64,000 nucleotides of DNA from positions 384,001 to 448,000 of the forward strand of contig MTLY02000003.1 in assembly GCA_002011035.2 (NCBI GenBank), read 5' to 3'. This stretch comes from Candidatus Hecatella orcuttiae. GTDB taxonomy: Archaea > Thermoproteota > Bathyarchaeia > Hecatellales > Hecatellaceae. Position numbers and translations under genes: made by a program. A model generated the notes under the pieces. That model ran no database searches, had not been told where the DNA came from, and saw only the letters and a program-made list of their open reading frames with translations. Positions 1 through 64,000 of this stretch are shown piece after piece (within the stretch, counting starts at the first letter, position 1; the number at the start of each line of letters is the position of its first letter).

Positions 1-38
1 CCCCGCTTCGACTTAGCCTCCCAGCCGAAGTGAGTCTT

Positions 39-1208
39 CTATTTCAGGTAGATTTCGATGAGGTCGCCGTCTCGGAGAGGGAAGTCCAGCCCCACCTTTT
101 CACCCGGATACTTGGCGGAGGGCCCCCAGAGCTTGGCGTATCGAAACCTTCTCCGCAGGTCGGTGTGGATTCTCGAAGCCGCGTCGGAAACCTTCTCACC
201 CCTCCTGAGGATAAGCGGCTTATCCGGCTCCGGCTGGCCGGGTCTTCGAGGGTAAACCCTCATGATGCCGAGGAAGTCGAAGAGTCTTCGCTTCAGTTCC
301 TCCAAGCCCCCTCCTTCTTTGGCTGAGACTTGGATGAGGGGAAGATTCTCCCCCTCAGATAGGGGGAGGTTTCCCGTATCCTCAGAGGAGGCCAAGTCCG
401 CCTTGTTTACGGCTACCAGCATCGGCTTCTGCACGGTCTTCTGGGAGAGAGCCAGTTTGACGTCTTCCTCCGAAGCTTCGTCCAAGATTTTTATGACAGC
501 GTTCCTGACGTCTTCCTCCGCAGCCAGCCGGGGGACATTCTCTAGGCTGCCGTGAAACTTGTTGGCGCAGAAAACTCTCACCCCGCCTGAGCTGGTGGGT
601 TGCACATCTATCCTAGGCTGCTTCCCTTTGCGGGGGTGGATTCCGAAAGCCTTCAACTCGTCTAGGAGGATTTGAAGCTGCAAGCCGAGGTCTTGGTCCG
701 CCGCCAGCACTAGGAGGATGCCGTCGGAGTTTCTGGCCAAACCTAGGACTTGGGGGCCCCATGCTTTTCCTTCGCTAGCGCCCTCCATGATGGCAGGGGC
801 TTCCACCAAGCTGAGCTGAATGTCTTGGTAGGGCATCATCCCCACCACGGGGGCGAGCGTGGTGTAAGGCCGGTTTCCTATCTCCACCGCCGCGTTGGTC
901 AGAGCTTTCAGCAGCTGACTTTTCCCAACCTGGGTTAGGCCTAGGATGAGGACTTGGGCAGCTCCTGTTTTCTTGATGTCGAAGGCCGTCCTCCCGCTGG
1001 CTCCAGCCTTGGAGCGCCTCCTGTTCTCCAGTTCTTCCCTGAGCTTCGCCAGCTTGGTTTTCAGATGGGACCGAAGCTTCATGGTTCCTTTATGCTCAGG
1101 AATAGACCCGATGTAGGCTTCGAGAGCTCTGATTTTCCCTTCCAGGCTTTTGGCCTCTCGATACTCTCGCTCCAGCTGGGTGCACTTGGCGGGAAGGTTG
1201 GTAGGCAT
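39..1208 (-). CDS. DRG/OBG-family GTP-binding protein with C-terminal TGS domain
   Basis: 389 aa; P-loop GLTQVGKS, PYTT, NKAD, SAK; TGS-like tail RIHTDL...AKLWG. Confidence 0.85.
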   Translation of the reverse strand: MPTNLPAKCTQLEREYREAKSLEGKIRALEAYIGSIPEHKGTMKLRSHLKTKLAKLREELENRRRSKAGASGRTAFDIKKTGAAQVLILGLTQVGKSQLLKALTNAAVEIGNRPYTTLAPVVGMMPYQDIQLSLVEAPAIMEGASEGKAWGPQVLGLARNSDGILLVLAADQDLGLQLQILLDELKAFGIHPRKGKQPRIDVQPTSSGGVRVFCANKFHGSLENVPRLAAEEDVRNAVIKILDEASEEDVKLALSQKTVQKPMLVAVNKADLASSEDTGNLPLSEGENLPLIQVSAKEGGGLEELKRRLFDFLGIMRVYPRRPGQPEPDKPLILRRGEKVSDAASRIHTDLRRRFRYAKLWGPSAKYPGEKVGLDFPLRDGDLIEIYLK

Positions 1209-1229
1209 GGTAGGCCAGAAGATAGGTAG

Positions 1230-1862
1230 CTAACTTTGGCTAATAAGCCTAGCTTCTAAGCAGACTAAGGTCTCAAAAAAGAACCGCTTCTCCTCCACCG
1301 TCCTCACGGAGAAACCGACCGCCTGCAGTCTCCGCACGGTTTCTTCAATTCCCCCAAGGGAGGACTGGACGAGGAGAACCCTTCCCCTGGGCTTGAGGAA
1401 GCAGCCTACCTCCCTGATAAACCTCTCCGTCACTTCCCAGCCTTTCTTACCTCCACACCAAGCCCTACTCAACCAGTCCTGAGGCTCCTTTCCATCAGAA
1501 GGTAAATAGGGAGGATTGAAAACTATCAAGTCGAATTTTTCCCCAAACCGAACCGGCTTGAAGAGGTCGCCCTGTCTAACTTCCACTCGGGCCTCCAAAC
1601 CGTTGGCTTGGGCGTTTGCCTTGGTTGCCTCCACCGCAAAAGGGTTCAAGTCCGTGGCCACAACCCGAGCTGCCTTCCGGGCCGCTAGGAGGGCTATGAG
1701 GCCGCAGCCGCAGCCTACCTCCAAGACCGTTTCACCCCTCTGAAGGAGGAGGTTCTCAGCCAAGAGGAAGGTATCCTCCTTCGGCCTGTAGACTTGGCTT
1801 GGCACCATGAGGGTGAGGCCGCTGTAGGTGAAGGTCCACCGGCCTTCAGGCGAAGATGGCAT
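1230..1862 (-). CDS. HemK2/PrmC-like SAM-dependent methyltransferase
   Basis: VYRPKEDT, LEVGCGCG and FNPPY motifs; follows ksgA in the usual archaeal order. Confidence 0.85.
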   Translation of the reverse strand: MPSSPEGRWTFTYSGLTLMVPSQVYRPKEDTFLLAENLLLQRGETVLEVGCGCGLIALLAARKAARVVATDLNPFAVEATKANAQANGLEARVEVRQGDLFKPVRFGEKFDLIVFNPPYLPSDGKEPQDWLSRAWCGGKKGWEVTERFIREVGCFLKPRGRVLLVQSSLGGIEETVRRLQAVGFSVRTVEEKRFFFETLVCLEARLISQS

Positions 1863-2643
1863 CTGAGACCTCTCCCAGCTCTTCAGGGGTGAGGGTGAAA
1901 ACCTTCCTTTCCAAGTAGGGGGCTTTCTCTAGGCTCAGAGGCCTCATCCTTGAAACCACCCGCAGGGCTTTGCTGAGCTTTCTGTTTTTCTGAGTGAACA
2001 AAAGCCTCACAGCTTCCTCAAAGGCGCCCCAGTTTTTCACTTGAAAGGGAGGCTTCTCCCTCGGCTTGATGCGCACCATCCAGGAGGACACTTGGGGCTT
2101 GGGGTAAAAGGCTTTAGGGGGCACAGGCTCCAGCAGCTCCACTTCCGCCTTGGTGTAGACCATGACGGAGAGCCTTCCGTAGGCTTTCTCCCCCGGCTTA
2201 GCCACCATTCTCTTGGCGAACTCTGTTTGAAAGGTGAAGACACCCAACTCGAAGCTTTCCTCCAGCAGTTTGAAAACCATGGGGGACGCTATGGAGTAGG
2301 GAGGGTTTGAAACAACCTTGTTATAGCAGCCCTTCAAGTTCATCTTCAGGAAATCTCCCCGTCTCAGATCGACTTTTCCCCAGTCCTTAAATTTCTCGGA
2401 GAGGTAACCGCAAAGCCTGGGGTCAGACTCCACAGCCATAACTTTTCCAGCTCTCTCAGCCAAGACTTCCGTGAGAAAACCGAATCCAGCCCCAACCTCC
2501 AAGACTACGTCGCCGCGTTGGAGCTCAGCATAATCAGCCAGCCGAGTCAGAGTTTCCCAGTCTACCATAAAGCTCTGGCCGAACTTCCTCCTCGGCCTGA
2601 CCTTCCACTGCTGGAGAAGTCTCTTAACCTGCTGCGGGGAGAG
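1846..2643 (-). CDS. rsmA: 16S rRNA m6,2A dimethyltransferase RsmA/KsgA; start codon uncertain
   Basis: VLEVGAGFG and SNPPY motifs. The frame stays open upstream of ATG 2568 and encodes RPRRKFGQSF; I placed the start tentatively at CTC 2643 behind GGAGG. Confidence 0.85.
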   Translation of the reverse strand, partial: LSPQQVKRLLQQWKVRPRRKFGQSFMVDWETLTRLADYAELQRGDVVLEVGAGFGFLTEVLAERAGKVMAVESDPRLCGYLSEKFKDWGKVDLRRGDFLKMNLKGCYNKVVSNPPYSIASPMVFKLLEESFELGVFTFQTEFAKRMVAKPGEKAYGRLSVMVYTKAEVELLEPVPPKAFYPKPQVSSWMVRIKPREKPPFQVKNWGAFEEAVRLLFTQKNRKLSKALRVVSRMRPLSLEKAPYLERKVFTLTPEELGEVSDAIFA

Positions 2644-2656
2644 CTGCCTCGCCTCC

Positions 2657-3211
2657 TCAGGGTTGACGGATGAACAGGCGGTACTTGGGAGTGGTGGTCA
2701 GCTCTTCCATAATCCTCTTCACCACCGCCTTCTGGGGGTCGGGCACAGAGGTTCGTTTCTGAAGGTCCGCAAAGCTTTCGAAGGGCTTTTTCTCCCTCTC
2801 GTTCACTATCTGCCACATGTATTTTTTCCCTATGCCTGGGAGCAGTTCGAAGGCATGCATCCTAGGGGTGACCGCTTGGGCTGTGTTGAAAAACTGGACG
2901 AATCTCTGCTCCTGCATTTTGACGATTTCCTCCACCACGTAGGGAAGCTCGCTTTTAGCCGTGGAGGTCAACTCCTCGTAGCTGATCCGGCCGAGGATGT
3001 GGTTGACTTTATCTCTTTTCTCCTTCCCTATGTGAAGGTATTCGTGGAGGTTGACAGTCACCCCCGGCTTGAGAGTAGCCTCTAGAAGGGTGAAATAGTC
3101 CTCCCCCACCAACTGAACCACCGGCTCCGCTACAAATTCGCGGCCGAACATTTTCCCTCGCGGGAGGAAATCTAGGACGAAAGCCATTTCCTCATAGCGG
3201 CGTTTTTCCAT
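2657..3211 (-). CDS. DUF655 family putative RNA-binding protein (HhH)
   Basis: AFVLDFL, FTLLEA, RMHAFELLPGIGKK; conserved position between rpo4 and ksgA. Confidence 0.85.
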   Translation of the reverse strand: MEKRRYEEMAFVLDFLPRGKMFGREFVAEPVVQLVGEDYFTLLEATLKPGVTVNLHEYLHIGKEKRDKVNHILGRISYEELTSTAKSELPYVVEEIVKMQEQRFVQFFNTAQAVTPRMHAFELLPGIGKKYMWQIVNEREKKPFESFADLQKRTSVPDPQKAVVKRIMEELTTTPKYRLFIRQP

Positions 3212-3349
3212 TAAAGCCCCTCAAATATGAAATCAGCCTATTGAAAATATATAAATTAACAGCCCCCCGTTCAGATAGGCAGGCAGCCTCCCCTCAGCAA
3301 TAGCTGGAAACGGACGGGGAAGTGTTCTCCTATCGGCATTTCCGCGTAG

Positions 3350-3676
3350 CTATTTTCTGTACTTATCTAGGAGGCTGAGCATTTCTTGGAGTTTCTCGGT
3401 TGGAATGAGCTTATACCGGGGGAAGAAAACTCTCAGCTCCTCCACGCTCTCAGGCATACAGTTGACTATCTGAACAGCCTCCTTGACCTCGAGGTCAAAG
3501 GAGGACACCAACTCTTCAACCAGCTTTTCCGCATCCTCCGCGTTAACCTTAGAGAAGACATCCAAGTACTCCAAGGTTTTTTTCTGAAACTGGTTTAACT
3601 CCCGACCTAGATTTCGGAGTATCTCCCTCGCCTTTGCGTGGGTGAGAAGCTTGTTTTCCGAAATTTTCAGGGGCAC
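3350..3676 (-). CDS. rpo4: RNA polymerase subunit Rpo4 (RpoF)
   Basis: 108 aa; KKTLEYL...AVQIVNCMPESVEELR; synteny with eL21. Confidence 0.85.
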   Translation of the reverse strand: MPLKISENKLLTHAKAREILRNLGRELNQFQKKTLEYLDVFSKVNAEDAEKLVEELVSSFDLEVKEAVQIVNCMPESVEELRVFFPRYKLIPTEKLQEMLSLLDKYRK

Positions 3677-3688
3677 CTAGCTTTCCCC

Positions 3689-3994
3689 CTAAACCTTGTT
3701 TTCGAAGGTTTTCAGGTGCTCAGGCCGAGCTATTATCTGTCTGGTTTTGCCTCCATCCTGAACTTGAACCACGTAGGCTCTCCCTCGCTGTTGGAGGATT
3801 ACCCCAACCTTGCCGTGGTAGCGCCGGTGAGGCTGTCCCTTATGCACCGCAGGGTCGATGGAGAGCACAACCTTGTCTCCTGTCCTGTATTTTCTCAGCA
3901 GGTATCCCAGAGGTTTGAGTCCCCGGCTTCTCCGAGGCTTTCTCAGCAGGTTCCTCGTCCTAGACCGGTAGCCCTTAGACTTCATCTTCCTCAC
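3689..3994 (-). CDS. rpl21e: 50S ribosomal protein eL21
   Basis: SKGYRSRTR...GQPHRRYHGK...RPEHL. Confidence 0.95.
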   Translation of the reverse strand: MRKMKSKGYRSRTRNLLRKPRRSRGLKPLGYLLRKYRTGDKVVLSIDPAVHKGQPHRRYHGKVGVILQQRGRAYVVQVQDGGKTRQIIARPEHLKTFENKV

Positions 3995-5312
3995 CGCCGA
4001 TATCTATCACGGAAAGCCTCAGGCATTTAACCTTTTTTCCCAGCACCTCGGCGATGCTGGGAGTCGTTCTACCCTCATCCCCGTCCACCAGTTCTTTTAC
4101 ATAGAGGCCGCCTTGACATTTTAGGGTTACTTCAAACCTGCTGTCTGAAAGCTTTTCAGCTTTCAAACTGTAGACCCGCCGCTCTCGCTCCTTGTCTGCT
4201 CTCCGGTGGAGCACCCTCCTGGGTGTGAGCTGTCGGATAACCCTATCTGTGAAGGCTTTTTCCACAGCGTCCAGGTCTTCCTCCGTCAGCCTCTCTGTTG
4301 ACTCTACTAGGAAGCGGTAGACTTTAGGGCTTGCCTCTGCCGCTTTGACCCTTCTGACAGCGTCTTTGCCTGCGAGCTTGAGGTCTAGAACCTCCACCCT
4401 GCCCCCTGCGTTCACCTCCCTCCTAACTCTTTCAAGGTCGATGAAGCGTCTTCGAGGGTTTTTCACCTCCACGACGAAGGGTCTTCCGCTGCCTAAAACC
4501 TGAGCGTCGATGTCTTCGCGGCCTCCTGCGTGGAATTCAGCGCCCTCTCCCTCCGTCAGCTTCAAGATGGGAGCTTCTAGGATTTCTTGAACTGATTCAG
4601 GGTATTTTTTACCTGTGCCCCCGCAGAAGCTACAGCCCTTGCCTCCGCATCTTCGGCAAAGCCAACGGGACTGAGGGATCCCCGTGACCAGTTTCCGGTA
4701 TCGACCTTCAACGAAAAGGGGGTTAGCCTTCAAGGTGAACTCGTTTTTGAAGGGGGAGACTGTGACCACGAGCTCCGGGTTGGCGAAGTCCGCCTGTTTA
4801 CCTGTGAGCTTCGACAGGGTCTTCCCGATTTCCCGGGTGAATTCGCTTTTCATGCTTTCCCCCCACTCCGCCCCGCACCGCGCCCTTACCGAGTCCTCCG
4901 CCTCCAGAAGCTGAGCGGGAATCTTGGCTCCCACCAGAAAGGTGTTGAATTCAAACTCCTTGGCTTTTTCAGCAATCTCCGCTGCGAGCTGGGGGATTTC
5001 TTGAATTTTTCCCCTGCAGAGCTGACATTTCTCTTTTTTCCCCTTTCCTGCTTCAACCCCCAGCCTCCGAAGGGTCTGCGCGGCGGCTTCAAACATGCCG
5101 TGAGCGGCCAGTTTTCTGAGAAGCCTCACCCCGGCTTTATCCTCTGCCTGAATCATGCTGTGGGCCTCTAGGAGGAGGGTGTTTTTCAGCGACCGGCCTC
5201 TCTCCGCATTGTCCATCCCATGGCCTAAGGTGGCGAACTGTCTTCCGAGGCAGTTGTCGCAGAGGCGGTATTCTTCCAGCAGTCTCTGAGCCGCGTCCAG
5301 TATTCCGCCCAC
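3975..5312 (-). CDS. pus10: tRNA pseudouridine(54/55) synthase Pus10
   Basis: LCDNCLGRQF, GRYRKL...QSRW, GREDID, GGLYVKELV. Confidence 0.92.
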   Translation of the reverse strand: MGGILDAAQRLLEEYRLCDNCLGRQFATLGHGMDNAERGRSLKNTLLLEAHSMIQAEDKAGVRLLRKLAAHGMFEAAAQTLRRLGVEAGKGKKEKCQLCRGKIQEIPQLAAEIAEKAKEFEFNTFLVGAKIPAQLLEAEDSVRARCGAEWGESMKSEFTREIGKTLSKLTGKQADFANPELVVTVSPFKNEFTLKANPLFVEGRYRKLVTGIPQSRWLCRRCGGKGCSFCGGTGKKYPESVQEILEAPILKLTEGEGAEFHAGGREDIDAQVLGSGRPFVVEVKNPRRRFIDLERVRREVNAGGRVEVLDLKLAGKDAVRRVKAAEASPKVYRFLVESTERLTEEDLDAVEKAFTDRVIRQLTPRRVLHRRADKERERRVYSLKAEKLSDSRFEVTLKCQGGLYVKELVDGDEGRTTPSIAEVLGKKVKCLRLSVIDIGGEEDEV

Positions 5313-5414
5313 TTCATGTCCCCCGTGAGGGTTTATCCTTCCAGTAGGTTTAGGTGGTGGAGAAATTTAAAGGGTAAAAGAGAAACCCCTCCACCAAGCC
5401 GGCTGGTTTGCTGT

Positions 5415-6644
5415 TTACTGGGAGAAGAGACCTCGAAGGTCCTCTATTTGGCTTAGGAATTCCGCCAAAGACTCCTTGTGAGACTTGTCCAGGTAGCTTC
5501 CATGCTTGCTGAGAGCGGCTCCGAGTTCGTAGAGAAGCCTGCTAAGCCTGCCGATGCCTATGCCGTTTAAGATTAAATCCTGCAGCCGTGCTCCCGTGTC
5601 TATATCCCCGCCCATCCAGCTTTTTTTCCACTTTTTTTCATACTTCTCCAAGGCCTCAGCCGAGCAGTCGCCTTCGCCTAAAGCCTCCGCCGCCACCTCC
5701 GCAGCCAGTTTACCGGAGAAGACAGCTGCCTCGTAGCCTGCTCCATCCATAGGGCAGACGAAACCCGCTGCGTCTCCGACGAGGAGCACGCCGTGAGCGT
5801 AGGTTTTCCCCTGAGGACCGTAAACGGGGACGGTGTGAACAGAGTGCTGGAACACGGTAGCGCCTTGGGTCAGCTTCCTTACTAGGGGGAAGTCCAAGAA
5901 GTTTGAAAGACGGTTTTCAATGCTTTCTTCGAGCACGTCGAGAGCGGAGCCTACTCCCACGCAGAAATCTTCTTTGGACGGGAAAATCCACCCGTAGCCT
6001 TTTGGTGAGATTTTCTCACTGAGGAATATCTTCAACTCTCCGCCATCGTTCTCGTCGCAAAACCTCCGAGTAATCTCCTCCTCAGACAGGAGGTAGGTGT
6101 GCTTGACGCAGAGGGCGAGGGCGTTAAGCGGCCACCTAGACCTGAGGCTTGCTTTCAATGCGACGGTGGAGTTGGAGCCGTCGGCTCCGATGACCACTGA
6201 GGAATAGAATTTCTCTCCCCCCTCAGCCGCCACGCCTACTACGTGGTTCTGTTTGTCGAAGAGCAGGTTCTCGACGAGGGTGGAGGTCTTCAGCGTAGCT
6301 CCTGCAGCCTCCGCAAAGCCTGAAGTCCACCTATCCCAGCTGGGTCTGTGCACGGTGAAGCCGTATTCCCCGTTTCGGCGGCTGAACTTGAGCTCAGTGA
6401 GCTTATCTTCGTGGAGAAAATGGAAGCCCCACTTGGTCATGGCTCTCTCCACCGGGCCTTCCTTCATCCAAGGGAACCTCTGGAATATGCTGATGGGGAG
6501 AAACTCGCCTCCCACGCTTTTGTCGCCGGGCTGCCTCCCCCGCTCTAGGAGGAGAACCTTCAACCCCTTTTCCGCGGCTGTTTTTGCCGCTAGGATTCCA
6601 GAAGGCCCGGCTCCCACCACCACAATGTCGTATTTTTCAGCCAA
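5415..6644 (-). CDS. Geranylgeranyl reductase-family FAD-dependent oxidoreductase
   Basis: VVVGAGPSG, GADG, GYGWIFP, LLVGDAAG. Confidence 0.75.
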   Translation of the reverse strand: MAEKYDIVVVGAGPSGILAAKTAAEKGLKVLLLERGRQPGDKSVGGEFLPISIFQRFPWMKEGPVERAMTKWGFHFLHEDKLTELKFSRRNGEYGFTVHRPSWDRWTSGFAEAAGATLKTSTLVENLLFDKQNHVVGVAAEGGEKFYSSVVIGADGSNSTVALKASLRSRWPLNALALCVKHTYLLSEEEITRRFCDENDGGELKIFLSEKISPKGYGWIFPSKEDFCVGVGSALDVLEESIENRLSNFLDFPLVRKLTQGATVFQHSVHTVPVYGPQGKTYAHGVLLVGDAAGFVCPMDGAGYEAAVFSGKLAAEVAAEALGEGDCSAEALEKYEKKWKKSWMGGDIDTGARLQDLILNGIGIGRLSRLLYELGAALSKHGSYLDKSHKESLAEFLSQIEDLRGLFSQ

Positions 6645-6818
6645 GGTTATGGCTCCGCGAAGGTGAAATTTTTTCGCTTAGAACTAGGATAAGTTTCGAA
6701 TATTAAAACTTAACAGCAACCTCAAAATCTCTGCCTACCAATTAAGTATAGGCAGCCACAGCGGAGGAGCAGCTGCCTTCTAGGAGTTTGACCGACCTCG
6801 AAGGGAAGGCTGAAGGCG

Positions 6819-8003
6819 ATGAAACTTGAGTTTCCCACCATGTGGGCGGAGGAAGGGAAAGCCAGATTCATGGTTCCCGCGTCCAAGCCTAAACCTCAAG
6901 GCCCGGGGTCCGCTGAGGCTCCTGTTTTCTACAACCCCGTCATGGAGTTGAACAGAGACTTCGCGGTGCTCTTCCTCCAAGCCTTCGGAACTTCAGCTTC
7001 CAGAGAGCTGGAAGTATGCGAGCCCTTAACTGGCTGCGGGGTGAGAGGCATCAGATTCGCCCTCGAAGTGGATAGGGTGAAAAAAGTGTGGGTGAACGAC
7101 CTAAACCCCCAAGCCGCAGCCCTAGCTCAACTTAACGTAAGGGAGGCTGGAGTTGAAGCTAAGGTCGAAGTATCCCGAGAGGACGCCAATGTCTTCCTCA
7201 GCAGCCATGGGAAACCCGGCAGCCGTTTTGACTACATCGACGTGGACCCCTACGGTTCACCCGTACCCTACTTGGACTCGAGTTTGAGAGCCCTCAAGGC
7301 GGGAGGGGTTCTAGCCCTTACCGCCACCGATATGGCTCCCCTCTGCGGAGTTCACCCAAAAGCCTGCCTGAGGCGTTACGGGGCGAAACCCCTCCGAACC
7401 GAATACTGCCATGAGTTGGCGGCCAGAATCCTTGTGGGCTCCGCAGTCCTCACGGCAGCCAGGGTGGACATCGCGCTTAAGCCTTTGTTCACCCATTCCA
7501 GCGACCACTACGTCCGAGCCTACTTGGCGATGGAAAGAGGAGCCGGTAAAGCGGACCGGAGCCTCAGCCAGCTGGGCTATTTTCACCACTGCTTTCGATG
7601 TCTGAGCCGCCGGCAGGCTCCGGGTCTTTTCCCAAAGCTGGAGGCTCGATGCAAAAACTGCGGAAGCCCCCTAGACTACGCGGGGCCTCTGTGGATAGGG
7701 AAACTCTGGAGCCGAGAAATCTTGGAGACGATGTTCAAAGCTCTTGGAAAGATGAGGCTGAGGCAGATGCACCGTTTGAAGGGGGTTCTCCGAAAAATCG
7801 GAGAAGAAGCCGATAGGGGTCCCGGCTACTACGTGGTAAGCCGGCTCTGCGAGCTGTGGAAATGCCCTCCTCCTCCCTTCGCTAAACTGCTTCAGAGGCT
7901 CCGAACCCTAGGCTTCCCAGCTGCGGGAACCCATTTCCACCCCCTAGGCTTGAAAACGGAGGCCCCCCTAGACCTGCTGAGAAGAGTCCTCACGGAAGCC
8001 TAG
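6819..8003 (+). CDS. trm1: tRNA (guanine26-N2)-dimethyltransferase Trm1
   Basis: VFYNPVMELNRD, GVRGIR, DVDPYGSP, TATD, Cys pairs, GPLW. Confidence 0.93.
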   Translation: MKLEFPTMWAEEGKARFMVPASKPKPQGPGSAEAPVFYNPVMELNRDFAVLFLQAFGTSASRELEVCEPLTGCGVRGIRFALEVDRVKKVWVNDLNPQAAALAQLNVREAGVEAKVEVSREDANVFLSSHGKPGSRFDYIDVDPYGSPVPYLDSSLRALKAGGVLALTATDMAPLCGVHPKACLRRYGAKPLRTEYCHELAARILVGSAVLTAARVDIALKPLFTHSSDHYVRAYLAMERGAGKADRSLSQLGYFHHCFRCLSRRQAPGLFPKLEARCKNCGSPLDYAGPLWIGKLWSREILETMFKALGKMRLRQMHRLKGVLRKIGEEADRGPGYYVVSRLCELWKCPPPPFAKLLQRLRTLGFPAAGTHFHPLGLKTEAPLDLLRRVLTEA

Positions 8004-8594
8004 GCCTAGGAAGTAGAGCTCAGAGCTTCTAGCCCGGCTGGCTTGGGGTTTGAAAACCCTCACCACCTCGAAGGCCTGCTTAAGCTCCCTTTGAAACTCT
8101 TTGGTCAGAGGGCCTTCGAAAACCTTGACCATGCAAACGCCCCCTTTCCGGAGGACTGCCTTAGCCAAGGTGAAGGCAGCCTGAGCCAGCTCTATCTGCC
8201 GGGCGTGGTCGACTTCCCAGACTCCTGAAATGTTGGGGGAAGCGTCGGATAGGACCACATCCACCTTGGTCTTGAAAGCTTCAAGAATCTTGGAGGGAAG
8301 ACTCGGGTCTAAGACATCGCCCACCATAAACCGGATGTTAGTCGCCTTCAGGGGGGCGACGGGTTTCACGTCTACGCCCAGCACCTCGCCTTTATCTCCG
8401 ACCAGCCGGCCGGCTGCCTGAAGCCAGCCGCCTGGGGCGCTACCGAGGTCTACAACCCTATCCCCCGGCTTGATGAACCTGTATTTTCCGTTGGCTTGAA
8501 GAAGCTTGTAGGCCGCTCGGCTACGGTAGCCTTCCGCTTTGGCTTTCTTGTAGTAAAAATCCCTCTTTCTCTCCTGCTTCCAGTTTCTACCCAT
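7968..8594 (-). CDS. rlmE: 23S rRNA 2'-O-methyltransferase RlmE/RrmJ (FtsJ family)
   Basis: YRSRAAYKL, DLGSAPGGW, SDASP, SRARSSELY. Confidence 0.92.
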   Translation of the reverse strand: MGRNWKQERKRDFYYKKAKAEGYRSRAAYKLLQANGKYRFIKPGDRVVDLGSAPGGWLQAAGRLVGDKGEVLGVDVKPVAPLKATNIRFMVGDVLDPSLPSKILEAFKTKVDVVLSDASPNISGVWEVDHARQIELAQAAFTLAKAVLRKGGVCMVKVFEGPLTKEFQRELKQAFEVVRVFKPQASRARSSELYFLGLGFREDSSQQV

Positions 8595-8958
8595 CCTGTT
8601 TTCTCCCAGCCTCCCTTTCCACCCACTGGTTCAGCCTTGGACATGTGCAGGGGGAAAGGGGGTTTCCGGCGCCGCATTTTTCTTGGAGATAGCAGAAGCC
8701 GCAGGGCAGCTCTATGAGGGTGTCCACGGTGATGGCTTTCTTCTTGGCCACCAGCTTGTAGGTCCATTTGCCTTCGTGGAGGATGCGCTGCCTCTCAACA
8801 AGCCCCGCTCTCTCCAGTCTCATGGAAATCCGAGAGCCTTCCCTGCTGGTGGCCTTTATCAGCTTCCAAAGCTGGCTTTGGAGGATCCCCTCTTGGCCTT
8901 TCTCCTTGATCATCCGAAGGATCTCGTATTCGAGATTCTCATGCCTCTTGCCGGACAA
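8587..8958 (-). CDS. TFE-beta / RPC34-like winged-helix protein with C-terminal Cys (Fe-S) motif
   Basis: GILQSQLWK wHTH plus PCGFC-x5-C-x7-PCTC-x5-W. Confidence 0.7.
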   Translation of the reverse strand: MSGKRHENLEYEILRMIKEKGQEGILQSQLWKLIKATSREGSRISMRLERAGLVERQRILHEGKWTYKLVAKKKAITVDTLIELPCGFCYLQEKCGAGNPLSPCTCPRLNQWVEREAGRKQDG

Positions 8959-9130
8959 GGGAAAGCTCCTGCTTCCAGCCGATGTTTCCCGAAATCCTAG
9001 GAAACATCACTCTTAAGATTTAATTGGAGGGCACGGTGTAAAAAGCTTTAGCCTAACAAACAGCAAACGCCACCCAACGCTTTAGACTTTTAGGAAAAAA
9101 TCTCCCCTAACCCTCCCCTGGGGTTAAAAT

Positions 9131-9580
9131 TCAGCTGAGCTTTGCTGTGGGAGGTAGGTCGAAGGCGATGGTGAGGAGGGATTTGAGTTTACCGAGAAGC
9201 TCGAAGACTTGAAGCCTATAAAGGTAGAGGTCTTTCTCCCCTTCATCCAAGTTTAAAAGTCTGCTGACCAAGGCTTTCTCAGCTCTGCCCCCTAGGATGA
9301 AGTATACGCCCTTCCCCAGTTCCAGTCTTCTCACAACCACGATGGGGAGAAAGAGGGAGCCGTGAAGCTCGGCAGGCATCACCTTAGCCACAGTTTCGAT
9401 GTCCTGCCGTCGGAAGCAGATTTTGCTTCCGTCCACAGCCTCCACTGAGGGTTCCTCCTCCCGGAGAAGCTGACCTAAGGTTTTACGGGTCTTGGGCAGA
9501 TGCTTGTTAAGCCTCTCCACCATGTGCTCCACTTGGGAGAGGTAGCGTTCATACCGTTGGTTCAGCCACACAGCTTCCAC
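9131..9580 (-). CDS. DUF61 (UPF0216) family protein
   Basis: LNKHLP..RKTL.QLL.EEEP....DGS pattern; LPIVV. Confidence 0.65.
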   Translation of the reverse strand: MEAVWLNQRYERYLSQVEHMVERLNKHLPKTRKTLGQLLREEEPSVEAVDGSKICFRRQDIETVAKVMPAELHGSLFLPIVVVRRLELGKGVYFILGGRAEKALVSRLLNLDEGEKDLYLYRLQVFELLGKLKSLLTIAFDLPPTAKLS

Positions 9581-9704
9581 CCCCTTCCCAGGGGGGCGCA
9601 GTCAAGATCTCCGTCCCCTTGGGAAGCTAAAGGTTTTACCCCGCCGGCTTTCAGCTGGGAACTTCTCCATAAATGTTTATGAGCATCTGTGGATATGAAA
9701 ACTC

Positions 9705-10337
9705 TTGGAGGCGGTTAACTTGTCGTGGGATGAGTTTTCTGAATGGTGGAAGCGCAGAAGGTTTCCCTTCCCAGGGTTCGGGCGATGGTTCTATGAAGGC
9801 TTCGAAGACATGATGAAGGAAATAGACCGCATGATGGAAGACCTGTTCAAAGGCTTCAAAAACATCCCCGAAGACATGATAAGGGAACGCAAGCTTCCCG
9901 ATGGAAGAACCATCCGAGAAATAGGCCCCATGGTCTACGGGTACTCCGTAACCATAGGCCCGGATGGAAAGCCTGTGATCAGAGAGTTCGGCAACATCAA
10001 GCCGTCCGCAAGGCCTAAGCTGGGCGGTCTAGGCCCGGGGTTAGACATAAAGACTGAGCGAGAGCCCTTGGTCGACGTGATCTCCGACGACGGGAACATC
10101 AAGGTCATAGCCGAGCTTCCCGGAGTGGAGAAAACCGACATCAAGCTTCACGCAACCTCAAACACGCTGACAATCCACGTGGATAACCCTCAAAGGAAAT
10201 ACTTTAAGGAGCTGGAGTTGCCTGAGGAGGTAGATCCGAAAACAGCTAAAAGCACCTACAGAAACGGTGTGCTCGAGGTAACGTTGGCGAAGAAGGAGAA
10301 AAAGAAACCGAAAGGGGAGCCCATCGCCATCGAATAA
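9705..10337 (+). CDS. Small heat shock protein Hsp20
   Basis: GPMVYGYSVTIGPDGKPVIREFGN, AELPGV, NGVLEV, C-terminal IxI. Confidence 0.93.
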   Translation: MEAVNLSWDEFSEWWKRRRFPFPGFGRWFYEGFEDMMKEIDRMMEDLFKGFKNIPEDMIRERKLPDGRTIREIGPMVYGYSVTIGPDGKPVIREFGNIKPSARPKLGGLGPGLDIKTEREPLVDVISDDGNIKVIAELPGVEKTDIKLHATSNTLTIHVDNPQRKYFKELELPEEVDPKTAKSTYRNGVLEVTLAKKEKKKPKGEPIAIE

Positions 10338-10414
10338 ACGGTCTCCGGGTAGAAGGCTCAAAGAACGGCTGCCAGCCAAAACCACAACAGCTTCTTTTCA
10401 ACCCAGCGAAAAAG

Positions 10415-10837
10415 GTGGAAAGTTTGAATGCTGGAATAACCTCCACGGAGAAATATCTTGAAATGCTGGAAAAAGACTTGGGGAAGCTGGAATACGACCT
10501 CCGAACCCTCAGGAAATGGGTTTACTTGGATAAGAAAATCTTCTTCGACTGCGAAACCTCAGACTTGGAAGGTCAGCTTAAACAACTTCTTGAAAGACGA
10601 GACCTGAGCAGGCATGTGGTTTTGGCTGTGGTTAAAAACCAGGCTCAAAGTCTCTCCCTGAGGAGCATCACTTACACTAACATCGGCAACAAGACCATTG
10701 AAGACTTCATAAAACACTTCACTTTAATCCTCAAGACTCCCATGACCTTAGAGCTTCAGCTTGAGGGCTTGGAGCTTGTGGACTGCGTAGGCTACAGCTA
10801 CGTAACATCGGAAGAAGCTGAATCCTTGGGAAGCTGA
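10415..10837 (+). CDS. Hypothetical protein
   Basis: 140 aa ORF filling the gap between hsp20 and rpl31e; family not recognised. Confidence 0.5.
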   Translation: MESLNAGITSTEKYLEMLEKDLGKLEYDLRTLRKWVYLDKKIFFDCETSDLEGQLKQLLERRDLSRHVVLAVVKNQAQSLSLRSITYTNIGNKTIEDFIKHFTLILKTPMTLELQLEGLELVDCVGYSYVTSEEAESLGS

Positions 10838-10852
10838 AAACCGGGTTTAACC

Positions 10853-11197
10853 CTACTGGGCAGCCTCTGCCAAGTAGGCTGTGGCTACACCCTTCCTGTC
10901 CTTGGTCACTCTGACCCTTATTTTTCTGGGAGGCTTTTCGATGCTTCGCCCCCAGATGAATTGGTTTAGCTTACCGTCAACCCGCACCCGGTCAACTTTC
11001 ATGTGTTTTTTGATGAAGTCTTTCAAGGCCTTTACAGCTTTAGGAGTGCGGTAAGGTCGGGGGGCATTCCACACTCTGCCAAACGGCACCACGTAGAGCC
11101 TTTCTTCTTCAACCTCTTCTCCAGCTTCTTCCTCTTCCTCCTCCCGCTCCTCGGCTTCATCTTCGCTGGGTTTAGAAGAATCTTCAGCCATAGACAA
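10853..11197 (-). CDS. rpl31e: 50S ribosomal protein eL31 with acidic N-terminal extension
   Basis: ERLYVVP...RTPKAV...IWGRSIEKPPRKIRV. Confidence 0.92.
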   Translation of the reverse strand: MSMAEDSSKPSEDEAEEREEEEEEAGEEVEEERLYVVPFGRVWNAPRPYRTPKAVKALKDFIKKHMKVDRVRVDGKLNQFIWGRSIEKPPRKIRVRVTKDRKGVATAYLAEAAQ

Positions 11198-11207
11198 CGC
11201 CCGCTGA

Positions 11208-11363
11208 TTAGATTTTTATCTTCGTCCTCCGCCAATGTCTTCGAGCAGGGCTTCTCCTGACTTTTCCTTTGGTTTTAGCCATAATCCAAGCTGGCACAGG
11301 CTTCGCTGCCTTCAACTCTTTGGACAGTCTCAGTTTTTTGGGGAAAACCTTGCGGCTTGTCAA
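11208..11363 (-). CDS. rpl39e: 50S ribosomal protein eL39 (absent from the ORF track)
   Basis: Manual translation from TTG: MTSRKVFPKKLRLSKELKAAKPVPAWIMAKTKGKVRRSPARRHWRRTKIKI, 51 aa; expected position upstream of eL31. Confidence 0.93.
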   Translation of the reverse strand: MTSRKVFPKKLRLSKELKAAKPVPAWIMAKTKGKVRRSPARRHWRRTKIKI

Positions 11364-11378
11364 AGGCTATTCAACCTT

Positions 11379-11711
11379 CTAGATTCTCCTGATGGTTATA
11401 TCTTTTCGGGTGGAGGTAAGTCTTCTTAGAAGCTCCTTCAGCTGCTGGTCTGTCAAGGGAGCCGGAACCCGCCCGGACTGAGCCAGCTGAATCAGCTGCC
11501 TCTCCAGCTGCTCGGCGAATTCAGGCCTAACCATCTTAATGTTGCTGAGCCTCAGCCTCGCCTCAGGAGTTAATATAACCCTGAGGAGGGCTTGCTTTTC
11601 ACTTTCAGCGCGAACCTTCGCCTCTTCAGCCGCTGCCTGTCTTCGCAGCTCCACCATCCTCTGCTGCTTCAATCTTTCAAGCTCCTCATCGTCGACGGAC
11701 AAGACTTCCAT
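11379..11711 (-). CDS. PDCD5-family dsDNA-binding protein
   Basis: DEELERL...[20 protein letters not shown]...QLIQLAQSG. Confidence 0.9.
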
Positions 11712-11712
11712 C

Positions 11713-12153
11713 TCACCTCTCAGGACTTTTCATCTCCTCCTTAATCTCCGCAGCCAGCCTGTCCAGGAGGCTTCTCCCTTTCCCGCTTAGCGCTCTTCCC
11801 TTCGAAGACTCTTTTCTAACTAGGCCGGCTTTCTCCAGCTGCTGGAAGATTTTTCTCAGAATGTTTCCGCTTCCCTTCTTGAAATGCTCAGGCCTCCTTT
11901 TACCTGTTTTTCTTCCGCCATATTCCAGCCTAAGCCGGGAAACCCCTACAGGGCCTCTCACGTAAAGCTTTCGGAGAACAGAGGCGGAGCGAACGTACCA
12001 CCAGTCATCCCTGTCCGGCGGCCTCTGTCTGGGGGCTCCAGTCTTTACGTATTCAGCCCAAGGGGGCGGACTGACTTCTTCCACATTCTCCATCAGATAT
12101 TTGGAGAGCTTCTCTATCAAGAGCTCTGGAGGAACATCGTACACCGACGGCAA
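11713..12153 (-). CDS. rps19e: 30S ribosomal protein eS19
   Basis: [31 protein letters not shown]. Confidence 0.95.
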
Positions 12154-12189
12154 GCCTGACCCTTCCCGAGTATGTATGGATGTAAAGTA

Positions 12190-12549
12190 TTACGGTAAAC
12201 GTTTCAAGTTAAACTTTTTGTCTGCCCGCCGCCCCCCGCTTTTAAAGGGAAGACGTTTGATGCGGCCACATTGCAGGCAAGTTATGGTCAGATGAGGCTC
12301 CCTCCGCTCCTGAATTCGCACCCTAGAGGTCAGGCCTGGAATGAGCAGCCTGTTACACGTCCGGCAGACCATGGTTCTCCAACGGGCGGGCAGACGGACC
12401 TTGTGCTTCATGGCTATCTTCCGAGCTAGGTGAACATAACGCTGGGCTAGATTTGGATGTTGGCGGTGTGTCTCTAACGCCAAGTTTAGCAAGATGTTGA
12501 CTCTTTCCCGGGCAATCTGCTTGGTTTCGCCTTTAGGAGTCTTCGTCAA
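12190..12549 (-). CDS. rnp4: Ribonuclease P protein component 4 (Rpp21)
   Basis: IARERV..L, LAQRYV.LARKI, CRTC..LLIPG, CLQCG. Confidence 0.88.
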   Translation of the reverse strand: MTKTPKGETKQIARERVNILLNLALETHRQHPNLAQRYVHLARKIAMKHKVRLPARWRTMVCRTCNRLLIPGLTSRVRIQERREPHLTITCLQCGRIKRLPFKSGGRRADKKFNLKRLP

Positions 12550-12618
12550 GCCACCCCCTTGGAAGCCAGCGGAGTTATTTTATAGAAGAAAACATCTGTT
12601 CCATTATAGGTTATCTGC

Positions 12619-13338
12619 TTGTTAACTTTTCTGCTGGCTGAAGCAGCCTTGGAGGTTATCCCGCCGGAGATAAGGAGACATCGCCAAGTTGTTGCTCTTT
12701 CCCGTAGGCTGGGGAAAAAAGCCGAAGTCCAGCTGCTGGATAAATCCTACCACTACAGAGCCATGGGAAGCTTGAAGGATAAGGAAAAAAGAGGGCGCCC
12801 TGACATCGTGCACCTAACTCTCCTAGAAGCCTTGGGCTCCCCCCTCAACCTCGCAGGCCTTCTTCGAACCTACGTCCACACCTACGACGACCGCGTCATT
12901 TTCGTTAACCCTCAGCTGAGGCTTCCTAGGAACTACAATCGATTCCTAGGGCTGATGGAGCAACTCTTTCAGGCGGGGAGGGTTCCCCCCGAAGAAGATA
13001 CCTTGCTAAAACTTGAAAACCTCTCCTTCCCGGAGCTTGTCGCCCACGTGAAGCCCACTCTCTTGGTTGCTTTAACCCGGAAAGGAAATCCGAAGACTCC
13101 CCTGGAGGTCGCGGAGGAACTCTCAGCCTCACCCCGCCCGGCTGTCGTGGTAGGTGGCTTCCCCCACGGCTGCTTCTCCAAGGCTGTTCTAGAAACAGCC
13201 GACTGGTCGGCTTGCATCGACCCGCAGAGTCTGGAGGCGTGGGTGGCTGCTTCGAGGATCATTTCCGCCTACGAAACAGCCATAGGGCTTCCGGAGAAAA
13301 GGCTGGAAACTTTGAGAAAATCGAAGACGCATAAGTAG
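12619..13338 (+). CDS. nep1: rRNA pseudouridine N1-methyltransferase Nep1/Emg1
   Basis: LLDKSYH, RGRPDIVH, RLPRNYNRF.GLMEQL, GGFPHG. Confidence 0.93.
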   Translation: MLTFLLAEAALEVIPPEIRRHRQVVALSRRLGKKAEVQLLDKSYHYRAMGSLKDKEKRGRPDIVHLTLLEALGSPLNLAGLLRTYVHTYDDRVIFVNPQLRLPRNYNRFLGLMEQLFQAGRVPPEEDTLLKLENLSFPELVAHVKPTLLVALTRKGNPKTPLEVAEELSASPRPAVVVGGFPHGCFSKAVLETADWSACIDPQSLEAWVAASRIISAYETAIGLPEKRLETLRKSKTHK

Positions 13339-13382
13339 GCTGAGGACGGCTGGGCAGCGTAGCTCTATCTTTCCCAGCCTCT

Positions 13383-13775
13383 CTACTTCTCAAGCATCTC
13401 CTGCCTAAGCATGTCCCATCGGCCGTCTAAGACAGCGGAGACAACCCAGCCTTTCTCCACGGTGATGTGCGCTGTGTGGGGAGTTACAACCGGAAGAAGC
13501 ACTTGACCGGTTCGGTCCCCATAGCCGGCATGTCGGCTGTGGAAGGAGAACACAAACTCCCAACGGCCGGGGGCATCGGAGCGCACGATCTCTACAAGCT
13601 TGAGAGTCTCCTCCATGCCATCAAATCGAAAGGTGGGACTGTTCAGCAAAAACTCCCGGGCTATTTCCAGGCTTTGTTCTTCATCCACCGCTCCGCCAGT
13701 GTAGGATAGTGCTGCGTAGACGCCGAGTAGCAGGGCGACAGCTGCGAACGCTACGGTCAATGTGAGGCTTTTCAA
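13383..13775 (-). CDS. Secreted or membrane-anchored hypothetical protein
   Basis: Hydrophobic N-terminal segment; SPTFRFDG...GYGDRTG...TPH...DGRWD. Confidence 0.6.
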   Translation of the reverse strand: MKSLTLTVAFAAVALLLGVYAALSYTGGAVDEEQSLEIAREFLLNSPTFRFDGMEETLKLVEIVRSDAPGRWEFVFSFHSRHAGYGDRTGQVLLPVVTPHTAHITVEKGWVVSAVLDGRWDMLRQEMLEK

Positions 13776-13895
13776 GGGAAAGCTTCCCCCGGCATTCCGG
13801 CGGGGTTTCTGGTGTTCTTTTGACTCATACGGACGTGGGCCTAAAACTTTATGTATTTTTTAAAAAATATAAAGAGCCTGAAGGTGCGTCGGGTA

Positions 13896-15857
13896 ATGCC
13901 TCCCTCCAAAACGGGAATAGACGTTCTGCTGAAAGAAGAGAGAATTTTTCACCCACCAAAAGACTTGGTGGAGCAGACCCATGTCAAAAAGTGGATGGAC
14001 GCTCACGGCATAAAGACCTACGAGGAACTGCTGGAAAAGGCCAAAGACCTAGAGTGGTTTTGGGGTGAAATCTCAAAGGAGCTGGTAGGTTGGTCTAAGC
14101 CCTACACCAAGGTTTTGGAGTGGAACCCCCCCTGGGTTAAGTGGTTCTTGGGCGCAGAGTACAACATCGTCTGCGATGCTTTAGACAGGCATGTGAAGAG
14201 TTGGAGAAAGAACAAAGTCGCCTACATCTGGGAGGGCGAGCCTGGAGACAGGGAAAAGCTGACCTACGCTGAACTGCATGGGAAAGTCTGCCAGGCTGCT
14301 AACGCCCTGAAAAGCTTGGGGGTGAAGAAAGGCGACAGGGTGGGAATATATCTGCCCATGATCCCCGAGCTTCCCATAGCCATGCTGGCATGCGCGAAGA
14401 TAGGAGCTTTGCACAGCGTTGTTTTCTCCGGTTTCAGCGCCCACGCCTTGAGAGACAGGGTTAACGACTCGGAGGCGAAGGTTGTCATCACCTGCGACGG
14501 CTTCTACAGGAGGGGGAAGACCGTTCCCTTGAAGAAGCAGACGGATGAGGCTCTTCAACAGGCGCCCAGCGTGGAGCATGTCATCGTCTACAAGCGGACA
14601 GGCGGCGAGGTTTCTTGGAATGAGAAAAGGGACCTCTGGTGGCATGAGGTGGTAGACGGCCAGAAGAAAACATGTGAGACGGAGATCTTGGACGCCAACG
14701 ACTTCCTCTACATCCTCTATACTTCCGGAACCACGGGAAAGCCCAAGGGGGTGGTTCATGCCCACGGAGGCTACGCCGTGGGGACAGCCTTCACCCTCAA
14801 ATGGGTTTTCGACTTGAAGGATGAGGATGTTTGGTGGTGTGCGGCGGACATCGGCTGGGTCACAGGGCACAGCTACATAGTCTACGCGCCTCTGATTTTG
14901 GGGGTTACCTCAGTGCTTTACGAGGGCGCGCCGGACTACCCGAAGCCTGACAGGTGGTGGTCCATCGTGGAGCGGTATGGGGTGACTGTGCTCTACACTT
15001 CGCCCACCAGCATCAGGCTTTTCATGCGCTATGGGGAAGAGTGGCCTGCGAAACATGACCTGAGCTCCCTGAGGTTGCTGGGCACGGTGGGGGAGCCCAT
15101 CAACCCCGAGGCTTGGATGTGGTACTACAAGCACATCGGAGGGGAACGCTGCCCCATCATGGACACCTGGTGGCAGACGGAGACGGGTAGCTTCTGCATC
15201 TCACCTCTCCCCATCACCCCCCTGAAGCCCGGCTCGGCTACAAGGCCTCTGCCCGGGTGGACGGCTGATGTCTACGATGAGGAGGGAAAACCCTTGGTGA
15301 ACCAAGGAGGCAACCTCGTCCTCCTCACCCCTTGGCCCGCTATGTTCCGCGGCCTCTACAAGGACCCTGAAAGATACAGGGAAGTCTACTGGAGCAAGTA
15401 CCCCAACGTCTACCTGGCGGGGGATGTAGCCCGCATCGACAGGGACGGCTACTTCTGGATCCAAGGGCGAGCCGACGACGTCCTCAATGTGGCAGGCCAC
15501 CGGATAGGCAACTCCGAGGTGGAGTCAGCCCTCGTCAGCCACGAGGCTGTGGCTGAGGCCGCTGTGATCGGGAAACCCCACGAGGTGAAGGGAGAAGCCA
15601 TCGTCGCCTACGTGGTCTTGAAGAGAGGCGTGGAGCCCACGGAGAAGCTGCGGGAAGAGCTGAGGGGGCATGTGGCCCGGGAGATAGGGAAGCTGGCGAG
15701 GCCTGAGGAAGTGTGGTTCGTCTCCGACCTCCCCAAAACCCGAAGCGGCAAAATCATGCGGCGGGTGGTGAAGGCGGTGGTCTTGGGGAAGCCGGCGGGG
15801 GACATATCCACCCTCAGCAACCCCGAGGCTGTGGAGGAGATAGGCAAAGCCCGGTGA
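13896..15857 (+). CDS. acs: AMP-forming acetyl-CoA synthetase
   Basis: [38 protein letters not shown]; start taken at ATG 13896 (ORF track opens at 13851). Confidence 0.95.
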
Positions 15858-15919
15858 AGGCTGGGCCAAATCTTCAACAGTTTTAAATCAGGTTCCACCA
15901 TAATCCTAGAAGGAGCCGG

Positions 15920-16012
15920 GCGGCCGTAGTCTAGCTTGGTTAGGACATCAGCCTGCCAACCTTGGGAGGCAGAACGCTGAGGACCCGGGTTCAAATCCCG
16001 GCGGCCGCACCA
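15920..16012 (+). tRNA. tRNA-Gly(GCC) with 16-nt intron at 37/38 (15959-15974), encoded CCA
   Basis: Acceptor GCGGCCG/CGGCCGC, anticodon GCC at 15955-15957, T-loop TTCAAAT; central helix CTGC/GCAG with 3-nt bulges CA^A and AA^C. Confidence 0.95.
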
Positions 16013-16037
16013 TTCTAGAGCTGAATAGGTACTTTTT

Positions 16038-16184
16038 TCATCGGTCTACTAGCGGCACCCATTTTAACGTCTCCTTCAGGGCTTGGCTGAGGGCTTTCAG
16101 TTGGTGGTCTTCCAGTTCTTGAGGGTTGATGTATACTCTGGCCGGCTGGGATAGGGCTTCTCCCGCGAGGATTTTCTTCAGCAA
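16038..16184 (-). pseudogene. Probable C-terminal remnant of a tyrosine integrase
   Basis: Frame LLKKILAGEALSQPARVYINPQELEDHQLKALSQALKETLKW directly preceded by an in-frame TGA, next to the tRNA 3' end; the resemblance to archaeal integrase tails is from memory. Confidence 0.4.
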
Positions 16185-16395
16185 TCATGCTTCTCATAGG
16201 CTCGGAGCCATTAAGGTGGTTGAAGACTGATCATGTTCACTCTAAACCAACTGCCTACATTAGGTATCTGTGGACTCTGCGGACTTGAATTCATCGCAAG
16301 GTTAATACTATCATGTGGACTAACTTGTGCAGGTTCTTTACCATACCAAGTTAGCCGGGACGAACGAAACCGTTGCCGAATGGTGGATGGTTTTT

Positions 16396-17625
16396 TTAAA
16401 TTCCAGCAGCTATTTTGGCTTCTGTCCATGCTTCAAAGTATTTGTCCCATATCGGTGGATCTGGGTGTTCCCAGTTGTAGAAGATTCCTTTCTCCAACAG
16501 GTCTTCAGGTTTATCCAATCCCAACAGTTTTATTATTTCGGGGTCCGCCAGTTCCCATCCTTTTACATTCGTGGATGCGTAATAGTAAACGTTGGTCAGA
16601 AATTGGCCTGTTCGAGGATCTAAGAAGGCATTTATGTAGTCATGGGCAAGCTCGTAGGTTCCTCTTTCTGGAGAGCCTTCTCCCACATTCATAGCGTAAG
16701 GCCAGATGAACAGAGCCTCTCCCGTCCTGTAATTGGCTCCAGGTGTAAGCCCCAGATAGACCACGTCCAAACCTTCAGCCAACCCTGCAGCGTACAATTC
16801 CGTCCACATGGTTGCAATGGCTACTTCGCCTTCTTTAAGACTTGCAAAAAGCTCATACTGGTCATCGTAGATAATTTTTGCTTGCTTAAACGCTTTCATC
16901 ACCGCATCTTTCCAAGCTTCTATCTGGTCATCAGTAGGATTTTTGAACTCTTCCACTGTAAACAATGCGTCGAACATAGGCCCAGCAATTTCAGAAGGAG
17001 CATCGTACATGGCCGTTCCTACCTCTGCATATTTTGGATCCCACAAGCACGACCAACTGTCAGGCTCTGGTAATCCCGCATCCCGGATTAGGTCTCTTCT
17101 GTAAATAATCGAAGTCATTCCCATATCCGTCACCAGCATATAGAGTTGGCCGTTGTGTCTGCCGTATTTTTCAACTAGTGCTTTAAAGAAAGGATGTACA
17201 TCTTGGTAGTTAGGTATCAAATCTAAGTCTATCGGCTCTAGCGCATCAAACTCCAAATATCTCTTGAAATGAGTCCAATAGCCGCCGAAGTTGGAGGCGT
17301 CAAACCTATCTCCAATCGCTATCCTTGCCAACGCTGAATCTTCATCAGGAAAAATGACGTGCGATACCTTTACATCCGGATGTTTTTCCCTAAACGCAAG
17401 CCACAGTTCTTCAACATCATACCCAGCCCACGTCCAAACTATTATCTCATTAGCTTTCGGTGGTGGTACTGGAGTTGGCGTAGGAGTTGGTGCGGGTGTC
17501 GGGGTTGGGGCTGGAGCGGGCCTTGTGGCCTGCCAAGCGGCGTAGCCGCCCACACCGGCCACCACCGCCGCAACCACGGCGGCGATGCCGTATTTCAGGG
17601 CCTTTCTTCGAGATTCATTACTCAT
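16396..17625 (-). CDS. PotD/PotF-like polyamine ABC substrate-binding protein with Tat-like signal and Pro/Thr linker
   Basis: SRRKALKYG plus hydrophobic helix, PAPTPT repeats, WTWAGY, PDSWSCLWDPKY, AHDYINAFLDP. Confidence 0.8.
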   Translation of the reverse strand: MSNESRRKALKYGIAAVVAAVVAGVGGYAAWQATRPAPAPTPTPAPTPTPTPVPPPKANEIIVWTWAGYDVEELWLAFREKHPDVKVSHVIFPDEDSALARIAIGDRFDASNFGGYWTHFKRYLEFDALEPIDLDLIPNYQDVHPFFKALVEKYGRHNGQLYMLVTDMGMTSIIYRRDLIRDAGLPEPDSWSCLWDPKYAEVGTAMYDAPSEIAGPMFDALFTVEEFKNPTDDQIEAWKDAVMKAFKQAKIIYDDQYELFASLKEGEVAIATMWTELYAAGLAEGLDVVYLGLTPGANYRTGEALFIWPYAMNVGEGSPERGTYELAHDYINAFLDPRTGQFLTNVYYYASTNVKGWELADPEIIKLLGLDKPEDLLEKGIFYNWEHPDPPIWDKYFEAWTEAKIAAGI

Positions 17626-17902
17626 TTTTATATATCTCTCCTAAAAGCGGCTGTTTATTATTCCGGTTCAGATTATATATAAATATTACGGTTTACTGAA
17701 CGATGTTGCTAAGATTTTTTGTTGGGCCGGATTTGCAAGCGTAATTTGCGGACTGCAGGGGTCAAGCTGATTGCTTCATGATTTAGGATCCTATTTATAA
17801 GTCTCTCTGTCACTGTAGAAACCCGGAAAACTCTCGACTAGGTTTTTCTGATTTTTCTAACTAAAGTCAACTTCTCAAATGCCTAGCTTTGAGTTGGCGT
17901 CT

Positions 17903-18679
17903 TCAGGCTGATATTCTTTCGATCATCCTCATCAAAAACGCAAGTCCGATGGCAAAAGACAATATGATGGAGGACATAGCCGTTAAGATTGGCACGAATT
18001 TTGGCAGTTTCATCAGCAAAGAGTAAATATACACAGGCGCTGTTTGCTCTGTCCCGGCAAGGAAAACCGCGAGGGCAACATCTTCCCACGAGATGATAAA
18101 GGCTAAAATGGCGGCCACCGCCACTCCTGGCATTATAAGAGGCAACGTTACTTTCCGAAAAGTGGTGAATTTACCCGCGCCCAAATCCATGGCAGCCTCT
18201 TCAAGACTTATGTCAAGAGCTATGAATCTGGAGGTTAAGACCAAGGTAGTGTAGGGTATGGTGATTAGAATATGACCTATAATGATGACTATTAACGATG
18301 GGTTTACCCCCATTTTTAATAAAAAGGACATCAAACTGAAACCCATGATGATGTAAGGTGTCACCATGGGCATCAGCAAGAGCCCTGTGAAAATTTTTTT
18401 CCCAGCGAAGTTTGTGCGCGCTAGTGCATACCCTCCGCAGATTCCGAAGATTACAGCGGCTCCCGTGGTAACGGAAGCGACCATGAGGGAGTATTTAACG
18501 GCATTTATAGCGGCTGGAAATCGGAGAAGTTCGATGTACCATTTGAGGGTGGGGAAGTTTCTTAAGGGCAGAGTAGAAGTTTCGTTGAGGGATAGCAGTA
18601 ACAGTATGGCGATGGGGAAAAATGTGAGTATCAACAAGAATCCAAGTACGACAATGAACATTATACTCGATTTCGTCAT
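17903..18679 (-). CDS. Polyamine ABC transporter permease (PotC-like)
   Basis: TLKWY, LEEAAMDLGA EAA loop, about 6 TM segments. Confidence 0.85.
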   Translation of the reverse strand: MTKSSIMFIVVLGFLLILTFFPIAILLLLSLNETSTLPLRNFPTLKWYIELLRFPAAINAVKYSLMVASVTTGAAVIFGICGGYALARTNFAGKKIFTGLLLMPMVTPYIIMGFSLMSFLLKMGVNPSLIVIIIGHILITIPYTTLVLTSRFIALDISLEEAAMDLGAGKFTTFRKVTLPLIMPGVAVAAILAFIISWEDVALAVFLAGTEQTAPVYIYSLLMKLPKFVPILTAMSSIILSFAIGLAFLMRMIERISA

Positions 18680-18680
18680 T

Positions 18681-19604
18681 TTAGAGACTCTCCATCAGCT
18701 TCCTGAAGCCGATTCTCCGATAAAGTAGGAAGACCGCTATGAAAGTTATAATCAGCAGATAAACAGTGAAAGCCGCGGCTACATCCCACCTAAACCCCTT
18801 GAGGAAGAAATCGTAGATCAGGTTTCCAAACAATATTCCGGTTCTGCCTCCCACTACTGCTGGAGCTATGAATTCTCCCATCGTCGGAATAAACACGAAC
18901 AAAACTGCTACGAAAACTCCGGGTAGACTCAGGGGAAAAGTAACTTTTAGGAATGTTGTAATGGGCGAAGCGCCCAGATCGTCTGAAGCCTCCAGCAAAA
19001 CTCTGTCTATTTTTTCCAGCGACACGAATATCGGCAGAATCAACCAGGGAAACCATGTGGCAGTTAAAACCAGCCAAACAGAAAATAGGTTGTACCCCAA
19101 TAGTTTGATGGGCTCGCTTATTAAGCCGAAATATAGGAGCAATGAATTTATTACTCCTGTGCTGCCTAACATCAACCGCCAAGCCAGCAATATCAGCATA
19201 TAGGTGGCAAAATAAGGCGCTTGAAACAGGAATAGAACAGTATACTTATTTTTTAAAACTCTAAAGGCTATAAAATAGGCTACAACATACGCGAACAAAA
19301 CGGATGAAGCTGTAACGGTAACCGCTATAAAAAACGTTCGAAGTAGAAGTCTGGCATAATCCGTTCGGATGAATAGTTTTGCATAATTGCTGAGTACGGG
19401 AAAATTAACAACAGTTCTTGTCACAGGACTTAATTCAGCGAAGCTCAAGATTAACACTGAAAAAACAGGAATGAAAAATACGATGATAATCCATAAGTAA
19501 GTGGGTAGAACTAGCAAAAGATCTTTTAACCTTGAGTTGGTCTGTGCCGTGAAAAAATTCCGGAAAGATTTCTTTATACTCATATTACCACTTCCGTTCG
19601 ACAA
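18681..19604 (-). CDS. Polyamine ABC transporter permease (PotB-like)
   Basis: GVINSLL, LLEASDDLGA, FPLSLPG, VFIPTMGEF. Confidence 0.85.
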   Translation of the reverse strand: MSNGSGNMSIKKSFRNFFTAQTNSRLKDLLLVLPTYLWIIIVFFIPVFSVLILSFAELSPVTRTVVNFPVLSNYAKLFIRTDYARLLLRTFFIAVTVTASSVLFAYVVAYFIAFRVLKNKYTVLFLFQAPYFATYMLILLAWRLMLGSTGVINSLLLYFGLISEPIKLLGYNLFSVWLVLTATWFPWLILPIFVSLEKIDRVLLEASDDLGASPITTFLKVTFPLSLPGVFVAVLFVFIPTMGEFIAPAVVGGRTGILFGNLIYDFFLKGFRWDVAAAFTVYLLIITFIAVFLLYRRIGFRKLMESL

Positions 19605-19624
19605 TGGCCTCCAATGGATTTAGC

Positions 19625-20680
19625 CTAGGTTATCAACTTGGAGTCTTTCTTATTCCAACCGATTTTTACCTTCTCCCCAATTCCAAAAATGCCTTCCATG
19701 CCGGGACTGGGCGCTACAACTGAAATGGAGGAACCATTTTCCAGCAAAACTCTGTAGGTGACGACTCGGCCCTGATAATAGGCCTCTTTAACTTCTCCAG
19801 CGAATATATTATCCAACGCGTTTAACTTTCTTCCGATGAAAATTTTCTCCGGCTTGATGGAGACTAAGACTGATCCTTTGGATAGCTGACACTCAGGTGT
19901 GACGGTGATTTTCCCCAGATTATCGACTTCCACTGCCCCATTCTCATACCTCCCTTTGAAAACGTTAGTTCCCCCAATAAAATTAGCCACAAACTCAGAG
20001 TTAGGCTGTTCATAAATCTCGATAGGCGAGCCGATCTGCATGATCTTTCCGGCTTTCATTACGGCTATTTTGTCGGACATCGTTAGAGCTTCTCCTTGGT
20101 CGTGAGTGACGTAGATGAAGGTAGTGCCGACTTCACGTTTAATTCTCTTCAGCTCGACAATCATTTCCTCCCTAAGTTTTAGATCTAATGGTCCCAAAGG
20201 TTCGTCTAGAAGCAATACAGTTGGTTTATTAACCAAAGCCCTTACAATGGCAATTCTTTGTTTTTCGCCGCCGCTCAATTGGCTTATTTTCCTCTTTTCA
20301 TAGCCTGGAAGTCTAACGAGGTCTAACATTTCTTTAACTCTTGCTTTGATTTCGTTTTCCGGTATTTTTTTTATTTTTAATCCGAATGCTATATTTTCAT
20401 AAACGTTGAGGTGAGGGAATAGAGCTAAGCTCTGAAAGACTAGGTTTGTAGGCCTCTTAAAGGGGGGTACATCCGCCATAGGTTCTCCTTCGATGAGTAT
20501 CTCCCCTTCGGTTGGCTTCTCAAAGCCGCTGATCATTCTGAGTATAGTAGTCTTTCCACATCCGGAGGGCCCTAAGAGAGAAAAAAATTGTCCCTTTTCC
20601 ACTTGAAAGGAAACATCGCTAACTGCAACAACATCTCCGAATTTCTTAGTTACGTTTTTCAGTTCAACATCGATCTTCAT
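19625..20680 (-). CDS. Polyamine ABC transporter ATP-binding subunit (PotA-like)
   Basis: GPSGCGKT, LSGGEKQR, LLLDEP, VTHDQ.EA, TOBE-like tail. Confidence 0.9.
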   Translation of the reverse strand: MKIDVELKNVTKKFGDVVAVSDVSFQVEKGQFFSLLGPSGCGKTTILRMISGFEKPTEGEILIEGEPMADVPPFKRPTNLVFQSLALFPHLNVYENIAFGLKIKKIPENEIKARVKEMLDLVRLPGYEKRKISQLSGGEKQRIAIVRALVNKPTVLLLDEPLGPLDLKLREEMIVELKRIKREVGTTFIYVTHDQGEALTMSDKIAVMKAGKIMQIGSPIEIYEQPNSEFVANFIGGTNVFKGRYENGAVEVDNLGKITVTPECQLSKGSVLVSIKPEKIFIGRKLNALDNIFAGEVKEAYYQGRVVTYRVLLENGSSISVVAPSPGMEGIFGIGEKVKIGWNKKDSKLIT

Positions 20681-20796
20681 CTTATCGGACCATTACTGAT
20701 ATATACAGGAAGAAGAATATAAAAATAATCGGTCAAGAAAAAGGCCAAAACATGGAAAGATTAAAACAAACTATGTTCCATTAGTGTTTATGAAAA

Positions 20797-22185
20797 GTGG
20801 AGGATACGCCTCATATGATTCTTTCGTTAGATGAAATTTATAGGAGGACTGAAGATGGTCCGATAGTGGAGGAGGAATATTTCGACAAAAAGCTTTTGCC
20901 CAGAAAACTTCGAGAACTAGCAAAGGAATATGATATTAATTACAATCCGGAAGAGCCCGTTCCAACTGACGACAAGTTAGCTGACGACGTTTTTGAGGCG
21001 GGGAAAAAGTTACTGTGTGATGTAGGTATTCTGTGTGTGGACACAGGTAGGTTGATAAAGTTCTCTGAGGATGAAATTAAAGAAGGACTTAAAGCAGCTC
21101 CAAATAAAATAACCATCGGGCAAGGTGAGAGATCCCGAGAAATAACTGAGAGAAAAGCAGAAGACAAAAAGATACCTTGGCTTGTTCCCGGCCCCAGCGG
21201 AATGCCTATATCAGAGGACTTGGCTAGCGTGATAGCTCAATCCATCGTTCAAGAACCGTTAGCAGAAGGTTACTGGACTCCAACTATTACGAAATATGGA
21301 GGGATGGAGGTAAAACTGCATTCTCCGTTGGAAGTTCTTGCATCAAGATATGAAATTATATCGGCCAAGGAGGGAGTCAGAAAGGCTGGTAAAGAAGGGC
21401 TTCCCATTGTTGGAGGAATGACAGGGTTAAGTCCAGCTGGATTCATCGCTTCTATATTTAATGGAGGATTTACGAGAGGGGACTGTCTTCTCGTAAGCTG
21501 CATGAACGAGTTGAAAATCAACTACGATATCATGACGAAAGTATGGTTCGTTTCAAAATGTAGCGACGTAAACCTGATGTATGATGCCACTCCTCTATTA
21601 GGCGGAATCGCAGGTGGACCGGAAGGCACTGCTTTAGTCTCAGTTGCTCAGGAAATAGAATGCCTGTTGCTGGGAGCAGACCTAAGCGGTGGTAACTCAA
21701 TCGATATTTGGTCTGGAACAAGCTCAGGCAGGAAGACCATGTGGGCCTCTAATTTATTCTTGAACGCCATGAACCGGAACGTCAACGCAATAGAGTATTG
21801 CTACCACTTTGCCGCAGCAGGACCTTGCACAGAAATGCTTCTCTATGAGGGGGCAGCGAAAACCATAAGTGTGGTGGCTGCAGGATACGATTTTCACTGT
21901 GGTCCTTTGGCCTTGAGAGCTGGGAAGGAAGATTACATTTCTCCGTTAGAATTTAGGCTCAGCTGCGAAGTCGCCCATGCCATGGCTGGAATTAAAAGGG
22001 AAAATGCCAATTACTTGATAAAAGAATTATTAGCAAAGTTCGAAGATAAAATTCAAAAACCGCCTCTTGGTAAAAGCTTTACCGAGTGTATGGACTTAAC
22101 TACGCTTCAGCCTTCCAAAGAATGGCAGGCTATCTACGAGAAAGTGAAAAAAGAATTAGAAGACTTGGGAATAAAATTCAAATGA
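20797..22185 (+). CDS. mtmB: MtmB-family monomethylamine:corrinoid methyltransferase homologue lacking pyrrolysine
   Basis: VPTDD.LADDVFEAG, GI.C.DTGRLIKF.EDEI, AGPCTEM, GKSF.EC.D; uninterrupted 462 aa, Val codon GTT (21409-21411) at the aligned Pyl site. Confidence 0.85.
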   Translation: MEDTPHMILSLDEIYRRTEDGPIVEEEYFDKKLLPRKLRELAKEYDINYNPEEPVPTDDKLADDVFEAGKKLLCDVGILCVDTGRLIKFSEDEIKEGLKAAPNKITIGQGERSREITERKAEDKKIPWLVPGPSGMPISEDLASVIAQSIVQEPLAEGYWTPTITKYGGMEVKLHSPLEVLASRYEIISAKEGVRKAGKEGLPIVGGMTGLSPAGFIASIFNGGFTRGDCLLVSCMNELKINYDIMTKVWFVSKCSDVNLMYDATPLLGGIAGGPEGTALVSVAQEIECLLLGADLSGGNSIDIWSGTSSGRKTMWASNLFLNAMNRNVNAIEYCYHFAAAGPCTEMLLYEGAAKTISVVAAGYDFHCGPLALRAGKEDYISPLEFRLSCEVAHAMAGIKRENANYLIKELLAKFEDKIQKPPLGKSFTECMDLTTLQPSKEWQAIYEKVKKELEDLGIKFK

Positions 22186-22246
22186 CCTTTGTATAAGGGG
22201 CGGTCAAAGAAAGTAGCAGGCTTGTCGCGATGCCGCTGTTTCTGGT

Positions 22247-23590
22247 TTACGAACCCCGTATATTTTTGAGAGTGTCATAAGTAGCCTGTATGGTCTTTTG
22301 TATATCTTCCGGCTCATGCATCGCCGAAACCATCCACTCCTCAAACCATGCTGAACCGCTCGGTATTATTCCTCTATTCAACATGTTGATCCAGTATTTA
22401 TTCCACATCGCCGCGTCGCAAGCTGAAGCTTCTCTGTAGTTTTTTGGAACCTTGTCCAATCCGAAGAAGATGCATCCCATCATGGTGCATCTGCCCACAG
22501 CGGCTTTTATACCTGTATCTGCTATGGCGTCTACAACTCCCTTGTACAACTCCTCGCCAAGGTTGTTAATTTTCGCATAGGCATTAGAGGTTAATACCTT
22601 TTTCAGGCAGGCTAAGCCTGCAGCTGTTGAAAGAGGATTGGCGTTATAGGTTCCGTAGTGCACAACACCGCCCAAAGGAGTTATCATCTCCATGTATTCT
22701 CTCTTTCCGCCGAACGCGGCCAGAGGTGATCCGCCGCCGATGGCTTTGGCGAAAGTTACCAAGTCGGGTTCAATACCGTAGAGTTGGCTTCCGCCCCCCT
22801 CAGCTAGATTGCATCCTGTCTTAACTTCATCCAATATTAACAAAATGCCATATTCATCGCAAAGCCTTCTAACTTCCCTGAAATAGTCTTTTTCCGGGGT
22901 TATGATCCCGCTGTTGGTAAGCACAGGCTCGGTTACTATCGCCGCAACTTCGTTTTCATGCTTTTTCAACACTCTTTCCAAGCCGTCGGCATCGTTAAAG
23001 TGAACCACCAAGGTCTGTTCGACGTTCTCCTTCGGTGTGCCCAGCGAGTCGGGAGTGGATGCAGGGTTATGTATCGATCCTAACAGGATGCGTCTTCTGG
23101 GTTTATCGCTTATCAGCAGCACATCGTTTGCTCCATGATAGGAGCCCTCCATCTTAACCACCTTAGTCCTCCCTGTGATTCCTCTGGCAAGCCTAACGGC
23201 ATAGAAAGTTGCTTCCATTCCCGTGTTCGCAAAGCGGAGCATCTCAACATACGGGTACCTTCTCATTATCTCTCTCGCCAATTCATCGGCCCCTTCCCCT
23301 TGAAATCCCAGCAACGTCCCCCGCTCCGCCTGCTCTTTTATCGCTTCAACTATGATGGGGTTAGCGTGACCAGCAGTCATGGCTCCGTAGGCCAGACAAT
23401 GGTCTACATACTCTCTTCCGTCTAAGTCCCATAGCTTGCCGCCCTTTCCCCTTGCCATGTAAAGCGGATAGGGCTTAAAGAATTGGATAGCTGTATTTAC
23501 TCCTCCAGGAATAATCTGAGATAGTTTTTCGAAAAACGCCTTTGAAGCTGGGGTGTTTTTAATATATATATCCTCTTCAGCCAATGCCAC
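22247..23590 (-). CDS. Class III PLP-dependent aminotransferase (GSA-aminomutase-like)
   Basis: IPGGV, DLDGREYVD, GSYHG, LILDEVKTG, TFAKAIGGG (PLP lysine), GTYNANP. Confidence 0.85.
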   Translation of the reverse strand: MALAEEDIYIKNTPASKAFFEKLSQIIPGGVNTAIQFFKPYPLYMARGKGGKLWDLDGREYVDHCLAYGAMTAGHANPIIVEAIKEQAERGTLLGFQGEGADELAREIMRRYPYVEMLRFANTGMEATFYAVRLARGITGRTKVVKMEGSYHGANDVLLISDKPRRRILLGSIHNPASTPDSLGTPKENVEQTLVVHFNDADGLERVLKKHENEVAAIVTEPVLTNSGIITPEKDYFREVRRLCDEYGILLILDEVKTGCNLAEGGGSQLYGIEPDLVTFAKAIGGGSPLAAFGGKREYMEMITPLGGVVHYGTYNANPLSTAAGLACLKKVLTSNAYAKINNLGEELYKGVVDAIADTGIKAAVGRCTMMGCIFFGLDKVPKNYREASACDAAMWNKYWINMLNRGIIPSGSAWFEEWMVSAMHEPEDIQKTIQATYDTLKNIRGS

Positions 23591-24033
23591 GTAAATTCAC
23601 CGTTTTCATTTAACAATCGATGTTTATTTAACATTTTCGACAGGGGGTAGAGGCGGGTCTTTTATTTAATTTTTCAGTTAAAAGGCATCGTCTATGTGCC
23701 GCAATTAATTTATTTCTATTCATAACAAAAATAGGCTCTCTCTTTACCAATTTGCCTTTTATCTTGTCTATACCATCAATTTTCTACTTAGAACTGTGCA
23801 GCTTGATGCATATCTCGGCATAAGTCAATGGACAAACTCCCCTTAAACAACAAGCATTGAGAAAAATATCAAACCTAACTTCAAGATAGACAACAGACTC
23901 CGAATAATTTTTTGGTTAAATTTCTCTCAAAGAAGAAAGGGGGAGGTAATTTGTTAACCCTGCGCATTGCTGAGCTTCATTTCATTTGATCTGCCTGCGG
24001 TGTTGGCAGGATTTTTGATTTGTCGGAGACTGC

Positions 24034-25440
24034 TCAAACTTTCGAGAGTTTCTCGAGGCGTTCTACACAATTAATTTTGATGCCGAGCAGTTCAGCGATC
24101 CTAACTTTAGCTTCGAGTCCTTTCGCTGCACCCGGTAAACCAGTTATAACACCGATGTCAAGTTTTTCCCTAAGCTTTCTCATAGTAAACTCATCACAAA
24201 GCTCTATTGAGGAGACACCTAGCTTTTTAGCGACGTAATCCTTCGCTTCAGGTAGTCTCATTTTCTTTTGCAACTGCATCCTACCAATCAGGTCGCCTGA
24301 TGTTCTGATGCTGCCTATGCCACCGGCTACCAGATGCCCAATGGGCATTCCAATGCAGTCTCCGACACCCACCTAAATGCCATCGACGCCGGCTATCTCG
24401 ATCATAGCTTTGTTCGCTCTAGTTACTGTATCCAACGGTGGTGTTTCTAACATGGGCACGCCGCCTACACCCATTCCCATGTTGGGGTGAACAGGGATAG
24501 TCGCTTCTCTCACGCATGCCTTGGTAAACGTAACCGCCCTGGAGAGATTCCATGGGAAAGTGAGGTGGGGTTTTGTATTTATCACAGGTCCAAATATGTC
24601 GACACCCGCTTTTTCCGCTACTTTAAGTTGTTGATGCGGCCACATTCCAGCCAAACGTTCTCCTGCATATTTCAATTCCGTGTGAAATCCGTGTACAGCC
24701 TCGGTAGCCATACCCATCTGGACAGCTAGGTCGGGGTACACCTTTTTCAATGACTCTGTAGCCGTAAGGGCTGCATAAAAGTCAGGATCTCCCGCCGCTC
24801 CTACTGTATCGATATTTATTCCATCCACGCCTACTCTTCTGAGATGTTTAGCTACATATATTATGGCATCATGACATTCTCGAGCAGCGCCCTCCATAGA
24901 TTTCCTCGCTTCGTCGTTCTTTCCTTCTCTGATCAGAGAGATCGGTTCAGGCCATTGACCATCAGGCTTATAGAAATAGCCTAAGTTGGGCATAGCCATG
25001 AATTCTAGAGGACTGATCGACGTGTGCAGAGTATTGTGGATAACATTCGCCAAATAGCTCACTATTACCTTTGCAGGCTTAAAGCTTCCATCCGATTCAG
25101 GAAATTGTAGTATATCAAGTCCAAGCACCCTTTCAGACAGCGCTCCTTGAGCAATGGAACGTTCAATCGGCATACCTAATCCACTAGTGCCAGAGTCAAT
25201 CCAGAAAGTCGAGCCTCCTGCATCAGCGGACAGGACGACCTCGCATCCATGTTTTACAGCCACAACCTTATTGGCGTCGATGATAATTTCATATAATGTT
25301 TCCAGATCTTCGCCGGTTAATTCGGGTATTTTCGCCCTTTCTGCAGCGTCTTTTGAACCCAATTCTAGGTCGTCTTTGATCTGTTTACCCGTCATGGTGA
25401 TCAGTCTACCATCGCCTCTTCTCGTCAAATGTTCTGGCAT
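24034..25440 (-). CDS. mtbB: Dimethylamine:corrinoid methyltransferase MtbB with in-frame amber (pyrrolysine) codon at 24373-24375
   Basis: Two abutting in-frame ORFs join as ...[22 protein letters not shown]...; TAG is codon 356 of a 468-aa product ending at TGA 24034; SD AGGAGGTGA upstream. Confidence 0.92.
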
Positions 25441-25476
25441 ACGTTCTCACCTCCTTTCTATTTTTATTTGTGAGCA

Positions 25477-26127
25477 TCATTTTTTTAGAAGGCAAGTGCG
25501 GGATGCAAGGAGTCTTTTAGCTTTAACTACAGCATCCATTGCGTCGGCACCCCATTCGTCGGCGCCGATCTCTTTTGCATGCAATTCGGTTGTTGCTCCT
25601 CCGCCCACCATTACTTTAACGTCATCACGAACTCCTGCTTCCTTCAGAGCATCAATTACCTCTCTTTGGGCGATGGCGGTTGTGGTCATGAGAGCGGAAC
25701 AACCTACAAATGCGGGTTTGTGCTTTTTAACTGCCTCTACAAATTTTTCAGCAGCAACATCTCGACCTAGATCGATGACATCGAATCCTTGAGCTTCCAG
25801 CATCGTGGCCACTATACTCTTACCGATGTCATGAATGTCGCCTTCAACTGTACCGATTATGAACTTGGCTTTTTCACCTCTTTTCTTCCTAGGCACTTTT
25901 TTAAGCAAAACGTCCGCAACCTTCTTGATGGCCTCGGCAGAAAGAACTACTTGTGGAAGAAATATCTCTGACCTACCGTATAGATCTCCTACCTGCCTGA
26001 TAGCCTCAGAGGCATGGTCCAACGCCCTTAAAGGTTCAATACCTGCTTTCAGACAAGCCTCAGCGATTTTAACAGCGCCCTCAACATCTTGATTTAAGAT
26101 CGCATTATAGAGCTTATCTAGTTCCAA
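25477..26127 (-). CDS. mtbC: Methylamine corrinoid protein (MtbC-like)
   Basis: B12-binding GTVEGDIHDIGK, SALMTTT, VMVGG; directly upstream of mtbB. Confidence 0.88.
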   Translation of the reverse strand: MELDKLYNAILNQDVEGAVKIAEACLKAGIEPLRALDHASEAIRQVGDLYGRSEIFLPQVVLSAEAIKKVADVLLKKVPRKKRGEKAKFIIGTVEGDIHDIGKSIVATMLEAQGFDVIDLGRDVAAEKFVEAVKKHKPAFVGCSALMTTTAIAQREVIDALKEAGVRDDVKVMVGGGATTELHAKEIGADEWGADAMDAVVKAKRLLASRTCLLKK

Positions 26128-26520
26128 AATTATGCACCCCCTACTTTTTTATATTAAAGTTTTTTTTAAACATAATGTTTCACCCTCTTTTTGGATCTTT
26201 ATTTCAAAATCACTAGCATCTGTCTTCACTTTACAACTTGTTATCGCGGATGTAGCAAATAATTCATTAGCCTACACCGCGGCCTGAAAATATCACTTCT
26301 ACATACTTATCGATGTAGTCCCCTAATTTAGTGGTGTTCATCATAGTCTCGTTGAGTTTTCTCGATCAAAAAATAAGTGAAACGAGTTTTCGGTCTTCTC
26401 GAGGAAGTACGGATATGGTTAAGAATCATAATTCGGCGAGAAAAGGAGTTCCTGTCGGCAGTTTCGCTGGAGAAAAGCATGTCGCCTCAATAATAAGTGG
26501 CAAGGAACTTTTACTAATTA

Positions 26521-26943
26521 TTATGCGCCCAGTTTTTTAACTGTTAATGCGCCTGTGGGGCACCATTCAACACATGCCGGAGAACCTTGACATAGGTCGC
26601 ATATCAGCGGTTTTCGACGTGGTTCATTCATCCTTATCGCCGAGTATGGACATTCTTCAACGCACAATTTGCAGCCTGTGCACTTTTCCTCATCGAGTAT
26701 AACAGCCCCGGTTTTCTCATCTTTTTGGAGTGCTTTCACAGGGCAGACTTGAATACAGGTGGCTTCTTCGCATTGAATGCACGCAACAGGATACACGAGA
26801 GTAGGCGGATAGCTTGTTGCAATGTGGATTCTGGATACTTTCGGATTAAACACTGAGGCTTTTTTGAATGAGCAGATAAGCTCGCATGTTTTACAGTCGG
26901 TGCATTTTTGGCCATCAATCAACAAGCGGATGGAGATAAGCAT
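26521..26943 (-). CDS. 4Fe-4S polyferredoxin subunit associated with AOR
   Basis: Four Cys clusters (CTDCKTC, CIQC..C..CP, CTGCKLC..CP, CDLC..C..CP); start near 26943 after GGAGGTG is uncertain. Confidence 0.85.
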   Translation of the reverse strand: MLISIRLLIDGQKCTDCKTCELICSFKKASVFNPKVSRIHIATSYPPTLVYPVACIQCEEATCIQVCPVKALQKDEKTGAVILDEEKCTGCKLCVEECPYSAIRMNEPRRKPLICDLCQGSPACVEWCPTGALTVKKLGA

Positions 26944-26951
26944 CACCTCCT

Positions 26952-28793
26952 TCACGTTACTAGGTCGGTAAGTTCCAATTCGATAAGCTTCTCCCTCGTA
27001 GGTTCGCCTTCTCGGTTCCACCCTCTCAGTTCATAGTACTCATCGAGCAGCTTAGTCATGTCGTCGGAGGTAACTTTGTGCCCCTTGGCCGGCCCTGAAG
27101 GCAGAGGTTCCCCGGTGAACCGCTTGGGTAAACAGTCGTCTTTCCGCGTAAAGCCTTCGCGAATGTTAAACATGCGGATCAAATTCCATACACGCTCACC
27201 TAGCTTCATAAATTCATCTGCACCTCCCTTCCACCCGGTGGCCAGCGACAACAACTCCGCATAGTGCTCAGGTTGAAGGCCTGTTCGGCTGAAATCGCAG
27301 CAGGGAAGCGTGCAAACAGCCGTAAGCCAATCCTGCTCCCACTTGACGATTTCAGCCTTACCCTTGAGCGAAAGCCGCTCCACGGTGCCGGAGGGTCCGG
27401 GGATTCCCTCAACCTCGTACGCGATCGGCCATCCCCGCTCATGGCAGCCGCCCCTGTCAGCTGTGGCTAGGGCCAGCGCCATTCCCGGGGCTCCCCTGGG
27501 AGGCCACGCCGGCGTCTCCAGCCCCTTGATGCTGACAGCTAAATCTAACGCTCGGCCGCCTATCTTTTCCGAAGCTTGCTTTACGCCTTCAGCCATCAGG
27601 TCGCCTATCCCTTCTCGGCGGGCTATTCTTTCAACAAGCTCAAGCACAGCTTTGGAGTTCCCAAACTTCGGGTTAACCCCTTGGAAATCCTCCGAGGTCA
27701 GAATTCCCTTTTCAAAAAGCTCCATGAAGAAACCTATGACGCCGCCGGTGGATATGGTATCTAACCCCAGTTCATCGCACAGGTAATTTGCGTAAGCCAC
27801 AGCGTCCAGATCCGTGATGCCGCAGTTGGCTCCCAGCAGGCCGGTGGTTTCATATTCCACACCGTCCACCACGGTACCCGCGTAGGGGCCTTTCTTTATC
27901 ATCAGAAGGTGGCCGCATCGAATGGGGCAGGAGAAGCAGGCAACCTTTCTAAAGCGGACGGCCTTGGACTGAATTCTGCCTGAAAGCTTTTCCGCCCCCC
28001 GGATGCTTCCGTCTTGAAAGTTTCTTGTCGGGAAGAAACCTTCAGAGTTGGCGAAATCCACAGACCCCGCGGTTCCGTATTCCGTCCACGTCGCTCGCAC
28101 AGCTTCGCTTTCAACCAGAGCCTTGTGCAGCTTTCTCGCAGCTTTCACAAATTCCTTTGGATTGGCCACCTCCACAGGCTTTGTTCCTCGAACGGCCACA
28201 GCCTTCAGATTCTTTGAGCCCATCACGGCTCCTAGGCCTCCCCTCCCCGCCTGCCGGTAGTCACAGCCGACGCACGCAAACCTGACAAGTCTCTCTCCCG
28301 CCGGTCCGATGCACGCTGTTTTCACCTCGTTGTCGCCGAGCTCTTTTTTGACGGCAAGGGCGGTCTGGGTTATGGTAAGACCCTGAAGGTGGCTGGCGTT
28401 TTTGATTTCCACATGCTCATTGTCGATCCAGATGTAGCTGAGTTTTTCAGCCTTCCCCGTGAGCACCAAGGCATCGTAGCCGGCGTATTTTAGTTCCTGG
28501 CTGAAATAGCCCCCAACATAGCTGTCGCAAAAGGTTCTCGTGAGGGGGGACTTGGAGACCACGATGCCCTTCTGAGCTGGAGCCAGCGTACCTGTCAAAG
28601 GCCCTGTGCTGAATATGAATATGTTTTCAGGGCCAAGGGGATCAGCCTTGGGGGGTAGCTCCTTATACAATATCGCTGCTGCTTGCCCTTTTCCACCGAC
28701 CAGTCTCCTAGCAACAGATAAATCCAATGGCTGCCGGAGTATTCGCCCTGTGGTTAAGTCTATGCAAAGAATATTCCCCTGATAACTATCCAT
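26952..28793 (-). CDS. aor: Tungsten-dependent aldehyde:ferredoxin oxidoreductase
   Basis: KSPLT, GRGGLGAVMGSKNLKA, CFSCPIRC, EYET, GLDTIS, RGGCH. Confidence 0.9.
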   Translation of the reverse strand: MDSYQGNILCIDLTTGRILRQPLDLSVARRLVGGKGQAAAILYKELPPKADPLGPENIFIFSTGPLTGTLAPAQKGIVVSKSPLTRTFCDSYVGGYFSQELKYAGYDALVLTGKAEKLSYIWIDNEHVEIKNASHLQGLTITQTALAVKKELGDNEVKTACIGPAGERLVRFACVGCDYRQAGRGGLGAVMGSKNLKAVAVRGTKPVEVANPKEFVKAARKLHKALVESEAVRATWTEYGTAGSVDFANSEGFFPTRNFQDGSIRGAEKLSGRIQSKAVRFRKVACFSCPIRCGHLLMIKKGPYAGTVVDGVEYETTGLLGANCGITDLDAVAYANYLCDELGLDTISTGGVIGFFMELFEKGILTSEDFQGVNPKFGNSKAVLELVERIARREGIGDLMAEGVKQASEKIGGRALDLAVSIKGLETPAWPPRGAPGMALALATADRGGCHERGWPIAYEVEGIPGPSGTVERLSLKGKAEIVKWEQDWLTAVCTLPCCDFSRTGLQPEHYAELLSLATGWKGGADEFMKLGERVWNLIRMFNIREGFTRKDDCLPKRFTGEPLPSGPAKGHKVTSDDMTKLLDEYYELRGWNREGEPTREKLIELELTDLVT

Positions 28794-28840
28794 ATCTTAT
28801 CATTACCAATTATCCGTTTAAAAAATTTAGTGGTAGAGAA

Positions 28841-28993
28841 TCGGCGCCCCCCCTGCCTACACCATGGCCTGAATATCCCTTCTACATACCCATTGGTGTA
28901 GTCCTCTCTCTGATAGCATTCGTCGTAGTCTCCTTGATAACTCGTCCAATACCAGAAGAAAGGCTGCAGAGATTTTTCCCGACCAAAAAGTAG
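28841..28993 (+). pseudogene. Orphan C-terminal fragment resembling a sodium:solute symporter
   Basis: IPIGVVLSLIAFVVVSLITRPIPEERLQRFF; no N-terminal part because it abuts the aor upstream region. Confidence 0.4.
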
Positions 28994-29274
28994 AAAATGA
29001 AAAGACTTTCCAACCCCCTCAAGAAAGTATACGTATGGCTGAGAATGATTGGTTCGACGAAAGAAAGAATCCCCTCAGCAACTTCGCCAGAGAAAAACAG
29101 CTACTCTAAATTTACCACGGACTACGGGGCTATGCAGGGTTTTTAAGAAACCTGTCAAGATTCCGAATGGCATCGGTGAAATCGATGAAGAATTATGTTA
29201 AATATGGGTAAGGCTGATAAACGCTTGATGAAGGTGTTTTATTAATTCAAAGCAGACTAATCTTAAGAATACGA

Positions 29275-30450
29275 TTATATTTTTGACAACTCTTTTTCTC
29301 TCAGGATTAGTACGGCTCCAGTGAACTGGTTGTCTTGATTTTCGATGGGGGTAGTGTAAATGAACGTTCTCAGAGGGCTTCCTCCTTTCTTCAGGAACTC
29401 AAATTCATGAACTTCATCGAACCTATGTTTCCGCCTGTTTTTTATGCTATGGAGAATTTTTCCCCATCTCTGACTGCAGAACTCCTCAAGATTCTTGCCC
29501 ACCATCTCCTTTGATGTGTATCCGAGCATCTCAGCAGTCCTTGGGCTGACATATGTAGTGTTGAACTCTGCGTCTACAAGCCATAAGCCTGTCTCTCCTT
29601 TCATGGCTGACGTCCTCTTTGGGGGAAGTTTTGTTTTTAACAGGGTATCCACAAGTTTAAAGGGGTCCGCTGAGCTCCACATTTCCTCGAAGAATCTTTG
29701 GTATAGCCTTGTCCAACCTTTGCTGTTCAGCCATATATCTCTACAGCAAGAGTTCGATGGCCATCTTTCCATGTCTATTGCTATTCCGACAATGGTCCAT
29801 TTATCATCAATAATCATCGTGTGAAAGGGGATTCTGGAAATTTGTCTTAACTCTGCAAACTTATTGCAGATTTCAACCTCGCGGATGATTGTCTCGTCAA
29901 CCTCCGTAAGTATCCTCACCGGCATCCTGTGAGAGCATTTTCTTAATATGTCAACGAGACCATGATACTCCGCCAGATAAAGACCTGCCCCTGGCACCAT
30001 GTAGTCTATTTTGTTTTCCGCCGATTTACATAATGCGATCTTTTTACTATAGACTTGTTTCATTCCAGTCAAAATTTGTATGCCTTCTCTTTCTTCTCTC
30101 TCTTCTTCTTTCTCCTCACTTACTGCTTTCAGAGCGTCGACGAGCCTAGCTTTGTTAGATGCTATTCTGTTCACTCTTTCTCTTTCAGCCGCTAATAACC
30201 AATCTACAAGCATCTCAGGTTTAACGGCTTTAAATTTTTTAGGCCGTTCCAATAAAGACTGGATAAGTTCCCGTCCTTCAAGCTTCTTAAGTATGCGGTA
30301 GACTTCAGGCCGAGGGATTCCTGCCCGACGGGCTAACTGGTTTGCGGTTAGGTCTGAGCTATATTTTATTAGTGTAACCAGTACTTTAATGTCGTTTCCA
30401 GATAAGCCGAACTCGCTTAGGTTCTGTACAATTTCTTGTTCTTTACTCAA
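29275..30450 (-). CDS. TrmB-family regulator with C-terminal PAS domain
   Basis: LSEFGLS...GIPRPEVYRILKKLE HTH; PLD-like IIDDK effector domain; PAS-like GLWLVD..TTYVSPRTAEMLGY. Confidence 0.8.
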   Translation of the reverse strand: MSKEQEIVQNLSEFGLSGNDIKVLVTLIKYSSDLTANQLARRAGIPRPEVYRILKKLEGRELIQSLLERPKKFKAVKPEMLVDWLLAAERERVNRIASNKARLVDALKAVSEEKEEEREEREGIQILTGMKQVYSKKIALCKSAENKIDYMVPGAGLYLAEYHGLVDILRKCSHRMPVRILTEVDETIIREVEICNKFAELRQISRIPFHTMIIDDKWTIVGIAIDMERWPSNSCCRDIWLNSKGWTRLYQRFFEEMWSSADPFKLVDTLLKTKLPPKRTSAMKGETGLWLVDAEFNTTYVSPRTAEMLGYTSKEMVGKNLEEFCSQRWGKILHSIKNRRKHRFDEVHEFEFLKKGGSPLRTFIYTTPIENQDNQFTGAVLILREKELSKI

Positions 30451-30506
30451 AATAATGTCCTTAACATTGTTATCGATGTTGTAACTTAAAAAGGTTACAC
30501 TACTTT

Positions 30507-30821
30507 ATGACAGATGACCGATTTAATACCCTTAATAAGAGAATGTTGGATTTGAAGATCGAGAAAATCGGAAAAACCACAACCGTAGCTGTGCTAATTT
30601 TGATATTCCAAGCCGGCTCCGTGAGGCATAGGGACATAGCTAAACATGTTCCAAGCAGAGGGGCTTTATCTTCAGCTCTGAACTCTCTGCTGGAAGAAAA
30701 ACTCGTAACACGTCAAGTGAACACCGAATCCATGCCAGCTCAAACCTACTACACCATAACCGAGAAAGGCAGGGAAGTGGCGAGAAGATTTGATGAAATC
30801 ATAGATATCTTAAAAGGCTGA
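30507..30821 (+). CDS. HxlR/MarR-type winged-helix regulator
   Basis: LSSALNSLLEEKLVTR....P..T.YTITEKG. Confidence 0.7.
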   Translation: MTDDRFNTLNKRMLDLKIEKIGKTTTVAVLILIFQAGSVRHRDIAKHVPSRGALSSALNSLLEEKLVTRQVNTESMPAQTYYTITEKGREVARRFDEIIDILKG

Positions 30822-30906
30822 AAAACATTCCCTTTCTTGTAACTATGATATCTGACAAACACAAGTTTTTGAGTATCCGACAATCATTAGATTATAGGTC
30901 TTAGAA

Positions 30907-31443
30907 ATGAATAAAACCTCCATTATTCACAATATTCAAAGTAACGAGCAAATGAAGATGAAAAATTTAAGATACGAACAGGAGATCATCGAGTTTTTCT
31001 CACTTTTTAGAGAGAATAAAGCGATCAGCATACCTCTTGAGGCCTTCATGGATTTCAAGAAGGCTTTAAAGGACTGTTTTGGCTCCGGGGGAGTTGTAAT
31101 CTTAAGTGAGATGGGAAAAGGCCATGGCATATATTCAACCAAGCGTTTACTGGATGAACATCCTAATAGACCCAGCTTGCTAGAAGTCATAACCAGCTAC
31201 AAGCAAAAGGAGGGATGGGGGAACATGGAATTTAGAATGAAACCTTCCGAAGCGGAAGTTATTATAACTAAAAGCTTCGAGGCGGAGTATCATGAGAGGT
31301 CCAAAGAACCTGTTTGCCACTTCTTGAGAGGCTACCTAGAAGGGGTCATAAGCCAAATCGTCGGCAAAGAGATAAAAGTTTCGGAAATCCGCTGCAAAGC
31401 AACAGGGAACGAGACCTGCGTTTTCAAAATACAACCGCCATAG
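30907..31443 (+). CDS. V4R (4-vinyl reductase) domain protein
   Basis: GWG, SFEA, PVCHFLRGYLEG, E..CKATG..TCVF. Confidence 0.85.
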   Translation: MNKTSIIHNIQSNEQMKMKNLRYEQEIIEFFSLFRENKAISIPLEAFMDFKKALKDCFGSGGVVILSEMGKGHGIYSTKRLLDEHPNRPSLLEVITSYKQKEGWGNMEFRMKPSEAEVIITKSFEAEYHERSKEPVCHFLRGYLEGVISQIVGKEIKVSEIRCKATGNETCVFKIQPP

Positions 31444-31603
31444 GGCGTATTGATAGTTCTATCATCATAGTTTTAGTAGTTTCCAGCAAACATCTATGAC
31501 CTGTTAATCTAAGCCCAACAGCATTTAAAAGAGAAAATTATAAAGAATTTAATCTCCAGCCAGCACCCATAAGTAAAATGGGTGAGGAACCGAACCTGAA
31601 GTT

Positions 31604-31704
31604 TGGAGCCCCGGGCGGGGTTTGAACCCGCGACCTTAGCCTTACCAAGGCCACGCGCCACCAGGCTGCGCCTACCCGCCCTTGCTTCGTAAGGGAACCG
31701 GGGC
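31604..31704 (-). tRNA. tRNA-Thr(GGT) with non-canonical 24-nt intron at position 8/9 (31673-31696), encoded CCA
   Basis: After removing the intron: acceptor GCCCCGG/CCGGGGC, D-stem GCGC/GCGC, anticodon GGT (31644-31646), T-arm GCGGG-TTCAAAC-CCCGC, T73; BHB geometry at both junctions. Confidence 0.9.
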
Positions 31705-31794
31705 ATCTGCTCCGGGGCTTCAGGCTACGCTTTAAGTGTAGGATAAAATGAATATAAGAATTAAGTTCAACTCCCCAGGGGGATGGGTTCTCGG

Positions 31795-34725
31795 CTAGGC
31801 TAGGTGGACGGATATGTAGTGAAGCTCCACCACGCCTCCCTCCGATATCAGGATGCCGAAGTTCACCGTGGAGTCTTCAACCCACATCAGCACCTTATTC
31901 GCATCCCAGCCCCACTGCTGTATGAAGGATAAGATCATCCCCCTAGTTAGGCTCCATTGGTCTGAGGAGAGGTAGGAGGTTTCCCCTTCATGGAAGGTGA
32001 CATCCGGGCTTATCGCCTCAGGCTTCACGACGGTCATGTTCTTCACCTCGTTGCTTTTGAACAGGTCTAATATGTCGCCTATTCTTTCTTCCAAGGTTTT
32101 CTCCTCCACCACAACGGGCTGCTCTGCTCCCGGCAGCTTGGCTAGGAAGGCTTTGAAGGCTTCTTCGCTGCTGTCTCCCAGCCCCACATAATATTCGGCT
32201 GTGAAGTAGGCTCCCACGCAGGCCACTTTGCCCAATGCGGTGATCACCGCTTCGCCGGCTGCCGGGGCGGTGTAGATGGGGATGAAATAGACGTCATGGT
32301 CGCCTACCCTGTAAAGGATGTTGTCTCCCACACGCGGGTCGCGCAGGAGGGTTCTTAGAACGCGGAAGTCAGGGTCTTTCTCCAGTGTTTCAATAGCCCC
32401 TGAGGGGCCCAGTAGCTTTATCGGCGCATCCTCAGCCACCCGGTAGTAGTGCATCTCACCCAAGTAAGGCCAATCGTTTCGCACTAGGATGTAGCCGACT
32501 AGGTTCTTCGTTATGGCGCCTCGACGTTCCAAGGAGAGGAGGCCGACAAATTCGGGTTCCTCGAAGTTCGGAGGCTGAGCTATGATGTAGTAGGTGTCCA
32601 GCCCTTCAGGCACTGCGAGGAATTCTTTGGCTTCGATGAAGGTTCTGGGGTCCGTGACATGGTAAGTATTGTACATGTCCACCCGCCACTCGAAAAGTTC
32701 CTTGGGATATCTTAACTGCTTTTCAAGCCACTCAGGCACCTCTGCGGTGACATGTTCTGAGTAAGTCCGCCGGAACAGGTCGCTGAAAAAGTCGTCTCCA
32801 AGGACTATCAGCCTAATGCTCCCCGTGTATATGTCGATGAGGGCATAGCCCACCAGCCTCATGAAAGGGTTTCGAACACTCCAAGGGACTTTTCCTGTGT
32901 CAAGGCTGACGATGAGGGGCATGAGGTAGTAAGTCCGCTCCCCGTCTGTCACCGGAAGCATGTCCACACGCTTCCCCATCCACTCGTATAAGACCACCCG
33001 TCTCGCTCCCCATTCATACACGAAATACGGGAAGAGCAGACTCATCCGGTCATAGACATCCCTATACCTGAGCACATGAATCGTTTTGTCACGGTAGGAT
33101 AGGAAAAATATGAAATCGAAAAACCAGCTTAAAGGCGGCGGAACACTCAACCCCCCTAACTTTCCGCCCACATAGGCAGAGGGCTTGTCGCGGTCGTAGA
33201 AATGACCCCCTAACTCGTCGCTTTTCGAGCGTTCGAGAGGATAGGCTGCCCAAACCTCCTTGAAAAGGCCGCCTTCGCCATAGTAGATCTTCCGCTGTTT
33301 GAAGAACTGCGAAGTGTCCACGATCACGCCTTCATGGCCGTCTAAAAGCAGGAAGCCGATGGGGGCGTGGGTGTAAACAAGATGCTCATTGTACCATCTG
33401 TCCTCTGGAAGCACTGTGGGAGGCAGGACGAGTTTCATGGAAGCGCTCCAATAGAGATTTCCGTGAAAGCGGATGATGTCTGAATCCTCATAGTCCAGGT
33501 AGGGTATCGGCCCGATTTCAGGCTTCAACTTTGCGAAGGCAGCGTCCCGGTCCCAAAGGCGTATTTTGCTCAGCAAGTTTCTGTGCTCTGAGACATAGGC
33601 GTCCATCTGGTCGCTGGCAACCGTTACGATGCTGACGTTATAAGGTATCTCCCTTACTCCCCGTTGAGGATGAGCCAGCTCCGCGAGTTCGCGGTTCACC
33701 GTAATCTGCTGGAGGGTGTAGGGGCCCCGCCACTCAACCTTTCGAGCGTCGGCGATGCTGTGGTTAACGGCCATGATGGAACTTACAACCAGCAGTATTA
33801 TGATGATGGCTAGAAAGCGGGTAAGAATAGGGCGCGGCGCTATCACTCTCAAGCCTCTGCCTTTAGCGCGGTCCATGTAGGCTAAAAGAGTGAACGCCAC
33901 ACCGGTTGCTCCAAGGCCTCCGACTGCATACTTGGTATTGTAGTCGATGTAGGCTGAGAAAAACACGTTGACCATGGACCAGAAAAGCGCTATGGCAATC
34001 AACGCTTCGATGGTTGAAACCCGCCAGCGAAACTGCAGCCGCTCCCCGCCCAACTCTCTCACGGAAGGCGTAGCAACCCTAATAATCTCTGTTACGCCTA
34101 CCAAGATGATCAGCCGGGCTCCCACTGCCCAAAGAACCGGCCTAACCACAAGGGTCAGAGCGGGTAGGAGAGGAATAACCGTCATCTGGGCGGCTGCGCT
34201 GTCCAAGCTGCCCGGGGAAACTACGAAGGGCAGCGTGAAAATTTCCCAGATTCGGCCTAGATTAGGATTCCAACCTTGTGTCATTCCAGCCACGGCCATG
34301 CCGAGAAACAGGTTTCTGAGCATCAGCATTCCGATTACAACTTTGGTAGCCTGCCAGGCAGCGAATTTAAACTTCGGCATCTGGAAAACTTTGAAGTCTA
34401 TGTAGTGGGCTGGTACAGCCTCCATGGCGCCGCGTTCCCGGATCGCCCTTAGGGCTAGCCGAACCGCCCACCAAGTGACGGATCTCCTATGTTTGAAGTC
34501 CACTCGGAAGAGGACGATGGGGGCGAGGATCAGTCCTCCTAGAAGGGAGAAGTAGATGGGGCGTATGTAGAGTTCTCCGAACTCCATGATGTTCAAAGCA
34601 AACCATACAACTTCATCTTGAACCGTCCATGCCACCAGCACGATCGCTAAGCCTGTGATTATTCGAATTAGACGCTGCTGGGCACGTTTGGAAATCCATC
34701 TGGACAGGCCGTATCTTTCGGACAT
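31795..34725 (-). CDS. UPF0182 family membrane protein
   Basis: 976 aa; N-terminal TM helices, KIRLWD, WYNEHLVYTH, IYYGE, LRYP..LF, YHVTDP. Confidence 0.8.
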   Translation of the reverse strand: MSERYGLSRWISKRAQQRLIRIITGLAIVLVAWTVQDEVVWFALNIMEFGELYIRPIYFSLLGGLILAPIVLFRVDFKHRRSVTWWAVRLALRAIRERGAMEAVPAHYIDFKVFQMPKFKFAAWQATKVVIGMLMLRNLFLGMAVAGMTQGWNPNLGRIWEIFTLPFVVSPGSLDSAAAQMTVIPLLPALTLVVRPVLWAVGARLIILVGVTEIIRVATPSVRELGGERLQFRWRVSTIEALIAIALFWSMVNVFFSAYIDYNTKYAVGGLGATGVAFTLLAYMDRAKGRGLRVIAPRPILTRFLAIIIILLVVSSIMAVNHSIADARKVEWRGPYTLQQITVNRELAELAHPQRGVREIPYNVSIVTVASDQMDAYVSEHRNLLSKIRLWDRDAAFAKLKPEIGPIPYLDYEDSDIIRFHGNLYWSASMKLVLPPTVLPEDRWYNEHLVYTHAPIGFLLLDGHEGVIVDTSQFFKQRKIYYGEGGLFKEVWAAYPLERSKSDELGGHFYDRDKPSAYVGGKLGGLSVPPPLSWFFDFIFFLSYRDKTIHVLRYRDVYDRMSLLFPYFVYEWGARRVVLYEWMGKRVDMLPVTDGERTYYLMPLIVSLDTGKVPWSVRNPFMRLVGYALIDIYTGSIRLIVLGDDFFSDLFRRTYSEHVTAEVPEWLEKQLRYPKELFEWRVDMYNTYHVTDPRTFIEAKEFLAVPEGLDTYYIIAQPPNFEEPEFVGLLSLERRGAITKNLVGYILVRNDWPYLGEMHYYRVAEDAPIKLLGPSGAIETLEKDPDFRVLRTLLRDPRVGDNILYRVGDHDVYFIPIYTAPAAGEAVITALGKVACVGAYFTAEYYVGLGDSSEEAFKAFLAKLPGAEQPVVVEEKTLEERIGDILDLFKSNEVKNMTVVKPEAISPDVTFHEGETSYLSSDQWSLTRGMILSFIQQWGWDANKVLMWVEDSTVNFGILISEGGVVELHYISVHLA

Positions 34726-34922
34726 TTTAAAACCTGTTCAGCTATTCCGCATAGATATACCTCCACGTTTATACTTAACCGTTTAGGGAGGCGAAAGTTT
34801 GAAGGGAATGAAAAGTTAAGCCGTAAGGAGGCTGCCCTCCATCCGTGGAGTCGCAGCCAGTCTCAAGCCTTCCCTAATTGTTTAAATTCTCTGACAGGGA
34901 ACCTATGGTGGAGGTTAGACCC

Positions 34923-35159
34923 ATGAGAGCCTACGTCCTGATCACCGCCAAGCCCGGGACCTCTGAGGAGGTTCTGAAGGCTGTTAAGGCCATGAGGAAA
35001 GTTAAAGGAGTGAAGGTGGCAGATTCCGTCTACGGCAGATTTGACGCCGTCATCGTCATCGAAGCCAAAGACCTGAAGGAACTTACCAAGGTTATCTACC
35101 AAGTCATCGAGAAGAATCCCAACGTAACCCACACTGAGACCCTCATAACCCTCTTCTAG
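34923..35159 (+). CDS. Stand-alone Lrp/AsnC ligand-binding (RAM) domain protein
   Basis: AYVLITAKPG...VYGRFDAVI...VTHTETLI; start taken at ATG 34923. Confidence 0.8.
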   Translation: MRAYVLITAKPGTSEEVLKAVKAMRKVKGVKVADSVYGRFDAVIVIEAKDLKELTKVIYQVIEKNPNVTHTETLITLF

Positions 35160-35377
35160 CCTTCACCGCCCACCGGCAGAAAGGCTGTGAGTAGGGAGGG
35201 GGTCTCTCACCCTATTTTTCAGCCTGAGCCTCGGGAGTTCGGGGTTTTCTTTCCCTCGCCATATGTTCAGCAGTTGGCGGTTATGTTGTTAAAATACACT
35301 TAATTATCTTTTTAATAATAAGTAGACCGAAGCTTGCTGCCGGTTGATGGAGACAGTTAAGAAACGGGAGGATATGG

Positions 35378-36439
35378 ATGGGAAGCGTAAAGGATCTGGA
35401 AATTGTAAAGAAGCCGACGAGAGAGGAGATGGGTATAGGGCGTTTCCATTTCTCCGATCGGTACTCGGTCTTCGACTGGGGGGAGATGCCGGATTTAATC
35501 GAAATGAAGGGTGCAGCTCTCTGCGTGATGGGCGCCTACTGCTTTGAGAAGCTGAAGGAAGACGGGATAAGAACGCATTACAGGGGACTGGTAACAACCG
35601 AGGGAAAGCTCGTCGAAACCTGCGAGCTGGAAAAACCTGTCAATGTCATGGAAATCGACCTCGTAAACGTGCTTCGCCCTCGCTCCTACAAAGAGGAGGG
35701 GAAACTCAAATACGATTACAGCATGTTCACCCCAAGCTTAACCAATTTCCTTCTGCCCTTGGAAATAATATACCGAAACGGGCTGCCGGAAGGGTCGTCG
35801 GTTTTCAGGAGGTTGAAGCAGGGGCTTAAGCCGGAAGACCTTGGGTTAGATCACTATCCCCAGCCGGGGGAAAAACTGGAAAAACCCATCTTCGATGTGA
35901 GCACGAAGTTGGAGGAAAAAGACAGATACGTCACCTGGCCGGAGGCCGAGGAAATAGCTGGCTTAACCGACGAGGAGATGGAGGAGGTCAAAAACAAGCT
36001 GCTCCGCATAGACAGCCTAATCAGCGAGATCGCTGCAAAAGCTAACCTAAACAACGAGGATGGAAAAATCGAGTTCGCATTCGACAACCGCAGGAGACTA
36101 ATGGTTGTGGACGTGGTCGGCACCTTGGACGAGTGCAGATTCACCTACAAAGGTTTGCACGTGAGCAAGGAGATTGCAAGGCAGTTTTACAAAAAAACGA
36201 AATGGTACAGAGACGTAGAGGAAGCGAAAAAAGAAGCCGACGCCAAAGGGATTAAAAACTGGAAAAGCATATGCAAATCCAAGCCGCCGAAGTTGAACCC
36301 TAAATTGAAGAGGATCATACGCAACCTCTACATGGCAACGGCGAACGAATGCACGGGACTCGACTTGTTTGATGCGCCTCGTCTCGCGGACACGGTGAAG
36401 GAATACCGAGAATATCTGGGTGAGAATGATGGACCGTAA
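35378..36439 (+). CDS. purC: SAICAR synthetase (long archaeal form)
   Basis: MGSVKD, FSDRYSVFDWG, STKLE, DGKIEF, DVVGTLDECRF, SKE. Confidence 0.9.
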   Translation: MGSVKDLEIVKKPTREEMGIGRFHFSDRYSVFDWGEMPDLIEMKGAALCVMGAYCFEKLKEDGIRTHYRGLVTTEGKLVETCELEKPVNVMEIDLVNVLRPRSYKEEGKLKYDYSMFTPSLTNFLLPLEIIYRNGLPEGSSVFRRLKQGLKPEDLGLDHYPQPGEKLEKPIFDVSTKLEEKDRYVTWPEAEEIAGLTDEEMEEVKNKLLRIDSLISEIAAKANLNNEDGKIEFAFDNRRRLMVVDVVGTLDECRFTYKGLHVSKEIARQFYKKTKWYRDVEEAKKEADAKGIKNWKSICKSKPPKLNPKLKRIIRNLYMATANECTGLDLFDAPRLADTVKEYREYLGENDGP

Positions 36440-37526
36440 ACTCATCCAAAAACTCGTAGCAGACTACAACCCCGAAGAGATCAGAGTAGGAGTGTTAGGT
36501 TCGCATTCTGCATTGGAGATCGGCTACGGAGCCAAACAGGAAGGGCTTGAGACGGTTGTCGTTTGTCAAGAAGGAAGAGACCGAACCTACACGAAATACT
36601 ACAAAAACCTGTTTGACCATATGTTGCTTTTAGACAAATTCTCCGACGTCGTCAACGGAGAAAACCAAGACAGGCTGAGGGAATTGAACACCATCTTCGT
36701 GCCGAACAGGTCTTTCTCGGTCTATGTAGGATATGATAACATAGAAGAACAGTTTTCCGTTCCGATTCTGGGGAACAGGTACATTCTGAGAAGCGAAGAA
36801 AGAAACGTTGCGAAAAATCAGTATTATCTGCTGGAAAAAGCAGGTATACGCACACCCAAAACATTCCGATCCCCCCAAGAGATAGATCGGCTGGTGATAG
36901 TGAAGGTTCCTGAAAAGAAAAGGAGAATGGAGAGAGCTTTCTTCTACGCTTCAACCCCCGAAGAATTTGAAAGAAAAGCTGAGGAGAGGATTGAAAAAGG
37001 AATAATCGACAGAGAAGACTTGGATGAGGCTGTGATAGAAGAGTACGTGATAGGGGCGAAGTTCAACGCCAACTATTTCTGGTCACCGATAACCGGCGAA
37101 ATCGACTTTCTCGGATTCGACAGAAGGATTCAAACCAACTTGGACGGAGTCCTAGACCTACCTGCCGAGGAACAGTTGGAGGCGAGAATACCGTCGCAAA
37201 ACATAGAGATAGGGCATATGGGAGCTACTATGAGGGAATCGCAGCTGGAGAAAATATTTGAAGCTGGGGAAAAATTCGTCGAAGTATGCAAAAAAGAATA
37301 CCCCCCCGGCATAATAGGGCTTTTCGCTCTGCAGGGAGCTATAACCAAAGACCTAGAATTCTGCGTCTTCGATGTGAGCCCCAGGATACCGGGATGCCCA
37401 TGCGTAGAGCCTACTTCCCCGTACATGAAGTACAAATACGGAAAAGAAATAGGCCCGGGGAGAAGAGTTGCAATGGAGATTAAGCAGGCGGTTAAAAAAA
37501 GTCGGCTTGAAGACATCGTTACCTAA
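36420..37526 (+). CDS. purP: PurP-family formate-AICAR ligase homologue (ATP-grasp)
   Basis: GSHSALEI, FVPNRSF, DRRIQTNLDG, GLFALQG. Confidence 0.85.
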   Translation: MRMMDRKLIQKLVADYNPEEIRVGVLGSHSALEIGYGAKQEGLETVVVCQEGRDRTYTKYYKNLFDHMLLLDKFSDVVNGENQDRLRELNTIFVPNRSFSVYVGYDNIEEQFSVPILGNRYILRSEERNVAKNQYYLLEKAGIRTPKTFRSPQEIDRLVIVKVPEKKRRMERAFFYASTPEEFERKAEERIEKGIIDREDLDEAVIEEYVIGAKFNANYFWSPITGEIDFLGFDRRIQTNLDGVLDLPAEEQLEARIPSQNIEIGHMGATMRESQLEKIFEAGEKFVEVCKKEYPPGIIGLFALQGAITKDLEFCVFDVSPRIPGCPCVEPTSPYMKYKYGKEIGPGRRVAMEIKQAVKKSRLEDIVT

Positions 37527-37629
37527 GACATTTTTGCGGCTGGGGTTTAAATTTCACCAAAAGGCGTAAACAGCGGAAAAGAGAAGATATGGGTGAAAGC
37601 TTCCCGCTTTTAAACTGGGTGGTGGTGGA

Positions 37630-38715
37630 ATGATTTCTAAAGATGAGATAGACGAGGTTTTGAGAAGCTATGATAAAGGTAAAATCTCCATAGGCACTCT
37701 CGGCTCTCACTCTGCGCTTAACATTTTCAAGGGCGCTCAAGAGGAAGGTTTTCGAACAGTTTGCATCTGCCGAAAGGGCGATGAGATTGTTTATCAGAGA
37801 TTTCCTGTGGCAGATGATATCCTCGTGGTGGAGGGCTTTAGAGATCTGTTAAACGATGATGTCCAAGAAAAGTTAAGACGGCTGAACACCATTCTAGTTC
37901 CCCACGGCTCCTTCACCGCCTACATCAGCACCGGCGACCTGATGAACGAGTTACGTTTACCCCTGTTTGGAAACAGGCAGCTACTCCTATGGGAGGCTGA
38001 CAGGGAAAAGCAAAGGGAATGGCTTGGGAGAGCTGGGTTGAATCTGCCTAAAATATTCAAAGACCCCGAGGACATAGAGGGTTTAGTCATCGTAAAATTT
38101 CCCGGCGCCAAAGGTGGAAGAGGCTATTTCCTCGCAAGCTCCCCTCAATCTTTTCACCAGAAGGCGAGAGACATGGTTGAAAAAGGGCTTTTAAAGGAAG
38201 AGGACTTGGCCAGGATTCATCTGCAGGAGTATTTTGTCGGTGTAAACGTCTACCCTCTGTACTTTCGCTCCCTAGTGGTAGGGGAGGTTGAGCTGCTGGG
38301 CATAGACAGGCGGTATGAGTCTGCGATAGACGGTATTGGAAGAATACCTGCGAGGGAGCAGCTTGAAGTTGGACTGAATCCCACCTACACCGTGGTTGGC
38401 AACATCCCTTTGACTGTGAGGGAATCGCTACTTTCGGAAATCCTCAGGATGGGCGACAGCGTAGTAAAGGTGTCTGAGGAAATAGCCCCGCCGGGGATCA
38501 TAGGGCCGTTTTGCTTGGAGACGGTTGTCACTGATGCCTTACGCATAGTCACGTTCGAAATATCCGCCAGAATAGTCGCAGGAGCAAACGTAGGCATTGG
38601 CATCTCCCCCTATTCGTATCTGAAACATGGGGAAAAAATGTACATGGGAAAGAGGATCGCCCGAGAAATAAGAGCTGGAATCGAAGGCGATAATCTGGAA
38701 AAAATCGTTTCCTAA
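37630..38715 (+). CDS. purP: Formate-dependent AICAR ligase PurP
   Basis: GSHSALNI, PHGSF, GAKGGRGYF, DRRYES, FEISARIVAG. Confidence 0.9.
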   Translation: MISKDEIDEVLRSYDKGKISIGTLGSHSALNIFKGAQEEGFRTVCICRKGDEIVYQRFPVADDILVVEGFRDLLNDDVQEKLRRLNTILVPHGSFTAYISTGDLMNELRLPLFGNRQLLLWEADREKQREWLGRAGLNLPKIFKDPEDIEGLVIVKFPGAKGGRGYFLASSPQSFHQKARDMVEKGLLKEEDLARIHLQEYFVGVNVYPLYFRSLVVGEVELLGIDRRYESAIDGIGRIPAREQLEVGLNPTYTVVGNIPLTVRESLLSEILRMGDSVVKVSEEIAPPGIIGPFCLETVVTDALRIVTFEISARIVAGANVGIGISPYSYLKHGEKMYMGKRIAREIRAGIEGDNLEKIVS

Positions 38716-38844
38716 TGTCTTTCAACTCTTCACTGTCAGTTTAGCCGGACGGTTTTTCTTTTTGAAAAGGTGAGAAATTTTTTATAATGAATGGTCCCCG
38801 CGTTTTTATGAGATTGTGAAAACAAGGTCGTTGCAAGGCTGGGA

Positions 38845-39870
38845 ATGTGGATGGGAAAAGAGGTTAAGAAAGCTGAGCGGAAAAAGACGCTGCGCAGGCT
38901 CATGGTCACCAAGTATGTTGCCTTATCCCAAGATCTGACCGTGGAGGAAGGAATAGGAAAATGGCGTGAAACAGTGCATGAGGCAAGAATCGCCTACAAT
39001 ATTTATGTTGTCGACTCAGAGGGCAGGCTTGAAGGTTTGCTGACCATGAGGGAACTGCTGGCCGCCAGCCCCCAGACTAAGCTGAAGGATATCATGAGGA
39101 AAAATTTCGCCTACGCATACGTGGACAGCTCTGTGGAGCAGGTGGCCTCCGTCATCATCAAAAATGACCTCTGCGCGGTGCCTCTCCTAAGTCGTAATCA
39201 TAAGCTTTTGGGCATCGTGTCAGCCGACGACATTCTGGACGCTATGAGGGTGGAAAGCGACGAAGACATCTACCGGCTGGCCGGCATACTCGGATTGGAG
39301 TTTAGGTTTCCAGCAGCGGGTTTAGAAGATCTTTCAATGATGGTGAAGTCGAGAATCCCTTGGCTGATCATCTGCGTGATCATCGGTGTGCTCGTTTCCG
39401 GAAGTGTGATAAAAAAGTATGAAGACGCCATCGCAGCGTTGCCTTTGATCGCTGTTTTCATCCCGGTCTTGATGGATTCAGGGGGTAACATAGGCACGCA
39501 AAGCTCTACCATAATCGTCAGGGCGTTGGCTTTGGGGCAGATGAGAACTAGCCGCGTCGCCGCGCATTTTCTCCTAGCCGACTTAGGAGCAGGCGCGATC
39601 ATAGGGTTCATCCTCGCCGTGTTTGTGGCAGCGCTGGCCGCCTTGTTGGGGGTCTACGACCTCATGCTGCTTTTCACGTTGTCCGCGAGTATGTTTCTCA
39701 TCCCCATAACAGCCATAGGCATCGGCTTCGTCATACCCTATTTGAGCTACATCTTCAAAGTTGACCCTGCAGTGACCTCAGGGCCTCTGGTCACGCTGAT
39801 CGCAGACGTCACAGCGCTGCTCATATACTTCCTGATGGTGATAACCCTCTACCTTCCCCGCATCGGCTGA
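38845..39870 (+). CDS. mgtE: Magnesium transporter MgtE (CBS plus TM, no N-domain)
   Basis: CBS pair, RIPWL, GGNIGTQS, DPA..SGP....AD. Confidence 0.88.
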   Translation: MWMGKEVKKAERKKTLRRLMVTKYVALSQDLTVEEGIGKWRETVHEARIAYNIYVVDSEGRLEGLLTMRELLAASPQTKLKDIMRKNFAYAYVDSSVEQVASVIIKNDLCAVPLLSRNHKLLGIVSADDILDAMRVESDEDIYRLAGILGLEFRFPAAGLEDLSMMVKSRIPWLIICVIIGVLVSGSVIKKYEDAIAALPLIAVFIPVLMDSGGNIGTQSSTIIVRALALGQMRTSRVAAHFLLADLGAGAIIGFILAVFVAALAALLGVYDLMLLFTLSASMFLIPITAIGIGFVIPYLSYIFKVDPAVTSGPLVTLIADVTALLIYFLMVITLYLPRIG

Positions 39871-39894
39871 AGGTCTTCGACGCACTTCATGAGG

Positions 39895-40137
39895 TCATTC
39901 CGGCGGATAGAACATGGTCAGCAGGGTTTCCGTGTGGACTACGTTGGGAGTTTTTTCCACCATCTCGTAGATTATCCTCGACAGCTCCTGCAAGTCTTTA
40001 GCTTCGATGACCACCACAGCGTCAAACCTGCCGAAGACGGAGTTCGCCATTTTCACACCTCGAATATGTCGGGCTTTGACGATTTCCTCCGAGGTGCCCG
40101 GTTTGGTGGTAACTAGGACGAAGGCTCTTATGGGCAT
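39895..40137 (-). CDS. Stand-alone Lrp/AsnC ligand-binding domain protein (paralogue of 34923-35159)
   Basis: AFVLVTTKPG...VFGRFDAVV...VVHTETL. Confidence 0.8.
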   Translation of the reverse strand: MPIRAFVLVTTKPGTSEEIVKARHIRGVKMANSVFGRFDAVVVIEAKDLQELSRIIYEMVEKTPNVVHTETLLTMFYPPE

Positions 40138-40258
40138 ATGTTCTCCCTCAGGTTAAGTTTGGGGGCTTCCTCCCTAATACTCTTTCTAAAGAGCTCTCTC
40201 CCCCAAGATAATCTTCAAATTCAACTTTCACGCTTCAAGAGAAGAGGGTAGCCGGGTA

Positions 40259-41938
40259 GTGGCCTCCGCGAAGCGGCTTATGTGGATTTTGAGGGTTCAA
40301 GTGTTCGTCAGCGGAGCCATGGTGATGGCTCTGGAGCTGCTGGGAAGCCGATTTCTCATCCCCCATTTCGGTAGCACCCTCTACGTTTGGGGAAGCCTCA
40401 TAGGCGTCGTCCTCGCCGCCCTAAGCCTCGGCTACTACCACGGCGGCAGGATCGCTGACAGAAGGCCGAGCTTCCAGGCTTTCGCCTTTATCATCTTCTC
40501 CGCAGGGGTCTACATTCTCTTCATCAATACCCTTGCCCCTATGGTTTTCGAGTTCGCCCTTTCCCTGAGGATGGGTGAAAGATTCAGCCCTCTAGCGGCC
40601 ACGGTTCTTCTCCTCGCCTTACCCAGCTGGTTGCTGGGGATGGTTTCCCCCTACGCCATAAGGCTGGGGGCTAAAACTCTCAAGGAGATTGGAAGCTTAG
40701 CCGGGAACCTTTACTCTCTCTCCACCGCGGGCAGTATAGTTGGGACTTTTCTTACGGCTTTCGTCCTCATCCCGGAGCTGGGGGTTGCCAAGACTCTCTA
40801 CGGTGTGAGCATCGGGCTTATGGCAGTCTCAACGTTAAGTCTTACCAACCGAGGCAAGTCTCTCGCTGTGGTGGTGATCTCGTTGGCTTTGGCCATGGCT
40901 TTCACCGCTCCGGTGAAAGCCAGCGGAGTGGTCTTCGAGGGGGAGTCCGCCTACCATCACATCGTGGTTATGGACAACAACGTTACTGGAGTTAGAACTC
41001 TTCTCTTAGACAACAATTTTCACAGCGCCATGGACTTAAGGGAGCCCAGCCGTATAGTATACACTTACACCGGGTTTTTCCACTTGGGCTTTCTCTTCAA
41101 CCCCGAGGTTGAGAATGTGCTCTTCATCGGGGGAGGTGGATTTTCAGGGCCCAAGCGCTTCCTAGAAGACTATGACTGGGTGAAAGTGGATGTAGTGGAA
41201 ATAGACCCTCAAGTTGTCAGGGTTGCTGAAGAGTACTTCGGATTGAAACCGGACCCTAGGTTGAAGGTTTACATTCAAGACGGCCGAGTTTACTTGGCGA
41301 GCTCCGAGAAGAAATACGACTTGGTGGTCATGGATACCTACGATAAGAGCTTCATTCCCTTCCACCTCATGACTCTTGAATTCTGGAGGGAGATGGAACG
41401 CGACCTGAAGCCTCAAGGGGTTGTGGTTTTAAACTTCATTTCATCCCTAGAGGGAGATGCCTCCCGCATCTTGAAGGCTGAACTGGCCACCATGTCTGAG
41501 GTTTTCCCTGAAATCTACCTGTTTCCTCTATCCCCCGGGATGCCCAGCCTCGTTCAGAACATCATCATCGTAGCCGTGAAGGCGGAGAAGAATTTCAGCC
41601 AAGAAACCCTAGTGGAAAGAGCGGAAGAGCTTCATTTCGTCAGAGTCCCCATCCAAAGCTATGCTAACCACCTTTGGGAACCCAGCTTCAAACTGGAAGG
41701 GGGAAGGGTCCTCACCGACGACAAAGCTCCTGTGGAGAATCTTCTAAACCCCCTTACAGGAAAGCCCCTGGTAAGGGAGGAAGGAGAGGCCACCGTCTTG
41801 AGGGAAAACGCGGAGGTTCCCCTCTCCACTAAACCCGTTGGCACCCCCACGGTCCTCAGCTTCCTTGCAGTCGGCTTAGGGATTCTCCTGGCCTTGGAAA
41901 TTTTCCTATTCGGCAGACAGCGTTCTACTGCAACATAA
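40259..41938 (+). CDS. Fused membrane domain / spermidine synthase-like methyltransferase
   Basis: SGAMVMALELLGSR...ST.GSIVGT TM region; VLFIGGGG, VEIDP, LTDDKAPVE. Confidence 0.8.
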   Translation: MASAKRLMWILRVQVFVSGAMVMALELLGSRFLIPHFGSTLYVWGSLIGVVLAALSLGYYHGGRIADRRPSFQAFAFIIFSAGVYILFINTLAPMVFEFALSLRMGERFSPLAATVLLLALPSWLLGMVSPYAIRLGAKTLKEIGSLAGNLYSLSTAGSIVGTFLTAFVLIPELGVAKTLYGVSIGLMAVSTLSLTNRGKSLAVVVISLALAMAFTAPVKASGVVFEGESAYHHIVVMDNNVTGVRTLLLDNNFHSAMDLREPSRIVYTYTGFFHLGFLFNPEVENVLFIGGGGFSGPKRFLEDYDWVKVDVVEIDPQVVRVAEEYFGLKPDPRLKVYIQDGRVYLASSEKKYDLVVMDTYDKSFIPFHLMTLEFWREMERDLKPQGVVVLNFISSLEGDASRILKAELATMSEVFPEIYLFPLSPGMPSLVQNIIIVAVKAEKNFSQETLVERAEELHFVRVPIQSYANHLWEPSFKLEGGRVLTDDKAPVENLLNPLTGKPLVREEGEATVLRENAEVPLSTKPVGTPTVLSFLAVGLGILLALEIFLFGRQRSTAT

Positions 41939-42070
41939 TTATTCGACGGCTTTTAATTCAGCTTCAACCGAAGGGCTCAGAAAACTCAGGCGAACAGCCT
42001 CCTTCGCATCAGCTATCCCTAACAGGAAAGAAAACCGTAATTAACCCGCTGGCTTCTCTAATAAACAGGG

Positions 42071-42547
42071 GTGCTACTGGTGAGGGTATATTTAGTTCAG
42101 CATGCCGAGGCCCTGCGGGAGGAGGAAGACCCGTCGAGGCCCCTGTCCCCAAAGGGCTTGGAAGACATCAGAAAGGTGGCGAAATACGCAGAGAAACACC
42201 TGCACATCACCGTAGGGCAGATACTCCACAGCGGAAAACTGCGAGCTAAGCAGACGGCTGAAATCCTGGCCGAACATCTTCGTCCCCCGAAAGGGGTGGA
42301 GGCGGCTGAAGGCTTTGAGCCCTCAGCTGACCCTCAGGTATGGGGAAACCGCCTCTCCGAAGCCGTGGAGAACCTTATGCTGGTGGGGCACCTCCCCCAC
42401 CTAGGTAAGCTTGCAGGTCTACTGCTCTGCGGAGACGAGGGCCGAGGGGCTGTGGCCTTCAAGACGGGCTGCATCCTATGTCTGGAGAAGGATGAGCGCG
42501 GCTGCTGGTCTATCCAGTGGCTGGTCACCCCTGAAATACTGCCCTAA
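42071..42547 (+). CDS. sixA: Phosphohistidine phosphatase SixA
   Basis: YLVQHAEA, RPLS, S.KLRAKQTA, LVGHLP. Confidence 0.85.
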   Translation: MLLVRVYLVQHAEALREEEDPSRPLSPKGLEDIRKVAKYAEKHLHITVGQILHSGKLRAKQTAEILAEHLRPPKGVEAAEGFEPSADPQVWGNRLSEAVENLMLVGHLPHLGKLAGLLLCGDEGRGAVAFKTGCILCLEKDERGCWSIQWLVTPEILP

Positions 42548-42561
42548 AAGGCTGAGTGAAA

Positions 42562-42945
42562 TCAGAGAATTTCAAACTTGACAGGTTCACCGTCCCGGTT
42601 GAAGACGGCTACATCCTCGAAACGGTAAGGGTATCCCACGATGACCATGATTCTCCCGTAGAAATTGTTCAAGTCTTCAGGCGACGGCTTCAGATGCCCG
42701 GAGGGGTGAGAATGGGCTACCCCTACGATGGAAGCGTCCATGGGAAGCGTGAAGAGGGGAAAACTTGAAAAGGCTCTTCCACGGCTGGCGAAGGGGGGTA
42801 TGACGATCTCCTCAACCATAATCCTATCCTTGGAGAGCTTTCCCCTCAGCAAGAGAATCCCCTCCTCTGGGTGTAAGTGGCGAGCGTAGTCCACAAGGCC
42901 TTGAACAACATCCCGGGCGATGAAAACAGCCTTACCCATCTTCAA
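42562..42945 (-). CDS. JAB/MPN/Mov34 (JAMM) metalloprotease
   Basis: HPEE...HSHPSG...PS.ED JAMM motif. Confidence 0.85.
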   Translation of the reverse strand: MKMGKAVFIARDVVQGLVDYARHLHPEEGILLLRGKLSKDRIMVEEIVIPPFASRGRAFSSFPLFTLPMDASIVGVAHSHPSGHLKPSPEDLNNFYGRIMVIVGYPYRFEDVAVFNRDGEPVKFEIL

Positions 42946-43216
42946 GTTTCCCAGAGTTAAACATACATCATTCGAATTAGATTCTTAAAAATCTATGGCA
43001 GAAGGCTCTTGGTAGCAATAGCTATATTAAAGGTTAAGACAAGCCTTTACAGCTTATTTTAGGTTTCGAGGATTATCACCGCTTTTATACGAAAAGTTTA
43101 TATATTAGAAGTATAGATTATGACTTAAGGAATAAGTCGAGGCTCCTTCTATATAAGCTCCTCCTATTTCTCGATGGGAACGGAGTTTTAAGGACCGATG
43201 ACGACGGAGGTGAAAC

Positions 43217-44155
43217 GTGCAGATGGAAACATCGTCAAGAGAAGTAGGCGCCGGTAGGGAATCCCGCTGCCCCGAATGCGGCAGCACCCTGATAGTGGAG
43301 AGTGGCGAAACCGGCGAGGTTGTCTGCGGCAACTGCGGCTTGGTGTTGAATGAGGTATCCTACGACAGGGGGCCTGAGTGGAGAGCCTTCACCCCGGAGG
43401 AGAAAGCTGGGAAAAGCCGGGTGGGTGGACCCGTTTCCATCCTTCAAGCTGATAAAGGTTTACCTACGGTGATAGACAAGGTTGGCAAGGATGCCTTCGG
43501 AAGGAAGGTTGACCTGCCAACCCGGAGGCAGATGCTCCGTCTCAGAAAATGGCAGACCAGAACCCAGTACCAGTCTCCTGTGGAGAGAAATCTCCTCCAA
43601 GCTTTAGCCGAACTGGACAGGCTTGCGGATAAACTTCACATCCCCGAAGATCTCCAAGAAGAGGCGGCTGAAATCTACCGAAAAGCCTTAGATAAAGGGC
43701 TGGTGCGAGGGCGCTCCATATCAGCCATCGTAGCTGCAGCCCTCTACGCAGCCTGCCGAGCGTACTCAAAGCCGCGTTCGTTGAAGGAAATAGCCTCGGT
43801 GAGCAGGGTTAAAAAGAAGGACATAGCTCGCTGCTACCGTCTTCTTCTGCAGGAGATAGACTTGAAGATGCCCATTCCTGACCCGAGGAACTACATTTCC
43901 AAGATAGCCACGAAGGCCAACATTCCGGAGAAAACGCGAACCAAGGCCATTCAGCTTCTCAGCGAAGCTGAAGAGAAAAATGCCATCGTAGGCAAAGACC
44001 CCGTAGGCTTGGCGGCTGCAGCCCTCTACATCGCCTGCGTCCTCACAGGGGAGAAAGAAACCCAAAAGGATATAGCTGAAGCCGCGGGTGTCACGGAGGT
44101 TACGGTGAGAAACCGTTACAAAGGGCTGAAGGAAGCCTTCAACCTCAACGTCTGA
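43217..44155 (+). CDS. tfb: Transcription initiation factor TFB
   Basis: CPECG zinc ribbon, GPEWRAF, two cyclin repeats, VTEVTVRNRY. Confidence 0.95.
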   Translation: MQMETSSREVGAGRESRCPECGSTLIVESGETGEVVCGNCGLVLNEVSYDRGPEWRAFTPEEKAGKSRVGGPVSILQADKGLPTVIDKVGKDAFGRKVDLPTRRQMLRLRKWQTRTQYQSPVERNLLQALAELDRLADKLHIPEDLQEEAAEIYRKALDKGLVRGRSISAIVAAALYAACRAYSKPRSLKEIASVSRVKKKDIARCYRLLLQEIDLKMPIPDPRNYISKIATKANIPEKTRTKAIQLLSEAEEKNAIVGKDPVGLAAAALYIACVLTGEKETQKDIAEAAGVTEVTVRNRYKGLKEAFNLNV

Positions 44156-44185
44156 CCGAAGAGACGACAACGCGGCCGGAAGCCT

Positions 44186-44863
44186 TCAAGGCAACTTTTT
44201 CTTAAGGTTAATGACTCTATCGGCTAGTTTAGCCATTTTTCTTCTATGCGTTGTGGCCAGTAGGGTTTTTCCTTTCAGGATTTTTCCCTTGAAAGAGGCT
44301 ACCATCATATCCTCGGTGAGGGGATCGAGGAAGTCCGTGGGTTCATCTAAAAGCAGAATCTCAGGATCGGAAATCATCGCCCTAGCGTAGGATACCATGC
44401 GGTTTTCTCCAACGCTGAGAGTTGCAACCTTCCGGTGGACGTAGTTAGAAATCCAGAAGCTCTCCAAAACCTCCTCCACGCGTCTTCTCCGTTCATCCCG
44501 GCTCATCCCCAAAAATACTAGGGGAAGTTCCAGGTTTTCGTAAACCGTTAAAGAAGGGATGAGGTTAGATACTTGGAAGACAACCCCCAGCTTTCTCCGC
44601 CTTAACTTTGAAACAACGTCCTCAGGAAGCTTCGTTATGTTCACTCCGTCGACGTAGATGTTTCCAGCTTGAGGCCTGTCCAAACCTGCAACCAAGTTTA
44701 TCAAGGTCGTTTTCCCGCATCCGGTGGGGCCTACGACGGCGAGAAATTCGCCTTTTTTCACCTCGAAGGATACGTCCTCAAACACTGGGAAAGATTTCCC
44801 ATGCCCGTCGTAGACTTTCCTCACATGCTCCACACGGATGGCGGAGTTACTCGACATGGGCAA
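44186..44863 (-). CDS. ABC ATP-binding protein (LolD/FtsE/MacB-like)
   Basis: GPTGCGKT, variant signature LSVGE, LLLDEPT, TTH. Confidence 0.8.
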   Translation of the reverse strand: MPMSSNSAIRVEHVRKVYDGHGKSFPVFEDVSFEVKKGEFLAVVGPTGCGKTTLINLVAGLDRPQAGNIYVDGVNITKLPEDVVSKLRRRKLGVVFQVSNLIPSLTVYENLELPLVFLGMSRDERRRRVEEVLESFWISNYVHRKVATLSVGENRMVSYARAMISDPEILLLDEPTDFLDPLTEDMMVASFKGKILKGKTLLATTHRRKMAKLADRVINLKKKLP

Positions 44864-45365
44864 ATATCTCCGCAGTCATTCGGTGAGATTTTTTCCACAC
44901 AGAATATGCTCCGAGAGCGGCTCCCGTAAAAATCCCCAGCAGGCTGAAGAGGAGAGCGAACCCCAAGGCTTCTGCCAGCGTCAGGAGGCTCCAGCCTTTC
45001 AAAGGCAGCAAAGCCGGCAACAGAACTAGGAGGCTTACCCCCACCAGCAGCCCTAGAAGGGCTCCTAAAAGCCCTGTGAGGAAGAGTTCGATCATGAAAG
45101 AGAGGGTAATGGTCTCCCTAGTGGCGCCCAACGCCTTGTACACGCCTAGGTCGTAGTCAACCCGGTCGGCTAGGTGGAGCATGGTAGCTGAGAGGGCTAC
45201 GATGGTCAAGATGAGGATGGAAGCCGCTGTAATGACGGCGCCCCACCCTTGAACCAGCATGGACAGAACCATGAAATCCGCTACAACGACGGCTAGAATT
45301 CCGATTATGAGTTTAACCTTAACCCACGTGGTTTGGAAACGTTTTAAAGCTAACCAAAGAGACAT
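44847..45365 (-). CDS. Minimal FtsX-like ABC permease
   Basis: Four TM helices, LGVYKALGAT...F.IE....G..G..LG...G; no extracellular domain. Confidence 0.7.
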   Translation of the reverse strand: MSLWLALKRFQTTWVKVKLIIGILAVVVADFMVLSMLVQGWGAVITAASILILTIVALSATMLHLADRVDYDLGVYKALGATRETITLSFMIELFLTGLLGALLGLLVGVSLLVLLPALLPLKGWSLLTLAEALGFALLFSLLGIFTGAALGAYSVWKKSHRMTAEIFAHVE

Positions 45366-45460
45366 GGAGTTCCCCCGACTTCCGCGGGGATACTAGGAAA
45401 GCCTAAAAAATGGATGTTTGGTTTGCGCGAACATCTGCAACATATTCAAGACGGAATGTT

Positions 45461-46138
45461 TCACTCTTCGTCAGTTTGGAGACGTACGACGAGGGGTTCC
45501 GCGGGGCTTCTCTCCTCTTTTACCTCAAGTTTCGGATATTCTTGGTTTTGGGGGACGGTTAAAGAGTTTAAGGTGGCTTCTATGTCTCTCTTCTCGTTTA
45601 TCGTGCTGTTGATCACCGATATCAAGTAGTCGCTGGCAAGCTTGTAGGTTTCGTCGCCCAGCTCTCCGGTTTTATGCTGAACCTTGAGGTGGCCTAGAAA
45701 TCTTTCCAAGTTTTTAACATGGTGTTCCAAGTCGGAGATTTTTCTGTTCAGAGACTCTATCAGGTTTTTATGGGCTTCTTCAAGCTTGGTCAAAGAGTCT
45801 TTATATTGCTGGCAAAGTTCTTCGTAGACATGGCTTGGGATCTCCTGGCTCTTCAAAAGCTCATCCAACGCTCGAAAACGACGCTGGGTTAAGTCGTTGT
45901 CTTTTTTGAAGTTTTCCGCTTCAATCTTCCATGAAGGCACTAGAATCAACGTATCGCCTTCGACTATTATCTGCGCTCTGGAGAACTCTTCAAAGCTTCC
46001 TCCTCGGTCAACTCCCACCGAATGAAGCTGCCCATCTGGGTCTAATGTCACACCTACCACGTAGCCTATGTACCGTCTGTAGGTGTCCCTCGCCGGTTTC
46101 CCTATGAACCTTTGAAGGGCTTCATATTGAAGACTCAA
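45461..46138 (-). CDS. cdvA: CdvA-like cell division protein
   Basis: N-terminal PRC-barrel-like FIGKPARDTYRRYIGYVVG, long coiled coil, GE motif, C-terminal EPLVVRL strand. Confidence 0.75.
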   Translation of the reverse strand: MSLQYEALQRFIGKPARDTYRRYIGYVVGVTLDPDGQLHSVGVDRGGSFEEFSRAQIIVEGDTLILVPSWKIEAENFKKDNDLTQRRFRALDELLKSQEIPSHVYEELCQQYKDSLTKLEEAHKNLIESLNRKISDLEHHVKNLERFLGHLKVQHKTGELGDETYKLASDYLISVINSTINEKRDIEATLNSLTVPQNQEYPKLEVKEERSPAEPLVVRLQTDEE

Positions 46139-46166
46139 CTGTCATCTCTCCCAGATTTTCTGAGAT

Positions 46167-46460
46167 TTAAAACAGTCTTCTCAGCTTATCGAAGAAGGAC
46201 TCCTTCTTAGGCGCGTCGTTGGACTGTGGGGAGATGGCTGTTTCGCCGGTGGTTGCTACTTCCACCATCGGTGATGGTTCTGAAACAGCGGGTGTCTCTT
46301 CTAGTTTTACGGCTTTCCTGAATTTATGTCCGCAGCTTCGGCAAGCGTATAGGGTGACTCGCATGGCTCTGCCTTTCCCGGATTTGGGCTTTACATCCCA
46401 CGACTTGTTGATGTTCAACTCTTCTCCTTTACATCGAGGACATACGGTCAACGATTTCAC
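46167..46460 (-). CDS. Cren7-like zinc-ribbon protein with linker and amphipathic C-terminal helix
   Basis: CPRC...KSWDVKPKSGKG..MRVTLYACRSCGHKFR; tail SFFDKLRRLF. Confidence 0.55.
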   Translation of the reverse strand: MKSLTVCPRCKGEELNINKSWDVKPKSGKGRAMRVTLYACRSCGHKFRKAVKLEETPAVSEPSPMVEVATTGETAISPQSNDAPKKESFFDKLRRLF

Positions 46461-46840
46461 CGCAAGTGTCTTCAGTGAAATAAAAATTAAGATTTACGTG
46501 TTGGATAAACTTCTAAATGGGCTTGAAAAGACCTTCGGGGAGCGTTAAACTTTGAAATGATATACATATTAGACTAAATGAAGCGCTGATTAAGCTTGTT
46601 GAATAAAAGAAACGTGTAAAAAAGAACGCTGGCAAAAGCCTTTATCGACGTTTTCAACGGGATTTTACCCGAAATATCGAGTAAAAAAGCGGTTTTTCCT
46701 TAAACATCCCCTTCAAGAGAAGATTGAATGAGGTTTACTATAAGATTCTGGATCAAAGTGTTTATTTTCCTCGCGAAAAGAAGGGCTTATTAAGGTTTCA
46801 TGGAAATAGAAAACCGTTCAGCCTTCGCGGGGAAGTTTCC

Positions 46841-48019
46841 TTGAAAAGAGTGTATCTGGACTACGCTGCATCCTCACCGGTAGATCCTCGAGTTGTTGAG
46901 GAAATGCAACCCTACTTCGGTAAAACCTTCGGCAACCCCTCCTCAGTTCACAGTTTCGGCTTAGAATCCAAGGAAGCCTTAGAACAAGCTAGGTCTAGGG
47001 TTGCCCAGTTGATAAGAGCGGAAAGCGCTGAGGAAATCATCTTTACCTCCGGGGGGACAGAGTCGAACAACCTAGCTGTACTGGGAGTGGCCTATCGAAA
47101 CAGAAACCGGGGAAACCATATCATCACCTCTACCGCCGAGCATATTTCCATCATGAACTTGGCTAAGCATCTTCAAAAGCTGGGTTTCCAGGTTACCTAC
47201 GTCCCCGTGGACAGGTATGGGGTGGTGGACGTGGGGAAGCTGGGAGAAGCGATCACCGACAAGACCATTCTCATTTCTCTGGCCTACGCCAACGGGGAGA
47301 TAGGCACTATTCAGCCTGTCAGGGAGATAGGGAAAATCGCCAGAGACCGCGGAGTATACTTTCACGCGGACGCCGTGGCAGCCAACGGGAAAATACCCAT
47401 CGACGTAGTCGAAGACCAAGTTGACCTTCTATCCCTTTCTTCCAACGACCTTTACGGCCCTAAAGGAGTGGGAGCGCTGTATGTGCGCAAAGGGGTGAGA
47501 ATCGAACCTATCATCTTCGGAGGAGGCCAAGAGAGAGGGTTAAGGTCCGGAACGGAGAACATTCCCAACATCGTGGGAATGGGTAAGGCTGCGGAAATCG
47601 CCGGGCAGGAGATGGGGTCTGAAGGAAAACGGCTCAGCGGGCTTCGAGACAGGCTTATCAAAAGCATCCTTGAGCAGGTAAAGGAGTCCTATCTGAACGG
47701 TCACCCTACTCGGAGGCTGCCTAACAATGTCCACCTCAGATTCAGCTACATTGAGGGAGAAGCCATGCTTCTAAGCTTGGACATGGAAGGCATAGCGGCC
47801 TCCACAGGCTCCGCCTGCACCTCCAAAACCCTTGAACCCTCCCATGTCCTGAAGGCCATAGGTCTGGCTCACGAGGAAGCCCACGGCTCTTTGCTGCTTA
47901 CCTTGGGGAGGTGGACGGTGGAGGAGGATGTGGACTACGCCGTCCAAGTCATACCCGGCGTGGTGGAGAGACTGAGGCGGATGTCCCCTCTGACCCCGAA
48001 GGACTTTTGGTCCGATTAG
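46841..48019 (+). CDS. iscS: Cysteine desulfurase IscS/NifS
   Basis: VYLDYAAS, GNPSS.H, FTSGGTESNN, RSGTEN, STGSAC; start taken at TTG 46841. Confidence 0.9.
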   Translation: MKRVYLDYAASSPVDPRVVEEMQPYFGKTFGNPSSVHSFGLESKEALEQARSRVAQLIRAESAEEIIFTSGGTESNNLAVLGVAYRNRNRGNHIITSTAEHISIMNLAKHLQKLGFQVTYVPVDRYGVVDVGKLGEAITDKTILISLAYANGEIGTIQPVREIGKIARDRGVYFHADAVAANGKIPIDVVEDQVDLLSLSSNDLYGPKGVGALYVRKGVRIEPIIFGGGQERGLRSGTENIPNIVGMGKAAEIAGQEMGSEGKRLSGLRDRLIKSILEQVKESYLNGHPTRRLPNNVHLRFSYIEGEAMLLSLDMEGIAASTGSACTSKTLEPSHVLKAIGLAHEEAHGSLLLTLGRWTVEEDVDYAVQVIPGVVERLRRMSPLTPKDFWSD

Positions 48020-48702
48020 GCTAGAAGATTTTCCAAAGCCTCTTCAGACAGCCTGTTCAGTCGAACTACCTTATCTGGAGCTTTTTTTCTCACGATGAAT
48101 CCAGCTAGGTCCAGCACCTTCCACGCCTTCTGGATGATGACTGAATCGCTGCTAGCCGCCAGTCTAGACCAAGCCAGTACGGAGGTGTCCCCTCTTCTAA
48201 CAGCCGTCGCGTCGCCCTCGAGTCCCCATGCCGCGAGAACCCTCCGGGTGAGGGCGGCTAATTCTCCGCTGCGGCTCAGCTGGGAGTCGTAGAACACTTT
48301 AACCGCTCCGATTCGGAGGCTTTTCAGGGTTTCCGCCATCAGGTTTAAAGCCTTCTCGGTCGCTGGGTTGATCCTGTATCTCCGGTGGACTTCCGAAAGG
48401 TCTCGGATAAACCCGTCATCGCAGTAAACCAGAAGCTTGCCTTGGAGGAAGCTCTCCAAGGTTATCAGGTTGTTGTAGCCGTCCACAGCCAACCTTCGAC
48501 CTTTCACAGCTTTAACGTCGGCCTGTTTTCTCCTCCGCGCAGCCGCTTCCTTTTTTCCGTAAACGCAGCGGTGGAGAAGAAGTCTTTCTTTCCCTGTCAG
48601 CTGATACCTGTCTCCGACGAATCTGAGAATGCTATCCCTCCGGTAGCCTCGGTCTGAGAACAGCCTAAAATCTTCGATGGCGCTTTTGATCCTTTTCTCC
48701 AA
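48016..48702 (-). CDS. DUF434 family protein
   Basis: RGY......FVGDRYQL, VDGYN.LIT.E, DGFIRDL, SSDSVII. Confidence 0.8.
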   Translation of the reverse strand: MEKRIKSAIEDFRLFSDRGYRRDSILRFVGDRYQLTGKERLLLHRCVYGKKEAAARRRKQADVKAVKGRRLAVDGYNNLITLESFLQGKLLVYCDDGFIRDLSEVHRRYRINPATEKALNLMAETLKSLRIGAVKVFYDSQLSRSGELAALTRRVLAAWGLEGDATAVRRGDTSVLAWSRLAASSDSVIIQKAWKVLDLAGFIVRKKAPDKVVRLNRLSEEALENLLA

Positions 48703-48716
48703 TCTTCAACCACAAA

Positions 48717-51605
48717 CTATTTCACGTAGATTCCCGGCCTGTAGGGCTCTGAAAGCGCGGCTTTCCGCTGGGGGTCGTAGGCTTCGGGGTCATCTGCCCT
48801 GTAAACAGCCACGGGGCAGCGGAACTCCTTTTCCAGAAAGGGCTTAGCCTCCTCCAAGTACGCCTTTTCATCCAGTTTACCGAGGAGAAGCCTCTTCTTC
48901 CGCATCTCCTCCGGCAGCTTAACCACCGCCTCTAAGGTCTTGTTTACAAACTTGGCGGCGGAGGCTCCTTTCTCTCGGAGGCTAGGCCTCGCCATCAACT
49001 CCCTGATTAGTGTTCCTCTTTCTTTCAGGTTTCCCCTCTTCAAGGCTTCTAGGTAGATTTCCCACTTCCACGGCTCCGCGGTGTAGTAGCAGATTTTTTT
49101 AGGTTTGATTTCCGTGACTTTGAGGATGTGCCGCGTGTCCTCCACCATAATCTTGATGGTGTTTTCCACCTCCTCAGCCTCCGCGTCTATCTTCTCCTCC
49201 CTGCAGGTAGGCCAGGGAAGGGTCGCTGCGAAGGGTTTCTTCCCCATGGTTTCCCATACTTCCTCGCAGGTGTGAGGTATAAAAGGCGTCAGCAGCCTAA
49301 TCCAAACTTCCACGGCCTCCCTCAGAGTAGGCTGATGGAAAAGGCTGTTCCTCCTCATGTACCAGCGGAGGTCGTTCCACACCTCGTAAAAGGCTGTTTC
49401 CAAGGCAGTTCTGGTCTTCAGGGCTTCCAAAGCCTTGGTAACCTTTTCCACCCGCCTGTTGAGGGTGCTTATCAGCCACCTCTCAACCCGCCCCGGAGTT
49501 TCTTTCCCCCTCAGCGCTCGGGCGGCGAGGACGAACTTGTGGAAGGCTTGAAGGTGGGCTTTCACTTCCTTGAGGCTGCTGGCCCGCCAGTCCGGGTCGT
49601 CCATGCCTTCAGCGGCCAAAAGCACAGCGCACCGAGTCGCGTCAGCTCCATGCTCCTCCACAGCCTTCCGCAGGGGGATGAAGTTTCCTTTGGACTTGTG
49701 CATCTCCTCCCCCTCTACCCGCATGAACCCGTTGACCCCGATGGCCTTAGGCCAGTGCTCCGGGGGAAACAACGCCGCGTGGTGGAAAATGTAGAAAGTG
49801 AGATGATTGGGAACGAGGTCCTTCCCCGAATTTCTCAGGTCCACAGGATACCAGTAGAGGAATTCCCTTCTCATGGCATCCAGAGTCTCAGGGCGTAGTC
49901 CTACCTTTCCAGCCGTCTCAAGGAGTTTCCCTTTTCCGTAGAAGATGTAGTCGAAAACTTCCTCGGTTAACTGTTCGGGGGCGATGTTCTCCTGTTGGAT
50001 ATACTTGTTCACTGTGTAGAAGGCTGGGTAGACCGTGGAGTCGCTTAGGGTTTCCACAATCCAGTCGGAAGCCCAAGGCAGTGGGGTGCCCAGCCCTGTC
50101 TTCCTGGCGCAAGCCCAGTCGTGAAGCCATTCGATGACAGCTTCAAACCAGCGTCTTGCATCCTCAGGGTAGACTTGCAGCTTGGACAAAAGCTCTCGGG
50201 CTTTTTTCTTCCATTCGGGGTTGGAGTAGTTTAGGAACCATTGGTCACGGAGAATCTTAATGGTGCAGGGAGTGGTGCAGCGGCAGACCACAGGCTGGGG
50301 TAGGTCGTACATGGCGTCGGCTATCTGTTTTTCCTTAAATTCTTGGGTAAGTCTCTCTTTCACCTCCGCGACGCTTCGACCCGCATAGGAGCCGCAGTTT
50401 TCCTTCAAAACTCCCTTGTGAAACTCTCTCTTGTAGACGAGTTGGGTGGCTTCCTCGGCCTTAGGGTCCTTTTGGTCTTTCACCCCCAACCGGTCTACGG
50501 CTTCTAAAGCTGGGTATTCTCCGAAGCCTTCCACCTTTATGATGGAAATGGGTTTAATCCTCTTCACATTTTCAGCCTTCATTCCAAACCTTTCCAGCAT
50601 GGCTGGGTTTTCTTGCAGGTCTTTCAAAGCCAGCCAGTCGTAGGGGGCGTGGGCTGGAACGCTGTAAACAACTCCGGAAGCGTCCTCCGGGTTTACAAAC
50701 CAGCCGGGAAGGAGGGGAAGCTCTCTCCCCATCAGAGGGTCGAGGCATTTTTTGCCGAGAAGCTGGGCGCCCTTAAACTCTTTCAGGATTTCAACTTCTC
50801 TCAACTGTTCCCGCAGTTTTTCCGCTGCTCTTTTGCTGATGATCCAGTGTTCCCCGTTTACAGAGGCTTCCACGTAGTCGGCTTCCGGGTTCAGCCAGAG
50901 GTTCGTCGCCCCGAAGATGGTCTCAGGCCTAAAGGTAGCAGCGGGAAGGTAGGCTCCGTTCATCTTGAATTTTATCAGCACGTATTCTTCGGGGGTTACA
51001 CCGCTTCCCTCCAGCCTGTCTGCTTCCCCGGTAGGGCTTTGACATTTGGGACACCAAACAACCGGATGGGTGCCTTTGACCACGTAGTTGCCTTCTTTCA
51101 ACTTCCTGTACTGCCAGTCCACGAAGCGGCTGAAGAAAGGGTGGAAGGAGGTGGTGTGAAACTCCCTCCTCCAGTCGATGGACAAGCCCAGTTTCTTCAC
51201 CGCTTCCCTGTTGTATTCGGTATAATACTTGGCCATGTAAACCGGGTCGGCGAACTTTTTCAGCTCCTCCTCAGGAACCCGGTCTACAACCTTCAAGGCT
51301 TGGATGAACTTCTCATCTCCAAGTTTGATTCGCTCAGAGGCTCCGGCCACAGTTTCACCAGTCCAGTGCCACGCCCAGGGGAAAAGCACGTTGAAGCCTT
51401 GCATTCGCTTGAAGCGGGCTATCACATCCACCCTGGAGCCGGTGTAGCCGTGACCTACGTGAAGCGGACCGCTCATGTAGGGGTAGGGGAAAGTTATAAA
51501 AAACTTGGGCTTTGAAGGGTCAGGGTCAGCCTCGAAAATCTTAGCTTCCCTCCACCGGCTCTGCCATTTTTCCTCCACAGCCTTCCACACTTTCTCCCAG
51601 CTCAT
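48717..51605 (-). CDS. leuS: Leucine--tRNA ligase (archaeal type)
   Basis: PYPYMSGPLHVGH, SVPAHAPYD, GKDLVPNHL, EMHKSKGN. Confidence 0.95.
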   Translation of the reverse strand: MSWEKVWKAVEEKWQSRWREAKIFEADPDPSKPKFFITFPYPYMSGPLHVGHGYTGSRVDVIARFKRMQGFNVLFPWAWHWTGETVAGASERIKLGDEKFIQALKVVDRVPEEELKKFADPVYMAKYYTEYNREAVKKLGLSIDWRREFHTTSFHPFFSRFVDWQYRKLKEGNYVVKGTHPVVWCPKCQSPTGEADRLEGSGVTPEEYVLIKFKMNGAYLPAATFRPETIFGATNLWLNPEADYVEASVNGEHWIISKRAAEKLREQLREVEILKEFKGAQLLGKKCLDPLMGRELPLLPGWFVNPEDASGVVYSVPAHAPYDWLALKDLQENPAMLERFGMKAENVKRIKPISIIKVEGFGEYPALEAVDRLGVKDQKDPKAEEATQLVYKREFHKGVLKENCGSYAGRSVAEVKERLTQEFKEKQIADAMYDLPQPVVCRCTTPCTIKILRDQWFLNYSNPEWKKKARELLSKLQVYPEDARRWFEAVIEWLHDWACARKTGLGTPLPWASDWIVETLSDSTVYPAFYTVNKYIQQENIAPEQLTEEVFDYIFYGKGKLLETAGKVGLRPETLDAMRREFLYWYPVDLRNSGKDLVPNHLTFYIFHHAALFPPEHWPKAIGVNGFMRVEGEEMHKSKGNFIPLRKAVEEHGADATRCAVLLAAEGMDDPDWRASSLKEVKAHLQAFHKFVLAARALRGKETPGRVERWLISTLNRRVEKVTKALEALKTRTALETAFYEVWNDLRWYMRRNSLFHQPTLREAVEVWIRLLTPFIPHTCEEVWETMGKKPFAATLPWPTCREEKIDAEAEEVENTIKIMVEDTRHILKVTEIKPKKICYYTAEPWKWEIYLEALKRGNLKERGTLIRELMARPSLREKGASAAKFVNKTLEAVVKLPEEMRKKRLLLGKLDEKAYLEEAKPFLEKEFRCPVAVYRADDPEAYDPQRKAALSEPYRPGIYVK

Positions 51606-54367
51606 CCGTGTCTGACCTCCAGTTGCTTGCGGATGATGCTCTCCAACTTCTCCAAAACATGGGGGATGAGCTCAGGCTTCGAGCTTCCTCCCTGTCCGAG
51701 GTAGGGTTTTCCCCCACCGCTTCCCTCAGCCTCCAAACCTAAGGCTGCTGCTGTTTTACCTGCATCAACTCCAGCTTCGACGGCTTTACTTCCGGCCATG
51801 ACCACGAACCGCGCCGCTTTGTTCTGAACCGAGGCAAGAGCTGCCACCAGTGTGGGTTCGGTTTTAACCAATTCTGAGCTTGTTTTAATCATCTCTTCTA
51901 CGGTCATTTCCGGGGCGAAAAAGTGAACAGCCTTGATTTTTCCAACATCTACAGCTTTGGGGAGAAGCAGAGAAGCCGTCAGTTTCGCCAGCCGCCCTTG
52001 GAGCTTTTCTATCTCCTTTCGGCTTTCTTTTCCCGCAGTCAGGAGGTTTCCCACGGCTTTTTCTAAACCCTCCACAGGGCTCTCTGTCAGTTCGGCTATT
52101 CTTCTCACCATGGAGGCTTCTCTTTGAACCTGTTGAAGGGCTGGGATTCCGGCTGCGAAGATGATTCTCTCCACCCCGTCTTGGATTCTCTCGGTTTTAA
52201 GTATCTTTATGAGGCCGATTTCCCCTGTGGTTTTACAGTGGGTCCCCGCGCAGGCCTCAGCGTCCAAGTTACCCACTTTCAGTATTCTTATTTCCTTCCC
52301 AGGGACGACTCCTCCTTGGTAGATTTTGAACCCGTATCGGGCTTCAGCTTTCTCCCTCGGAAGCCAAGCTGTTTCAACCTTCAGGTTATCCATAACCGCC
52401 CGGTTAGCCAGCTTCTCCAAGCAGTCCACCTGCTGGGCGGTGAGCCCTGCGTAGTGGGATATGTCCAGCCTAGCTTTGTCCACGTCCTTCATAGCCCCAG
52501 ACTGCCAGATATGCTCCCCCAAGATTTTTCGGGCTGTGCCCAAGATGATATGGGTGGCGGTGTGATGCCTCATCAAGTTAACCCGTCTATCCCAGTCTAT
52601 CTCCCCCCGAACCACGGTCTTGGGAGGGGGAGTGTTCCCTTTCACTTGGTGGAGGATCACACCGCCGATTTTCTGAACGTTCACCACCTCCACCTCGCCG
52701 CCTTTCCACCGTAGGTTTCCACGGTCGGCCAGCTGGCCTCCGCCTTCAGGATAAAAGGCTGTCTTATCCAAAATGACGTATTGCCGGTTGAAGACAGCCA
52801 AAACCCGGGCTTCAAACTCTCGAAGATACGAATTCTGGTAGTAGAGGGGAAGGGTTTCCGGAAGAGTTTTAACTTCCTCCTCCATCTTTTCCGGCCACTT
52901 TTTCTCAGCTTGAACCTTAGGAGCGCTCTCGTGGAGGCGGGCTATCTGTCCATAGAAGTCCTTGGGAATGAACACTTGAACACCTGCCTTCTCAGCGATC
53001 TGAGCCACATAATCAGGGGTCAGCCCGTGGGAGTCGTAGAGTTTCAAAAGAGCGTCTCCTGAGAGGCGGGCGGCTTTTTTAGCTTTCTCCTCAGCCACCA
53101 ATCTTCTAACCAAGACTTCTCCCCGCTTCAAGGTTTCCCTGTACTTGGCTTCTTCAACTCTCGCCATGTCGTAAATTACCTCCGCTCTCTCGCGGTATTC
53201 GCGGTAGTCTTGAGCTATCTCCTCCAGCTGAAGCCTCAGAACCTCCTCTAAGGAAACTGTCATCTCAAGGTTCGCCAAAATCCTCAGGATTTTTCTGATG
53301 AGCAAGCGGGCGAGGTAGCCGGCTTGAACGTTGGAGGGAACGATTCCGTCTCCCAGCATGAAAACTAAAGTTTTGGCGAAATCGGCTATAGCGTAGAAAG
53401 CCCCCGCCAAGTTTAATGTTCTTTCAAACTCCTCCAGCGTTATGCCGAATTTTTCCGCCGTTTGAGCTTTCAGGGAGCTGAGGTTTGTTTCTTCAAAGTT
53501 AAGCGTCCCTCTCAGTTTAAAAAACTCCGCCAAGATGGCTTTTTCAGGCGGCTTCAAGCCTCCCAACGTGTAGAGCTTCTGGATGACGGTGGGGAAGGCG
53601 GCGTCGTACACTGTGGGAGCTCCTAGGCTCAGCCAGACGATTCTCTCCAGCCCGTAGCCTGTGTCCACGGTCTGGTTTGGAGAAGGAATAAGCTGGCTGT
53701 CCGAGGTTTTGTAGTGCATGAAGACGAGGGTAGCCACCTCTATTCCGTCCACGACTACCTCCAAGTCTTCACCTGCATTGCCTCCTCCCGTCCACATGTC
53801 TTCGACAAAGTTGATCTTCTCCGTGTTGATCCCCATCTCCCGGGTGAAGAACTCGTAGCAGTACCGGGCTGTTTCATCATTCCAGTAGATTCGTCTTTCC
53901 GGGGTGTTGAAAGCGTGGTGGGCCATCATCTCGAAGCTGGTCAGATGCCTCCCCGACTTACCCACGAGGTCCATGTCCGTGAACCTCACGCAAGGCTGGG
54001 ATATGACCAAGGGGTTGGCGGGCGGAGGCATCAAACCTTCGGTAACCCAAGGTTGAAAATCGTAGATGGAGGCGCCTACAAAGTAGACATCGTCCCTCCA
54101 CCTAGCCACCACAGGATACTTGGACACCCTCCGGTGGCCGCGGTGTTCGAAGAAGGATAGAAATTTCTCCCTAGCCTCAGTTAGGCTGTAGCTTTTCTTG
54201 GTGGCAGGCCTTCCTATGAAGGCGTAGCTGACGCAAGGTTGGTCTCCGCAGTAGGCTCCTTCAGGGTCTAGGGTCCAAAAATGCCGGCCGCAGGAACGGC
54301 ATTTCCTCCTAACATGACCTTCCTCCCTGAAGAGGTCAACCTCGTAAATGGTGGGAAAGATTTGCAA
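51602..54367 (-). CDS. alaS: Alanine--tRNA ligase
   Basis: FEMMAHHAFN, DTGYGLER, FYPEGGGQ, HHTATH, CAGTH, GSGGG. Confidence 0.95.
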   Translation of the reverse strand: MQIFPTIYEVDLFREEGHVRRKCRSCGRHFWTLDPEGAYCGDQPCVSYAFIGRPATKKSYSLTEAREKFLSFFEHRGHRRVSKYPVVARWRDDVYFVGASIYDFQPWVTEGLMPPPANPLVISQPCVRFTDMDLVGKSGRHLTSFEMMAHHAFNTPERRIYWNDETARYCYEFFTREMGINTEKINFVEDMWTGGGNAGEDLEVVVDGIEVATLVFMHYKTSDSQLIPSPNQTVDTGYGLERIVWLSLGAPTVYDAAFPTVIQKLYTLGGLKPPEKAILAEFFKLRGTLNFEETNLSSLKAQTAEKFGITLEEFERTLNLAGAFYAIADFAKTLVFMLGDGIVPSNVQAGYLARLLIRKILRILANLEMTVSLEEVLRLQLEEIAQDYREYRERAEVIYDMARVEEAKYRETLKRGEVLVRRLVAEEKAKKAARLSGDALLKLYDSHGLTPDYVAQIAEKAGVQVFIPKDFYGQIARLHESAPKVQAEKKWPEKMEEEVKTLPETLPLYYQNSYLREFEARVLAVFNRQYVILDKTAFYPEGGGQLADRGNLRWKGGEVEVVNVQKIGGVILHQVKGNTPPPKTVVRGEIDWDRRVNLMRHHTATHIILGTARKILGEHIWQSGAMKDVDKARLDISHYAGLTAQQVDCLEKLANRAVMDNLKVETAWLPREKAEARYGFKIYQGGVVPGKEIRILKVGNLDAEACAGTHCKTTGEIGLIKILKTERIQDGVERIIFAAGIPALQQVQREASMVRRIAELTESPVEGLEKAVGNLLTAGKESRKEIEKLQGRLAKLTASLLLPKAVDVGKIKAVHFFAPEMTVEEMIKTSSELVKTEPTLVAALASVQNKAARFVVMAGSKAVEAGVDAGKTAAALGLEAEGSGGGKPYLGQGGSSKPELIPHVLEKLESIIRKQLEVRHG

Positions 54368-54411
54368 CCTCCCAGTTGACGGTGTTTTCTCTCGCTTTTA
54401 ATAAACTCCTC

Positions 54412-55533
54412 TCAGGTTTTTAGAAATATGGTGGAAGCCGTTAGATAAATGTTAGCCGCCTCAACTACCGAGGGAAGTTCAACATACTCGTTGGCTCCAT
54501 GTTCGTTTCCCCCTCTTGGTCCTAGGGTCACGGTCGGAATCCCCGCTCTGCCTACTAAGTAGTTTTCGTCGCCAACAGAAAGACCTATTCTCTTCCGGGG
54601 AATCTTGCCTCTGACCCTCAAACAGGCTTGCTCCACAGCTTGAAGGATGGGTTCGTTTTCCCCTATCCTGTAAGGTTTCATGTAGGGAGTCGGCCTCTTG
54701 AACAGTTTAACTTGAAACCTCGCTCGAAGGTGAAGGTTTTCGATGAAGGTTCTCACCTGGCTTAAAGCTTCTTCCACCTTCTCATCCACTCCTAGATGGC
54801 GGTCTAAAACCAACTTGCAAGAGTCAGGAACAGTCAAAAAATCAGTTCCGCCGTTTACGGATAAAACGGAAACCGACCCCCCCGCATCTAAAGGCAGCTT
54901 ATCTAGAGCGAGGATAAGCTTCGCCGCCTCCCTCACAGCGTTAGACGCATGTCTTTTATCCAACAGAGCTGCGTGAGCCGAGGAACCTTGAATTGAAATG
55001 TCGTAAACAACTCGGCCTCTCCGAGCGATGTCCATGAAGTCAAGCCCTGTAGGCTCAGCGGAAACAGCGGCCTGAACGCCTTTAAGTTTTCGAAGGCGAA
55101 TGAGAGTGTCGCATCCTCTGGAGTAAAGCTCCTCATCGCTGACGAGGGCGACGGTTAGGTTTCCCTTGAAATCAGCCTCAGCCAAGCGGCCGGCTGCCAA
55201 AAGGATGGCCGCGACTCCCGCCTTCATGTCGCAGGCTCCCAGCCCATAGACCCGGCTTCCCTCAACCACAGGTTTGAAAGGGGAACACCGCCAACCTTTC
55301 GTAGGCTCCACGGTGTCCAAGTGGCCGTAGAGCAGCAGCCCGCCTTCTCGGAAGCCTCCTCTAAAGGAGGCTAGAATGCTGGGGCCGCAGCCTGGGACCT
55401 CCACGGTTTCTATTTTGAGGCCGTAGTCGGAGAGAAAATCCGAGACATACGCAGCTATCTCATGCTCGTTACCGGTTACACTGGGGATTGAAATGAGTTT
55501 CCCGAGAAGAGGCTTAACTTGGCTTAGTTTCAC
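54412..55533 (-). CDS. M20 family metallopeptidase (ArgE/DapE-like)
   Basis: GHLDTV, GLGACDMKAG, DEE, EPT, HGANE. Confidence 0.85.
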   Translation of the reverse strand: MKLSQVKPLLGKLISIPSVTGNEHEIAAYVSDFLSDYGLKIETVEVPGCGPSILASFRGGFREGGLLLYGHLDTVEPTKGWRCSPFKPVVEGSRVYGLGACDMKAGVAAILLAAGRLAEADFKGNLTVALVSDEELYSRGCDTLIRLRKLKGVQAAVSAEPTGLDFMDIARRGRVVYDISIQGSSAHAALLDKRHASNAVREAAKLILALDKLPLDAGGSVSVLSVNGGTDFLTVPDSCKLVLDRHLGVDEKVEEALSQVRTFIENLHLRARFQVKLFKRPTPYMKPYRIGENEPILQAVEQACLRVRGKIPRKRIGLSVGDENYLVGRAGIPTVTLGPRGGNEHGANEYVELPSVVEAANIYLTASTIFLKT

Positions 55534-55573
55534 AGGGGTAGGAGTCCGCGTAGCTGTAAACCTCGGAAACAGG

Positions 55574-56191
55574 CTACTTTAACTCAACAGCCTCCTCTTT
55601 CATACCCTCGCCGGTGATGATAAGGAAGTCAGCTCCGTCGCCGCTTTGAATATCCCGCGCCGTCGCCACTTTGATGCTTCGGATGACAAGTTCCTTAGCT
55701 TCCTCGAGGGTCATGTCCTCCCGGTAACTGGACTCTAAAACACCTGTGGCGATTTCCGCCCCGGAGCCCACGCAAGCATATTTGTCTGGAATGAGGGAGC
55801 CCAAGGGGTCGAGGACGACGATTCGACGGCCTTCGTCGTCAACACCGCCGATGATAGTCTGGGTCAGCAAGGGGAAAAGCCTCCTTTCAAAAAGAATATT
55901 GGCCATGACTTTAGCCACAGCATTAACTGAGGCCGCCCGCCGGGTTTCCATGGTATGGAGGGACGCGTAGGCGGCGACTTCCTTGGCTAACATCTGCATG
56001 TCAGCCACCATCCCAGCGCAGGCTGCGCCTATCTTGTCGGTTAGCTTGAAGACCTTCTTCCCAGCCTTACTCAGGACTAGGTAGCCGTAGGCAACCCTCT
56101 TCTCCGCCGCGAGGATGACACCTTCCTTACAGACCACTCCCACGGTGGTTGCCCCGGGGATGAAGGGATATTCATGGGCCAAAGAGTACAC
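55574..56191 (-). CDS. psmB: Proteasome subunit beta (Ala at the Thr1 position)
   Basis: PGATTVG, AAEKR, AGMVADMQ, VGSG, RDIQSGDG. Confidence 0.9.
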   Translation of the reverse strand: MYSLAHEYPFIPGATTVGVVCKEGVILAAEKRVAYGYLVLSKAGKKVFKLTDKIGAACAGMVADMQMLAKEVAAYASLHTMETRRAASVNAVAKVMANILFERRLFPLLTQTIIGGVDDEGRRIVVLDPLGSLIPDKYACVGSGAEIATGVLESSYREDMTLEEAKELVIRSIKVATARDIQSGDGADFLIITGEGMKEEAVELK

Positions 56192-56435
56192 CTCAAAACT
56201 GTTTGAGTTATTAACCGCTCTCTTATAAATGTATAACGAAAAATAACCTTCTCCCCTCCTTGAATTCCAACGGTGGGGCAGGAGGATGCAAGCTTCAGGG
56301 CAGTTCCCCTTTTGAAGCGAAAGCTTCCTAGCCGGCCTTCCATGTCCTCGCTCAGGGCGAGAGGCTTTAGGTTTGAGGGAAAGGCATATACGTAGAAAAT
56401 CGGGATAATCCCTTCACACAGCCACGGGAACAGGG

Positions 56436-57593
56436 ATGAGAATCGTTCAGGTTAGGCAGAAGTTTCCGTTGGACGGTGGTGTGGAGGTTCACGTTTACCA
56501 TCTATGCAAAAAGCTGGTGGAGAGAGGGCATGACGTAACGGTTTTCGCCTCCGACCGGGACCTATTCTGGAGGCGGTCGTACAGCTGCGGCCTTCAACAC
56601 ATAGACGGCATCAAAGTTCGTAGATTCAGAGCTTGGGGAAAAGTCTTCAGAAACCTCCTCATCCCATCCATGTTCCGGGCTCTGATGAATGGGGACTTTG
56701 ACATCGTCCACGCTCACGGGCACTTCTACAACACCACGGAGATGGCGGCCCTCGCCAGCAAACTAAGCGGTAAACCCCTAGTTATCACCCCCCATTTTCA
56801 GCCCTACTGGGCCTACTTGGACAGGAAAGAGCGTCTAGCCCGCATGCTTTACGAGAGGTCCGTGGCACGGCCGGTGTTTCAGGCTGCCAAGAAAATCGTA
56901 GCGGTCTCTCCCTACACGAAAACCTATCTGGTCGAAAACTTCGGTGTCAAAGAGGAAAAAGTCCACGTGGTCCCTAACGGCCTTGACCTTTCAAGATTCA
57001 CGAACCTACCTGATGGCTGGGAGTTTAGGGAAAGATTCGGAATAAGCGGTCTGATGGTGCTGTTTGTGGGGCATCTTTCCCAGAGGAAAGGAGTCCGATA
57101 TCTGGTTCAGGCTATACCTCAGGTGCTGAAATCCATCCCCGACGCTGTGTTCGTCTTCGTCGGAGTTGACCGCGGAGAAAAGAGTCTTCTAGAATCTCTG
57201 ATCAAACAGTTTGGAGTCGACTCGCATGTGGTTTTCACAGGCTACATGCCCGACGAGGAGCTTACCTCAGCTTACGCCGCCGCCGACCTGTTTGTTCTTC
57301 CCTCCCTCTTCGAAGCCTTCGGCATCACTCTTTTGGAGGCCATGGCCTGCGGTTTACCCATCGTGGCGACGAAGGTCGGAGGTATCCCTCACGTCGTCCT
57401 TGACGGGCAGACGGGGCTTCTTGTCGAAGCTGGGGACGCCTCCCAGCTTGCAGACGCTTTGGTCACTCTGCTTTCGGACAGGGCGTTGGCCAAAAAGATG
57501 GGAGAGCTGGGTAGGAAGGTTGCGCAGGAATACGGCTGGAACACTGTTTGTGATAAAATCTTGAAGGTCTATGATAAGGCTCTATCAGCTTAA
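56436..57593 (+). CDS. GT4 family glycosyltransferase
   Basis: GGVE, HAH, VPNG, EAFGITLLEAMACG. Confidence 0.88.
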   Translation: MRIVQVRQKFPLDGGVEVHVYHLCKKLVERGHDVTVFASDRDLFWRRSYSCGLQHIDGIKVRRFRAWGKVFRNLLIPSMFRALMNGDFDIVHAHGHFYNTTEMAALASKLSGKPLVITPHFQPYWAYLDRKERLARMLYERSVARPVFQAAKKIVAVSPYTKTYLVENFGVKEEKVHVVPNGLDLSRFTNLPDGWEFRERFGISGLMVLFVGHLSQRKGVRYLVQAIPQVLKSIPDAVFVFVGVDRGEKSLLESLIKQFGVDSHVVFTGYMPDEELTSAYAAADLFVLPSLFEAFGITLLEAMACGLPIVATKVGGIPHVVLDGQTGLLVEAGDASQLADALVTLLSDRALAKKMGELGRKVAQEYGWNTVCDKILKVYDKALSA

Positions 57594-57624
57594 TCGCCAA
57601 AAAAAGGAGTTCGGTTAGATAGCT

Positions 57625-58170
57625 TTAATGTTCGTGGGGAACCAGTTCCTGCCGCTCTTCCTGCGTTATGAAGTAGATGTGCACGTCGTAATGGGGTTCT
57701 TCGAAACCGGGGTGGCCTTGGGGCAGAAACTCCACTGTTACATGGTCCACGTAGGTTTTCAACTCAGGCAAACCGAGCGCCAAGAAAGTCTCTTCCCCCT
57801 CGGGGCTTGGGATAGTTAGCTCTTGCATCATTTCTTGGGTGAACATGAACTCAACCCCTATGACTTCCTCATCGTGGACAAGGTAGATGGGTCCTAAGGG
57901 TAAGTCTTGAGGCCTAGCCCAATGCTCCCCCATCATAGGTACGAGTTCTGATAACTTCACAGCATCCTCAGGCAGTTTAGGAGCCGCTGTTTTCGCCAGC
58001 AAATCTTCCAGTTGCTGTTGAGCTCTTGCCAGGTCGTCTTGAGCCACATTCAGCTCTGACTGTAAGCCGGTAACTTGCGGTAAAGTAATCAGATACCCAG
58101 CAGCGATGCCGACAATTAGGCCTACGACCAATAAGACTGCTGATATTTTTCCGGTAGTCATTTTTTTCAC
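57625..58170 (-). CDS. Membrane-anchored DUF5602/TTHB210-like protein
   Basis: TM helix, coiled coil, PMMGEHW, GHPGFEEPHYDVHIY. Confidence 0.55.
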   Translation of the reverse strand: MKKMTTGKISAVLLVVGLIVGIAAGYLITLPQVTGLQSELNVAQDDLARAQQQLEDLLAKTAAPKLPEDAVKLSELVPMMGEHWARPQDLPLGPIYLVHDEEVIGVEFMFTQEMMQELTIPSPEGEETFLALGLPELKTYVDHVTVEFLPQGHPGFEEPHYDVHIYFITQEERQELVPHEH

Positions 58171-58351
58171 CGAGTTGCTGCCCTTTGTTGATGTATAAAT
58201 TTATTATAAATCTATTATATATTATATTTAAACTTTTAAAAATGAACCTACAGTCCACTTCCCCGATTATAGCGATTAGGTCTTCCGCCCTCAATCCTAA
58301 TCCCACGATGTCAATAAATAAGTTGCAGAGAGTAGTTTCTTCAAGGTTTGA

Positions 58352-59461
58352 GTGGGTGAAGTTGGAGGCAGCGCGGCCATGACCTATCACGGTGAGCCTT
58401 CAAAGGAGAGAATCCTCGAAGTCTTGGAAAAGGTCCTAGATCCCGAGCTGGGTGTAAGCATTGTCAAGATGAACATGGTCAAGGATGTGAAAATTGAAAA
58501 CGGCTTGGTGGAAATAACCCTCGCTCTCACCGTCTCTGGATGCCCCATGGTGGCCACCATCCGAACCAGCGTGGAAGAAGCCGTGCGGAAGGTGGAGGGA
58601 GTAAAAGCCGTTCGAGTTAACTTTGTGACCATGACCGAGGAGGAACGTAGAAAAGTTCTGCCCCCCGGATTCATCCCCGACCGAAGGCTGAAGCTTTTGA
58701 AACTGCCAAAAGGGGAGATCCGCCGCATGGTAGCCATAGCCTCGGGGAAAGGCGGCGTTGGAAAATCTTCACTCACAGCTCTTTTAGCTGTGGAGCTGAA
58801 AAGAGCAGGCTTGGAGGTAGGCATCCTAGACGGAGACCTCACAGGCCCCAGCATAGCTAAGGTCTTCGGCGTCGCAAGAGCGGAGGTCAATCCTTCGGGC
58901 ATTCGCCCCGCCCTCACCAGGTCTGGGATAAAGATCATTTCCATGAATCTTCTCTTGGGGGACGAGGAATTGCCTGTGATCTGGAGGGGGCCCCTCATCC
59001 ACAATGCCCTCCGCCAGCTCTACACCAACGTCCTGTGGGGAAGCTTGGACTACTTGTTGGTGGACCTTCCCCCGGGCACCAGCGACGCCCCCCTCACCGT
59101 GTTCCAGTCGCTTCCCCTCGACGGTGTGGTGGTGATTACAACCCCCCAAGACCTAGCTAGGATGGTGGTCATGAAGGCTGTCAACATGGCTAGGGGGCTG
59201 AGAGTTCCTCTTCTAGGAGTAGTGGAAAACATGGGCTACCTTCGCTGCCCTAAATGCGGAGAGAAAATCGAACTCTACGGGCCTTCTCACGCCCAAGACT
59301 TCGCCCGCACTGCCGCCGTGCCTTTCCTGGGAGCCCTGCCCTTGGACCCTGAGCTTTCCCTCCTCTGCGACCAAGGCCGAATAGAGGACTACCGAAACCC
59401 CGCCCTCATAGAAATAGTCAAGGCTATGACTTCGAGGATTAACCGGTATGTGGCAGGCTGA
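58352..59461 (+). CDS. Mrp/NBP35 Fe-S cluster carrier ATPase with N-terminal DUF59 domain
   Basis: V.DPELG..IV, GCP, SGKGGVGKS, DLPPGTSD, ENM....CP.CG. Confidence 0.9.
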   Translation: MGEVGGSAAMTYHGEPSKERILEVLEKVLDPELGVSIVKMNMVKDVKIENGLVEITLALTVSGCPMVATIRTSVEEAVRKVEGVKAVRVNFVTMTEEERRKVLPPGFIPDRRLKLLKLPKGEIRRMVAIASGKGGVGKSSLTALLAVELKRAGLEVGILDGDLTGPSIAKVFGVARAEVNPSGIRPALTRSGIKIISMNLLLGDEELPVIWRGPLIHNALRQLYTNVLWGSLDYLLVDLPPGTSDAPLTVFQSLPLDGVVVITTPQDLARMVVMKAVNMARGLRVPLLGVVENMGYLRCPKCGEKIELYGPSHAQDFARTAAVPFLGALPLDPELSLLCDQGRIEDYRNPALIEIVKAMTSRINRYVAG

Positions 59462-59469
59462 ACCTGAGA

Positions 59470-61596
59470 CTAGTGAGGGCAGTTGTCGGTGGGGCATCCG
59501 CCTGCAAACTCCGACTCCACCGTGACAGGTTCTTCAAGGTAAGGTTTCACTTCCAAGGGGCGAAGGCTGAGAACCTGCTCCCTTTTGCTCCCGTAACGGT
59601 AGACGGTGATGCCCTTGCATTTCAGCCTATAGGCCAGCAGAAAGGCTTTTCTCACCTCTTCCACGGAGGCCTCCGCGGGGAGGTTGATGGTTTTGGAGAC
59701 GGCGTTGTCCACGTGCTTCTGGAAGGCGGCCTGCATGCGCACATGCCACTCGGGGTCGATGTCCAAAGCCGTCACAAAAAGCCTCCGCACATCCTCCGGA
59801 ACCTCCCCCAACCCCCTCAAAGAACCTTTCTTGGCTAGGTTCATCATCAGTTCTCGGCTGTAGAATCCTCTGCGACGAGCTGTCTCCTCGAAGAGGCGGT
59901 TCACCTCCAAAAGCTTGGTTCCGCTCATGACGTTGCGGACGTAGGATATGGCGAAGAGAGGTTCGATGCCGCTGGACACCCCGGCGATGATGCTGATGGT
60001 TCCCGTGGGGGCGATGGTGGTGAGGGTGGCGTTGCGGAGGGCTTTAAATCCCCTCCCAGCCCAAAGGCTTCCTTCGAAATTTGGGAAAGAACCTCTCTCC
60101 TCCGCCAACTCCACCGACTTCTGACGGGCTTCTCGGGATATAAAACTCATGAGCCTTTCCCCCAGCCTCAAAGCTTCCTCGGAGTCGTAGGCAACCCCCA
60201 GTCTGATGAGCGCCTCAGCCCAGCCCATGATACCTAAGCCGATTTTCCTGTTGCCCTTGGTTATCTCTTCAATTTGGGGTAGAGGATACTTATTCACGTC
60301 GATGACATCGTCCAAAAATTGTACGGCAAGCCTCACAGTCTCCCTCAGCCTATCCCAGTCGAAGTCACCGTTTTCCACCATCCTGTCCACGTTGATGGAC
60401 CCTAGGTTGCAAGACTCGAAAGGCAGCAAAGGCTGCTCGCCGCAGGGATTGGTGCTTTCAATGGGTCCCAGCTGAGGTGTGGGATTATGCCTGTTGATCT
60501 CGTCGATGAAGACCAAGCCTGGGTCTCCGGTTTTCCAAGCCATGTCTCCCATGAGGTCGAAGACAGCCTTAGCCCTCACCCTTTTCGTTTCTTCCCCGTT
60601 CCGGGGGTTGATGAGGCTGTAGTCTTCATCCTTCTCCACAGCCTCCATGAACCTGTCGTCCACGGCCACGGAGATGTTGAAGTTCTCCAGAAAACCCTCT
60701 CGGCTTTTGGCGGTGATAAACTCCAAGATGTCAGGGTGGCTGACGTGGAGAATGCCCATGTTGGCCCCTCTCCGCCGTCCCCCCTGCTTGATGACATCGG
60801 TGGACACGTCGAAAATCCGCATGAAGGACAGAGGCCCGGAGGCTATCCCCATGGTGGACTGAACCACGTCGCCCGCAGGCCTCAGCTTGGAAAAGGAGAA
60901 ACCTGTGCCTCCCCCTGACTTGTGGATTAACGCCATGTACTTGACAGCGTTGAAGATGCCCTCCATGGAGTCTTCCACGGGGATGACGAAGCATGCTGAA
61001 AGCTGACCCACCTCTGTGCCGGCGTTCATCAGCGTGGGAGAGTTGGGGAGAAACTCCAACCCCGCCATCATCTTGTAGAAGCTGTTCTCAAGCTTCTCCA
61101 TTTCTTCAGCGGTTTTTTTGTAGCCTAGCTCCGCGGAGGCTATGGCCTTGGCCACTCTTCTGAACATCTGACTGGGGGTTTCAGCCACGTTTCCTCTCCT
61201 GTCTTTGAGAAGATACCTCCTTCTCAAGACAGCGACAGCGTTGACGCTGAGCTTCAAATCGTCGGTGACGCCCAGAAACTTCTTGCTCTCCCTAACCTCC
61301 GCTCTCTTCTGCCGGTATAGAATGTAGGCTTTAGCCACCTCGGTCAAGCCTTCTTTCATCAGAGCTGACTCCACCAAGTCTTGGATGTCCTCCACGGAGG
61401 GTATGTGTCCCTCGTCGAAGCGGGATTCCGCATCGGTTAAAACTCGCTGTGTTATCCTTTCCACAGCAGCCTCGTCGCCTTTGCCCGTGGCGGCCATGGC
61501 CCTGTAAATGGCGCGGGTTATCTTGGCCGGGTTAAAGTCTTCCAAACGGCCGTCCCTTTTCCGGATGAACCTCACCTTCATGAAAAACAACCTCAA
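59470..61596 (-). CDS. nrdJ: Adenosylcobalamin-dependent (class II) ribonucleotide reductase with ATP cone
   Basis: KRDGR ATP cone, PNSPTLMNAG, SACF, TNPCGEQ, APTGTIS, KGITVYR; no intein. Confidence 0.92.
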   Translation of the reverse strand: MRLFFMKVRFIRKRDGRLEDFNPAKITRAIYRAMAATGKGDEAAVERITQRVLTDAESRFDEGHIPSVEDIQDLVESALMKEGLTEVAKAYILYRQKRAEVRESKKFLGVTDDLKLSVNAVAVLRRRYLLKDRRGNVAETPSQMFRRVAKAIASAELGYKKTAEEMEKLENSFYKMMAGLEFLPNSPTLMNAGTEVGQLSACFVIPVEDSMEGIFNAVKYMALIHKSGGGTGFSFSKLRPAGDVVQSTMGIASGPLSFMRIFDVSTDVIKQGGRRRGANMGILHVSHPDILEFITAKSREGFLENFNISVAVDDRFMEAVEKDEDYSLINPRNGEETKRVRAKAVFDLMGDMAWKTGDPGLVFIDEINRHNPTPQLGPIESTNPCGEQPLLPFESCNLGSINVDRMVENGDFDWDRLRETVRLAVQFLDDVIDVNKYPLPQIEEITKGNRKIGLGIMGWAEALIRLGVAYDSEEALRLGERLMSFISREARQKSVELAEERGSFPNFEGSLWAGRGFKALRNATLTTIAPTGTISIIAGVSSGIEPLFAISYVRNVMSGTKLLEVNRLFEETARRRGFYSRELMMNLAKKGSLRGLGEVPEDVRRLFVTALDIDPEWHVRMQAAFQKHVDNAVSKTINLPAEASVEEVRKAFLLAYRLKCKGITVYRYGSKREQVLSLRPLEVKPYLEEPVTVESEFAGGCPTDNCPH

Positions 61597-61730
61597 GGAG
61601 GCTTAACTTTGGGGCTCTCCCCCTATAGTTAAATTTGCACTGGTGATTGAAAAACTTGGGGAATGTTTTCAACAAAGCATAAATGGGCTGCTAACTTAAT
61701 CAACATAAGTTTTGGAAGAGGGATCTTTCG

Positions 61731-62198
61731 ATGGAAAACCTTCTAGGAAAACTCCGGAAACAGGAAGAGTTTGAAAGGGTTAACGCTGAATTCCTAAGCC
61801 AAACGGTGGCGAAGATGAAAAACATCGTGGTCAAACTGCTTTTACATGGAATAGCCTTAGACTCCTTGAAGCATTCTGACATCCTAAACGCCCTCATCGG
61901 CTTGTTTTCAGAGCCTACGGCTCTCTCCGATGATGAGAGGAACATGCTGGAGGAGAATCTTCAGAAGCACATCGAATTTGAGGAGAAAATGCTTAACGAA
62001 TACGCGGAAATCGTCGAGGAAACCGAAAACAAGGAGGTAAAGTTTCTGCTGGAGTACATTCTATCCGACGAAAAGAGACACCACCAGACAATAAAGGAGA
62101 TCATGGAGCAGATCGTAAACAGGGAAACCATCACAGAGGAAGATTGGTGGGAGATACTGTACAAGGACGCCGTATCCCACGGAGCTCCCTCAGGCTGA
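61731..62198 (+). CDS. Ferritin/rubrerythrin-like di-iron protein
   Basis: IA.DS.KH, HIEFE, DEKRHH. Confidence 0.75.
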   Translation: MENLLGKLRKQEEFERVNAEFLSQTVAKMKNIVVKLLLHGIALDSLKHSDILNALIGLFSEPTALSDDERNMLEENLQKHIEFEEKMLNEYAEIVEETENKEVKFLLEYILSDEKRHHQTIKEIMEQIVNRETITEEDWWEILYKDAVSHGAPSG

Positions 62199-62228
62199 CC
62201 TCAGCTTTCTGCCAGGCTGGGAGACCGG

Positions 62229-63203
62229 TTGCACCTAGACTTAGGTATCACTACAGGTAACCCCGTGGAAAGAGGAAGCTGGCTTTTCTCTCTAGCGGAA
62301 AAAAAGAAACTTCACGGAATCTGGATAGGGGAAGACATCGACAGGCTTAACGACATCTTCACCGTGACCAGCCTCCCGCTGCTGGAAACCACCACCCCCC
62401 TAGTGGGGATAGGAATCACGAGCCCCCTCATTCGAAACCTTTCCACCCTCGCCCGAGCCGCCCTTGCTCTCCATGAACTGTCTCCCCACAGGTTCAGACT
62501 CGGCTTGGGCATCGGAGGCCTTCGTGACTTGGAGAAAAAAGGCATCCCCCTCTCCAACCCAACCCAAATCTTACGGGAGGCAGTAAGCTTGCTGAGGAGG
62601 ATGTGGTCAAAGGAAAAGGTTACCTCTCGAGGGCTGTTTCCGCTCAACGGCTACGAAGTCGGAGGCCGTGCGGAGATTCCCATATTTTTCGGAGTTAGAG
62701 GGCCTCGGCTGCTGAAGCTGGCAGGCGAGCTGGCTGACGGTGTCATCCTCAGCGGCCCCAAGTCCTATGTTAAAACAGCCGTGAGCTTGGTTAAGGAGGG
62801 ACTGGAGAAAAGACCTCAGCTTCCCAAGGTCTTCACCATCGTAGTTTGGATGCCCACTCTGCTGATTTTGAGGGAGGAAGATCTAGCCTTGGCCAGAGAG
62901 ACTGTGGCTGTGGTTTCCGCCGACGTTCCGGAAAAAGTTTTGGAGATGTCGGAGATAGACCGGGAGCTGGTGAAAACTGTGCGGAAAGCCGTCTTGAAAG
63001 ATGGCGTTCAACAAGCCGCCGGGCTGGTGACCGAGGAACTTTTAAAAGAATTCTCCGTCTCCGGAAGCGCCAGCGAAGTCTGCGGGGAACTTCGCTCCTT
63101 TAGGGAAAACGGTGTGGACGAGGTTGTCTTCGGGCCTCCCTATGGAAGAGACTGGAAAGCCTCCGTCACAGCCCTTGTGGATGCTTGGGGGAGCCTTCTG
63201 TGA
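62229..63203 (+). CDS. LLM-class (Mer-like) flavin/F420-dependent oxidoreductase
   Basis: IWIGED, GITSP..R, RF.LGLG.G, GPRLLKLAGELADGVI, FGPP. Confidence 0.8.
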   Translation: MHLDLGITTGNPVERGSWLFSLAEKKKLHGIWIGEDIDRLNDIFTVTSLPLLETTTPLVGIGITSPLIRNLSTLARAALALHELSPHRFRLGLGIGGLRDLEKKGIPLSNPTQILREAVSLLRRMWSKEKVTSRGLFPLNGYEVGGRAEIPIFFGVRGPRLLKLAGELADGVILSGPKSYVKTAVSLVKEGLEKRPQLPKVFTIVVWMPTLLILREEDLALARETVAVVSADVPEKVLEMSEIDRELVKTVRKAVLKDGVQQAAGLVTEELLKEFSVSGSASEVCGELRSFRENGVDEVVFGPPYGRDWKASVTALVDAWGSLL

Positions 63204-64000
63204 AGTACTGCCTTAACATCAACGCCAACATCCCCCTCAGCGAAGTTGTGAAGAAAGCCAAGGAAGCGGAGCGTTTGGGCTTCGAATGCCTCTGGATATG
63301 CGACGGTGTCACCCAGCGTTTCGGGCCTGTGGCAGCCTCGGCTGTAGCCTTCCACACAGGCAGCGTAACCGTCGGCTTGGGGCTCACGCCCTTCATTCAT
63401 TCTCCCCGCCAAATAGCCGCCGCTCTTCTCACCCTGATCCGACGTTACGGAGAACGCTTTGAACTCAGCTTGATTCCTGGGGACAAAAAGCTTCTCAGCC
63501 AGGTGGGCGTTCAATTGGCGGGGGTGAAGGCGGTTCCCCAGCGTATCTTGGAGGCTAAGGCTGAGGTGGAAAAGATCCTCCGCGAAAAGAAAGTTCACTG
63601 TTCAATTTGGGTTGGAGCTCAAGGTCCAAAGATGTTGAAGGCAGCCGCCTTGTTCGACGGAGTTCAGCTGAACTTCGCCTCCCCACGGATGATAAGATGG
63701 GGTCTTGAACAGCTCAGAGAAGCGGGAATGAGAAAGGAGTTTAAAGTGGGGGTTTTCGCCCCCGCCTACGTTTTCGAAGACTTTGAAGAAAAACTCTACA
63801 AGCGCATGGAGAAAGCTGCCTCCTTAGTCGCCTTAGGGGCCTCCAAGGCTCTCATGGAGAGGTTTGGGTTTTACGAGAGAATGCGGCTGCTGCAGGCTCA
63901 AAACCAAGGCCCAGAGGCCCTCAACGTTCCCTCCGATATACTGGAAGAGTTCTCCATATCCATGCCTTCCCAGCGGCTCGGTGACTACATCGCCCAGCTC
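63200..64000 (+). CDS. Second LLM-class oxidoreductase, truncated by the window end (absent from the ORF track)
   Basis: From GTG 63200: MKYCLNINAN...AERLGFECLWICDG...WVGAQGPKMLKAAALFDGVQLN; overlaps the previous stop (GTGA). Confidence 0.75.
   Translation, partial: MKYCLNINANIPLSEVVKKAKEAERLGFECLWICDGVTQRFGPVAASAVAFHTGSVTVGLGLTPFIHSPRQIAAALLTLIRRYGERFELSLIPGDKKLLSQVGVQLAGVKAVPQRILEAKAEVEKILREKKVHCSIWVGAQGPKMLKAAALFDGVQLNFASPRMIRWGLEQLREAGMRKEFKVGVFAPAYVFEDFEEKLYKRMEKAASLVALGASKALMERFGFYERMRLLQAQNQGPEALNVPSDILEEFSISMPSQRLGDYIAQL

What the first reader, a model, noticed from the sequence alone, without database searches (positions are those of the whole stretch)
16396..28793. Candidate undescribed pathway for N-methylated (poly)amine catabolism
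Seen together: a PotABCD-type importer transcribed divergently from a Pyl-free MtmB, a class III aminotransferase, a Pyl-type MtbB with corrinoid protein, and AOR with ferredoxin. Known: methanogen mtm/mtb loci use dedicated methylamine permeases with MtbA and RamA, none of which is visible here; class III enzymes transaminate omega-amines to aldehydes; AOR oxidises aldehydes and reduces ferredoxin. Inference: import of an N-methylated diamine or amino compound, corrinoid-dependent demethylation, transamination, then aldehyde oxidation, so that both methyl groups and the carbon skeleton are used. The substrate is unknown.
Basis: inference. Interest (0 to 1): 0.8.

Follow-up and report, generated by a model that had tools for sequence, protein, structure and literature searches.

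The report
Rare methylated-amine breakdown gene island
A non-methane-making sediment archaeon carries a foreign-looking gene island whose conserved core (an importer, a vitamin-B12-dependent methyl-removing enzyme and a transaminase) probably breaks down an unidentified methylated amine, while the neighbouring dimethylamine and aldehyde-oxidising genes are a separately controlled add-on.

Summary
The "class III aminotransferase" is a diverged paralogue of glutamate-1-semialdehyde aminomutase (HemL). MtbA-like genes, RamA and Wood-Ljungdahl genes lie elsewhere in this Mcr-free, pyrrolysine-encoding Bathyarchaeia genome.

The importer, the Pyl-free MtmB homologue and the transaminase form a conserved module. 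All six genes recur at 68-84% identity, rearranged but still linked, on metagenome contigs whose MtmB homologue is 88% identical to one labelled Hadesarchaea. The MtmB-transaminase pair also recurs in a Bathyarchaeon of another family. None of these genes was found in 13 same-family genomes, and the island is GC-poor, so it looks horizontally acquired.

MtbB/MtbC and AOR-ferredoxin do not travel with the module elsewhere. In this genome their two operons share a roughly 240-base non-coding upstream region with a palindrome, found nowhere else in the genome, beside a TrmB-PAS regulator. They therefore form a second, separately regulated unit.

The import, demethylation and transamination steps are supported by synteny. 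Extending the pathway to MtbB and AOR is plausible but unproven, and the substrate is unknown. An earlier report of this scan (e1-1357951) described a homologous module in a Hadarchaeota genome. My literature searches found no description of it.

The parts
15920..16012 (+). tRNA-Gly (GCC) at the left edge of the GC-poor island
   Evidence: ARAGORN; Rfam tRNA 59.4 bits; GC falls from 0.585 to 0.463 here
16396..17625 (-). Solute-binding protein of the ABC importer (remote PotD/PotF type)
   Evidence: PF13416 45.9 bits; PotF only 25.9 bits; 76% identical orthologue in L084/L085; 0 of 300 class genomes at E<=1e-30; 4 homologues at E<=1e-20 in the large protein collection
17903..19604 (-). Two ABC permeases (PotC-like 17903-18679, PotB-like 18681-19604)
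   Evidence: PF00528; PotC 133 bits and PotB 141 bits, both below cut-off; orthologues 68% and 72% in L084
19625..20680 (-). ABC ATPase, PotA subfamily, with TOBE_2 domain
   Evidence: PF00005 and PF08402; TIGR01187 355.6 bits, equal to its cut-off; orthologue 78% in L084
20815..22185 (+). Pyrrolysine-free MtmB-family methyltransferase (gene E); ORF opens at 20797, likely start ATG 20815
   Evidence: PF05369 347 bits, no stop; Val aligns with Pyl202 of 1L2Q; own clade of 8 rows, SH-aLRT 100; 32-37% identical to the other 11 paralogues
22247..23590 (-). HemL/GSAM-like class III aminotransferase (gene F), convergent with E
   Evidence: PF00202; NF000818 433.7 bits, hemL equivalog not reached; true hemL elsewhere; HemL N-terminal motif and loop altered; orthologues 74-84%
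24034..25440 (-). Pyl-type dimethylamine methyltransferase MtbB paralogue, TAG at 24373-24375
   Evidence: PF09505 592.7 bits read through TAG; TIGR02368 495.8 bits, cut-off 369.1; 57% identical to the second MtbB at C1:341461
24276..24375 (-). PYLIS-like element starting at the TAG
   Evidence: Rfam RF02509 44.5 bits, gathering score 36, E 5.8e-8
25477..26127 (-). Corrinoid protein (MtbC-like), the only one in the island
   Evidence: PF02310 and PF02607; 58% identical to the MtbC of the canonical cluster, 43% to the corrinoid protein that precedes E's orthologue in L084
26128..26520 (-). Non-coding region upstream of mtbC, paralogous to the region upstream of aor; core 26262-26351 with palindrome at 26300-26317
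   Evidence: the repeat finder D1/D6; alignments; blastn 75.6% over 86 nt, E 2e-9; only these two copies in the genome; stops in all six frames
26521..26943 (-). 4Fe-4S ferredoxin-like protein, likely start ATG 26943, 8 nt after the aor stop
   Evidence: Fer4_11 and related families; start candidates and Shine-Dalgarno-like GGAGG
26952..28793 (-). Tungsten-type aldehyde:ferredoxin oxidoreductase
   Evidence: PF01314 482 bits and PF02730 251 bits; 509 bits to 1AOR; best class relative 55%
28794..29274 (-). Non-coding region upstream of aor, second copy of the shared element; core 28855-28945, palindrome 28883-28900
29275..30450 (-). TrmB-type HTH plus PAS regulator, candidate regulator of mtbCB and aor-fd
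   Evidence: PF01978 and PF13426; third copy of the palindrome at 30463-30480 in its own upstream region
30507..31443 (+). HxlR/PadR-like wHTH (30507-30821) and V4R-domain protein (30907-31443), right end of the GC-poor island
   Evidence: Pfam; GC 0.42-0.43

Best explanation
The stretch is a horizontally acquired, GC-poor mosaic island made of two units.

Unit 1 (16396-23590) is a rare conserved module. A PotABCD-architecture ABC importer takes up an unidentified N-methylated amino compound. The pyrrolysine-free MtmB homologue (E) passes its N-methyl group(s) to a corrinoid protein. The HemL-like class III aminotransferase (F) then converts the unmasked primary amine into an aldehyde or ketone. 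The methyl groups go via the MtbA-like or MtrH methyltransferases encoded elsewhere to the H4MPT/Wood-Ljungdahl route, since the genome has no Mcr.

Unit 2 (24034-30450) consists of the operons mtbC-mtbB(Pyl) and aor-fd. They share a duplicated upstream element with a palindrome and sit beside a TrmB-PAS regulator. This unit is regulated on its own and is not an obligate part of unit 1. It may still serve unit 1, because E has lost its own corrinoid gene here and MtbC is the only corrinoid protein in the island.

Shown: gene content, conserved synteny, the shared cis element, and the genome-wide inventory. Inferred: all enzyme activities, the substrate class, and the order of steps.
For: (1) Synteny. 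L084/L085 carry corrinoid-E (75%), F (84%), ATPase (78%), two permeases (72%, 68%) and the binding protein (76%) in one block but in a different order and orientation. G229:C15 carries corrinoid-E (58%) tail-to-tail with F (75%).

(2) Rarity. E's clade has 7 other clusters at 51-80% identity among 226 hits at E<=1e-50, and the next hit is at 40%. The clade has SH-aLRT 100. The binding protein has only 4 homologues at E<=1e-20. Chance co-occurrence is therefore unlikely.

(3) F is not the housekeeping HemL. It scores below the equivalog cut-off, a better hemL exists elsewhere, its N-terminal HemL motif reads GGVNTAIQFF where the genome's own HemL has GGVNSPVRAF, and it has an 8-9-residue loop insertion. 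Elsewhere F orthologues follow other amine-unmasking enzymes: a carbamoylase-type M20 with a hydantoinase-like enzyme in G294, and an ArgE/DapE deacylase in G229.

(4) The one characterised Pyl-free MtmB homologue, MtqB, demethylates tetramethylammonium and choline (PMC13044021; abstract and discussion read).

(5) Unit 2. The regions upstream of mtbC and aor are paralogous over about 240 nt. This is the only such pair in the 1.75-Mb genome and it is non-coding. The palindrome WACAT-N8-RTGTW occurs at 4 places in the 64-kb window, all between 24.4 and 30.5 kb, against 0.18 expected.

(6) Horizontal transfer. Island GC is 0.452 against 0.53 for the rest of the window. E, F, the binding protein, MtbB and close AOR relatives were found in 0 of 13 same-family genomes. 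The named relatives of the host's TFB are Bathyarchaeota, whereas E's nearest named relative is labelled Hadesarchaea.

(7) Methyl sink. RamA x1, URO-D family x6, MtrH x2, CdhC and Mch are present, with no McrA in a 97%-complete genome.
Against: - No activity or substrate is shown for any of the proteins.
- The window and L084/L085 are similar enough (68-84%) that their shared block may descend from one transfer, so linkage counts as independent evidence only through the rearrangement and through G229.
- In G229 (79% complete) no importer orthologue was found.
- In G294 an F orthologue (74%) stands without E, so F is not exclusive to the module.
- E has no adjacent corrinoid gene here, and one Logan contig (run X5) shows a 2-base deletion inside E. 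E could therefore be decaying in part of the population.
- The separation of units 1 and 2 rests on the absence of the shared element at unit 1 promoters and on the absence of AOR and MtbB from only two other lineages.
- The AOR genes of this genome are enriched beside MtmB-family cassettes (3 of 9 loci, permutation P = 0.005), which argues for more coupling than this explanation assumes.
Confidence: 0.5

Rival explanations
1. One integrated pathway. All ten genes act on a single multiply N-methylated amine. E and the Pyl-MtbB paralogue remove successive methyl groups using the shared MtbC-like carrier, F transaminates the product, and AOR with its ferredoxin oxidises the aldehyde to the acid.
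For: - E lacks its own corrinoid gene here. The best genome match to the orthologue's partner is only 49.5%, and MtbC is the only corrinoid protein in the island.
- L084/L085 also pair E with a second MT1 of another class, an uninterrupted MttB-family gene with its own corrinoid protein. Two MT1 genes per module is thus seen in 2 of 3 lineages.
- AOR-ferredoxin pairs lie within 6 kb of MtmB-family cassettes at 3 of 9 loci in this genome (P = 0.005). They also occur in 2 of 10 regions fetched from other Bathyarchaeia (L054 with a class III aminotransferase, and L056).
- All genes lie in one GC-poor island.
- In G229 a Zn-ADH and an aldehyde-oxidase/XDH-family enzyme lie within 6 kb of E-F. This could be a non-orthologous aldehyde step.
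Against: - AOR and MtbB are absent from the visible flanks of the module in the other 2 of 3 lineages.
- 0 of 4 other Bathyarchaeia MtbB loci have an AOR.
- 0 of 24 metagenome loci with distant MtmB homologues have an AOR or a class III aminotransferase.
- The shared upstream element links only mtbCB, aor-fd and the regulator, not E, F or the importer.
- MtbB scores above the NCBI equivalog cut-off for plain dimethylamine methyltransferase.
Confidence: 0.3
2. No pathway at all. The genes are neighbours by accident of island assembly. F is a spare HemL-type enzyme that boosts tetrapyrrole (cobamide) supply for the many corrinoid proteins, and the importer takes up ordinary polyamines.
For: - F passes the NF000818 subfamily cut-off for glutamate-1-semialdehyde aminomutase, and its best solved relatives are GSAMs (325 bits to 2E7U).
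- The genome is very rich in corrinoid proteins: 22 B12-binding matches, 15 of them in frames of 215-244 aa.
- The importer's ATPase reaches the potA subfamily score.
Against: - E-F adjacency is kept in 3 of 3 lineages despite rearrangement.
- F differs from the true HemLs at the conserved N-terminal motif and by a loop insertion, and a canonical hemL (612.8 bits) is present.
- In G294 and G229, F orthologues sit in catabolic contexts rather than with tetrapyrrole genes.
- The binding protein is far from PotD/PotF.
Confidence: 0.1
3. E acts on a methyl donor that is not an amine (an O- or S-methyl compound), or works in the methylating direction. The amine reading of unit 1 would then be wrong, even though the genes do work together.
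For: - Only one Pyl-free MtmB homologue has a known substrate (PMC13044021).
- E's clade is 32-37% identical to all other paralogues, and its relation to MtqB was not tested.
- Bathyarchaeia are known O-demethylators, though with an unrelated MT1 of about 300 aa (PMC10989822; passages read).
Against: - The conserved partners are an amine-type (Pot-architecture) importer and an aminotransferase, both of which need a nitrogenous substrate.
- MtqB and MtmB itself act on N-methyl groups.
Confidence: 0.07

Closest known systems
MtqB/MtqC of Methanococcoides methylutens Q3c (tetramethylammonium/choline:corrinoid methyltransferase; PMC13044021)
   Same: Both are MtmB-fold MT1 enzymes without pyrrolysine that presumably act with a small corrinoid protein. 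E's orthologues have such a corrinoid gene directly upstream.
   Different: Sequence relatedness to MtqB could not be tested because no MtqB sequence was available. E sits in a non-methanogen, has no adjacent corrinoid gene in this window, and is linked to an ABC importer and a transaminase. The passages I read of that paper do not report such a link for mtqBC.
MtmB1 of Methanosarcina barkeri (PDB 1L2Q/1NTH)
   Same: Same fold along the whole length (233 bits, residues 13-461 against 11-458).
   Different: There is no in-frame TAG, and valine aligns with Pyl202. Identity to the genome's own Pyl-MtmB is 32%.
MtbB/MtbC dimethylamine methyltransferase system of methanogens
   Same: G and H meet the family models. 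They have one TAG at the expected place, a PYLIS-like element and an adjacent corrinoid gene, and pylSBCD is in the genome.
   Different: This is a second copy, 57% identical to the one in the pyl cluster. It lies in an Mcr-free Bathyarchaeon and shares its upstream region with an aor-fd operon. That was not seen at 4 other Bathyarchaeia MtbB loci.
Non-Pyl MttB-family quaternary-amine systems (MtgB/MtgC and relatives; PMC13080624 and PMC6855144 seen as search-listing abstracts only)
   Same: Same logic: a Pyl-free relative of a methylamine methyltransferase plus a cognate corrinoid protein demethylates a substituted amine in a non-methanogenic context. L084/L085 even carry such an MttB-family gene in the module.
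   Different: The MT1 family is different (MtmB fold, not MttB). Known systems stop after one demethylation and, to my recollection, are not linked to a transaminase.
Putrescine transaminase route PotFGHI + PatA + PatD of E. coli (recalled, not tested here)
   Same: The architecture resembles what unit 1 plus AOR would do: a Pot-type importer, a class III aminotransferase that makes an amino-aldehyde, and an aldehyde-oxidising enzyme.
   Different: None of the proteins is an orthologue. PotF scores 25.9 bits against a cut-off of 636, and PatA scores 133 bits against 612 for the L084 orthologue of F. The aldehyde enzyme is a tungsten AOR, and a demethylation step is added.
Glutamate-1-semialdehyde 2,1-aminomutase (HemL)
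   Same: F's best family and best solved relatives are HemLs, and the PLP-lysine region is conserved.
   Different: F scores below the equivalog cut-off. The N-terminal motif is changed (GGVNTAIQFF against GGVNSPVRAF), there is an 8-9-residue loop insertion, and a separate canonical hemL is present.

Membership tests
MtmB (Pyl-dependent monomethylamine:corrinoid methyltransferase) | PF05369 fold over the full length | tested here: met
   347 bits, residues 13-459; 233 bits to 1L2Q
MtmB (Pyl-dependent monomethylamine:corrinoid methyltransferase) | In-frame UAG (pyrrolysine) at the active site | tested here: not met
   No stop inside the frame; Val aligns with the Pyl position of 1L2Q
MtmB (Pyl-dependent monomethylamine:corrinoid methyltransferase) | Cognate corrinoid gene adjacent | tested here: not met
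   A 117-nt divergent intergenic region precedes E. Orthologues in L084, L085 and G229 do have a corrinoid gene there.
MtqB-type Pyl-free MtmB homologues | MtmB fold without pyrrolysine | tested here: met
MtqB-type Pyl-free MtmB homologues | Clusters with MtqB in a phylogeny | not tested
   No MtqB sequence was available from any tool. E's clade is distinct from all other sampled homologues.
MtqB-type Pyl-free MtmB homologues | Demethylates tetramethylammonium or choline | not testable with these tools
   Needs an enzyme assay
MtbB/MtbC dimethylamine system | Family model above the curated cut-off, with a single TAG read through | tested here: met
   TIGR02368 495.8 bits against 369.1; PF09505 592.7 bits; 1 TAG
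MtbB/MtbC dimethylamine system | PYLIS-like element after the TAG | tested here: met
   RF02509 44.5 bits against 36
MtbB/MtbC dimethylamine system | Pyl machinery (pylS, pylBCD) in the genome | tested here: met
   PylS 279 bits against a cut-off of 178. Beside it lie a radical-SAM gene, an ATP-grasp gene and a PylD_N-domain gene, read as pylB, pylC and pylD.
MtbB/MtbC dimethylamine system | Activity on dimethylamine | not testable with these tools
   Needs an enzyme assay; 57% identity to the other copy leaves room for a changed substrate
PotABCD/PotFGHI polyamine importers | Four-gene architecture with a PotA-type ATPase | tested here: met
   TIGR01187 355.6 bits, equal to the cut-off; TOBE_2 domain
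PotABCD/PotFGHI polyamine importers | Binding protein orthologous to PotD/PotF | tested here: not met
   PotF model 25.9 bits against 636; 39 bits to PotF structures
HemL (glutamate-1-semialdehyde aminomutase) | Equivalog model above cut-off | tested here: not met
   TIGR00713 432 bits against 527.3, while C3:665888 scores 612.8
HemL (glutamate-1-semialdehyde aminomutase) | Conserved N-terminal motif and short active-site loop of true HemLs | tested here: not met
   In the alignment of 4 F-clade rows with 3 true HemLs, the motif is changed and an 8-9-residue insertion is present. The functional meaning of the motif arginine is recalled, not tested.
Tungsten aldehyde:ferredoxin oxidoreductase (AOR sensu stricto) | AFOR_N and AFOR_C domains, closest to P. 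furiosus AOR rather than FOR, GAPOR or BamB | tested here: met
   509 bits to 1AOR against 363 to FOR and 266 to BamB; GAPOR model 44 bits
Tungsten aldehyde:ferredoxin oxidoreductase (AOR sensu stricto) | Substrate aldehyde supplied by the neighbouring transaminase | not testable with these tools
   Inference only

The most novel reading that the evidence does not exclude
A complete anaerobic route for a multiply N-methylated amine in a non-methanogenic archaeon. Two different corrinoid methyltransferases strip the methyl groups in turn: a Pyl-free MtmB homologue and a neofunctionalised Pyl-MtbB paralogue (in the Hadesarchaea-like version, a Pyl-free MttB homologue). They share one corrinoid carrier. 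A HemL-derived transaminase and a tungsten AOR then feed the carbon skeleton into metabolism and reduce ferredoxin. To my knowledge this would be the first corrinoid system shown to carry demethylation of a substituted amine through to the primary amine.
Probability: 0.25. Interest if true: 0.8.

Novelty: new variant of a known kind. Interest (0 to 1): 0.6.

Why it matters
Pyl-free MtmB homologues are common in uncultured archaea. Only one has a known substrate, published in 2026 (PMC13044021). This module offers three linked handles on an unknown substrate: a dedicated binding protein, the methyltransferase, and a transaminase that must accept the demethylated product. Substrate discovery therefore becomes directly testable with recombinant proteins.

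If the reading holds, Bathyarchaeia and Hadesarchaea-like archaea in subsurface and hot-spring settings use both the methyl groups and the carbon skeleton of methylated amines without making methane. That would divert methanogenic precursors into acetogenic or fermentative routes. The locus also shows such modules moving between archaeal phyla and being rebuilt after transfer: here the cognate corrinoid gene was lost and a Pyl-type MtbBC and an AOR lie next to the module.

Tried and rejected
A Hadesarchaea genome could therefore not be fetched.
- Synteny of the island's flanks in same-family genomes was uninformative. The relatives are only 44-64% identical, and the two flanking genes lie on different contigs. 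No insertion site could be defined, and no integrase or direct repeat of the tRNA was seen.
- No RNA holder was listed for the stretch.
- Laying Logan contigs of four DNA runs showed identical sequence and no contig joining across the island.
- The search of Rfam found nothing in the island except the tRNA and PYLIS_2.
- The shared upstream element has stops in all six frames, so it is not a small gene. It has only two copies in the genome, and apart from copies of this genome's own region it is absent from the 161 loci held (1.25 Mb). That argues against a mobile repeat. It was not tested as a structured RNA.
- The bacterial promoter/terminator scan is not informative for an archaeon.
- The idea that Bathyarchaeia's published lignin O-demethylase explains E was dropped. 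That MT1 is an unrelated protein of about 300 aa (PMC10989822).
- The two M20 enzymes next to F orthologues are not related to each other, so there is no conserved F-M20 pair.
- Not run: structure prediction, fold search, complex prediction, the protein atlas and the representative-library search. None would name the substrate. The ligand pocket of the binding protein was therefore not examined.

Full report
**What is there.** The window is G000:C3:384001-448000 of a 1.75-Mb, 3-contig genome that is 97% complete. Housekeeping genes around the locus are archaeal and include CdvA. The named relatives of its TFB are Candidatus Bathyarchaeota/Bathyarchaeia at 70-80% identity, which agrees with earlier notes of this scan.

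Between a tRNA-Gly (15920-16012) and about 31.5 kb, GC drops to 0.452. The rest of the window has 0.53 and the genome 0.518.

- a four-gene Pot-architecture ABC importer on the minus strand (16396-20680);
- divergent from it, an MtmB-family gene without any stop (E, likely 20815-22185);
- convergent with E, a class III aminotransferase (F, 22247-23590);
- on the minus strand, aor (26952-28793) and a 4Fe-4S protein gene starting 8 nt after its stop;
- mtbC (25477-26127);
- mtbB (24034-25440), with one TAG followed by a PYLIS_2 match above Rfam's gathering score.

A TrmB-PAS regulator, an HxlR-like protein and a V4R protein close the island.

**Genome background.**
- McrA: no match.
- Pyl system: pylS with pylBCD, plus Pyl-type MtmB, MtbB and MttB in one cluster on C1.
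- MtmB-family genes: 12, of which 11 lack an internal stop.
- Methyl-transfer accessories: one RamA, six URO-D-family (MtbA/MtaA-like) genes and 22 B12-binding matches.
- Methyl sink: two MtrH, CdhC and Mch.

A methyl sink through H4MPT and CODH/ACS is encoded.

**Gene E.** E is 32-37% identical to each of the other 11 paralogues. Valine aligns with the pyrrolysine of M. barkeri MtmB. In a collection of 5.8 billion proteins its clade has only seven other clusters at 51-80% identity, and the next hit is at 40%. In a quick ML tree of 51 rows, the 8 rows of the clade form one side of a branch with SH-aLRT 100 (the careful search did not finish). The nearest named member (74%) is labelled Hadesarchaea archaeon.

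**Gene F.** F is a HemL paralogue and not the HemL of this organism. It reaches the broad NF000818 subfamily score but not the hemL equivalog (432 against 527.3). A canonical hemL at C3:665888 scores 612.8. In an alignment of four F-clade sequences with three true HemLs, the conserved N-terminal HemL motif is altered and a loop carries an 8-9-residue insertion. That the motif's arginine binds the substrate carboxylate is my recollection and was not tested.

**The conserved module.** Two near-identical metagenome contigs, L084 and L085, count as one lineage. Their E is 88% identical to the Hadesarchaea-labelled protein. They carry the following genes:

| Gene in L084/L085 | Identity to window gene |
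|---|---|
| corrinoid protein, directly before E | 43% (to MtbC-like H) |
| E | 75% |
| F, convergent with E | 84% |
| ATPase | 78% |
| permease | 72% |
| permease | 68% |
| binding protein, opposite strand | 76% |
| second corrinoid protein | 42% (to MtbC-like H) |
| uninterrupted MttB-family gene | no counterpart in the window |

A Bathyarchaeon of another family (G229, which is also L086) has corrinoid-E (58%) tail-to-tail with F (75%).

E-F adjacency thus holds in 3 of 3 lineages whose flanks can be read. The importer is present in 2 of 3. Gene order differs between the window and L084, so the linkage has survived rearrangement. In a sample of 300 other genomes of the class:

| Gene | Found in (of 300 other genomes) |
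|---|---|
| E orthologue | 1 |
| F orthologues | 2 |
| Binding protein (E<=1e-30) | 0 |
| MtbB | 3, all one genus, 46-51% identity |
| AOR | best match 55% |

None of these was found in the 13 same-family genomes. Together with the GC drop, this points to horizontal acquisition. [quoted passage not shown] Pyl genes in some Bathyarchaeia were reported in PMC9723677 (passages read).

**What F's other contexts say.** In G294 an F orthologue (74%) stands without E. It lies next to a hydantoinase/allantoinase-like amidohydrolase, a carbamoylase-type M20 enzyme and an amino-acid permease. In G229, an ArgE/DapE-type deacylase lies next to F, and the two M20 enzymes are unrelated. In each case F follows an enzyme that would unmask a primary amine by decarbamoylation, deacylation or, with E, demethylation. 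This fits F as the amine-to-carbonyl step. It is an inference.

**MtbBC and AOR-ferredoxin.** These genes are absent from the visible flanks of the module in the other two lineages. No AOR was found at 0 of 4 other Bathyarchaeia MtbB loci. Of 24 metagenome loci of 6 kb or more with distant MtmB homologues (the 35 of 59 remaining loci shorter than 6 kb were left out), 0 have an AOR or a class III aminotransferase. Of the same 24, 18 have a corrinoid gene and 17 an ABC ATPase.

Within this window, however, the non-coding regions upstream of mtbC (26128-26520) and of aor (28794-29274) are paralogous over about 240 nt. The core is 75.6% identical over 86 nt by blastn (E 2e-9). It is the only such pair in the genome, and it has stops in all frames. 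The core holds a palindrome, WACAT-N8-RTGTW. The palindrome occurs at four places in the 64-kb window, against 0.18 expected, with 0 of 100 shuffles reaching the observed count:

- upstream of mtbC;
- upstream of aor;
- between the TrmB-PAS gene and the HxlR-like gene;
- once inside mtbB.

It is not found at the promoters of E, F or the importer. I read this as a small regulon (mtbCB, aor-fd and probably the regulator itself) that is separate from the conserved module.

**Arguments for coupling the two units.**
- E has no corrinoid gene of its own here. The best genome match to the partner seen in L084 is 49.5%, and MtbC is the only corrinoid protein in the island.
- The Hadesarchaea-like version also pairs E with a second MT1 of another class.
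- Three of the nine MtmB loci in this genome lie within 6 kb of one of its six AOR genes (permutation P = 0.005). One of these, L020, has a paralogous layout: a Pot-like importer divergent from a corrinoid gene and two MtmB homologues, followed by fd-aor.
- AOR also lies near MtmB homologues in 2 of 10 regions fetched from other Bathyarchaeia. One of these also has a class III aminotransferase.

An alternative role for these AORs would explain the association without a shared carbon substrate. They could act as a ferredoxin-linked redox valve while methyl groups are oxidised. This was not tested.

**Comparison with what is known.** The only Pyl-free MtmB homologue with a demonstrated function is MtqB, which acts on tetramethylammonium and choline. 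The paper calls this the first function for the group (PMC13044021, abstract and discussion read). I could not place E relative to MtqB.

Five full-text searches found no description of a module combining such an enzyme with an importer and a transaminase:
- Bathyarchaeia + methyltransferase + MtmB;
- non-pyrrolysine + MtmB;
- Hadarchaeota + MtmB;
- Bathyarchaeia + pyrrolysine;
- MtmB / AOR / aminotransferase / corrinoid, any 3 of 4.

Subscription journals and supplements were not covered. Within this scan, report e1-1357951 had already described a homologous module in a Hadarchaeota genome, with a transaminase and mostly an amine-type importer in close relatives. My independent comparison agrees.

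**Verdict.** Import, demethylation and transamination form a real, rare, mobile module acting on an unknown N-methylated amine. MtbBC and AOR-ferredoxin are a separately regulated neighbour unit whose participation is open (about 0.3). I class this as a new variant of a known kind, corrinoid-dependent methyl-amine demethylation, with moderate to high interest because it makes substrate discovery for this enzyme group directly testable.

Noticed in passing
G000 loci L013, L014, L017, L018 (C1:1-20000, 174000-194000, 505000-535545): Seven of the 11 Pyl-free MtmB paralogues form one clade (46-72% identity). They sit among Bmp/PnrA-type ABC importers, amidohydrolases, dihydropyrimidine-dehydrogenase-like genes, XDH-like genes, OTCase and carbamate kinase genes. 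This looks like catabolism of N-methylated N-heterocycles or nucleobases. An earlier report (e1-4706526) judged one such locus to be two unrelated modules, but the recurrence across several loci may deserve another look.
   Followed up: partly
G000 C1:512816-519067, C3:404833-412142 (window 20833-28142), C3:604930-609605: Three of the genome's six AOR genes lie within 6 kb of MtmB-family cassettes (3 of 9 loci; permutation P = 0.005). L020 repeats the layout of a Pot-like importer, then corrinoid plus MtmB genes, then fd-aor, built from paralogues only 22-45% identical to the window's (22% is the binding-protein figure, on the assumption that P0124 is L020's binding protein).
   Followed up: partly
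window 21264: One Logan contig of run X5 lacks 2 bases inside gene E. Contigs of X6 and X7 do not show this (table 4). It is either a frameshift variant in part of the population or a contig error.
   Followed up: no
L084:9374-10873 (-) and L085:8367-9866 (-): An uninterrupted (no TAG) MttB-family gene scores 450.5 bits on the Pyl-type trimethylamine methyltransferase model (cut-off 525). It lies beside its own corrinoid gene, at the end of the Hadesarchaea-like module.
   Followed up: partly
L076:648-5556 (G294:C53): An F orthologue (74%) lies in a hydantoinase/allantoinase-like + carbamoylase + amino-acid permease cluster. DHODH-like, OTCase and XDH-like genes are upstream, and there is no MtmB homologue.
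   Followed up: partly
window 31795-34725 and G000:C3:129451-131949: The 976-aa UPF0182-domain protein at the right edge of the island has a 64% identical paralogue elsewhere on the same contig. It was found in only 2 of 13 same-family genomes at E<=1e-50.
   Followed up: no
G000:C3:364469-364720 (-): A B12-binding match in a 217-aa frame contains one TAG. It may be a corrinoid protein with an in-frame amber codon, or a pseudogene.
   Followed up: no
window 36420-38715: Two tandem paralogous genes with DUF1246 + DUF1297 domains lie next to a SAICAR-synthase-like gene. This is ordinary archaeal purine biosynthesis context, noted only for completeness.
   Followed up: no

Follow-up and report, generated by a model that had tools for sequence, protein, structure and literature searches.

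The window, that is, the whole stretch of 64,000 nucleotides of Candidatus Hecatella orcuttiae analysed here, contains a low-GC island of about 15 kb (16013..31600) between a tRNA-Gly and a tRNA-like element, and inside it lies an entire gene module built around a pyrrolysine (Pyl)-free methyltransferase gene of the MtmB family (20815..22185, plus strand). Divergent from this gene is a PotABCD-like ABC importer (16396..20680, minus strand), composed of an ATPase (19625-20680), two permeases (18681-19604 and 17903-18679) and a binding protein (16396-17625). On the other side, a HemL-family class-III aminotransferase (22247..23590, minus strand; PF00202) is convergent with the MtmB-like gene, the two standing tail to tail with 61 bp separating their stop codons. 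Farther along the minus strand are a second, diverged copy of MtbB with an in-frame TAG (24034..25440; PF09505 on both halves and a PYLIS_2 match), the corrinoid protein of the same mtbB operon (25477..26127; B12-binding domains, TIGR02370 at 209 bits), and a 4Fe-4S protein with an aldehyde:ferredoxin oxidoreductase (AOR; 26521..28793).

The island stands out by its base composition. Its GC content is 0.39-0.48 (0.55 in the AOR), compared with 0.53-0.61 in the flanks, and the GC3 of the MtmB-like gene is 0.42, compared with 0.62-0.75 in housekeeping genes. The island looks acquired from another organism. A search for integration scars within 16061-33000 found no direct repeat of at least 11 nt from the tRNA-Gly region, the sole repeat of that region there being one 13-mer on the opposite strand, and the second tRNA-like element was not called by ARAGORN. 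The L043 lineage, which carries an orthologous module, was considered as the direct donor and is unsupported in that role, as the GC content of the module is 0.48-0.53 there versus 0.41-0.48 here.

The MtmB-like gene lies in an open frame of 462 codons (20797-22185), running from a GTG at 20797 to the stop codon. A GGAGGA at 20799-20804 precedes the ATG at 20815, which, judged from the sequence, is the probable start and gives a protein of 456 aa; the database protein (P0002) is likewise called from this ATG with 456 aa, and the orthologues start at the same Met. In a scan for sigma-70 promoters and terminators, counts were at shuffle level, the sigma-70 consensus being one that does not apply to an archaeon. 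The protein matches PF05369 (MtmB) with 347.4 bits (E 1.6e-103) over profile positions 5-450 of 450, clearing the gathering cut-off of 25 bits over its full length, so that the description in the initial annotation, a full-length MtmB homologue with no internal stop, holds. An NCBIfam profile search gave no match, and phmmer finds the Methanosarcina barkeri structures 1L2Q/1NTH at E 4.5e-68. The AlphaFold2 (AF2) model has a pLDDT of 96.9 and superposes on 1NTH, in the comparison with M. barkeri MtmB that had been suggested as a check, with TM scores of 0.97/0.96 and an rmsd of 1.2 A over 452 columns at 30% identity; as modelled, the protein is an MtmB TIM barrel.

In the phmmer alignment, the block around the pyrrolysine site is ungapped (query 116-218 over chain 113-215), and Val205 (Val199 counted from the ATG) aligns with X, the Pyl202 of the 1L2Q/1NTH chain, the segments being agkeglpiVggmtglspag in the MtmB-like protein over agrpgmgvXgpetslsaqg in M. 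barkeri. The codon of this Val is GTT (21409..21411, plus strand), which differs from TAG in all three bases. When the genome's own TAG-bearing MtmB is aligned, its TAG column falls on the same Val, and both alignments agree with the placement of Val at the Pyl site in the initial annotation, whose M. barkeri segment agrees with that of the crystallized chain. Across the eight orthologue clusters, the Pyl column reads V, V, V, V, I, I, V, L, and it is followed by a GGMTG motif (21412..21426, plus strand) that is invariant in all eight, with its Met (21418-21420) in the column of M. barkeri Glu205.

The change extends to five further columns of the pocket. Counted from the Pyl site, M. barkeri MtmB and the genome's TAG-bearing MtmB both have X, E, E, E, Q and Y in these positions, while the orthologue clade has V/I/L (8/8), M (8/8), L/I/T/F, D (7/8), Y (7/8) and F (8/8); the protein in the window has M, L, D, Y and F at the E, E, E, Q and Y columns, which we take to be those with assigned catalytic roles in M. 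barkeri. In the AF2 model, these columns sit at or just past the barrel strands. Modelling and alignment therefore suggest a pocket that has been remodelled yet conserved across the clade. As to the marks of a genuine MtmB, Pyl202 and its UAG codon are absent, the E, E, E, Q and Y columns are changed, and no corrinoid gene adjoins.

The host has Pyl genes of its own. Its genome encodes PylS, and its Pyl enzymes comprise one MtmB (729 bits), two MtbB and one MttB; the MtmB and the MtbBs each have one in-frame TAG, and the MttB has a TAG as well. Because PylS and TAG-bearing MtmB, MtbB and MttB genes coexist with the MtmB-like gene, the conclusion is supported that the Val reflects a different enzyme, not a failure of decoding. 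The MtmB family is expanded to 12 genes in this 1.75 Mb genome, one TAG-bearing and 11 Pyl-free, and no MtmB-family gene was found in 13 genomes searched from the host's family. The other ten Pyl-free paralogues have no internal stops and a GC content of 0.52-0.59 (host GC), against 0.44 in the MtmB-like gene; the closest is at most 36% identical to the MtmB-like protein, and the paralogues fall on other branches of the tree. Across 301 genomes of Bathyarchaeia, 70 of the 74 MtmB-family matches listed lack an internal stop; Pyl-free MtmB genes are common, not exceptional.

The orthologue clade consists of eight clusters, 51-80% identical, from Bathyarchaeia and Hadarchaeota. Among clusters listed for organism names (eight representatives near the Pyl-MtmB branch, P0152 and P0005), P0005 alone bore one, Hadarchaeota. 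In the tree, a phylogeny of non-Pyl MtmB proteins being another check put forward at the outset, the clade forms a separate branch with an SH-like support of 99. A contig search with the single MtmB-like protein gave only one match, distant and partial, in a Prolixibacteraceae MAG. Between the window and L043, pN is 0.145 and pS about 0.84, the latter saturated, and the close pair L042-L043 has a dN/dS of 0.15; the gene is under purifying selection. Of the earlier suggestion, the part that the Val marks a different enzyme rather than missing amber decoding is supported by the PylS and TAG-bearing genes, the V/I/L column in all eight clusters and this selection.

The most constant companion of the MtmB-like gene is the aminotransferase. 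In five of five orthologous loci, from two lineages with the window as the third, it lies directly downstream and convergent with 74-84% identity (84% in L043 and 74% in L104), and the convergent pair has been kept in the three lineages at 58-75% protein identity in otherwise rearranged surroundings. At 86 other MtmB-family loci, no aminotransferase above 41% identity was found. The enzyme is not the housekeeping HemL, as it scores 432 bits with the TIGR00713 hemL equivalog, below the cut-off of 527.3, and the true hemL (613 bits) lies elsewhere in a hemA-hemB-hemL-hemC-cobA operon. They share 41% identity; the module enzyme has an 8-residue insertion, and the HemL motif GGVNSPVRAF reads GGVNTAIQFF in it. 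Its closest solved non-HemL relatives are beta-amino-acid transaminases, and its subfamily has bacterial members at 49-60% identity. Strict coupling to the MtmB-like gene can be rejected: four other genomes of the class have the aminotransferase, and in two of them, G294 and G326, the copies (74-77% identical) stand apart, MtmB-like, corrinoid and Pot genes all being absent out to about 10 kb. In a further genome, G320, the copy is on a contig of only 2.1 kb, too short to be informative. The neighbours in G294 and G326 are a hydantoinase/dihydropyrimidinase-like amidohydrolase, a carbamoylase or CN-hydrolases, and amino-acid permeases, and together with the beta-amino-acid transaminase relatives they may offer a clue to the substrate of the aminotransferase.

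The remaining parts of the module are less constant. The importer is orthologous in L042/L043 and thus seen in two of the three lineages, its ATPase, its two permeases in the order given above and its binding protein being 78%, 72%, 68% and 76% identical to the L043 parts (68-78% overall); no Pot importer was found within the 13.5 kb visible in L104. The AOR with its 4Fe-4S protein is present only in the host genome, with none in L042, L043 or L104, and a Pyl-free MttB adjoins the module in L043. The initial annotation pointed to a neighbouring corrinoid protein, and one is indeed nearby, although it belongs to the mtbB operon, 3.3 kb from the MtmB-like gene, whose upstream neighbour is the divergent importer. 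It shares 58% identity with the corrinoid protein beside the other mtbB, but just 43% with the one typical of the clade. The gene for the latter is found immediately upstream of the MtmB-like gene in the orthologous loci and is missing from the window, its best genome-wide match being 49.5% identical. The nearest candidate for the methyl acceptor would be the protein at 25477-26127, possibly shared; the host has 14 corrinoid proteins in all, and the one at C1:182573-183160 is a further candidate. For six of the 12 MtmB paralogues of the host, a corrinoid gene is found neither within 200 bp nor in the operon, so that shared use of corrinoid proteins seems to be usual in this host. The MtbB at 24034-25440, with its one TAG, shares 57% identity with its counterpart on contig C1 and lies 2 kb from the MtmB-like gene; that the two enzymes share a pathway is only a hypothesis.

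Taken together, family membership, fold, the non-Pyl pocket columns, purifying selection, the linkage with aminotransferase and importer, and the MT2, Mtr and Pyl genes of the host lead us to propose, with somewhat more confidence than doubt, that the MtmB-like protein is a Pyl-independent, corrinoid-dependent MT1 for an imported N-methylated amine or amino acid other than monomethylamine. Because the gene sits with the importer and the aminotransferase in the island, the enzyme probably strips a methyl group from an imported amine or amino acid, most plausibly a beta- or omega-amino acid in N-methylated or betaine form, or else a related amine. The N-methylated compound would be taken up by the PotABCD-like importer and, in the direction of transfer that we infer, its methyl group would pass to the Co(I) of a corrinoid protein. 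The latter must be borrowed, since the clade's own gene is missing, and for the same reason, with the best match so distant, the enzyme may be handicapped in this host. An MT2 of the MtbA/MtaA type and the Mtr complex could then deliver the methyl group to H4MPT and the Wood-Ljungdahl route of an archaeon without Mcr: the host has six URO-D-family MT2 genes, two MtrH and an MtrE as methyl-sink genes, and mcrA was not found in its genome, which is 97% complete. The demethylated product, a primary amine, would be deaminated by the adjacent aminotransferase, and the resulting aldehyde might be taken care of by the nearby AOR, a candidate sink.

The known Pyl-free enzymes of the MtmB/MttB kind act on quaternary amines and yield tertiary amines, which an aminotransferase cannot use. 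A single demethylation to a primary amine would therefore need a secondary-amine substrate, for which we know of no Pyl-free precedent. The island might be a self-contained pathway, acquired horizontally, that degrades a beta- or omega-amino compound with several N-methyl groups completely and anaerobically, with the diverged second Pyl-MtbB and then the Pyl-free MtmB-like enzyme working on one skeleton with one shared corrinoid protein, followed by the aminotransferase and the AOR to yield an acid; we regard this extended scheme as unlikely. Dimethyl or betaine forms of beta-alanine, GABA or a polyamine are examples of such compounds. If true, this would be the first time that a substituted amine is found to have its own Pyl enzyme, and the first case of a Pyl-free MtmB acting on a secondary amine.

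Alternative explanations have to be weighed against the proposed demethylation of an imported amine or amino acid. The Pyl-free MtmB homologue MtqB (locus tag ACT9XH_RS04775 of NZ_CP199767.1) from Methanococcoides methylutens Q3c has been shown in vitro to demethylate both tetramethylammonium and choline (PMC13044021, 2026), which renders outdated the view in the initial annotation that a Pyl-free MtmB had no established substrate. No other Pyl-free MtmB is known to have been characterised. The predicted pocket of MtqB is described as having many sulfur-containing and aromatic residues (PMC13044021), to which the Met, Tyr and Phe in the clade's pocket columns may be likened. An enzyme of this type would demethylate tetramethylammonium and/or choline, with the aminotransferase acting later (for example, from choline to ethanolamine) or being unrelated, and a demethylation chain is conceivable with the Pyl-MtbB 2 kb away and the Pyl-free MttB beside the L043 module. 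However, the best 120 listed matches, down to 34% identity, include no Methanococcoides-named protein; the clade is a separate, well-supported branch; the importer is Pot-like, not of the betaine/choline type; and the tight linkage to an aminotransferase has no counterpart in the MtqB system as described (PMC13044021). This makes an MtqB-like role improbable. A search with the paralogue M1 listed 20 matches, again with no Methanococcoides name. Equally improbable is an O-methyl or S-methyl donor, or a methylating direction, with aminotransferase and importer as conserved neighbours outside the pathway. The great diversity of the family (205 clusters at 50% identity with E <= 1e-30, and 19 different residues in the Pyl column of 139 representatives) and the occurrence of the aminotransferase without an MtmB-like gene favour this idea; nevertheless, both family members of known function, MtmB and, as published, MtqB, use N-methyl donors, and the convergent pair has outlasted rearrangement around it in three lineages. 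No RNA record was found to cover 20600-23700, which counts neither way for the next alternative. A copy in decay or without catalytic activity, parted from its corrinoid protein by horizontal transfer, would fit the absence of the clade's own corrinoid gene and the foreign base composition, and is quite unlikely in view of the intact frame, a pN far below pS, the retention of the clade-invariant residues in the window copy (which holds by definition) and the half of the host's MtmB paralogues that likewise lack a nearby corrinoid gene. Finally, a monomethylamine methyltransferase working without pyrrolysine, to which the full MtmB fold and family membership would be suited, is very unlikely, because the host retains a TAG-bearing MtmB and PylS, two of the three acidic pocket columns common to both Pyl-MtmBs are hydrophobic here, and importer and aminotransferase would be senseless for methylamine, the product of which is ammonia.

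Pyl-free MtmB homologues are numerous, and MtqB alone, so far as its description goes, has a known substrate. The clade described here is an unusually good starting point for finding another. With an importer and an aminotransferase in the module, the candidates are restricted to methylated compounds that yield a primary amine or an amino acid on demethylation; moreover, the structural model is confident, and close orthologues are available in two phyla. Identification of the substrate would reveal a novel source of methyl groups for subsurface archaea that are not methanogens, feeding the Wood-Ljungdahl pathway via Mtr, and help to explain why the host genome holds so many MtmB-family genes.

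Among known systems, the logic of the proposed enzyme, whereby a Pyl enzyme has a paralogue without Pyl that is dedicated to a substituted methylammonium compound, is shared with the Pyl-free methyltransferases of the MttB superfamily, such as MtgB (glycine betaine), MtcB, MtpB and MtyB; these belong to another Pfam family (PF06253), and in fold search and structural alignment they reach TM scores of 0.5-0.6 at about 12% identity. MtmB1 of M. barkeri (PDB 1L2Q, 1NTH, 1TV2) belongs to the same Pfam family over its full length, and its chemistry, methyl transfer to corrinoid Co(I), is presumably common to both. The protein here differs from it by Pyl202 to Val, Glu205 to Met, Glu229 to Leu, Gln333 to Tyr and Tyr335 to Phe, and its gene by the lack of an in-frame TAG and of an adjoining cognate corrinoid gene and by the linked importer and aminotransferase. 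MtqB, likened to it through its published description as a Pyl-free MtmB homologue, is paired with its own corrinoid gene (MtqC) and feeds methanogenesis (PMC13044021), while the MtmB-like gene has an aminotransferase partner and no corrinoid gene of its own, in a host without Mcr. As described, MtqB shows that a Pyl-free MtmB homologue can be an active methylammonium methyltransferase, and is thus the precedent for the enzyme proposed here.

The MtmB-like gene occupies an open frame of 462 codons (20797-22185 (+)), in which the probable start is the ATG at 20815, with GGAGGA ten bases before it; the orthologues share their first Met with this start, and the same protein begins there in public gene calls (P0002, 456 aa). 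The protein matches the Pfam family PF05369 (MtmB) with 347 bits over profile positions 5-450 of 450 and the M. barkeri MtmB chains (PDB 1L2Q/1NTH) at E 4.5e-68. In the alignment to these chains the active-site block is gapless, and Val205 (Val199 from the ATG; codon GTT, 21409-21411 (+)) lies over the X that stands for pyrrolysine (Pyl) 202. The initial annotation, a full-length, stop-free MtmB homologue with Val at the Pyl site, is therefore borne out in every detail by the profile match, the alignment and the codon. The comparison it proposed with the M. barkeri structure was made with an AlphaFold2 model (79-sequence alignment, mean pLDDT 96.9), which superposes on 1NTH with TM 0.97 and rmsd 1.2 Å.

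The presence of Val is not explained by a lack of amber decoding, as had been argued from the sequence, because the same genome encodes PylS and TAG-bearing MtmB, MtbB and MttB. This genome comprises 1.75 Mb in 3 contigs, is 97% complete and carries archaeal markers (an intron-bearing tRNA, TFB, CdvA, S19e), and no mcrA was found in it. Its MtmB family consists of 12 genes, one with an in-frame TAG (729 bits) and 11 without any stop, whose residues in the Pyl column are F, V, L, I, Q, I, I, G, Q, W and P; identity between the MtmB-like protein and any other paralogue does not exceed 36%. Since PF05369 had no match in any of the 13 other genomes of the same family that were searched, the expansion is lineage-specific. 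In addition, there are two MtbB genes with one TAG each at the same residue and a mutual identity of only 57%, four MttB-family genes, one of them with TAG, 14 strong matches to corrinoid-protein genes, six MtaA/MtbA-type genes, and Mtr genes (two MtrH and MtrE).

Among 50%-identity representatives, which were searched exhaustively, 1046 belong to the family at E <= 0.001 and 205 do so at E <= 1e-30, and P0008 (58%) is the sole one more than 42% identical to the MtmB-like protein. Among 5.8 billion proteins, seven further clusters lie at 51-80% identity, one consisting of proteins named Hadesarchaea/Hadarchaeum and another of a protein from a genome of the same class (Bathyarchaeia), and beyond these identity falls to about 40%. 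The phylogeny of Pyl-free MtmB proteins proposed earlier was computed with FastTree from 157 rows (the 12 paralogues, the seven orthologue clusters and 138 of 149 other representatives, 11 shorter than 400 aa being left out). The eight orthologues, including the studied gene, form one branch with SH-like support of 99, nested in a group of 41 rows (support 96) to which the TAG-bearing MtmB of the genome belongs as well.

Across the eight members of this clade, the residues in the Pyl column are V, V, V, V, I, I, V and L, and an invariant GGMTG comes directly after them. Six columns that read X, E, E, E, Q, Y (the Pyl site first) in both M. barkeri MtmB and the Pyl-type MtmB of the genome are here V/I/L, M (8/8), L/I/T/F, D (7/8), Y (7/8) and F (8/8). 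They lie at or just past barrel strands in the AlphaFold2 model, and we take them to line the Pyl pocket in the MtmB structure. Over 139 Pyl-free representatives, a tally from which TAG genes are absent because gene callers split them, 19 different residues occupy the Pyl column (L 23, I 17, G 16, V 14 and others). The copy in the window and that of locus L043 differ with pN 0.145 against a saturated pS of 0.84, and the near-identical pair L042/L043 gives dN/dS 0.15. Because selection is thus purifying, the active site is not one degenerating under relaxed selection, an outcome that would have undercut the original reading; the gene is real, intact and conserved.

The surroundings of the gene were compared in three lineages: the window, L042/L043 (75% identical, nearly one sequence twice) and L013/L044/L104 (58%, one organism). 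In all three, a class-III aminotransferase gene lies tail to tail after the MtmB-like gene (22247-23590 (-) in the window), its product being 84% or 74% identical to that of the window. This linkage occurs in 5 of 91 fetched MtmB-family loci, many with just 1.5 kb of flank, which suffices to show a gene starting within 100 bp; the other 86 have no aminotransferase above 41% identity. L042/L043 also share the PotABCD-like importer (16396-20680 (-) in the window; ATPase 78%, permeases 72% and 68%, binding protein 76% identical), and by sequence its binding protein is closest, among solved proteins, to PotF and to a Listeria binding protein of polyamine type, though only at E about 1e-9. In orthologous loci the MtmB-like gene overlaps at its start with a gene for a corrinoid protein, and such a gene is directly upstream in 39 of 60 other MtmB-family loci with enough upstream sequence. 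The window has the divergent importer operon in that place and no upstream corrinoid gene, and a search of the whole genome for the corrinoid protein of the clade gave a best match only 49.5% identical. Closest to the MtmB-like gene is the corrinoid gene at the head of the mtbB operon (25477-26127), which has 58% identity to its counterpart beside the other mtbB. In the Hadarchaeota-like orthologous locus, the module is bordered at L043:7704-9866 (-) by a Pyl-free gene of the MttB family (499 aa, no stop) together with a second corrinoid gene. The module therefore adjoins a second substrate:corrinoid methyltransferase (MT1) and corrinoid pair in two lineages, the MT1 being of a different family in each.

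HemL can be dismissed as the identity of the aminotransferase. Its score against the hemL equivalog, 432 bits, is below the cut-off of 527, whereas the true hemL of the genome (613 bits; 41% identical) lies in a hemA-hemB-hemL-hemC-cobA row; moreover, the aminotransferase of the module has GGVNTAIQFF where the HemL motif is GGVNSPVRAF, and an 8-residue insertion. The subfamily of this aminotransferase reaches beyond the MtmB-like clade, with about 20 clusters at >=70% identity and bacterial members at about 50%, and is present in 5 of 401 genomes of the class. In two of these, G294 and G326, no MtmB-like, corrinoid or Pot gene adjoins the orthologue (74-77% identical; L106:9648-16238 and L107:4994-17401). 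The neighbours there are a hydantoinase/dihydropyrimidinase-like amidohydrolase, a carbamoylase (TIGR01879, 409 bits) or CN-hydrolases, APC (amino-acid) permeases and a second HemL-like transaminase, a set that looks like an uncharacterised catabolic cluster leading from cyclic amides to amino acids in Bathyarchaeia. Because the nearest solved relatives other than HemL are beta-amino-acid transaminases and D-phenylglycine aminotransferase, sequence kinship suggests that the aminotransferase acts on a beta- or otherwise unusual amino acid. By extension, the methyltransferase may act on an N-methylated form of such an amino acid.

All methyl-amine genes of the window sit in a region of GC 0.39-0.48 from about 16,000 to 31,500 (AOR, aldehyde:ferredoxin oxidoreductase, gene 0.55), flanked by GC 0.53-0.61. 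At GC 0.44, the MtmB-like gene lies below all of the other 11 paralogues (0.52-0.59), and its GC3 of 0.42 compares with 0.62-0.75 in housekeeping genes of the window. The region looks like an acquired island, at which neither an attachment-site repeat nor an integrase was found. Besides the importer, the MtmB-like gene and the aminotransferase, it holds a second Pyl-type MtbB with its corrinoid protein, a 4Fe-4S protein with AOR, a TrmB-PAS regulator and a V4R protein. This mtbB (24034-25440 (-), one TAG; the other copy is at G000:C1:341461-342840) contains an Rfam PYLIS_2 match (24276-24375), is separated from the aminotransferase gene by 443 bp (23591-24033) and lies 2 kb from the MtmB-like gene, a placement beside a Pyl-free module that raises the question of whether its substrate is plain dimethylamine. 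Directly behind tRNA-Gly(GCC) (15920-16012) the island starts, and its end is followed by a tRNA-like element (31615-31672 (-); Rfam partial tRNA, 36 bits, model positions 9-63). ARAGORN called no tRNA at 31615-31700 (-); by eye, this segment resembles a tRNA (anticodon GGU) in which a short insert near position 7/8, apparently a non-canonical intron, splits off the 5' acceptor half. Elsewhere in the window, a 559-aa protein (40259-41938 (+)) has a spermine/spermidine-synthase domain just in its C-terminal half (residues 274-444), and its N-terminal half matches no Pfam family at E <= 1e-6.

The MtmB-like protein is most likely a Pyl-independent MT1 methyltransferase. It would transfer the methyl group of an imported N-methyl compound to a corrinoid protein, from which an MtaA/MtbA-type MT2 and Mtr would pass it to the H4MPT/Wood-Ljungdahl route; the remaining primary amine would be transaminated, and AOR may supply a further step. 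Of this scheme, the analysis establishes the family, the fold, the conservation, the gene linkage and the occurrence of the downstream genes, while the class of substrate, the corrinoid partner and the part of AOR are inferred. In the accessible text of two reports, the methyl route via Mtr into Wood-Ljungdahl is described for Mcr-less Bathyarchaeia with Mtr (PMC9635834), and mtmB, mtbB and mttBC are among the genes acquired and duplicated by some Bathyarchaeia lineages (PMC8407382).

The accessible literature on Pyl-free MtmB, Hadarchaeota MtmB and Bathyarchaeia pyrrolysine methyltransferases yielded no description of an aminotransferase-linked MtmB clade. Pyl-free MtmB proteins themselves have been known for years and are present in Asgard archaea and bacteria, according to the accessible text of PMC13044021 (March 2026). 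The earlier statement that they have no established substrate is out of date, as in that text tetramethylammonium and choline are substrates of a Pyl-free MtmB homologue, MtqB from Methanococcoides methylutens Q3c, and the authors regard this as the first function for such a protein (PMC13044021). The clade studied here adds another uncharacterised branch to a known, large group, and what makes it valuable is a tidy module open to testing rather than surprise. Set beside MtqB by the published description, it shares with that enzyme the character of a Pyl-free MtmB homologue.

Follow-up and report, generated by a model that had tools for sequence, protein, structure and literature searches.

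The locus described here lies in a 64,000-nucleotide stretch of DNA, referred to throughout as the window, which corresponds to positions 384001-448000 of contig C3 in a genome (G000) of 1.75 Mb that is assembled into three contigs and rated 97% complete. At 24034..25440 on the minus strand is mtbB, recognized from its sequence and translation and from the PF09505 and TIGR02368 models as the gene for a dimethylamine:corrinoid methyltransferase. It is 468 codons long, with an ATG start at 25440-25438 and a TGA stop at 24036-24034, both read from the sequence, and it contains one in-frame TAG at codon 356 (24373..24375, minus strand). The list of open reading frames gives it as two entries, 24373..25440 (355 aa) and 24034..24372 (112 aa), which a preliminary description of this DNA had taken to be one gene split in two. 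The part 5' of the TAG (24376..25440, minus strand) has 355 codons and ends in AGVDGI, and the part 3' of it (24037..24372, minus strand) continues in frame for 112 conserved codons, with a translation that starts VGVGDC and runs through KINC to LSKV. Directly upstream on the same strand, at 25477..26127, is mtbC, which codes for the cognate corrinoid (B12-binding) protein (PF02310 and PF02607), and the 36-nt spacer between the two genes (25441..25476, minus strand) carries the Shine-Dalgarno-like sequence GGAGGTGA 7 nt before the mtbB ATG. The best NCBIfam matches of the MtbC protein fall below their cut-offs, with 209 bits for pyl_corrinoid (cut-off 215.3) and 189.6 bits for MtbC (350).

The two pieces of mtbB match consecutive stretches of a single Pfam profile, PF09505 (Dimeth_Pyl), at positions 2-353 and 355-461 of 463, and the downstream piece alone scores 148.6 bits over its stretch (positions 355-461). 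Read through the TAG, the product matches positions 3-461 of the 463 (E 5.5e-178, 592.7 bits, cut-off 25) and scores 495.8 bits with the NCBIfam equivalog model TIGR02368, for which the cut-off is 369.1. We compared it with 23 homologous loci from species-representative genomes of Actinomycetota, Thermodesulfobacteriota, Chloroflexota, Borrarchaeota and other Asgard archaea, and Methanohalophilus, all of which are 42-51% identical to the window copy. A TAG occupies the aligned column in each of the 20 loci that reach the site (the other three end before it), and also in a second mtbB of the same genome, on contig C1, and in the copies of the genomes G127 and G322. Codon 356 is thus at the pyrrolysine position of the family, around which the homologues read DG[ILV]-TAG-VG[VTA]GD. 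The Methanosarcina context had been given in the preliminary description as VDGI-O-IGVGD, which is close but not exact, since the Methanohalophilus locus (L035), the sole representative of the Methanosarcinaceae in our comparison, reads VDGI-TAG-VGVGD.

The sequence beyond the TAG has been kept as well as that before it. The 20 homologues are 46-67% identical to the window MtbB after the TAG, as against 42-49% before it, and of the 81 columns that do not vary among 18 full-length homologues, 73 are retained by the window copy, 54 (of 60) ahead of the TAG and 19 (of 21) after it; the C1 copy keeps 78. These columns and the full-length PF09505 match bear out the earlier impression that both halves are intact. 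Because the 112 downstream codons are conserved like the rest of the gene, they must be translated often enough for selection to act on them.

An assembly error does not account for the TAG, because it is spanned, with no differences, by contigs from two further public runs (X6, record 3, 24034-24880; X7, record 8, 24328-25041); the contigs of four such runs (X6, X7, X8, and X1) have no letters that differ from the window, the TAG being outside the coverage of X8. Nor is the split due to chance, because the pieces match consecutive stretches of PF09505 and the TAG column is kept in all 20 loci. The apparent split is therefore confirmed as an annotation artefact in one intact, full-length MtbB gene with a TAG at the pyrrolysine site. 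The same cut is made elsewhere, as had been anticipated for standard pipelines: the database entry for the window product is a protein of 355 aa (P0002, 100% identical), and the best 120 homologues listed from a collection of 5.8 billion proteins are 341-383 aa long. Because these 120 matches cover only 74-76% of the read-through query, we conclude that gene callers cut the whole MtbB family at the TAG.

The Rfam model of the mtbB PYLIS element (PYLIS_2) matches the segment 24276..24375 on the minus strand, beginning exactly at the TAG, and scores 44.5 bits where the gathering score is 36. A fold of 120 nt is no better than that of its shuffles (z = -0.60, with 54 of 200 shuffles folding as well or better), and the match most likely reflects conservation of the coding sequence rather than of an RNA structure. 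We note that the PYLIS is reported to be dispensable in a passage of a preprint on archaea that use pyrrolysine (10.1101/2024.09.30.615893).

The window itself contains no pylS, pylT, or pylBCD, as had been stated, and its only tRNA is a tRNA-Gly. The pyl genes lie on another contig, C1, where a search of the rest of the genome, as the preliminary description had advised, finds them in the order pylT(CUA)-pylS-pylB-pylC-pylD with the genes for the pyl proteins contiguous. All of the proteins score above their cut-offs: PylS has 279 bits with TIGR02367 (cut-off 178), and with the respective NCBIfam models PylB has 436 (348), PylC 355 (248), and PylD 217 (150). A genome devoid of pyl genes, in which mtbB would be a stranded import, had been named as the finding that would overturn the original proposal, and what we find is a complete pylTSBCD set. 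The tRNA-Pyl(CUA) was located by ARAGORN at C1:349861-349931, 39 nt before pylS. It folds into a structure whose anticodon stem is 6 bp long and whose D-loop is very small. By reading of the sequence, a single base separates the acceptor stem from the D stem, the variable loop is 3 nt, and the discriminator is G; we take all of these features, the short D-loop and the 6-bp anticodon stem included, to be hallmarks of tRNA-Pyl. The PylS protein (280 aa) aligns end to end, from residue 8 to 279, with solved PylRS catalytic domains, the best of which is 3dsq (E 4.5e-72). For PylSn there is no TIGR03912 match in the 97% complete genome and no candidate among the small open reading frames of the pyl island, and we have therefore filed the system with the PylSn-less class. 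PylSn-less classes of PylRS have been described, with Bathyarchaeota among them, in the relevant part of PMC9630628.

The pyl cassette is flanked by further methylamine methyltransferase genes, mttC-mttB (TAG at codon 336) and mtmB-mtmC (TAG at codon 205), and the mttB has a match to Rfam PYLIS_3 of 79 bits. About 7 kb upstream are an Amt-type transporter and the second mtbC-mtbB pair, in which the TAG is at codon 354. The accessory genes of the genome include a RamA-type corrinoid activase adjoining an MtaA/MtbA-type gene, six genes of the URO-D/MtaA type, two for MtrH, and one for CdhC.

The assignment of this pyrrolysine-site MtbB to a TACK archaeon, also made in the preliminary description, agrees with the gene content of the window. 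A CdvA gene at 45464-46138 is found among archaeal informational genes for RpoF, L31e, S19e, TFB, Pus10, and a proteasome subunit, and the nearest CdvA clusters in a protein atlas are labelled mostly Candidatus Bathyarchaeota, which lends partial support to a Bathyarchaeota-like host. There is no match to mcrA in this genome, rated 97% complete, with either of two models (PF02249 and TIGR03256) that do match the controls, and mcrA is present in one relative of the same family, G002.

Taken together, these features argue that mtbC-mtbB is very probably a functional, pyrrolysine-dependent dimethylamine:corrinoid methyltransferase operon. What has been shown is that the gene is intact, that its TAG is conserved, and that all the machinery is there; that pyrrolysine is inserted, what the substrate is, where the methyl group goes, and how the operon is regulated are inferred. 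A ribosome reaching the UAG at codon 356 would insert pyrrolysine from the Pyl-tRNA(CUA) encoded by the genome's own pylT, the tRNA being charged by the stand-alone catalytic PylS with pyrrolysine made by PylB, PylC, and PylD, and translation would then go on for 112 codons to yield an enzyme of 468 residues. The pyrrolysine is expected to activate dimethylamine so that a methyl group can pass to the Co(I) corrinoid of MtbC, and from there it would move by way of an MtaA/MtbA-type or MtrH-type methyltransferase. Judging by gene presence, the methyl group is most likely channelled into the Wood-Ljungdahl pathway and acetyl-CoA synthase rather than ending as methane, since the genome is without MCR. 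Competition from the release factor, regulation of pyl cassette expression, or the two together probably limit read-through, and ambiguity at ordinary TAG stops may be tolerated or be limited in the same way.

The window operon differs from the C1 genes in its surroundings and in the sequence of its enzyme. The neighbours of mtbC-mtbB in the window include an ABC importer, a Pyl-free MtmB homologue, and a class-III aminotransferase. Third-position GC content (GC3) is 0.39-0.46 in mtbB, mtbC, the Pyl-free MtmB homologue, and the ABC importer, which places them in the 3rd to 9th percentile of open reading frames; the window mtbB is at the 7th percentile of the genome versus the 94th for the C1 mtbB. 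The C1 methyltransferase genes have a GC3 of 0.70-0.75, and the pyl genes are average. The low GC3 of the window mtbB could mark either a foreign or a weakly expressed gene. A gene for a TrmB-HTH and PAS protein at 29275..30450, on the minus strand and identified by Pfam, is a candidate regulator near the operon. A TrmB-PAS gene also flanks the mtbCB of G127, and the proteins share only their HTH region, with 31% identity, so that a regulator conserved between the two operons is unsupported.

The two mtbB copies of the genome are only 57% identical. The window copy has a full-length orthologue in G127, with 66% identity over 467 residues and its TAG likewise at codon 356, and this in turn is 97% identical to a further protein, P0003. 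In a quick tree, from which P0010 and L032 were left out, both mtbB copies fall within one clade of 14 sequences (SH-aLRT 98), and the window MtbB pairs with P0003 on a long branch with a support of 100. The window MtbB departs from the family at eight of the 81 invariant columns, and five of the departures are non-trivial: Y118G, Y147F, G148M, Y156F, and D192A. None of these five residues varies among 24 other MtbBs, which come from bacteria, Asgard archaea, and a methanogen and include the C1 copy and that of G322, and the window copy, G127, and P0003 carry replacements at every one, respectively G/A/A at Y118, F/H/H at Y147, M/I/I at G148, F/F/F at Y156, and A/S/S at D192. The corrinoid protein has diverged along with this type of MtbB, the window MtbC being 68% identical to the MtbC of G127 versus 58% to that of C1. 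G127 has an mttC-mttB(TAG)-mtbC-mtbB cluster beside pylS and near RamA, and the MtbB encoded there is the only one found in that genome. The sub-lineage thus appears to be functional elsewhere, as the only MtbB type of G127 and as part of a Pyl cluster. A pattern built by aligning the window copy with P0003 gave 594 matches in metagenome contigs, none of which was confirmed as a further member. We interpret the window cassette as a second, compositionally atypical mtbCB, here called type B, that has a history of its own.

These observations raise the question of what the window enzyme acts upon, and an unlikely model is that it is a neo-functionalized MtbB-like protein that has kept its pyrrolysine and acts, with a changed substrate pocket, on an amine other than dimethylamine. 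This would accommodate the replacement of five otherwise invariant residues in all three members, the sub-lineage with its own co-diverged MtbC, the low-GC3 block shared with the ABC importer, the Pyl-free MtmB homologue, and the class-III aminotransferase, and the presence in the pyl island of a canonical mtbB that already serves the genome. However, the only MtbB of G127 is of this type and is encoded directly after a Pyl-type mttCB, where the pathway needs a dimethylamine enzyme, and the window MtbB itself scores above the cut-off of the curated MtbB equivalog. There is also no MtbB structure, with no sequence matches in the PDB, by which the five residues could be placed relative to the active site. 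One elaboration, to which we give similarly little weight, is that the type-B mtbC-mtbB, seen only here and in G127/P0003, was recruited together with the ABC importer and the Pyl-free MtmB homologue for an amine other than free dimethylamine, and would feed a non-methanogenic methylotrophy by the acetyl-CoA pathway. We favor a dimethylamine enzyme with the type-B substitutions.

A different set of considerations concerns how often the UAG is read through. In a crude, greedily chosen set of 1643 open reading frames TAG ends 456 (27.8%), with TGA at 35% and TAA at 37%. The median in-frame extension beyond the stop is 15.5 codons for TAG, 15 for TGA, and 16 for TAA, and extensions of at least 60 codons follow 78 of 456 TAG, 81 of 579 TGA, and 89 of 608 TAA stops. 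Because extensions after TAG are no longer than those after TGA or TAA, there is no sign of genome-wide reassignment. We also screened for further Pyl genes among 74 other TAG-ended frames with an extension of at least 60 codons and an upstream part of at least 100 aa. After removal of 25 in which at least half of the extension was covered by a frame in another register, the two halves of the remaining 49, translated with the standard code, were scanned with Pfam, and none of the 49 junctions splits a Pfam family. In 23 pairs a family is found on both sides and none is split (a DMRL_synthase repeat consists of two complete domains), and in the other 26 one side or both are without a family at E <= 1e-15. 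Within the limits of this screen, the genome's only Pyl genes are two copies of mtbB and single copies of mtmB and mttB. An organism in which TAG remains a common stop and occurs internally only in these four methylamine methyltransferase genes fits the published 'recent acquirer' kind of Pyl user.

With TAG so frequent a stop, termination at codon 356 must compete with insertion of pyrrolysine, and a 355-aa product is possible. An extreme version is that the TAG is mostly read as a stop, so that the cell makes chiefly the 355-residue protein and the full-length enzyme only upon pyl induction, if at all. We consider this distinctly improbable. It would be in keeping with the ordinary use of TAG as a stop and the lack of any sign of reassignment, with a PYLIS-like stretch that has no fold beyond that of shuffles, and with remarks in the preprint that the release factor may compete with Pyl-tRNA and that some Pyl users that are not recoded switch the system off when methylamines are absent (10.1101/2024.09.30.615893). 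Against it, conservation of the 112 downstream codons matches that of the rest, which needs translation under selection, and in the form of regulated read-through it overlaps with the explanation we prefer and is not a full alternative to it. We therefore retain read-through at codon 356, regulated or otherwise limited, as the favored interpretation.

The distribution of the system among relatives is patchy. A search of 40 relatives (13 from the same family and 27 from the same class) finds no MtbB and no PylS above its cut-off, so that with this genome counted each occurs in one of 41. Of 401 genomes sampled evenly across the phylum, three have MtbB, namely this genome and two of the genus g95, and within that genus mcrA is present in all six genomes (in five above the cut-off) and PylS in three. 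PylS of this genome is 53% identical to that of G322. Brockarchaeota and Culexarchaeia were weighed as the host lineage and set aside, the former because pyrrolysine goes unmentioned in the Brockarchaeota paper and the latter because they have been reported to be without pylSBCD. Pyrrolysine is described as sporadic within Ca. Methanomethylicus in a part of the preprint (10.1101/2024.09.30.615893), and we note that the occurrence of PylS in three of the six g95 genomes matches that remark. A stranded or decaying import, either a pseudogene that a nonsense mutation has interrupted or a Pyl gene whose host is unable to decode it, is very improbable, for although the atypically low GC3 and long branch of the window mtbB and the lack of MtbB and PylS in the 40 relatives would suit it, the sole stop falls precisely in the Pyl column, the two halves are both undamaged and conserved, a complete pylTSBCD is encoded in the same genome, and the departures from the consensus are common to a full-length orthologue in another genome.

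Relative to the MtbB of the Methanosarcinaceae, as represented by PF09505 and TIGR02368, the window gene has the same length, a single TAG at about codon 354-356, and an adjacent cognate MtbC. It differs in that identity to the Methanohalophilus protein is only about 48-56%, in the replacement of the five invariant residues, and in a host that is without MCR and in which TAG is free to serve as a stop. The type-B genes of G127, which belongs to an MCR-bearing genus of the same phylum, are alike in having the TAG at codon 356 and the five diagnostic replacements, with MtbB 66% and MtbC 68% identical, but differ in setting: the G127 MtbB is the sole one and is encoded in an mttCB-mtbCB cluster beside pylS, whereas the window copy is the second in its genome, far from the pyl island and next to the ABC importer and the Pyl-free MtmB homologue.

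The use of pyrrolysine with MtmB, MtbB, and MttB in Bathyarchaeota is already known and has been in print since 2017. In the portion of their paper that treats this lineage, Mukai et al. (2017) give a 'Ca. Bathyarchaeota' with SepRS, PylRS, and Pyl-utilizing MtmB, MtbB, and MttB, whose PylSc forms a new clade with that of Ca. Methanomethylicus V1 (PMC5424206). The corresponding passages of Sun et al. (2021) report PylSBCD in representatives of Bathyarchaeia, together with non-methanogenic use of Pyl and high usage of UAG stops in Sifarchaeia (PMC9723677), and in those of Guo et al. (2022) Bathyarchaeota are one of the eight archaeal phyla given as having PylSc (PMC9630628). Our genome shares with the Bathyarchaeota of these three accounts the TACK affiliation, PylRS, PylBCD, Pyl-type MtmB, MtbB, and MttB, and a PylSc of the clade common to it and Ca. 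Methanomethylicus, and the published phylum likewise includes PylSn-less forms; nothing essential differs from what those passages contain. Two MtbB types in one genome and the five diagnostic substitutions are not mentioned in the passages concerned of PMC5424206, PMC9723677, and PMC9630628, supplements apart. The 'Group A' Pyl archaea, recent acquirers as characterized in sections of the preprint (10.1101/2024.09.30.615893), are similar in having the Pyl machinery, TAG usage above 15%, internal TAG only in methylamine methyltransferase genes, and a patchy distribution, although our TAG figure comes from a crude set of open reading frames and theirs from Prodigal, and the two are not directly comparable. 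What is modestly new is that the MtbB of the window, which has its own MtbC, belongs to a divergent sub-lineage that is common to it and the methanogen genome G127.

The current picture of where pyrrolysine occurs is unchanged by this result. It adds a well-assembled example, three contigs that include pylT-pylSBCD and four methyltransferase genes bearing a TAG, and because the split is an annotation artefact of genetic-code expansion the window mtbB should be annotated as a single Pyl-containing enzyme. A Pyl user that is without MCR and in which TAG is still a common stop offers the sharpest setting for a two-way reading of UAG in one cell. The two MtbB types present in this one genome are, in a family without a solved structure, a natural pair for asking what sets substrate use.

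The mtbC and mtbB genes of the window (25477..26127 and 24034..25440, both on the reverse strand) lie in a block spanning positions ~16400-26130, in which the GC content of third codon positions (GC3) is 0.39-0.52, relative to a genome mean of 0.605. Also located within it are an ABC importer, consisting of a substrate-binding protein, permeases and an ATPase with TOBE, a class-III aminotransferase assigned to the glutamate-1-semialdehyde aminomutase subfamily (433.7 bits with NF000818; cut-off, 398), and a Pyl-free MtmB homologue; genes for a ferredoxin and an aldehyde:ferredoxin oxidoreductase follow on the same strand. We note that the block may be an acquired amine-catabolic island.

The MtmB homologue (20797-22185, forward strand) has a full-length match to the Pfam MtmB model, and no NCBIfam model matched it in an NCBIfam profile search. 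It is one of 12 MtmB-family genes in the whole genome of Ca. Hecatella orcuttiae, only one of which carries a TAG; the other 11 are uninterrupted, ten of them being spread over all three contigs (C1, C2, and C3) in addition to the window copy, and at the Pyl column each encodes a standard amino acid (F, Q, G, W, I, P, V, or L). Three of the four MttB-family genes are likewise Pyl-free, and the genome encodes approximately 14 corrinoid proteins.

In genome G127, which belongs to an MCR-bearing genus of the same phylum and shares the type-B mtbB sub-lineage with the window copy, an in-frame stop likewise divides mttB in two (locus L135 on contig C8 of G127, 5242-6729, reverse strand). The 334-aa and 140-aa pieces match positions 31-337 and 361-492 of the MTTB profile, and the gene is flanked by mttC and type-B mtbC-mtbB; the end of this contig carries pylS. 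Closer to Ca. Hecatella orcuttiae, the same-family relative G002 contains a full mcrA (C1:244851-246497; 968.5 bits, above the cut-off), and profile searches of it found neither PylS nor MtbB, whereas Ca. Hecatella orcuttiae has Pyl and MtbB but lacks mcrA. In this family, the distribution of MCR is independent of that of Pyl.

ARAGORN reports only 24 tRNA genes in the whole Ca. Hecatella orcuttiae genome, five of which have irregular anticodon loops, probably because intron-containing or split tRNAs are missed in its bacterial mode.

Five of the 20 homologous mtbB loci (L022, L023, L024, L025, and L034, from Desulfobacterales, Borrarchaeota and other Asgard archaea, and Desulfohalobiaceae) contain a second TAG at codons 458-469, where the remaining homologues end, with the next TAA or TGA a few codons later. 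Judging from these sequences, a single mtbB gene in each locus appears to use TAG both as Pyl codon and as terminator. In Ca. Hecatella orcuttiae itself, pylB has TAG as its stop codon, and the start of pylC lies a few codons further on in that frame (C1:350817-353138); a corrinoid-protein gene likewise stops at TAG and shares its frame with the Pyl-free MttB homologue that follows (C1:125005-127107). If Pyl-tRNA reads the TAG codons of pylB and of this corrinoid-protein gene, fusion proteins would result.

Follow-up and report, generated by a model that had tools for sequence, protein, structure and literature searches.

How can a tRNA precursor build a BHB splicing motif from bases that also belong to a very stable, G+C-rich acceptor stem? 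This question is raised by a tRNA-Thr(GGU) gene of Candidatus Hecatella orcuttiae, which lies on the minus strand of the window analysed here, a contiguous stretch of 64,000 nucleotides (contig MTLY02000003.1, positions 384,001 to 448,000). The gene is continuous and colinear with G1 at 31704 (positions are those of the window), and the neighbouring genes encode UPF0182, V4R, TrmB-PAS and HxlR proteins; relatives traced through one neighbouring protein, at 44-50% identity, are Thaumarchaeota or Nitrosopumilaceae MAGs. Exon 1 comprises tRNA positions 1-8 (31697-31704, minus strand; GCCCCGGT) and is followed by a 24-nt intron between positions 8 and 9 (31673-31696, minus strand). Exon 2 carries positions 9-76 with the encoded CCA (31604-31672, minus strand), including the 3' acceptor strand CCGGGGC (31614-31608), the discriminator T (31607) and the CCA itself (31606-31604). 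ARAGORN made no call for this gene, and the Rfam tRNA model RF00005, which matches at 31615-31672 with 36.1 bits against a gathering cut-off of 29, covers only model positions 9-63 because of the intron at 8/9. Removal of the intron in silico yields a canonical tRNA with U8, G9, a 4-bp D stem, the anticodon GGU, a T arm and a 7-bp acceptor stem.

A motif scan of the gene revealed a strict hBHBh' motif, as defined in the available text of preprint 10.64898/2026.10.13.758758, with 3-nt bulges 3' of the central helix on opposite strands and at least 2 pairs in each flanking helix. Its central helix consists of four Watson-Crick pairs between tRNA positions C3-G6, which form the 5' strand, and the intronic CGGG (31678-31675). 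The two bulges on opposite strands, GTT (31698-31696) and TAG (31674-31672), have 3 nt each; 5 pairs (CCCTT/AAGGG) make up the inner helix, and the outer one is formed by 3 pairs involving G1, C2 and U-1. Within the intron lie the inner helix, a 7-nt loop, the CGGG and the first two bases of the 3' bulge. Relatives carry compensatory variants of the central helix, CCTG/CAGG in genome G003 and CTCG/TGAG in genome G001. A sequence-only reading of this locus had claimed that the BHB needs bases 1-6 of the tRNA and therefore excludes the normal acceptor stem, and the strict motif, with C3-G6 in the central helix and G1 and C2 beside it, bears this out. The genome encodes two EndA splicing endonuclease proteins (PF01974; open frames of 188 and 194 aa), a pair that would fit the two-subunit, broad-specificity type described in the available text of PMC5829648, as well as RNase P RNA (two matches).

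The leader of the gene holds a second copy of the 5' acceptor strand. The heptamer GCCCCGG at 31712-31718 (minus strand) is identical to tRNA positions 1-7 (31704-31698), starts 14 nt upstream of G1 and is separated from it by the 7-nt spacer AGCAGAT (31705-31711, minus strand). Immediately upstream, and sharing its final G with the copy, the leader strand CCTGAAG (31718-31724, minus strand) is the exact reverse complement of the trailer strand CTTCAGG (31595-31601, minus strand), which starts 2 nt past the encoded CCA. Both features, the exact duplicate and the exact leader/trailer complementarity, had been singled out in the sequence-only reading and are confirmed from the letters. The heptamer occurs 124 times per strand in 1.75 Mb (7.1e-5 per nt), and about 0.003 copies are expected by chance in a 40-nt leader.

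We consider it probable that the upstream GCCCCGG is transcribed and serves as a stand-in for the 5' acceptor strand, enabling the BHB to form. Since every relative examined with such an intron also carries a copy (see below), the copy probably substitutes as the partner of the 3' end until the intron has been excised. In the primary transcript, the copy would pair with the 3' acceptor strand CCGGGGC, in a helix that the Thr precursor would lengthen by six leader/trailer pairs, so that the 3' strand could no longer compete for the real bases 1-7. These freed bases and the 3' part of the 8/9 intron would form the BHB, at which the splicing endonuclease would cut, and the copy would thus be needed for splicing. 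Once ligation has joined the real 5' strand to the D arm, this strand would displace the copy, and a final RNase P cut at G1 would remove the copy together with the spacer permanently.

If a leader copy goes with an acceptor-proximal intron, the other tRNA genes of the same genome should reflect this association. A candidate scan based on the T arm and acceptor strand recovered 42 recognisable tRNA genes, five of which have an intron at 7/8, 8/9 or 9/10 with acceptor bases in the central helix. In each of the five, a copy of the gene's own acceptor 7-mer stands in the leader, 12-16 nt before G1, whereas among the remaining 37 genes there is a single case (Phe). Besides the Thr gene, these are the initiator tRNA gene (iMet; AGCGGGG twice, 8-nt spacer, 7/8 intron), Val(GAC) (GGGCCGG twice, 9-nt spacer, 7/8 intron with a relaxed motif), a class II Ser-like gene (GCCGGGG twice, 5-nt spacer) and Lys(UUU) (GGGCCTG followed by GGGCCCG, 8-nt spacer, 9/10 intron). 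No leader copy was found in the nine genes of this genome whose introns lie in the D loop or later and whose precursors keep the real acceptor stem. The Phe gene has its copy 35 nt upstream and no 5' intron; this copy may be a relic left after intron loss. Under a lax rule, 7 of 45 own-genome candidates have a leader copy, six of them real and one an artefact, and when acceptor identities were permuted in 2000 trials, the mean was 0.32 genes with a copy and the maximum three, compared with the six real ones. No 3' half lacking a matching 5' strand was found in the genome, and therefore no copy-less split-acceptor gene was overlooked among the detectable genes. The mirror case, a trailer copy of the 3' strand with an intron near the 3' end, yielded no candidate among the 42 recognised tRNA genes, beyond which a few may be hidden. 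The association of copy and intron is neither due to chance nor a one-off.

We then looked for the arrangement in relatives with a search pattern that described the intron-bearing Thr gene and excluded the copy. Matches occurred in 22 of the 401 genomes of the class that were scanned, and 21 proved to be real genes; the match in G048 was dropped because it is not a tRNA. Every one of these 21 genes has a leader copy, as the exact 7-mer in 14, GCCTCGG in one, GCTCCG in two and GCCCC in four. BLAST added two Thr genes, in G003 (GCTCCGG followed by GCCCTGG) and G001 (GCCCCGG followed by GCCTCGG), so that the leader copy accompanies the 8/9 intron in 23/23 Thr genes spanning seven families, compared with 0/12 intronless Thr genes in which the same interval holds either the 7-mer or GCCCC as an exact match. 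A lax rule allowing G-U pairs (at least 5 pairs) was passed by 6 of the 12 intronless genes and dropped as a criterion; since it does not discriminate, the 5-nt copies in families f3 and f14 were counted by exact match only. Not included in the counts are L052 and five loci from the iMet search (not tRNA), L108 (contig edge), L110 (another tRNA), L009 and several BLAST loci (other isoacceptors or contig edges). The spacers range from 3 to 13 nt, and their sequences are unrelated between families.

The sequence-only reading had proposed as a check that orthologues with the intron keep the copy and intronless ones lack it. The Thr genes pass this check, and the same rule holds for five further identities. 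Within family f1, both Lys(UUU) genes with a 9/10 intron (the own gene and that of G008) have a copy, against 0/5 intronless ones; both Val(GAC) genes with a 7/8 intron (own and G012) have one, against 0/8; and all five Ser(UGA) genes with an 8/9 intron have one (GCCGGGG in two, GCTGGGG in three), against 0/3 intronless Ser(UGA) genes and 0/2 other Ser genes of the family. The Phe gene of G005 has a 9/10 intron and a copy, and four relatives have neither. The iMet genes with a 7/8 intron, our own and that of G024, both carry copies, two of them in tandem in the leader of G024. In total, among the sets assembled independently of the copy, it is present in 35/35 intron-bearing genes (Thr 23, iMet 2, Val 2, Lys 2, Ser 5 and Phe 1) and, as an exact match, in 1/35 intronless genes, a contrast that overstates the number of independent events because the genomes are related. 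By these counts, a leader able to pair with the gene's own 3' strand goes with a BHB that uses acceptor bases, in six tRNA identities and seven families. Families f21 and f18 contribute four more iMet genes, each with a 4/5 intron and a full leader copy, and G531, from another class of the phylum, a Leu-like gene with the same arrangement; all of these are biased examples because they were located via the copy itself. A phylum-wide scan for a doubled iMet strand matched 59 of 301 genomes, about as often as a reversed-pattern control, and among the 30 loci fetched only those of the own genome, G024 and G531 (the Leu-like gene) were tRNA genes; it therefore gives little information on the distribution of the feature.

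The downstream copy is followed by T in all listed intron-bearing Thr genes (in 21 of the 23 the search pattern required this), and the base after the upstream copy varies between A, T and C. Genome G024 contains three tandem AGCGGGG-AAT units, and the Val gene of G012, which has the intron and the copy, differs from that of G010 in the same genus, which has neither, by one contiguous insert after base 7 that comprises the spacer, the second copy and the intron. These two cases and the phasing of promoter-like boxes on the upstream copy (see below) fit a likely duplication of exon 1, with the upstream copy being the ancestral one.

The copy could therefore be a by-product of intron birth, through tandem duplication of exon 1 or an exon-like insert, that has no role and is lost with the intron. 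The tandem units, the single insert and the box phasing, as for an ancestral exon 1, speak for such a history, as does the joint presence or absence of intron and copy in family f1 (Thr, Lys, Val, Ser and Phe). The joint gain and loss seen within a genus would also follow from a purely mechanistic coupling at the origin. Yet a duplication origin is compatible with a later function, the own Phe gene has a copy without an intron, so the two can uncouple, and the copy was kept in seven families despite complete divergence of the spacer in sequence and length. The pattern of substitutions likewise speaks against a role-free remnant. All differences between copy and real strand within the paired stretch are C to U changes opposite G that preserve pairing (U6 in Lys; U3 in Ser of three genomes from two genera; U3 in Thr of G003 and f21; U4 in Thr of G090), with no transversions and no G to A changes in that stretch. 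In G001 and G003, copy and real strand differ from each other and both still pair with the unchanged 3' strand, so recent duplication or gene conversion does not explain their identity; in G001, the 3' strand even pairs better with the copy than with the real strand. On this evidence, we regard a copy without any role as unlikely.

Reading the copy as a stand-in makes predictions for the folding of the precursor, and these were computed for the Thr gene with different 5' ends. When the RNA begins at 31718 or at a more upstream position, its minimum-energy fold contains the decoy helix between copy and 3' strand, extended by the clamp where this is included, together with the BHB hairpin, whereas with the 5' end at 31711, 31706 or 31704 the acceptor stem is mostly kept and the BHB is absent. 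In the ensemble of the precursor, the decoy helix (the copy with 31614-31608) has a probability of 0.90-0.96, and the probability of the BHB central helix or of the whole motif is 0.35-0.46 with the copy and below 0.001 without it. Both kinds of fold thus return the arrangement that the sequence-only reading had put forward. With the copy present, enforcing the BHB costs 0.6 instead of 5.9 kcal/mol for Thr, 1.9 instead of 3.5 for iMet and 6.8 instead of 9.6 for Lys. Across genes, the median central-helix probability is 0.45 with the copy and approximately 0.000 upon its deletion, with the higher value obtained with the copy in 15/15 rows, which represent 14 distinct genes, the own Thr gene being scored twice. 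The rows of Lys, L002 and L051 gave probabilities near 0; L002 and L051 were scored on the wrong central helix, and Lys was recomputed. Copy deletion served as the sole control; reversing the 7-mer gives no valid control in Thr, since it can pair with the 3' strand in that orientation too.

The leader/trailer clamp is a more variable element. In the Thr gene it adds six pairs to the helix of copy and 3' strand, giving 13 bp that are paired in the minimum-energy fold and interrupted by a single 7-nt bulge on one strand. Of 16 copy-bearing genes, 5 have a clamp of 6 bp or more, compared with 5.3% of mismatched leader/trailer pairs (at least 7 bp: 1.1% of mismatched pairs), and that of G009 has a different sequence (CATATT/AATATG). 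The proposal that the leader captures the 3' strand and the trailer in about 13 bp, thereby freeing the BHB bases, is thus upheld by the predicted fold of this gene, but the full length of 13 bp is not general.

Alternatively, a transcribed copy could pair with the 3' strand to serve 3'-end protection, 3' processing, CCA checking or modification, and not the BHB. The decoy helix stacks on the T arm in the predicted folds exactly like the real acceptor stem, which would suit such a purpose, and the BHB of Lys is improbable even with the copy (1.6e-5). The order of transcription alone could also permit the BHB: it may form co-transcriptionally, before the 3' strand exists, and the copy may therefore not be strictly required. 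What argues against this explanation is that the copy is confined to genes whose BHB draws on acceptor bases and is absent from the nine own genes with introns in the D loop or later, and we judge it quite unlikely. As to the comparative pattern, the explanation by 3'-end pairing and that by BHB formation predict the same and are hard to separate.

For the copy acting as a stand-in, the nearest-neighbour energies also bear on the way back to the mature fold. After splicing in silico, the decoy helix is still favoured, with a probability of 0.00-0.12 for the true acceptor stem, and these energies do not predict a return to the latter. The switch would therefore need tertiary folding or the irreversible cut by RNase P.

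Any role in the precursor presupposes that the copy is transcribed. Promoter-like boxes were scored with a weight matrix trained on the upstream regions of 36 ordinary tRNA genes of the own genome. The best box of the Thr gene, AATTCTTATA (31753-31762, minus strand; matrix score 3.6), has A-rich BRE-like and TATA-like parts and is centred at -53 from G1 and -39 from the copy; a generic box scan agrees. Its position predicts a start near 31726-31730, upstream of both clamp and copy. A rival AT box, CTTAAAG (31730-31736, minus strand), lies about 29 nt before G1 and scores only 0.9 because the A-rich upstream part is absent; if it were used, the start would fall 2-4 nt before G1 and the copy would remain untranscribed. 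In the five own copy-bearing genes, the best credible box precedes the copy by 29-39 nt and G1 by 44-53 nt. The box median in the 23 copy-bearing Thr genes is -28 from the copy and -42 from G1, and that of 16 intronless genes is -32 from G1. The distance from box to copy is -24 to -40 in 16 of the 23 Thr genes, closer than -20 in five and further in two. In 8 of 10 genomes of family f16, an automatic scan found a conserved GCTTATG box at -26 to -28 from the copy, while the distance from copy to G1 varies from 12 to 16. The phasing of the boxes favours a start at or just before the copy, which would then be part of the transcript, in 16 of the 23 Thr genes and argues against it in five.

By the opposing account, the copy is untranscribed, lies between TATA box and start and either has a role at the DNA level or is a chance repeat or scar. 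It can draw on the CTTAAAG box, on the 18 of 36 ordinary own tRNA genes whose box centre lies 27-35 nt before G1, and on five of the 23 Thr genes (three f3 genomes, G238 and G001) whose best-scoring box lies 9-17 nt before the copy, so that the start would fall within or after it. However, CTTAAAG scores far below the upstream box, the own Val and Lys genes have no alternative AT box between copy and G1, and the box spacing in the majority of Thr genes fits the copy. A role at the DNA level would also leave the match to the gene's own acceptor strand and the exclusively G-U-compatible changes unexplained, and the adjacent genes include no integrase, which argues against a scar. We hold this account to be very improbable.

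Three further readings were rejected outright: an integration (att) scar, by the 7-nt length of repeats and spacer, the lack of a neighbouring integrase and the recurrence of the arrangement in five own tRNA genes; the upstream copy as the real exon, by the variable base that follows it, its length of 5 nt in f3 and f14 and the BHB cut after the downstream copy; and a split or permuted tRNA gene, by the continuous, colinear order of the gene and a leader/trailer helix without a BHB.

The copy as a stand-in resembles several known systems in part. In attenuators and riboswitches, a third strand captures a competitor and so favours one of two exclusive helices, an anti-sequestor logic. The tRNA leader would share this alternative pairing, but has no ligand or ribosome input; splicing is proposed to reset the switch, and RNase P to render it irreversible. 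Archaeal rRNA precursors have long processing stems of 5' leader and 3' trailer that contain a BHB and give rise to circular intermediates. As in these stems (PMC7714728, as far as its available text describes them), a helix of leader and trailer holds the ends of the precursor together, but the Thr helix has 13 bp with a single bulge and no BHB. In the split and permuted tRNA genes of Nanoarchaeum, Caldivirga, Thermofilum and Cyanidioschyzon (available parts of PMC4090602, PMC4033280 and PMC3218864), leader and trailer sequences outside the mature tRNA likewise pair and set up a structure for the splicing machinery. There, according to these parts, the leader/trailer helix is itself the BHB and is cut by the endonuclease, whereas here the partner of the leader is mature 3' sequence, their helix has no BHB, and the leader would be removed by a different enzyme.

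The closest parallel is provided by crenarchaeal tRNA genes of the Thermoproteales type, for which the available text of PMC4090602, citing Marck and Grosjean 2003 and Sugahara 2008, describes non-canonical BHB introns, some of them in the acceptor stem, for example at 3/4. As in those genes, the BHB is half exon and half intron, lies outside the anticodon loop and occurs in a genome with two EndA genes, and the precursor must abandon the cloverleaf to form it. The available passages on the Thermoproteales type mention no second acceptor copy and no partner for the displaced 3' strand, whereas here such a partner comes with every acceptor-proximal intron examined. The sequence-only reading knew of no description of such a leader element, and we found none of a leader copy of the acceptor strand in the parts of the literature searched, supplements aside (including Supplementary Note 3 of the Asgard preprint, on acceptor-stem introns). 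The core idea of that reading passes the comparative check and extends to a general rule in this lineage, with a mechanism that we infer.

We would go further only tentatively: in this stronger version, which we think somewhat less likely true than false, acceptor-proximal introns of this archaeal class, and perhaps of the wider phylum, occur only with a leader placeholder, arise in one step by duplication of exon 1 and impose an obligatory two-state maturation. The ancestral exon 1 would remain next to the promoter as the placeholder, and the new copy would serve as the exon. The placeholder helix would secure the 3' end during endonuclease cleavage, the strands would be exchanged once ligation is complete, and RNase P would proof-read this exchange.

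In annotation, an acceptor strand repeated in the leader is a sign of a hidden intron at 4/5 to 9/10, in genes that standard tools overlook or cut short. Duplication of exon 1 is suggested as a route of intron gain by how introns and copies come and go, by the tandem copies and by the promoter phasing. The stand-in explanation offers a testable, gene-encoded answer to how a BHB forms from the bases of a very stable, G+C-rich acceptor stem and, if the stronger version is true, the placeholder would act as a chaperone for RNA folding that is built into the precursor, and its presence would amount to a general rule for the sites at which tRNA introns are gained.

The leader copy, a repeat of a tRNA gene's own 5' acceptor strand upstream of G1, recurs in initiator tRNA genes of relatives. 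In one relative (G024), the initiator tRNA gene (L060/L076, G024:C50, about 1020-1085) carries three tandem units of AGCGGGG, separated by AAT, such that two leader copies lie ahead of the exon; as in the initiator tRNA of the window's own genome, the intron is located at 7/8. The initiator tRNA genes of four other genomes (L055-L057 and L064, from G066, G047, G106, and G037) are best read as having a 4-nt exon 1 (AGCG) followed by a 4/5 intron, and as being preceded, 9-11 nt upstream, by a leader copy that spans all 7 nt. Any gene caller that mistook the upstream copy for exon 1 would misplace the intron at 7/8.

The arrangement also occurs in other tRNA genes. A Leu(CAG)-like class II gene (L077, G531:C167, about 4606-4700), from a genome belonging to another class of the same phylum, combines a 5'-proximal intron with a 6-nt leader copy of the acceptor strand. 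A Val gene (L119, G012:C6) has a run of seven Ns at the expected promoter site, just 5' of the leader copy, and its promoter spacing is unreadable. The tRNA-Phe(GAA) gene of the own genome (L104, G000:C1:224550-224820) lacks a 5' intron, and its acceptor strand is repeated exactly 35 nt upstream, across a 28-nt spacer, with no promoter-like box found upstream of this copy. The Phe orthologue in G005 has a 9/10 intron and a copy at 6-nt spacing. The own-genome Phe copy may be the remnant of an intron since lost. Within the window, the tRNA-Gly(GCC) gene (15920-16012, plus strand), detected by both ARAGORN and Rfam, spans 93 nt and is therefore intron-bearing; it has no leader copy of its acceptor strand.

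On the trailer side, the motif AAACTTC.G.TT lies directly 3' of Thr genes in genomes from two families (31595-31603 in the window; also the trailers at L004, L012, and L022); some of the genes that share it have no intron, and one is a CGU isoacceptor. Two of these trailers pair with their own leaders, TAACCAG/CTGGTTA at L004 and TTGAAG/CTTCAA at L012. Judged from these sequences, the leader/trailer helix may predate the intron in Thr genes.

In the own genome, with an estimated contamination of 4.25%, archaeal RNase P RNA is matched over its full length at two loci (G000:C3:4813-5114 and G000:C2:470380-470771; 189 and 178 bits), reflecting either a genuine duplicate or a second organism within the bin.

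The window also encodes, on its minus strand, a full-length dimethylamine methyltransferase (24034-25440; Pfam Dimeth_Pyl, 592.7 bits), whose frame is uninterrupted solely with read-through of one in-frame TAG, near 24373-24375. Immediately 3' of this TAG lies a PYLIS_2 element (24276-24375, minus strand; Rfam, 44.5 bits), and a corrinoid (B12-binding) protein gene (25477-26127, minus strand) adjoins the methyltransferase gene. Together, the read-through frame, the PYLIS_2 element just after the TAG, and the adjoining corrinoid gene suggest that pyrrolysine is used in the window's lineage, whose relatives carry Thaumarchaeota titles.
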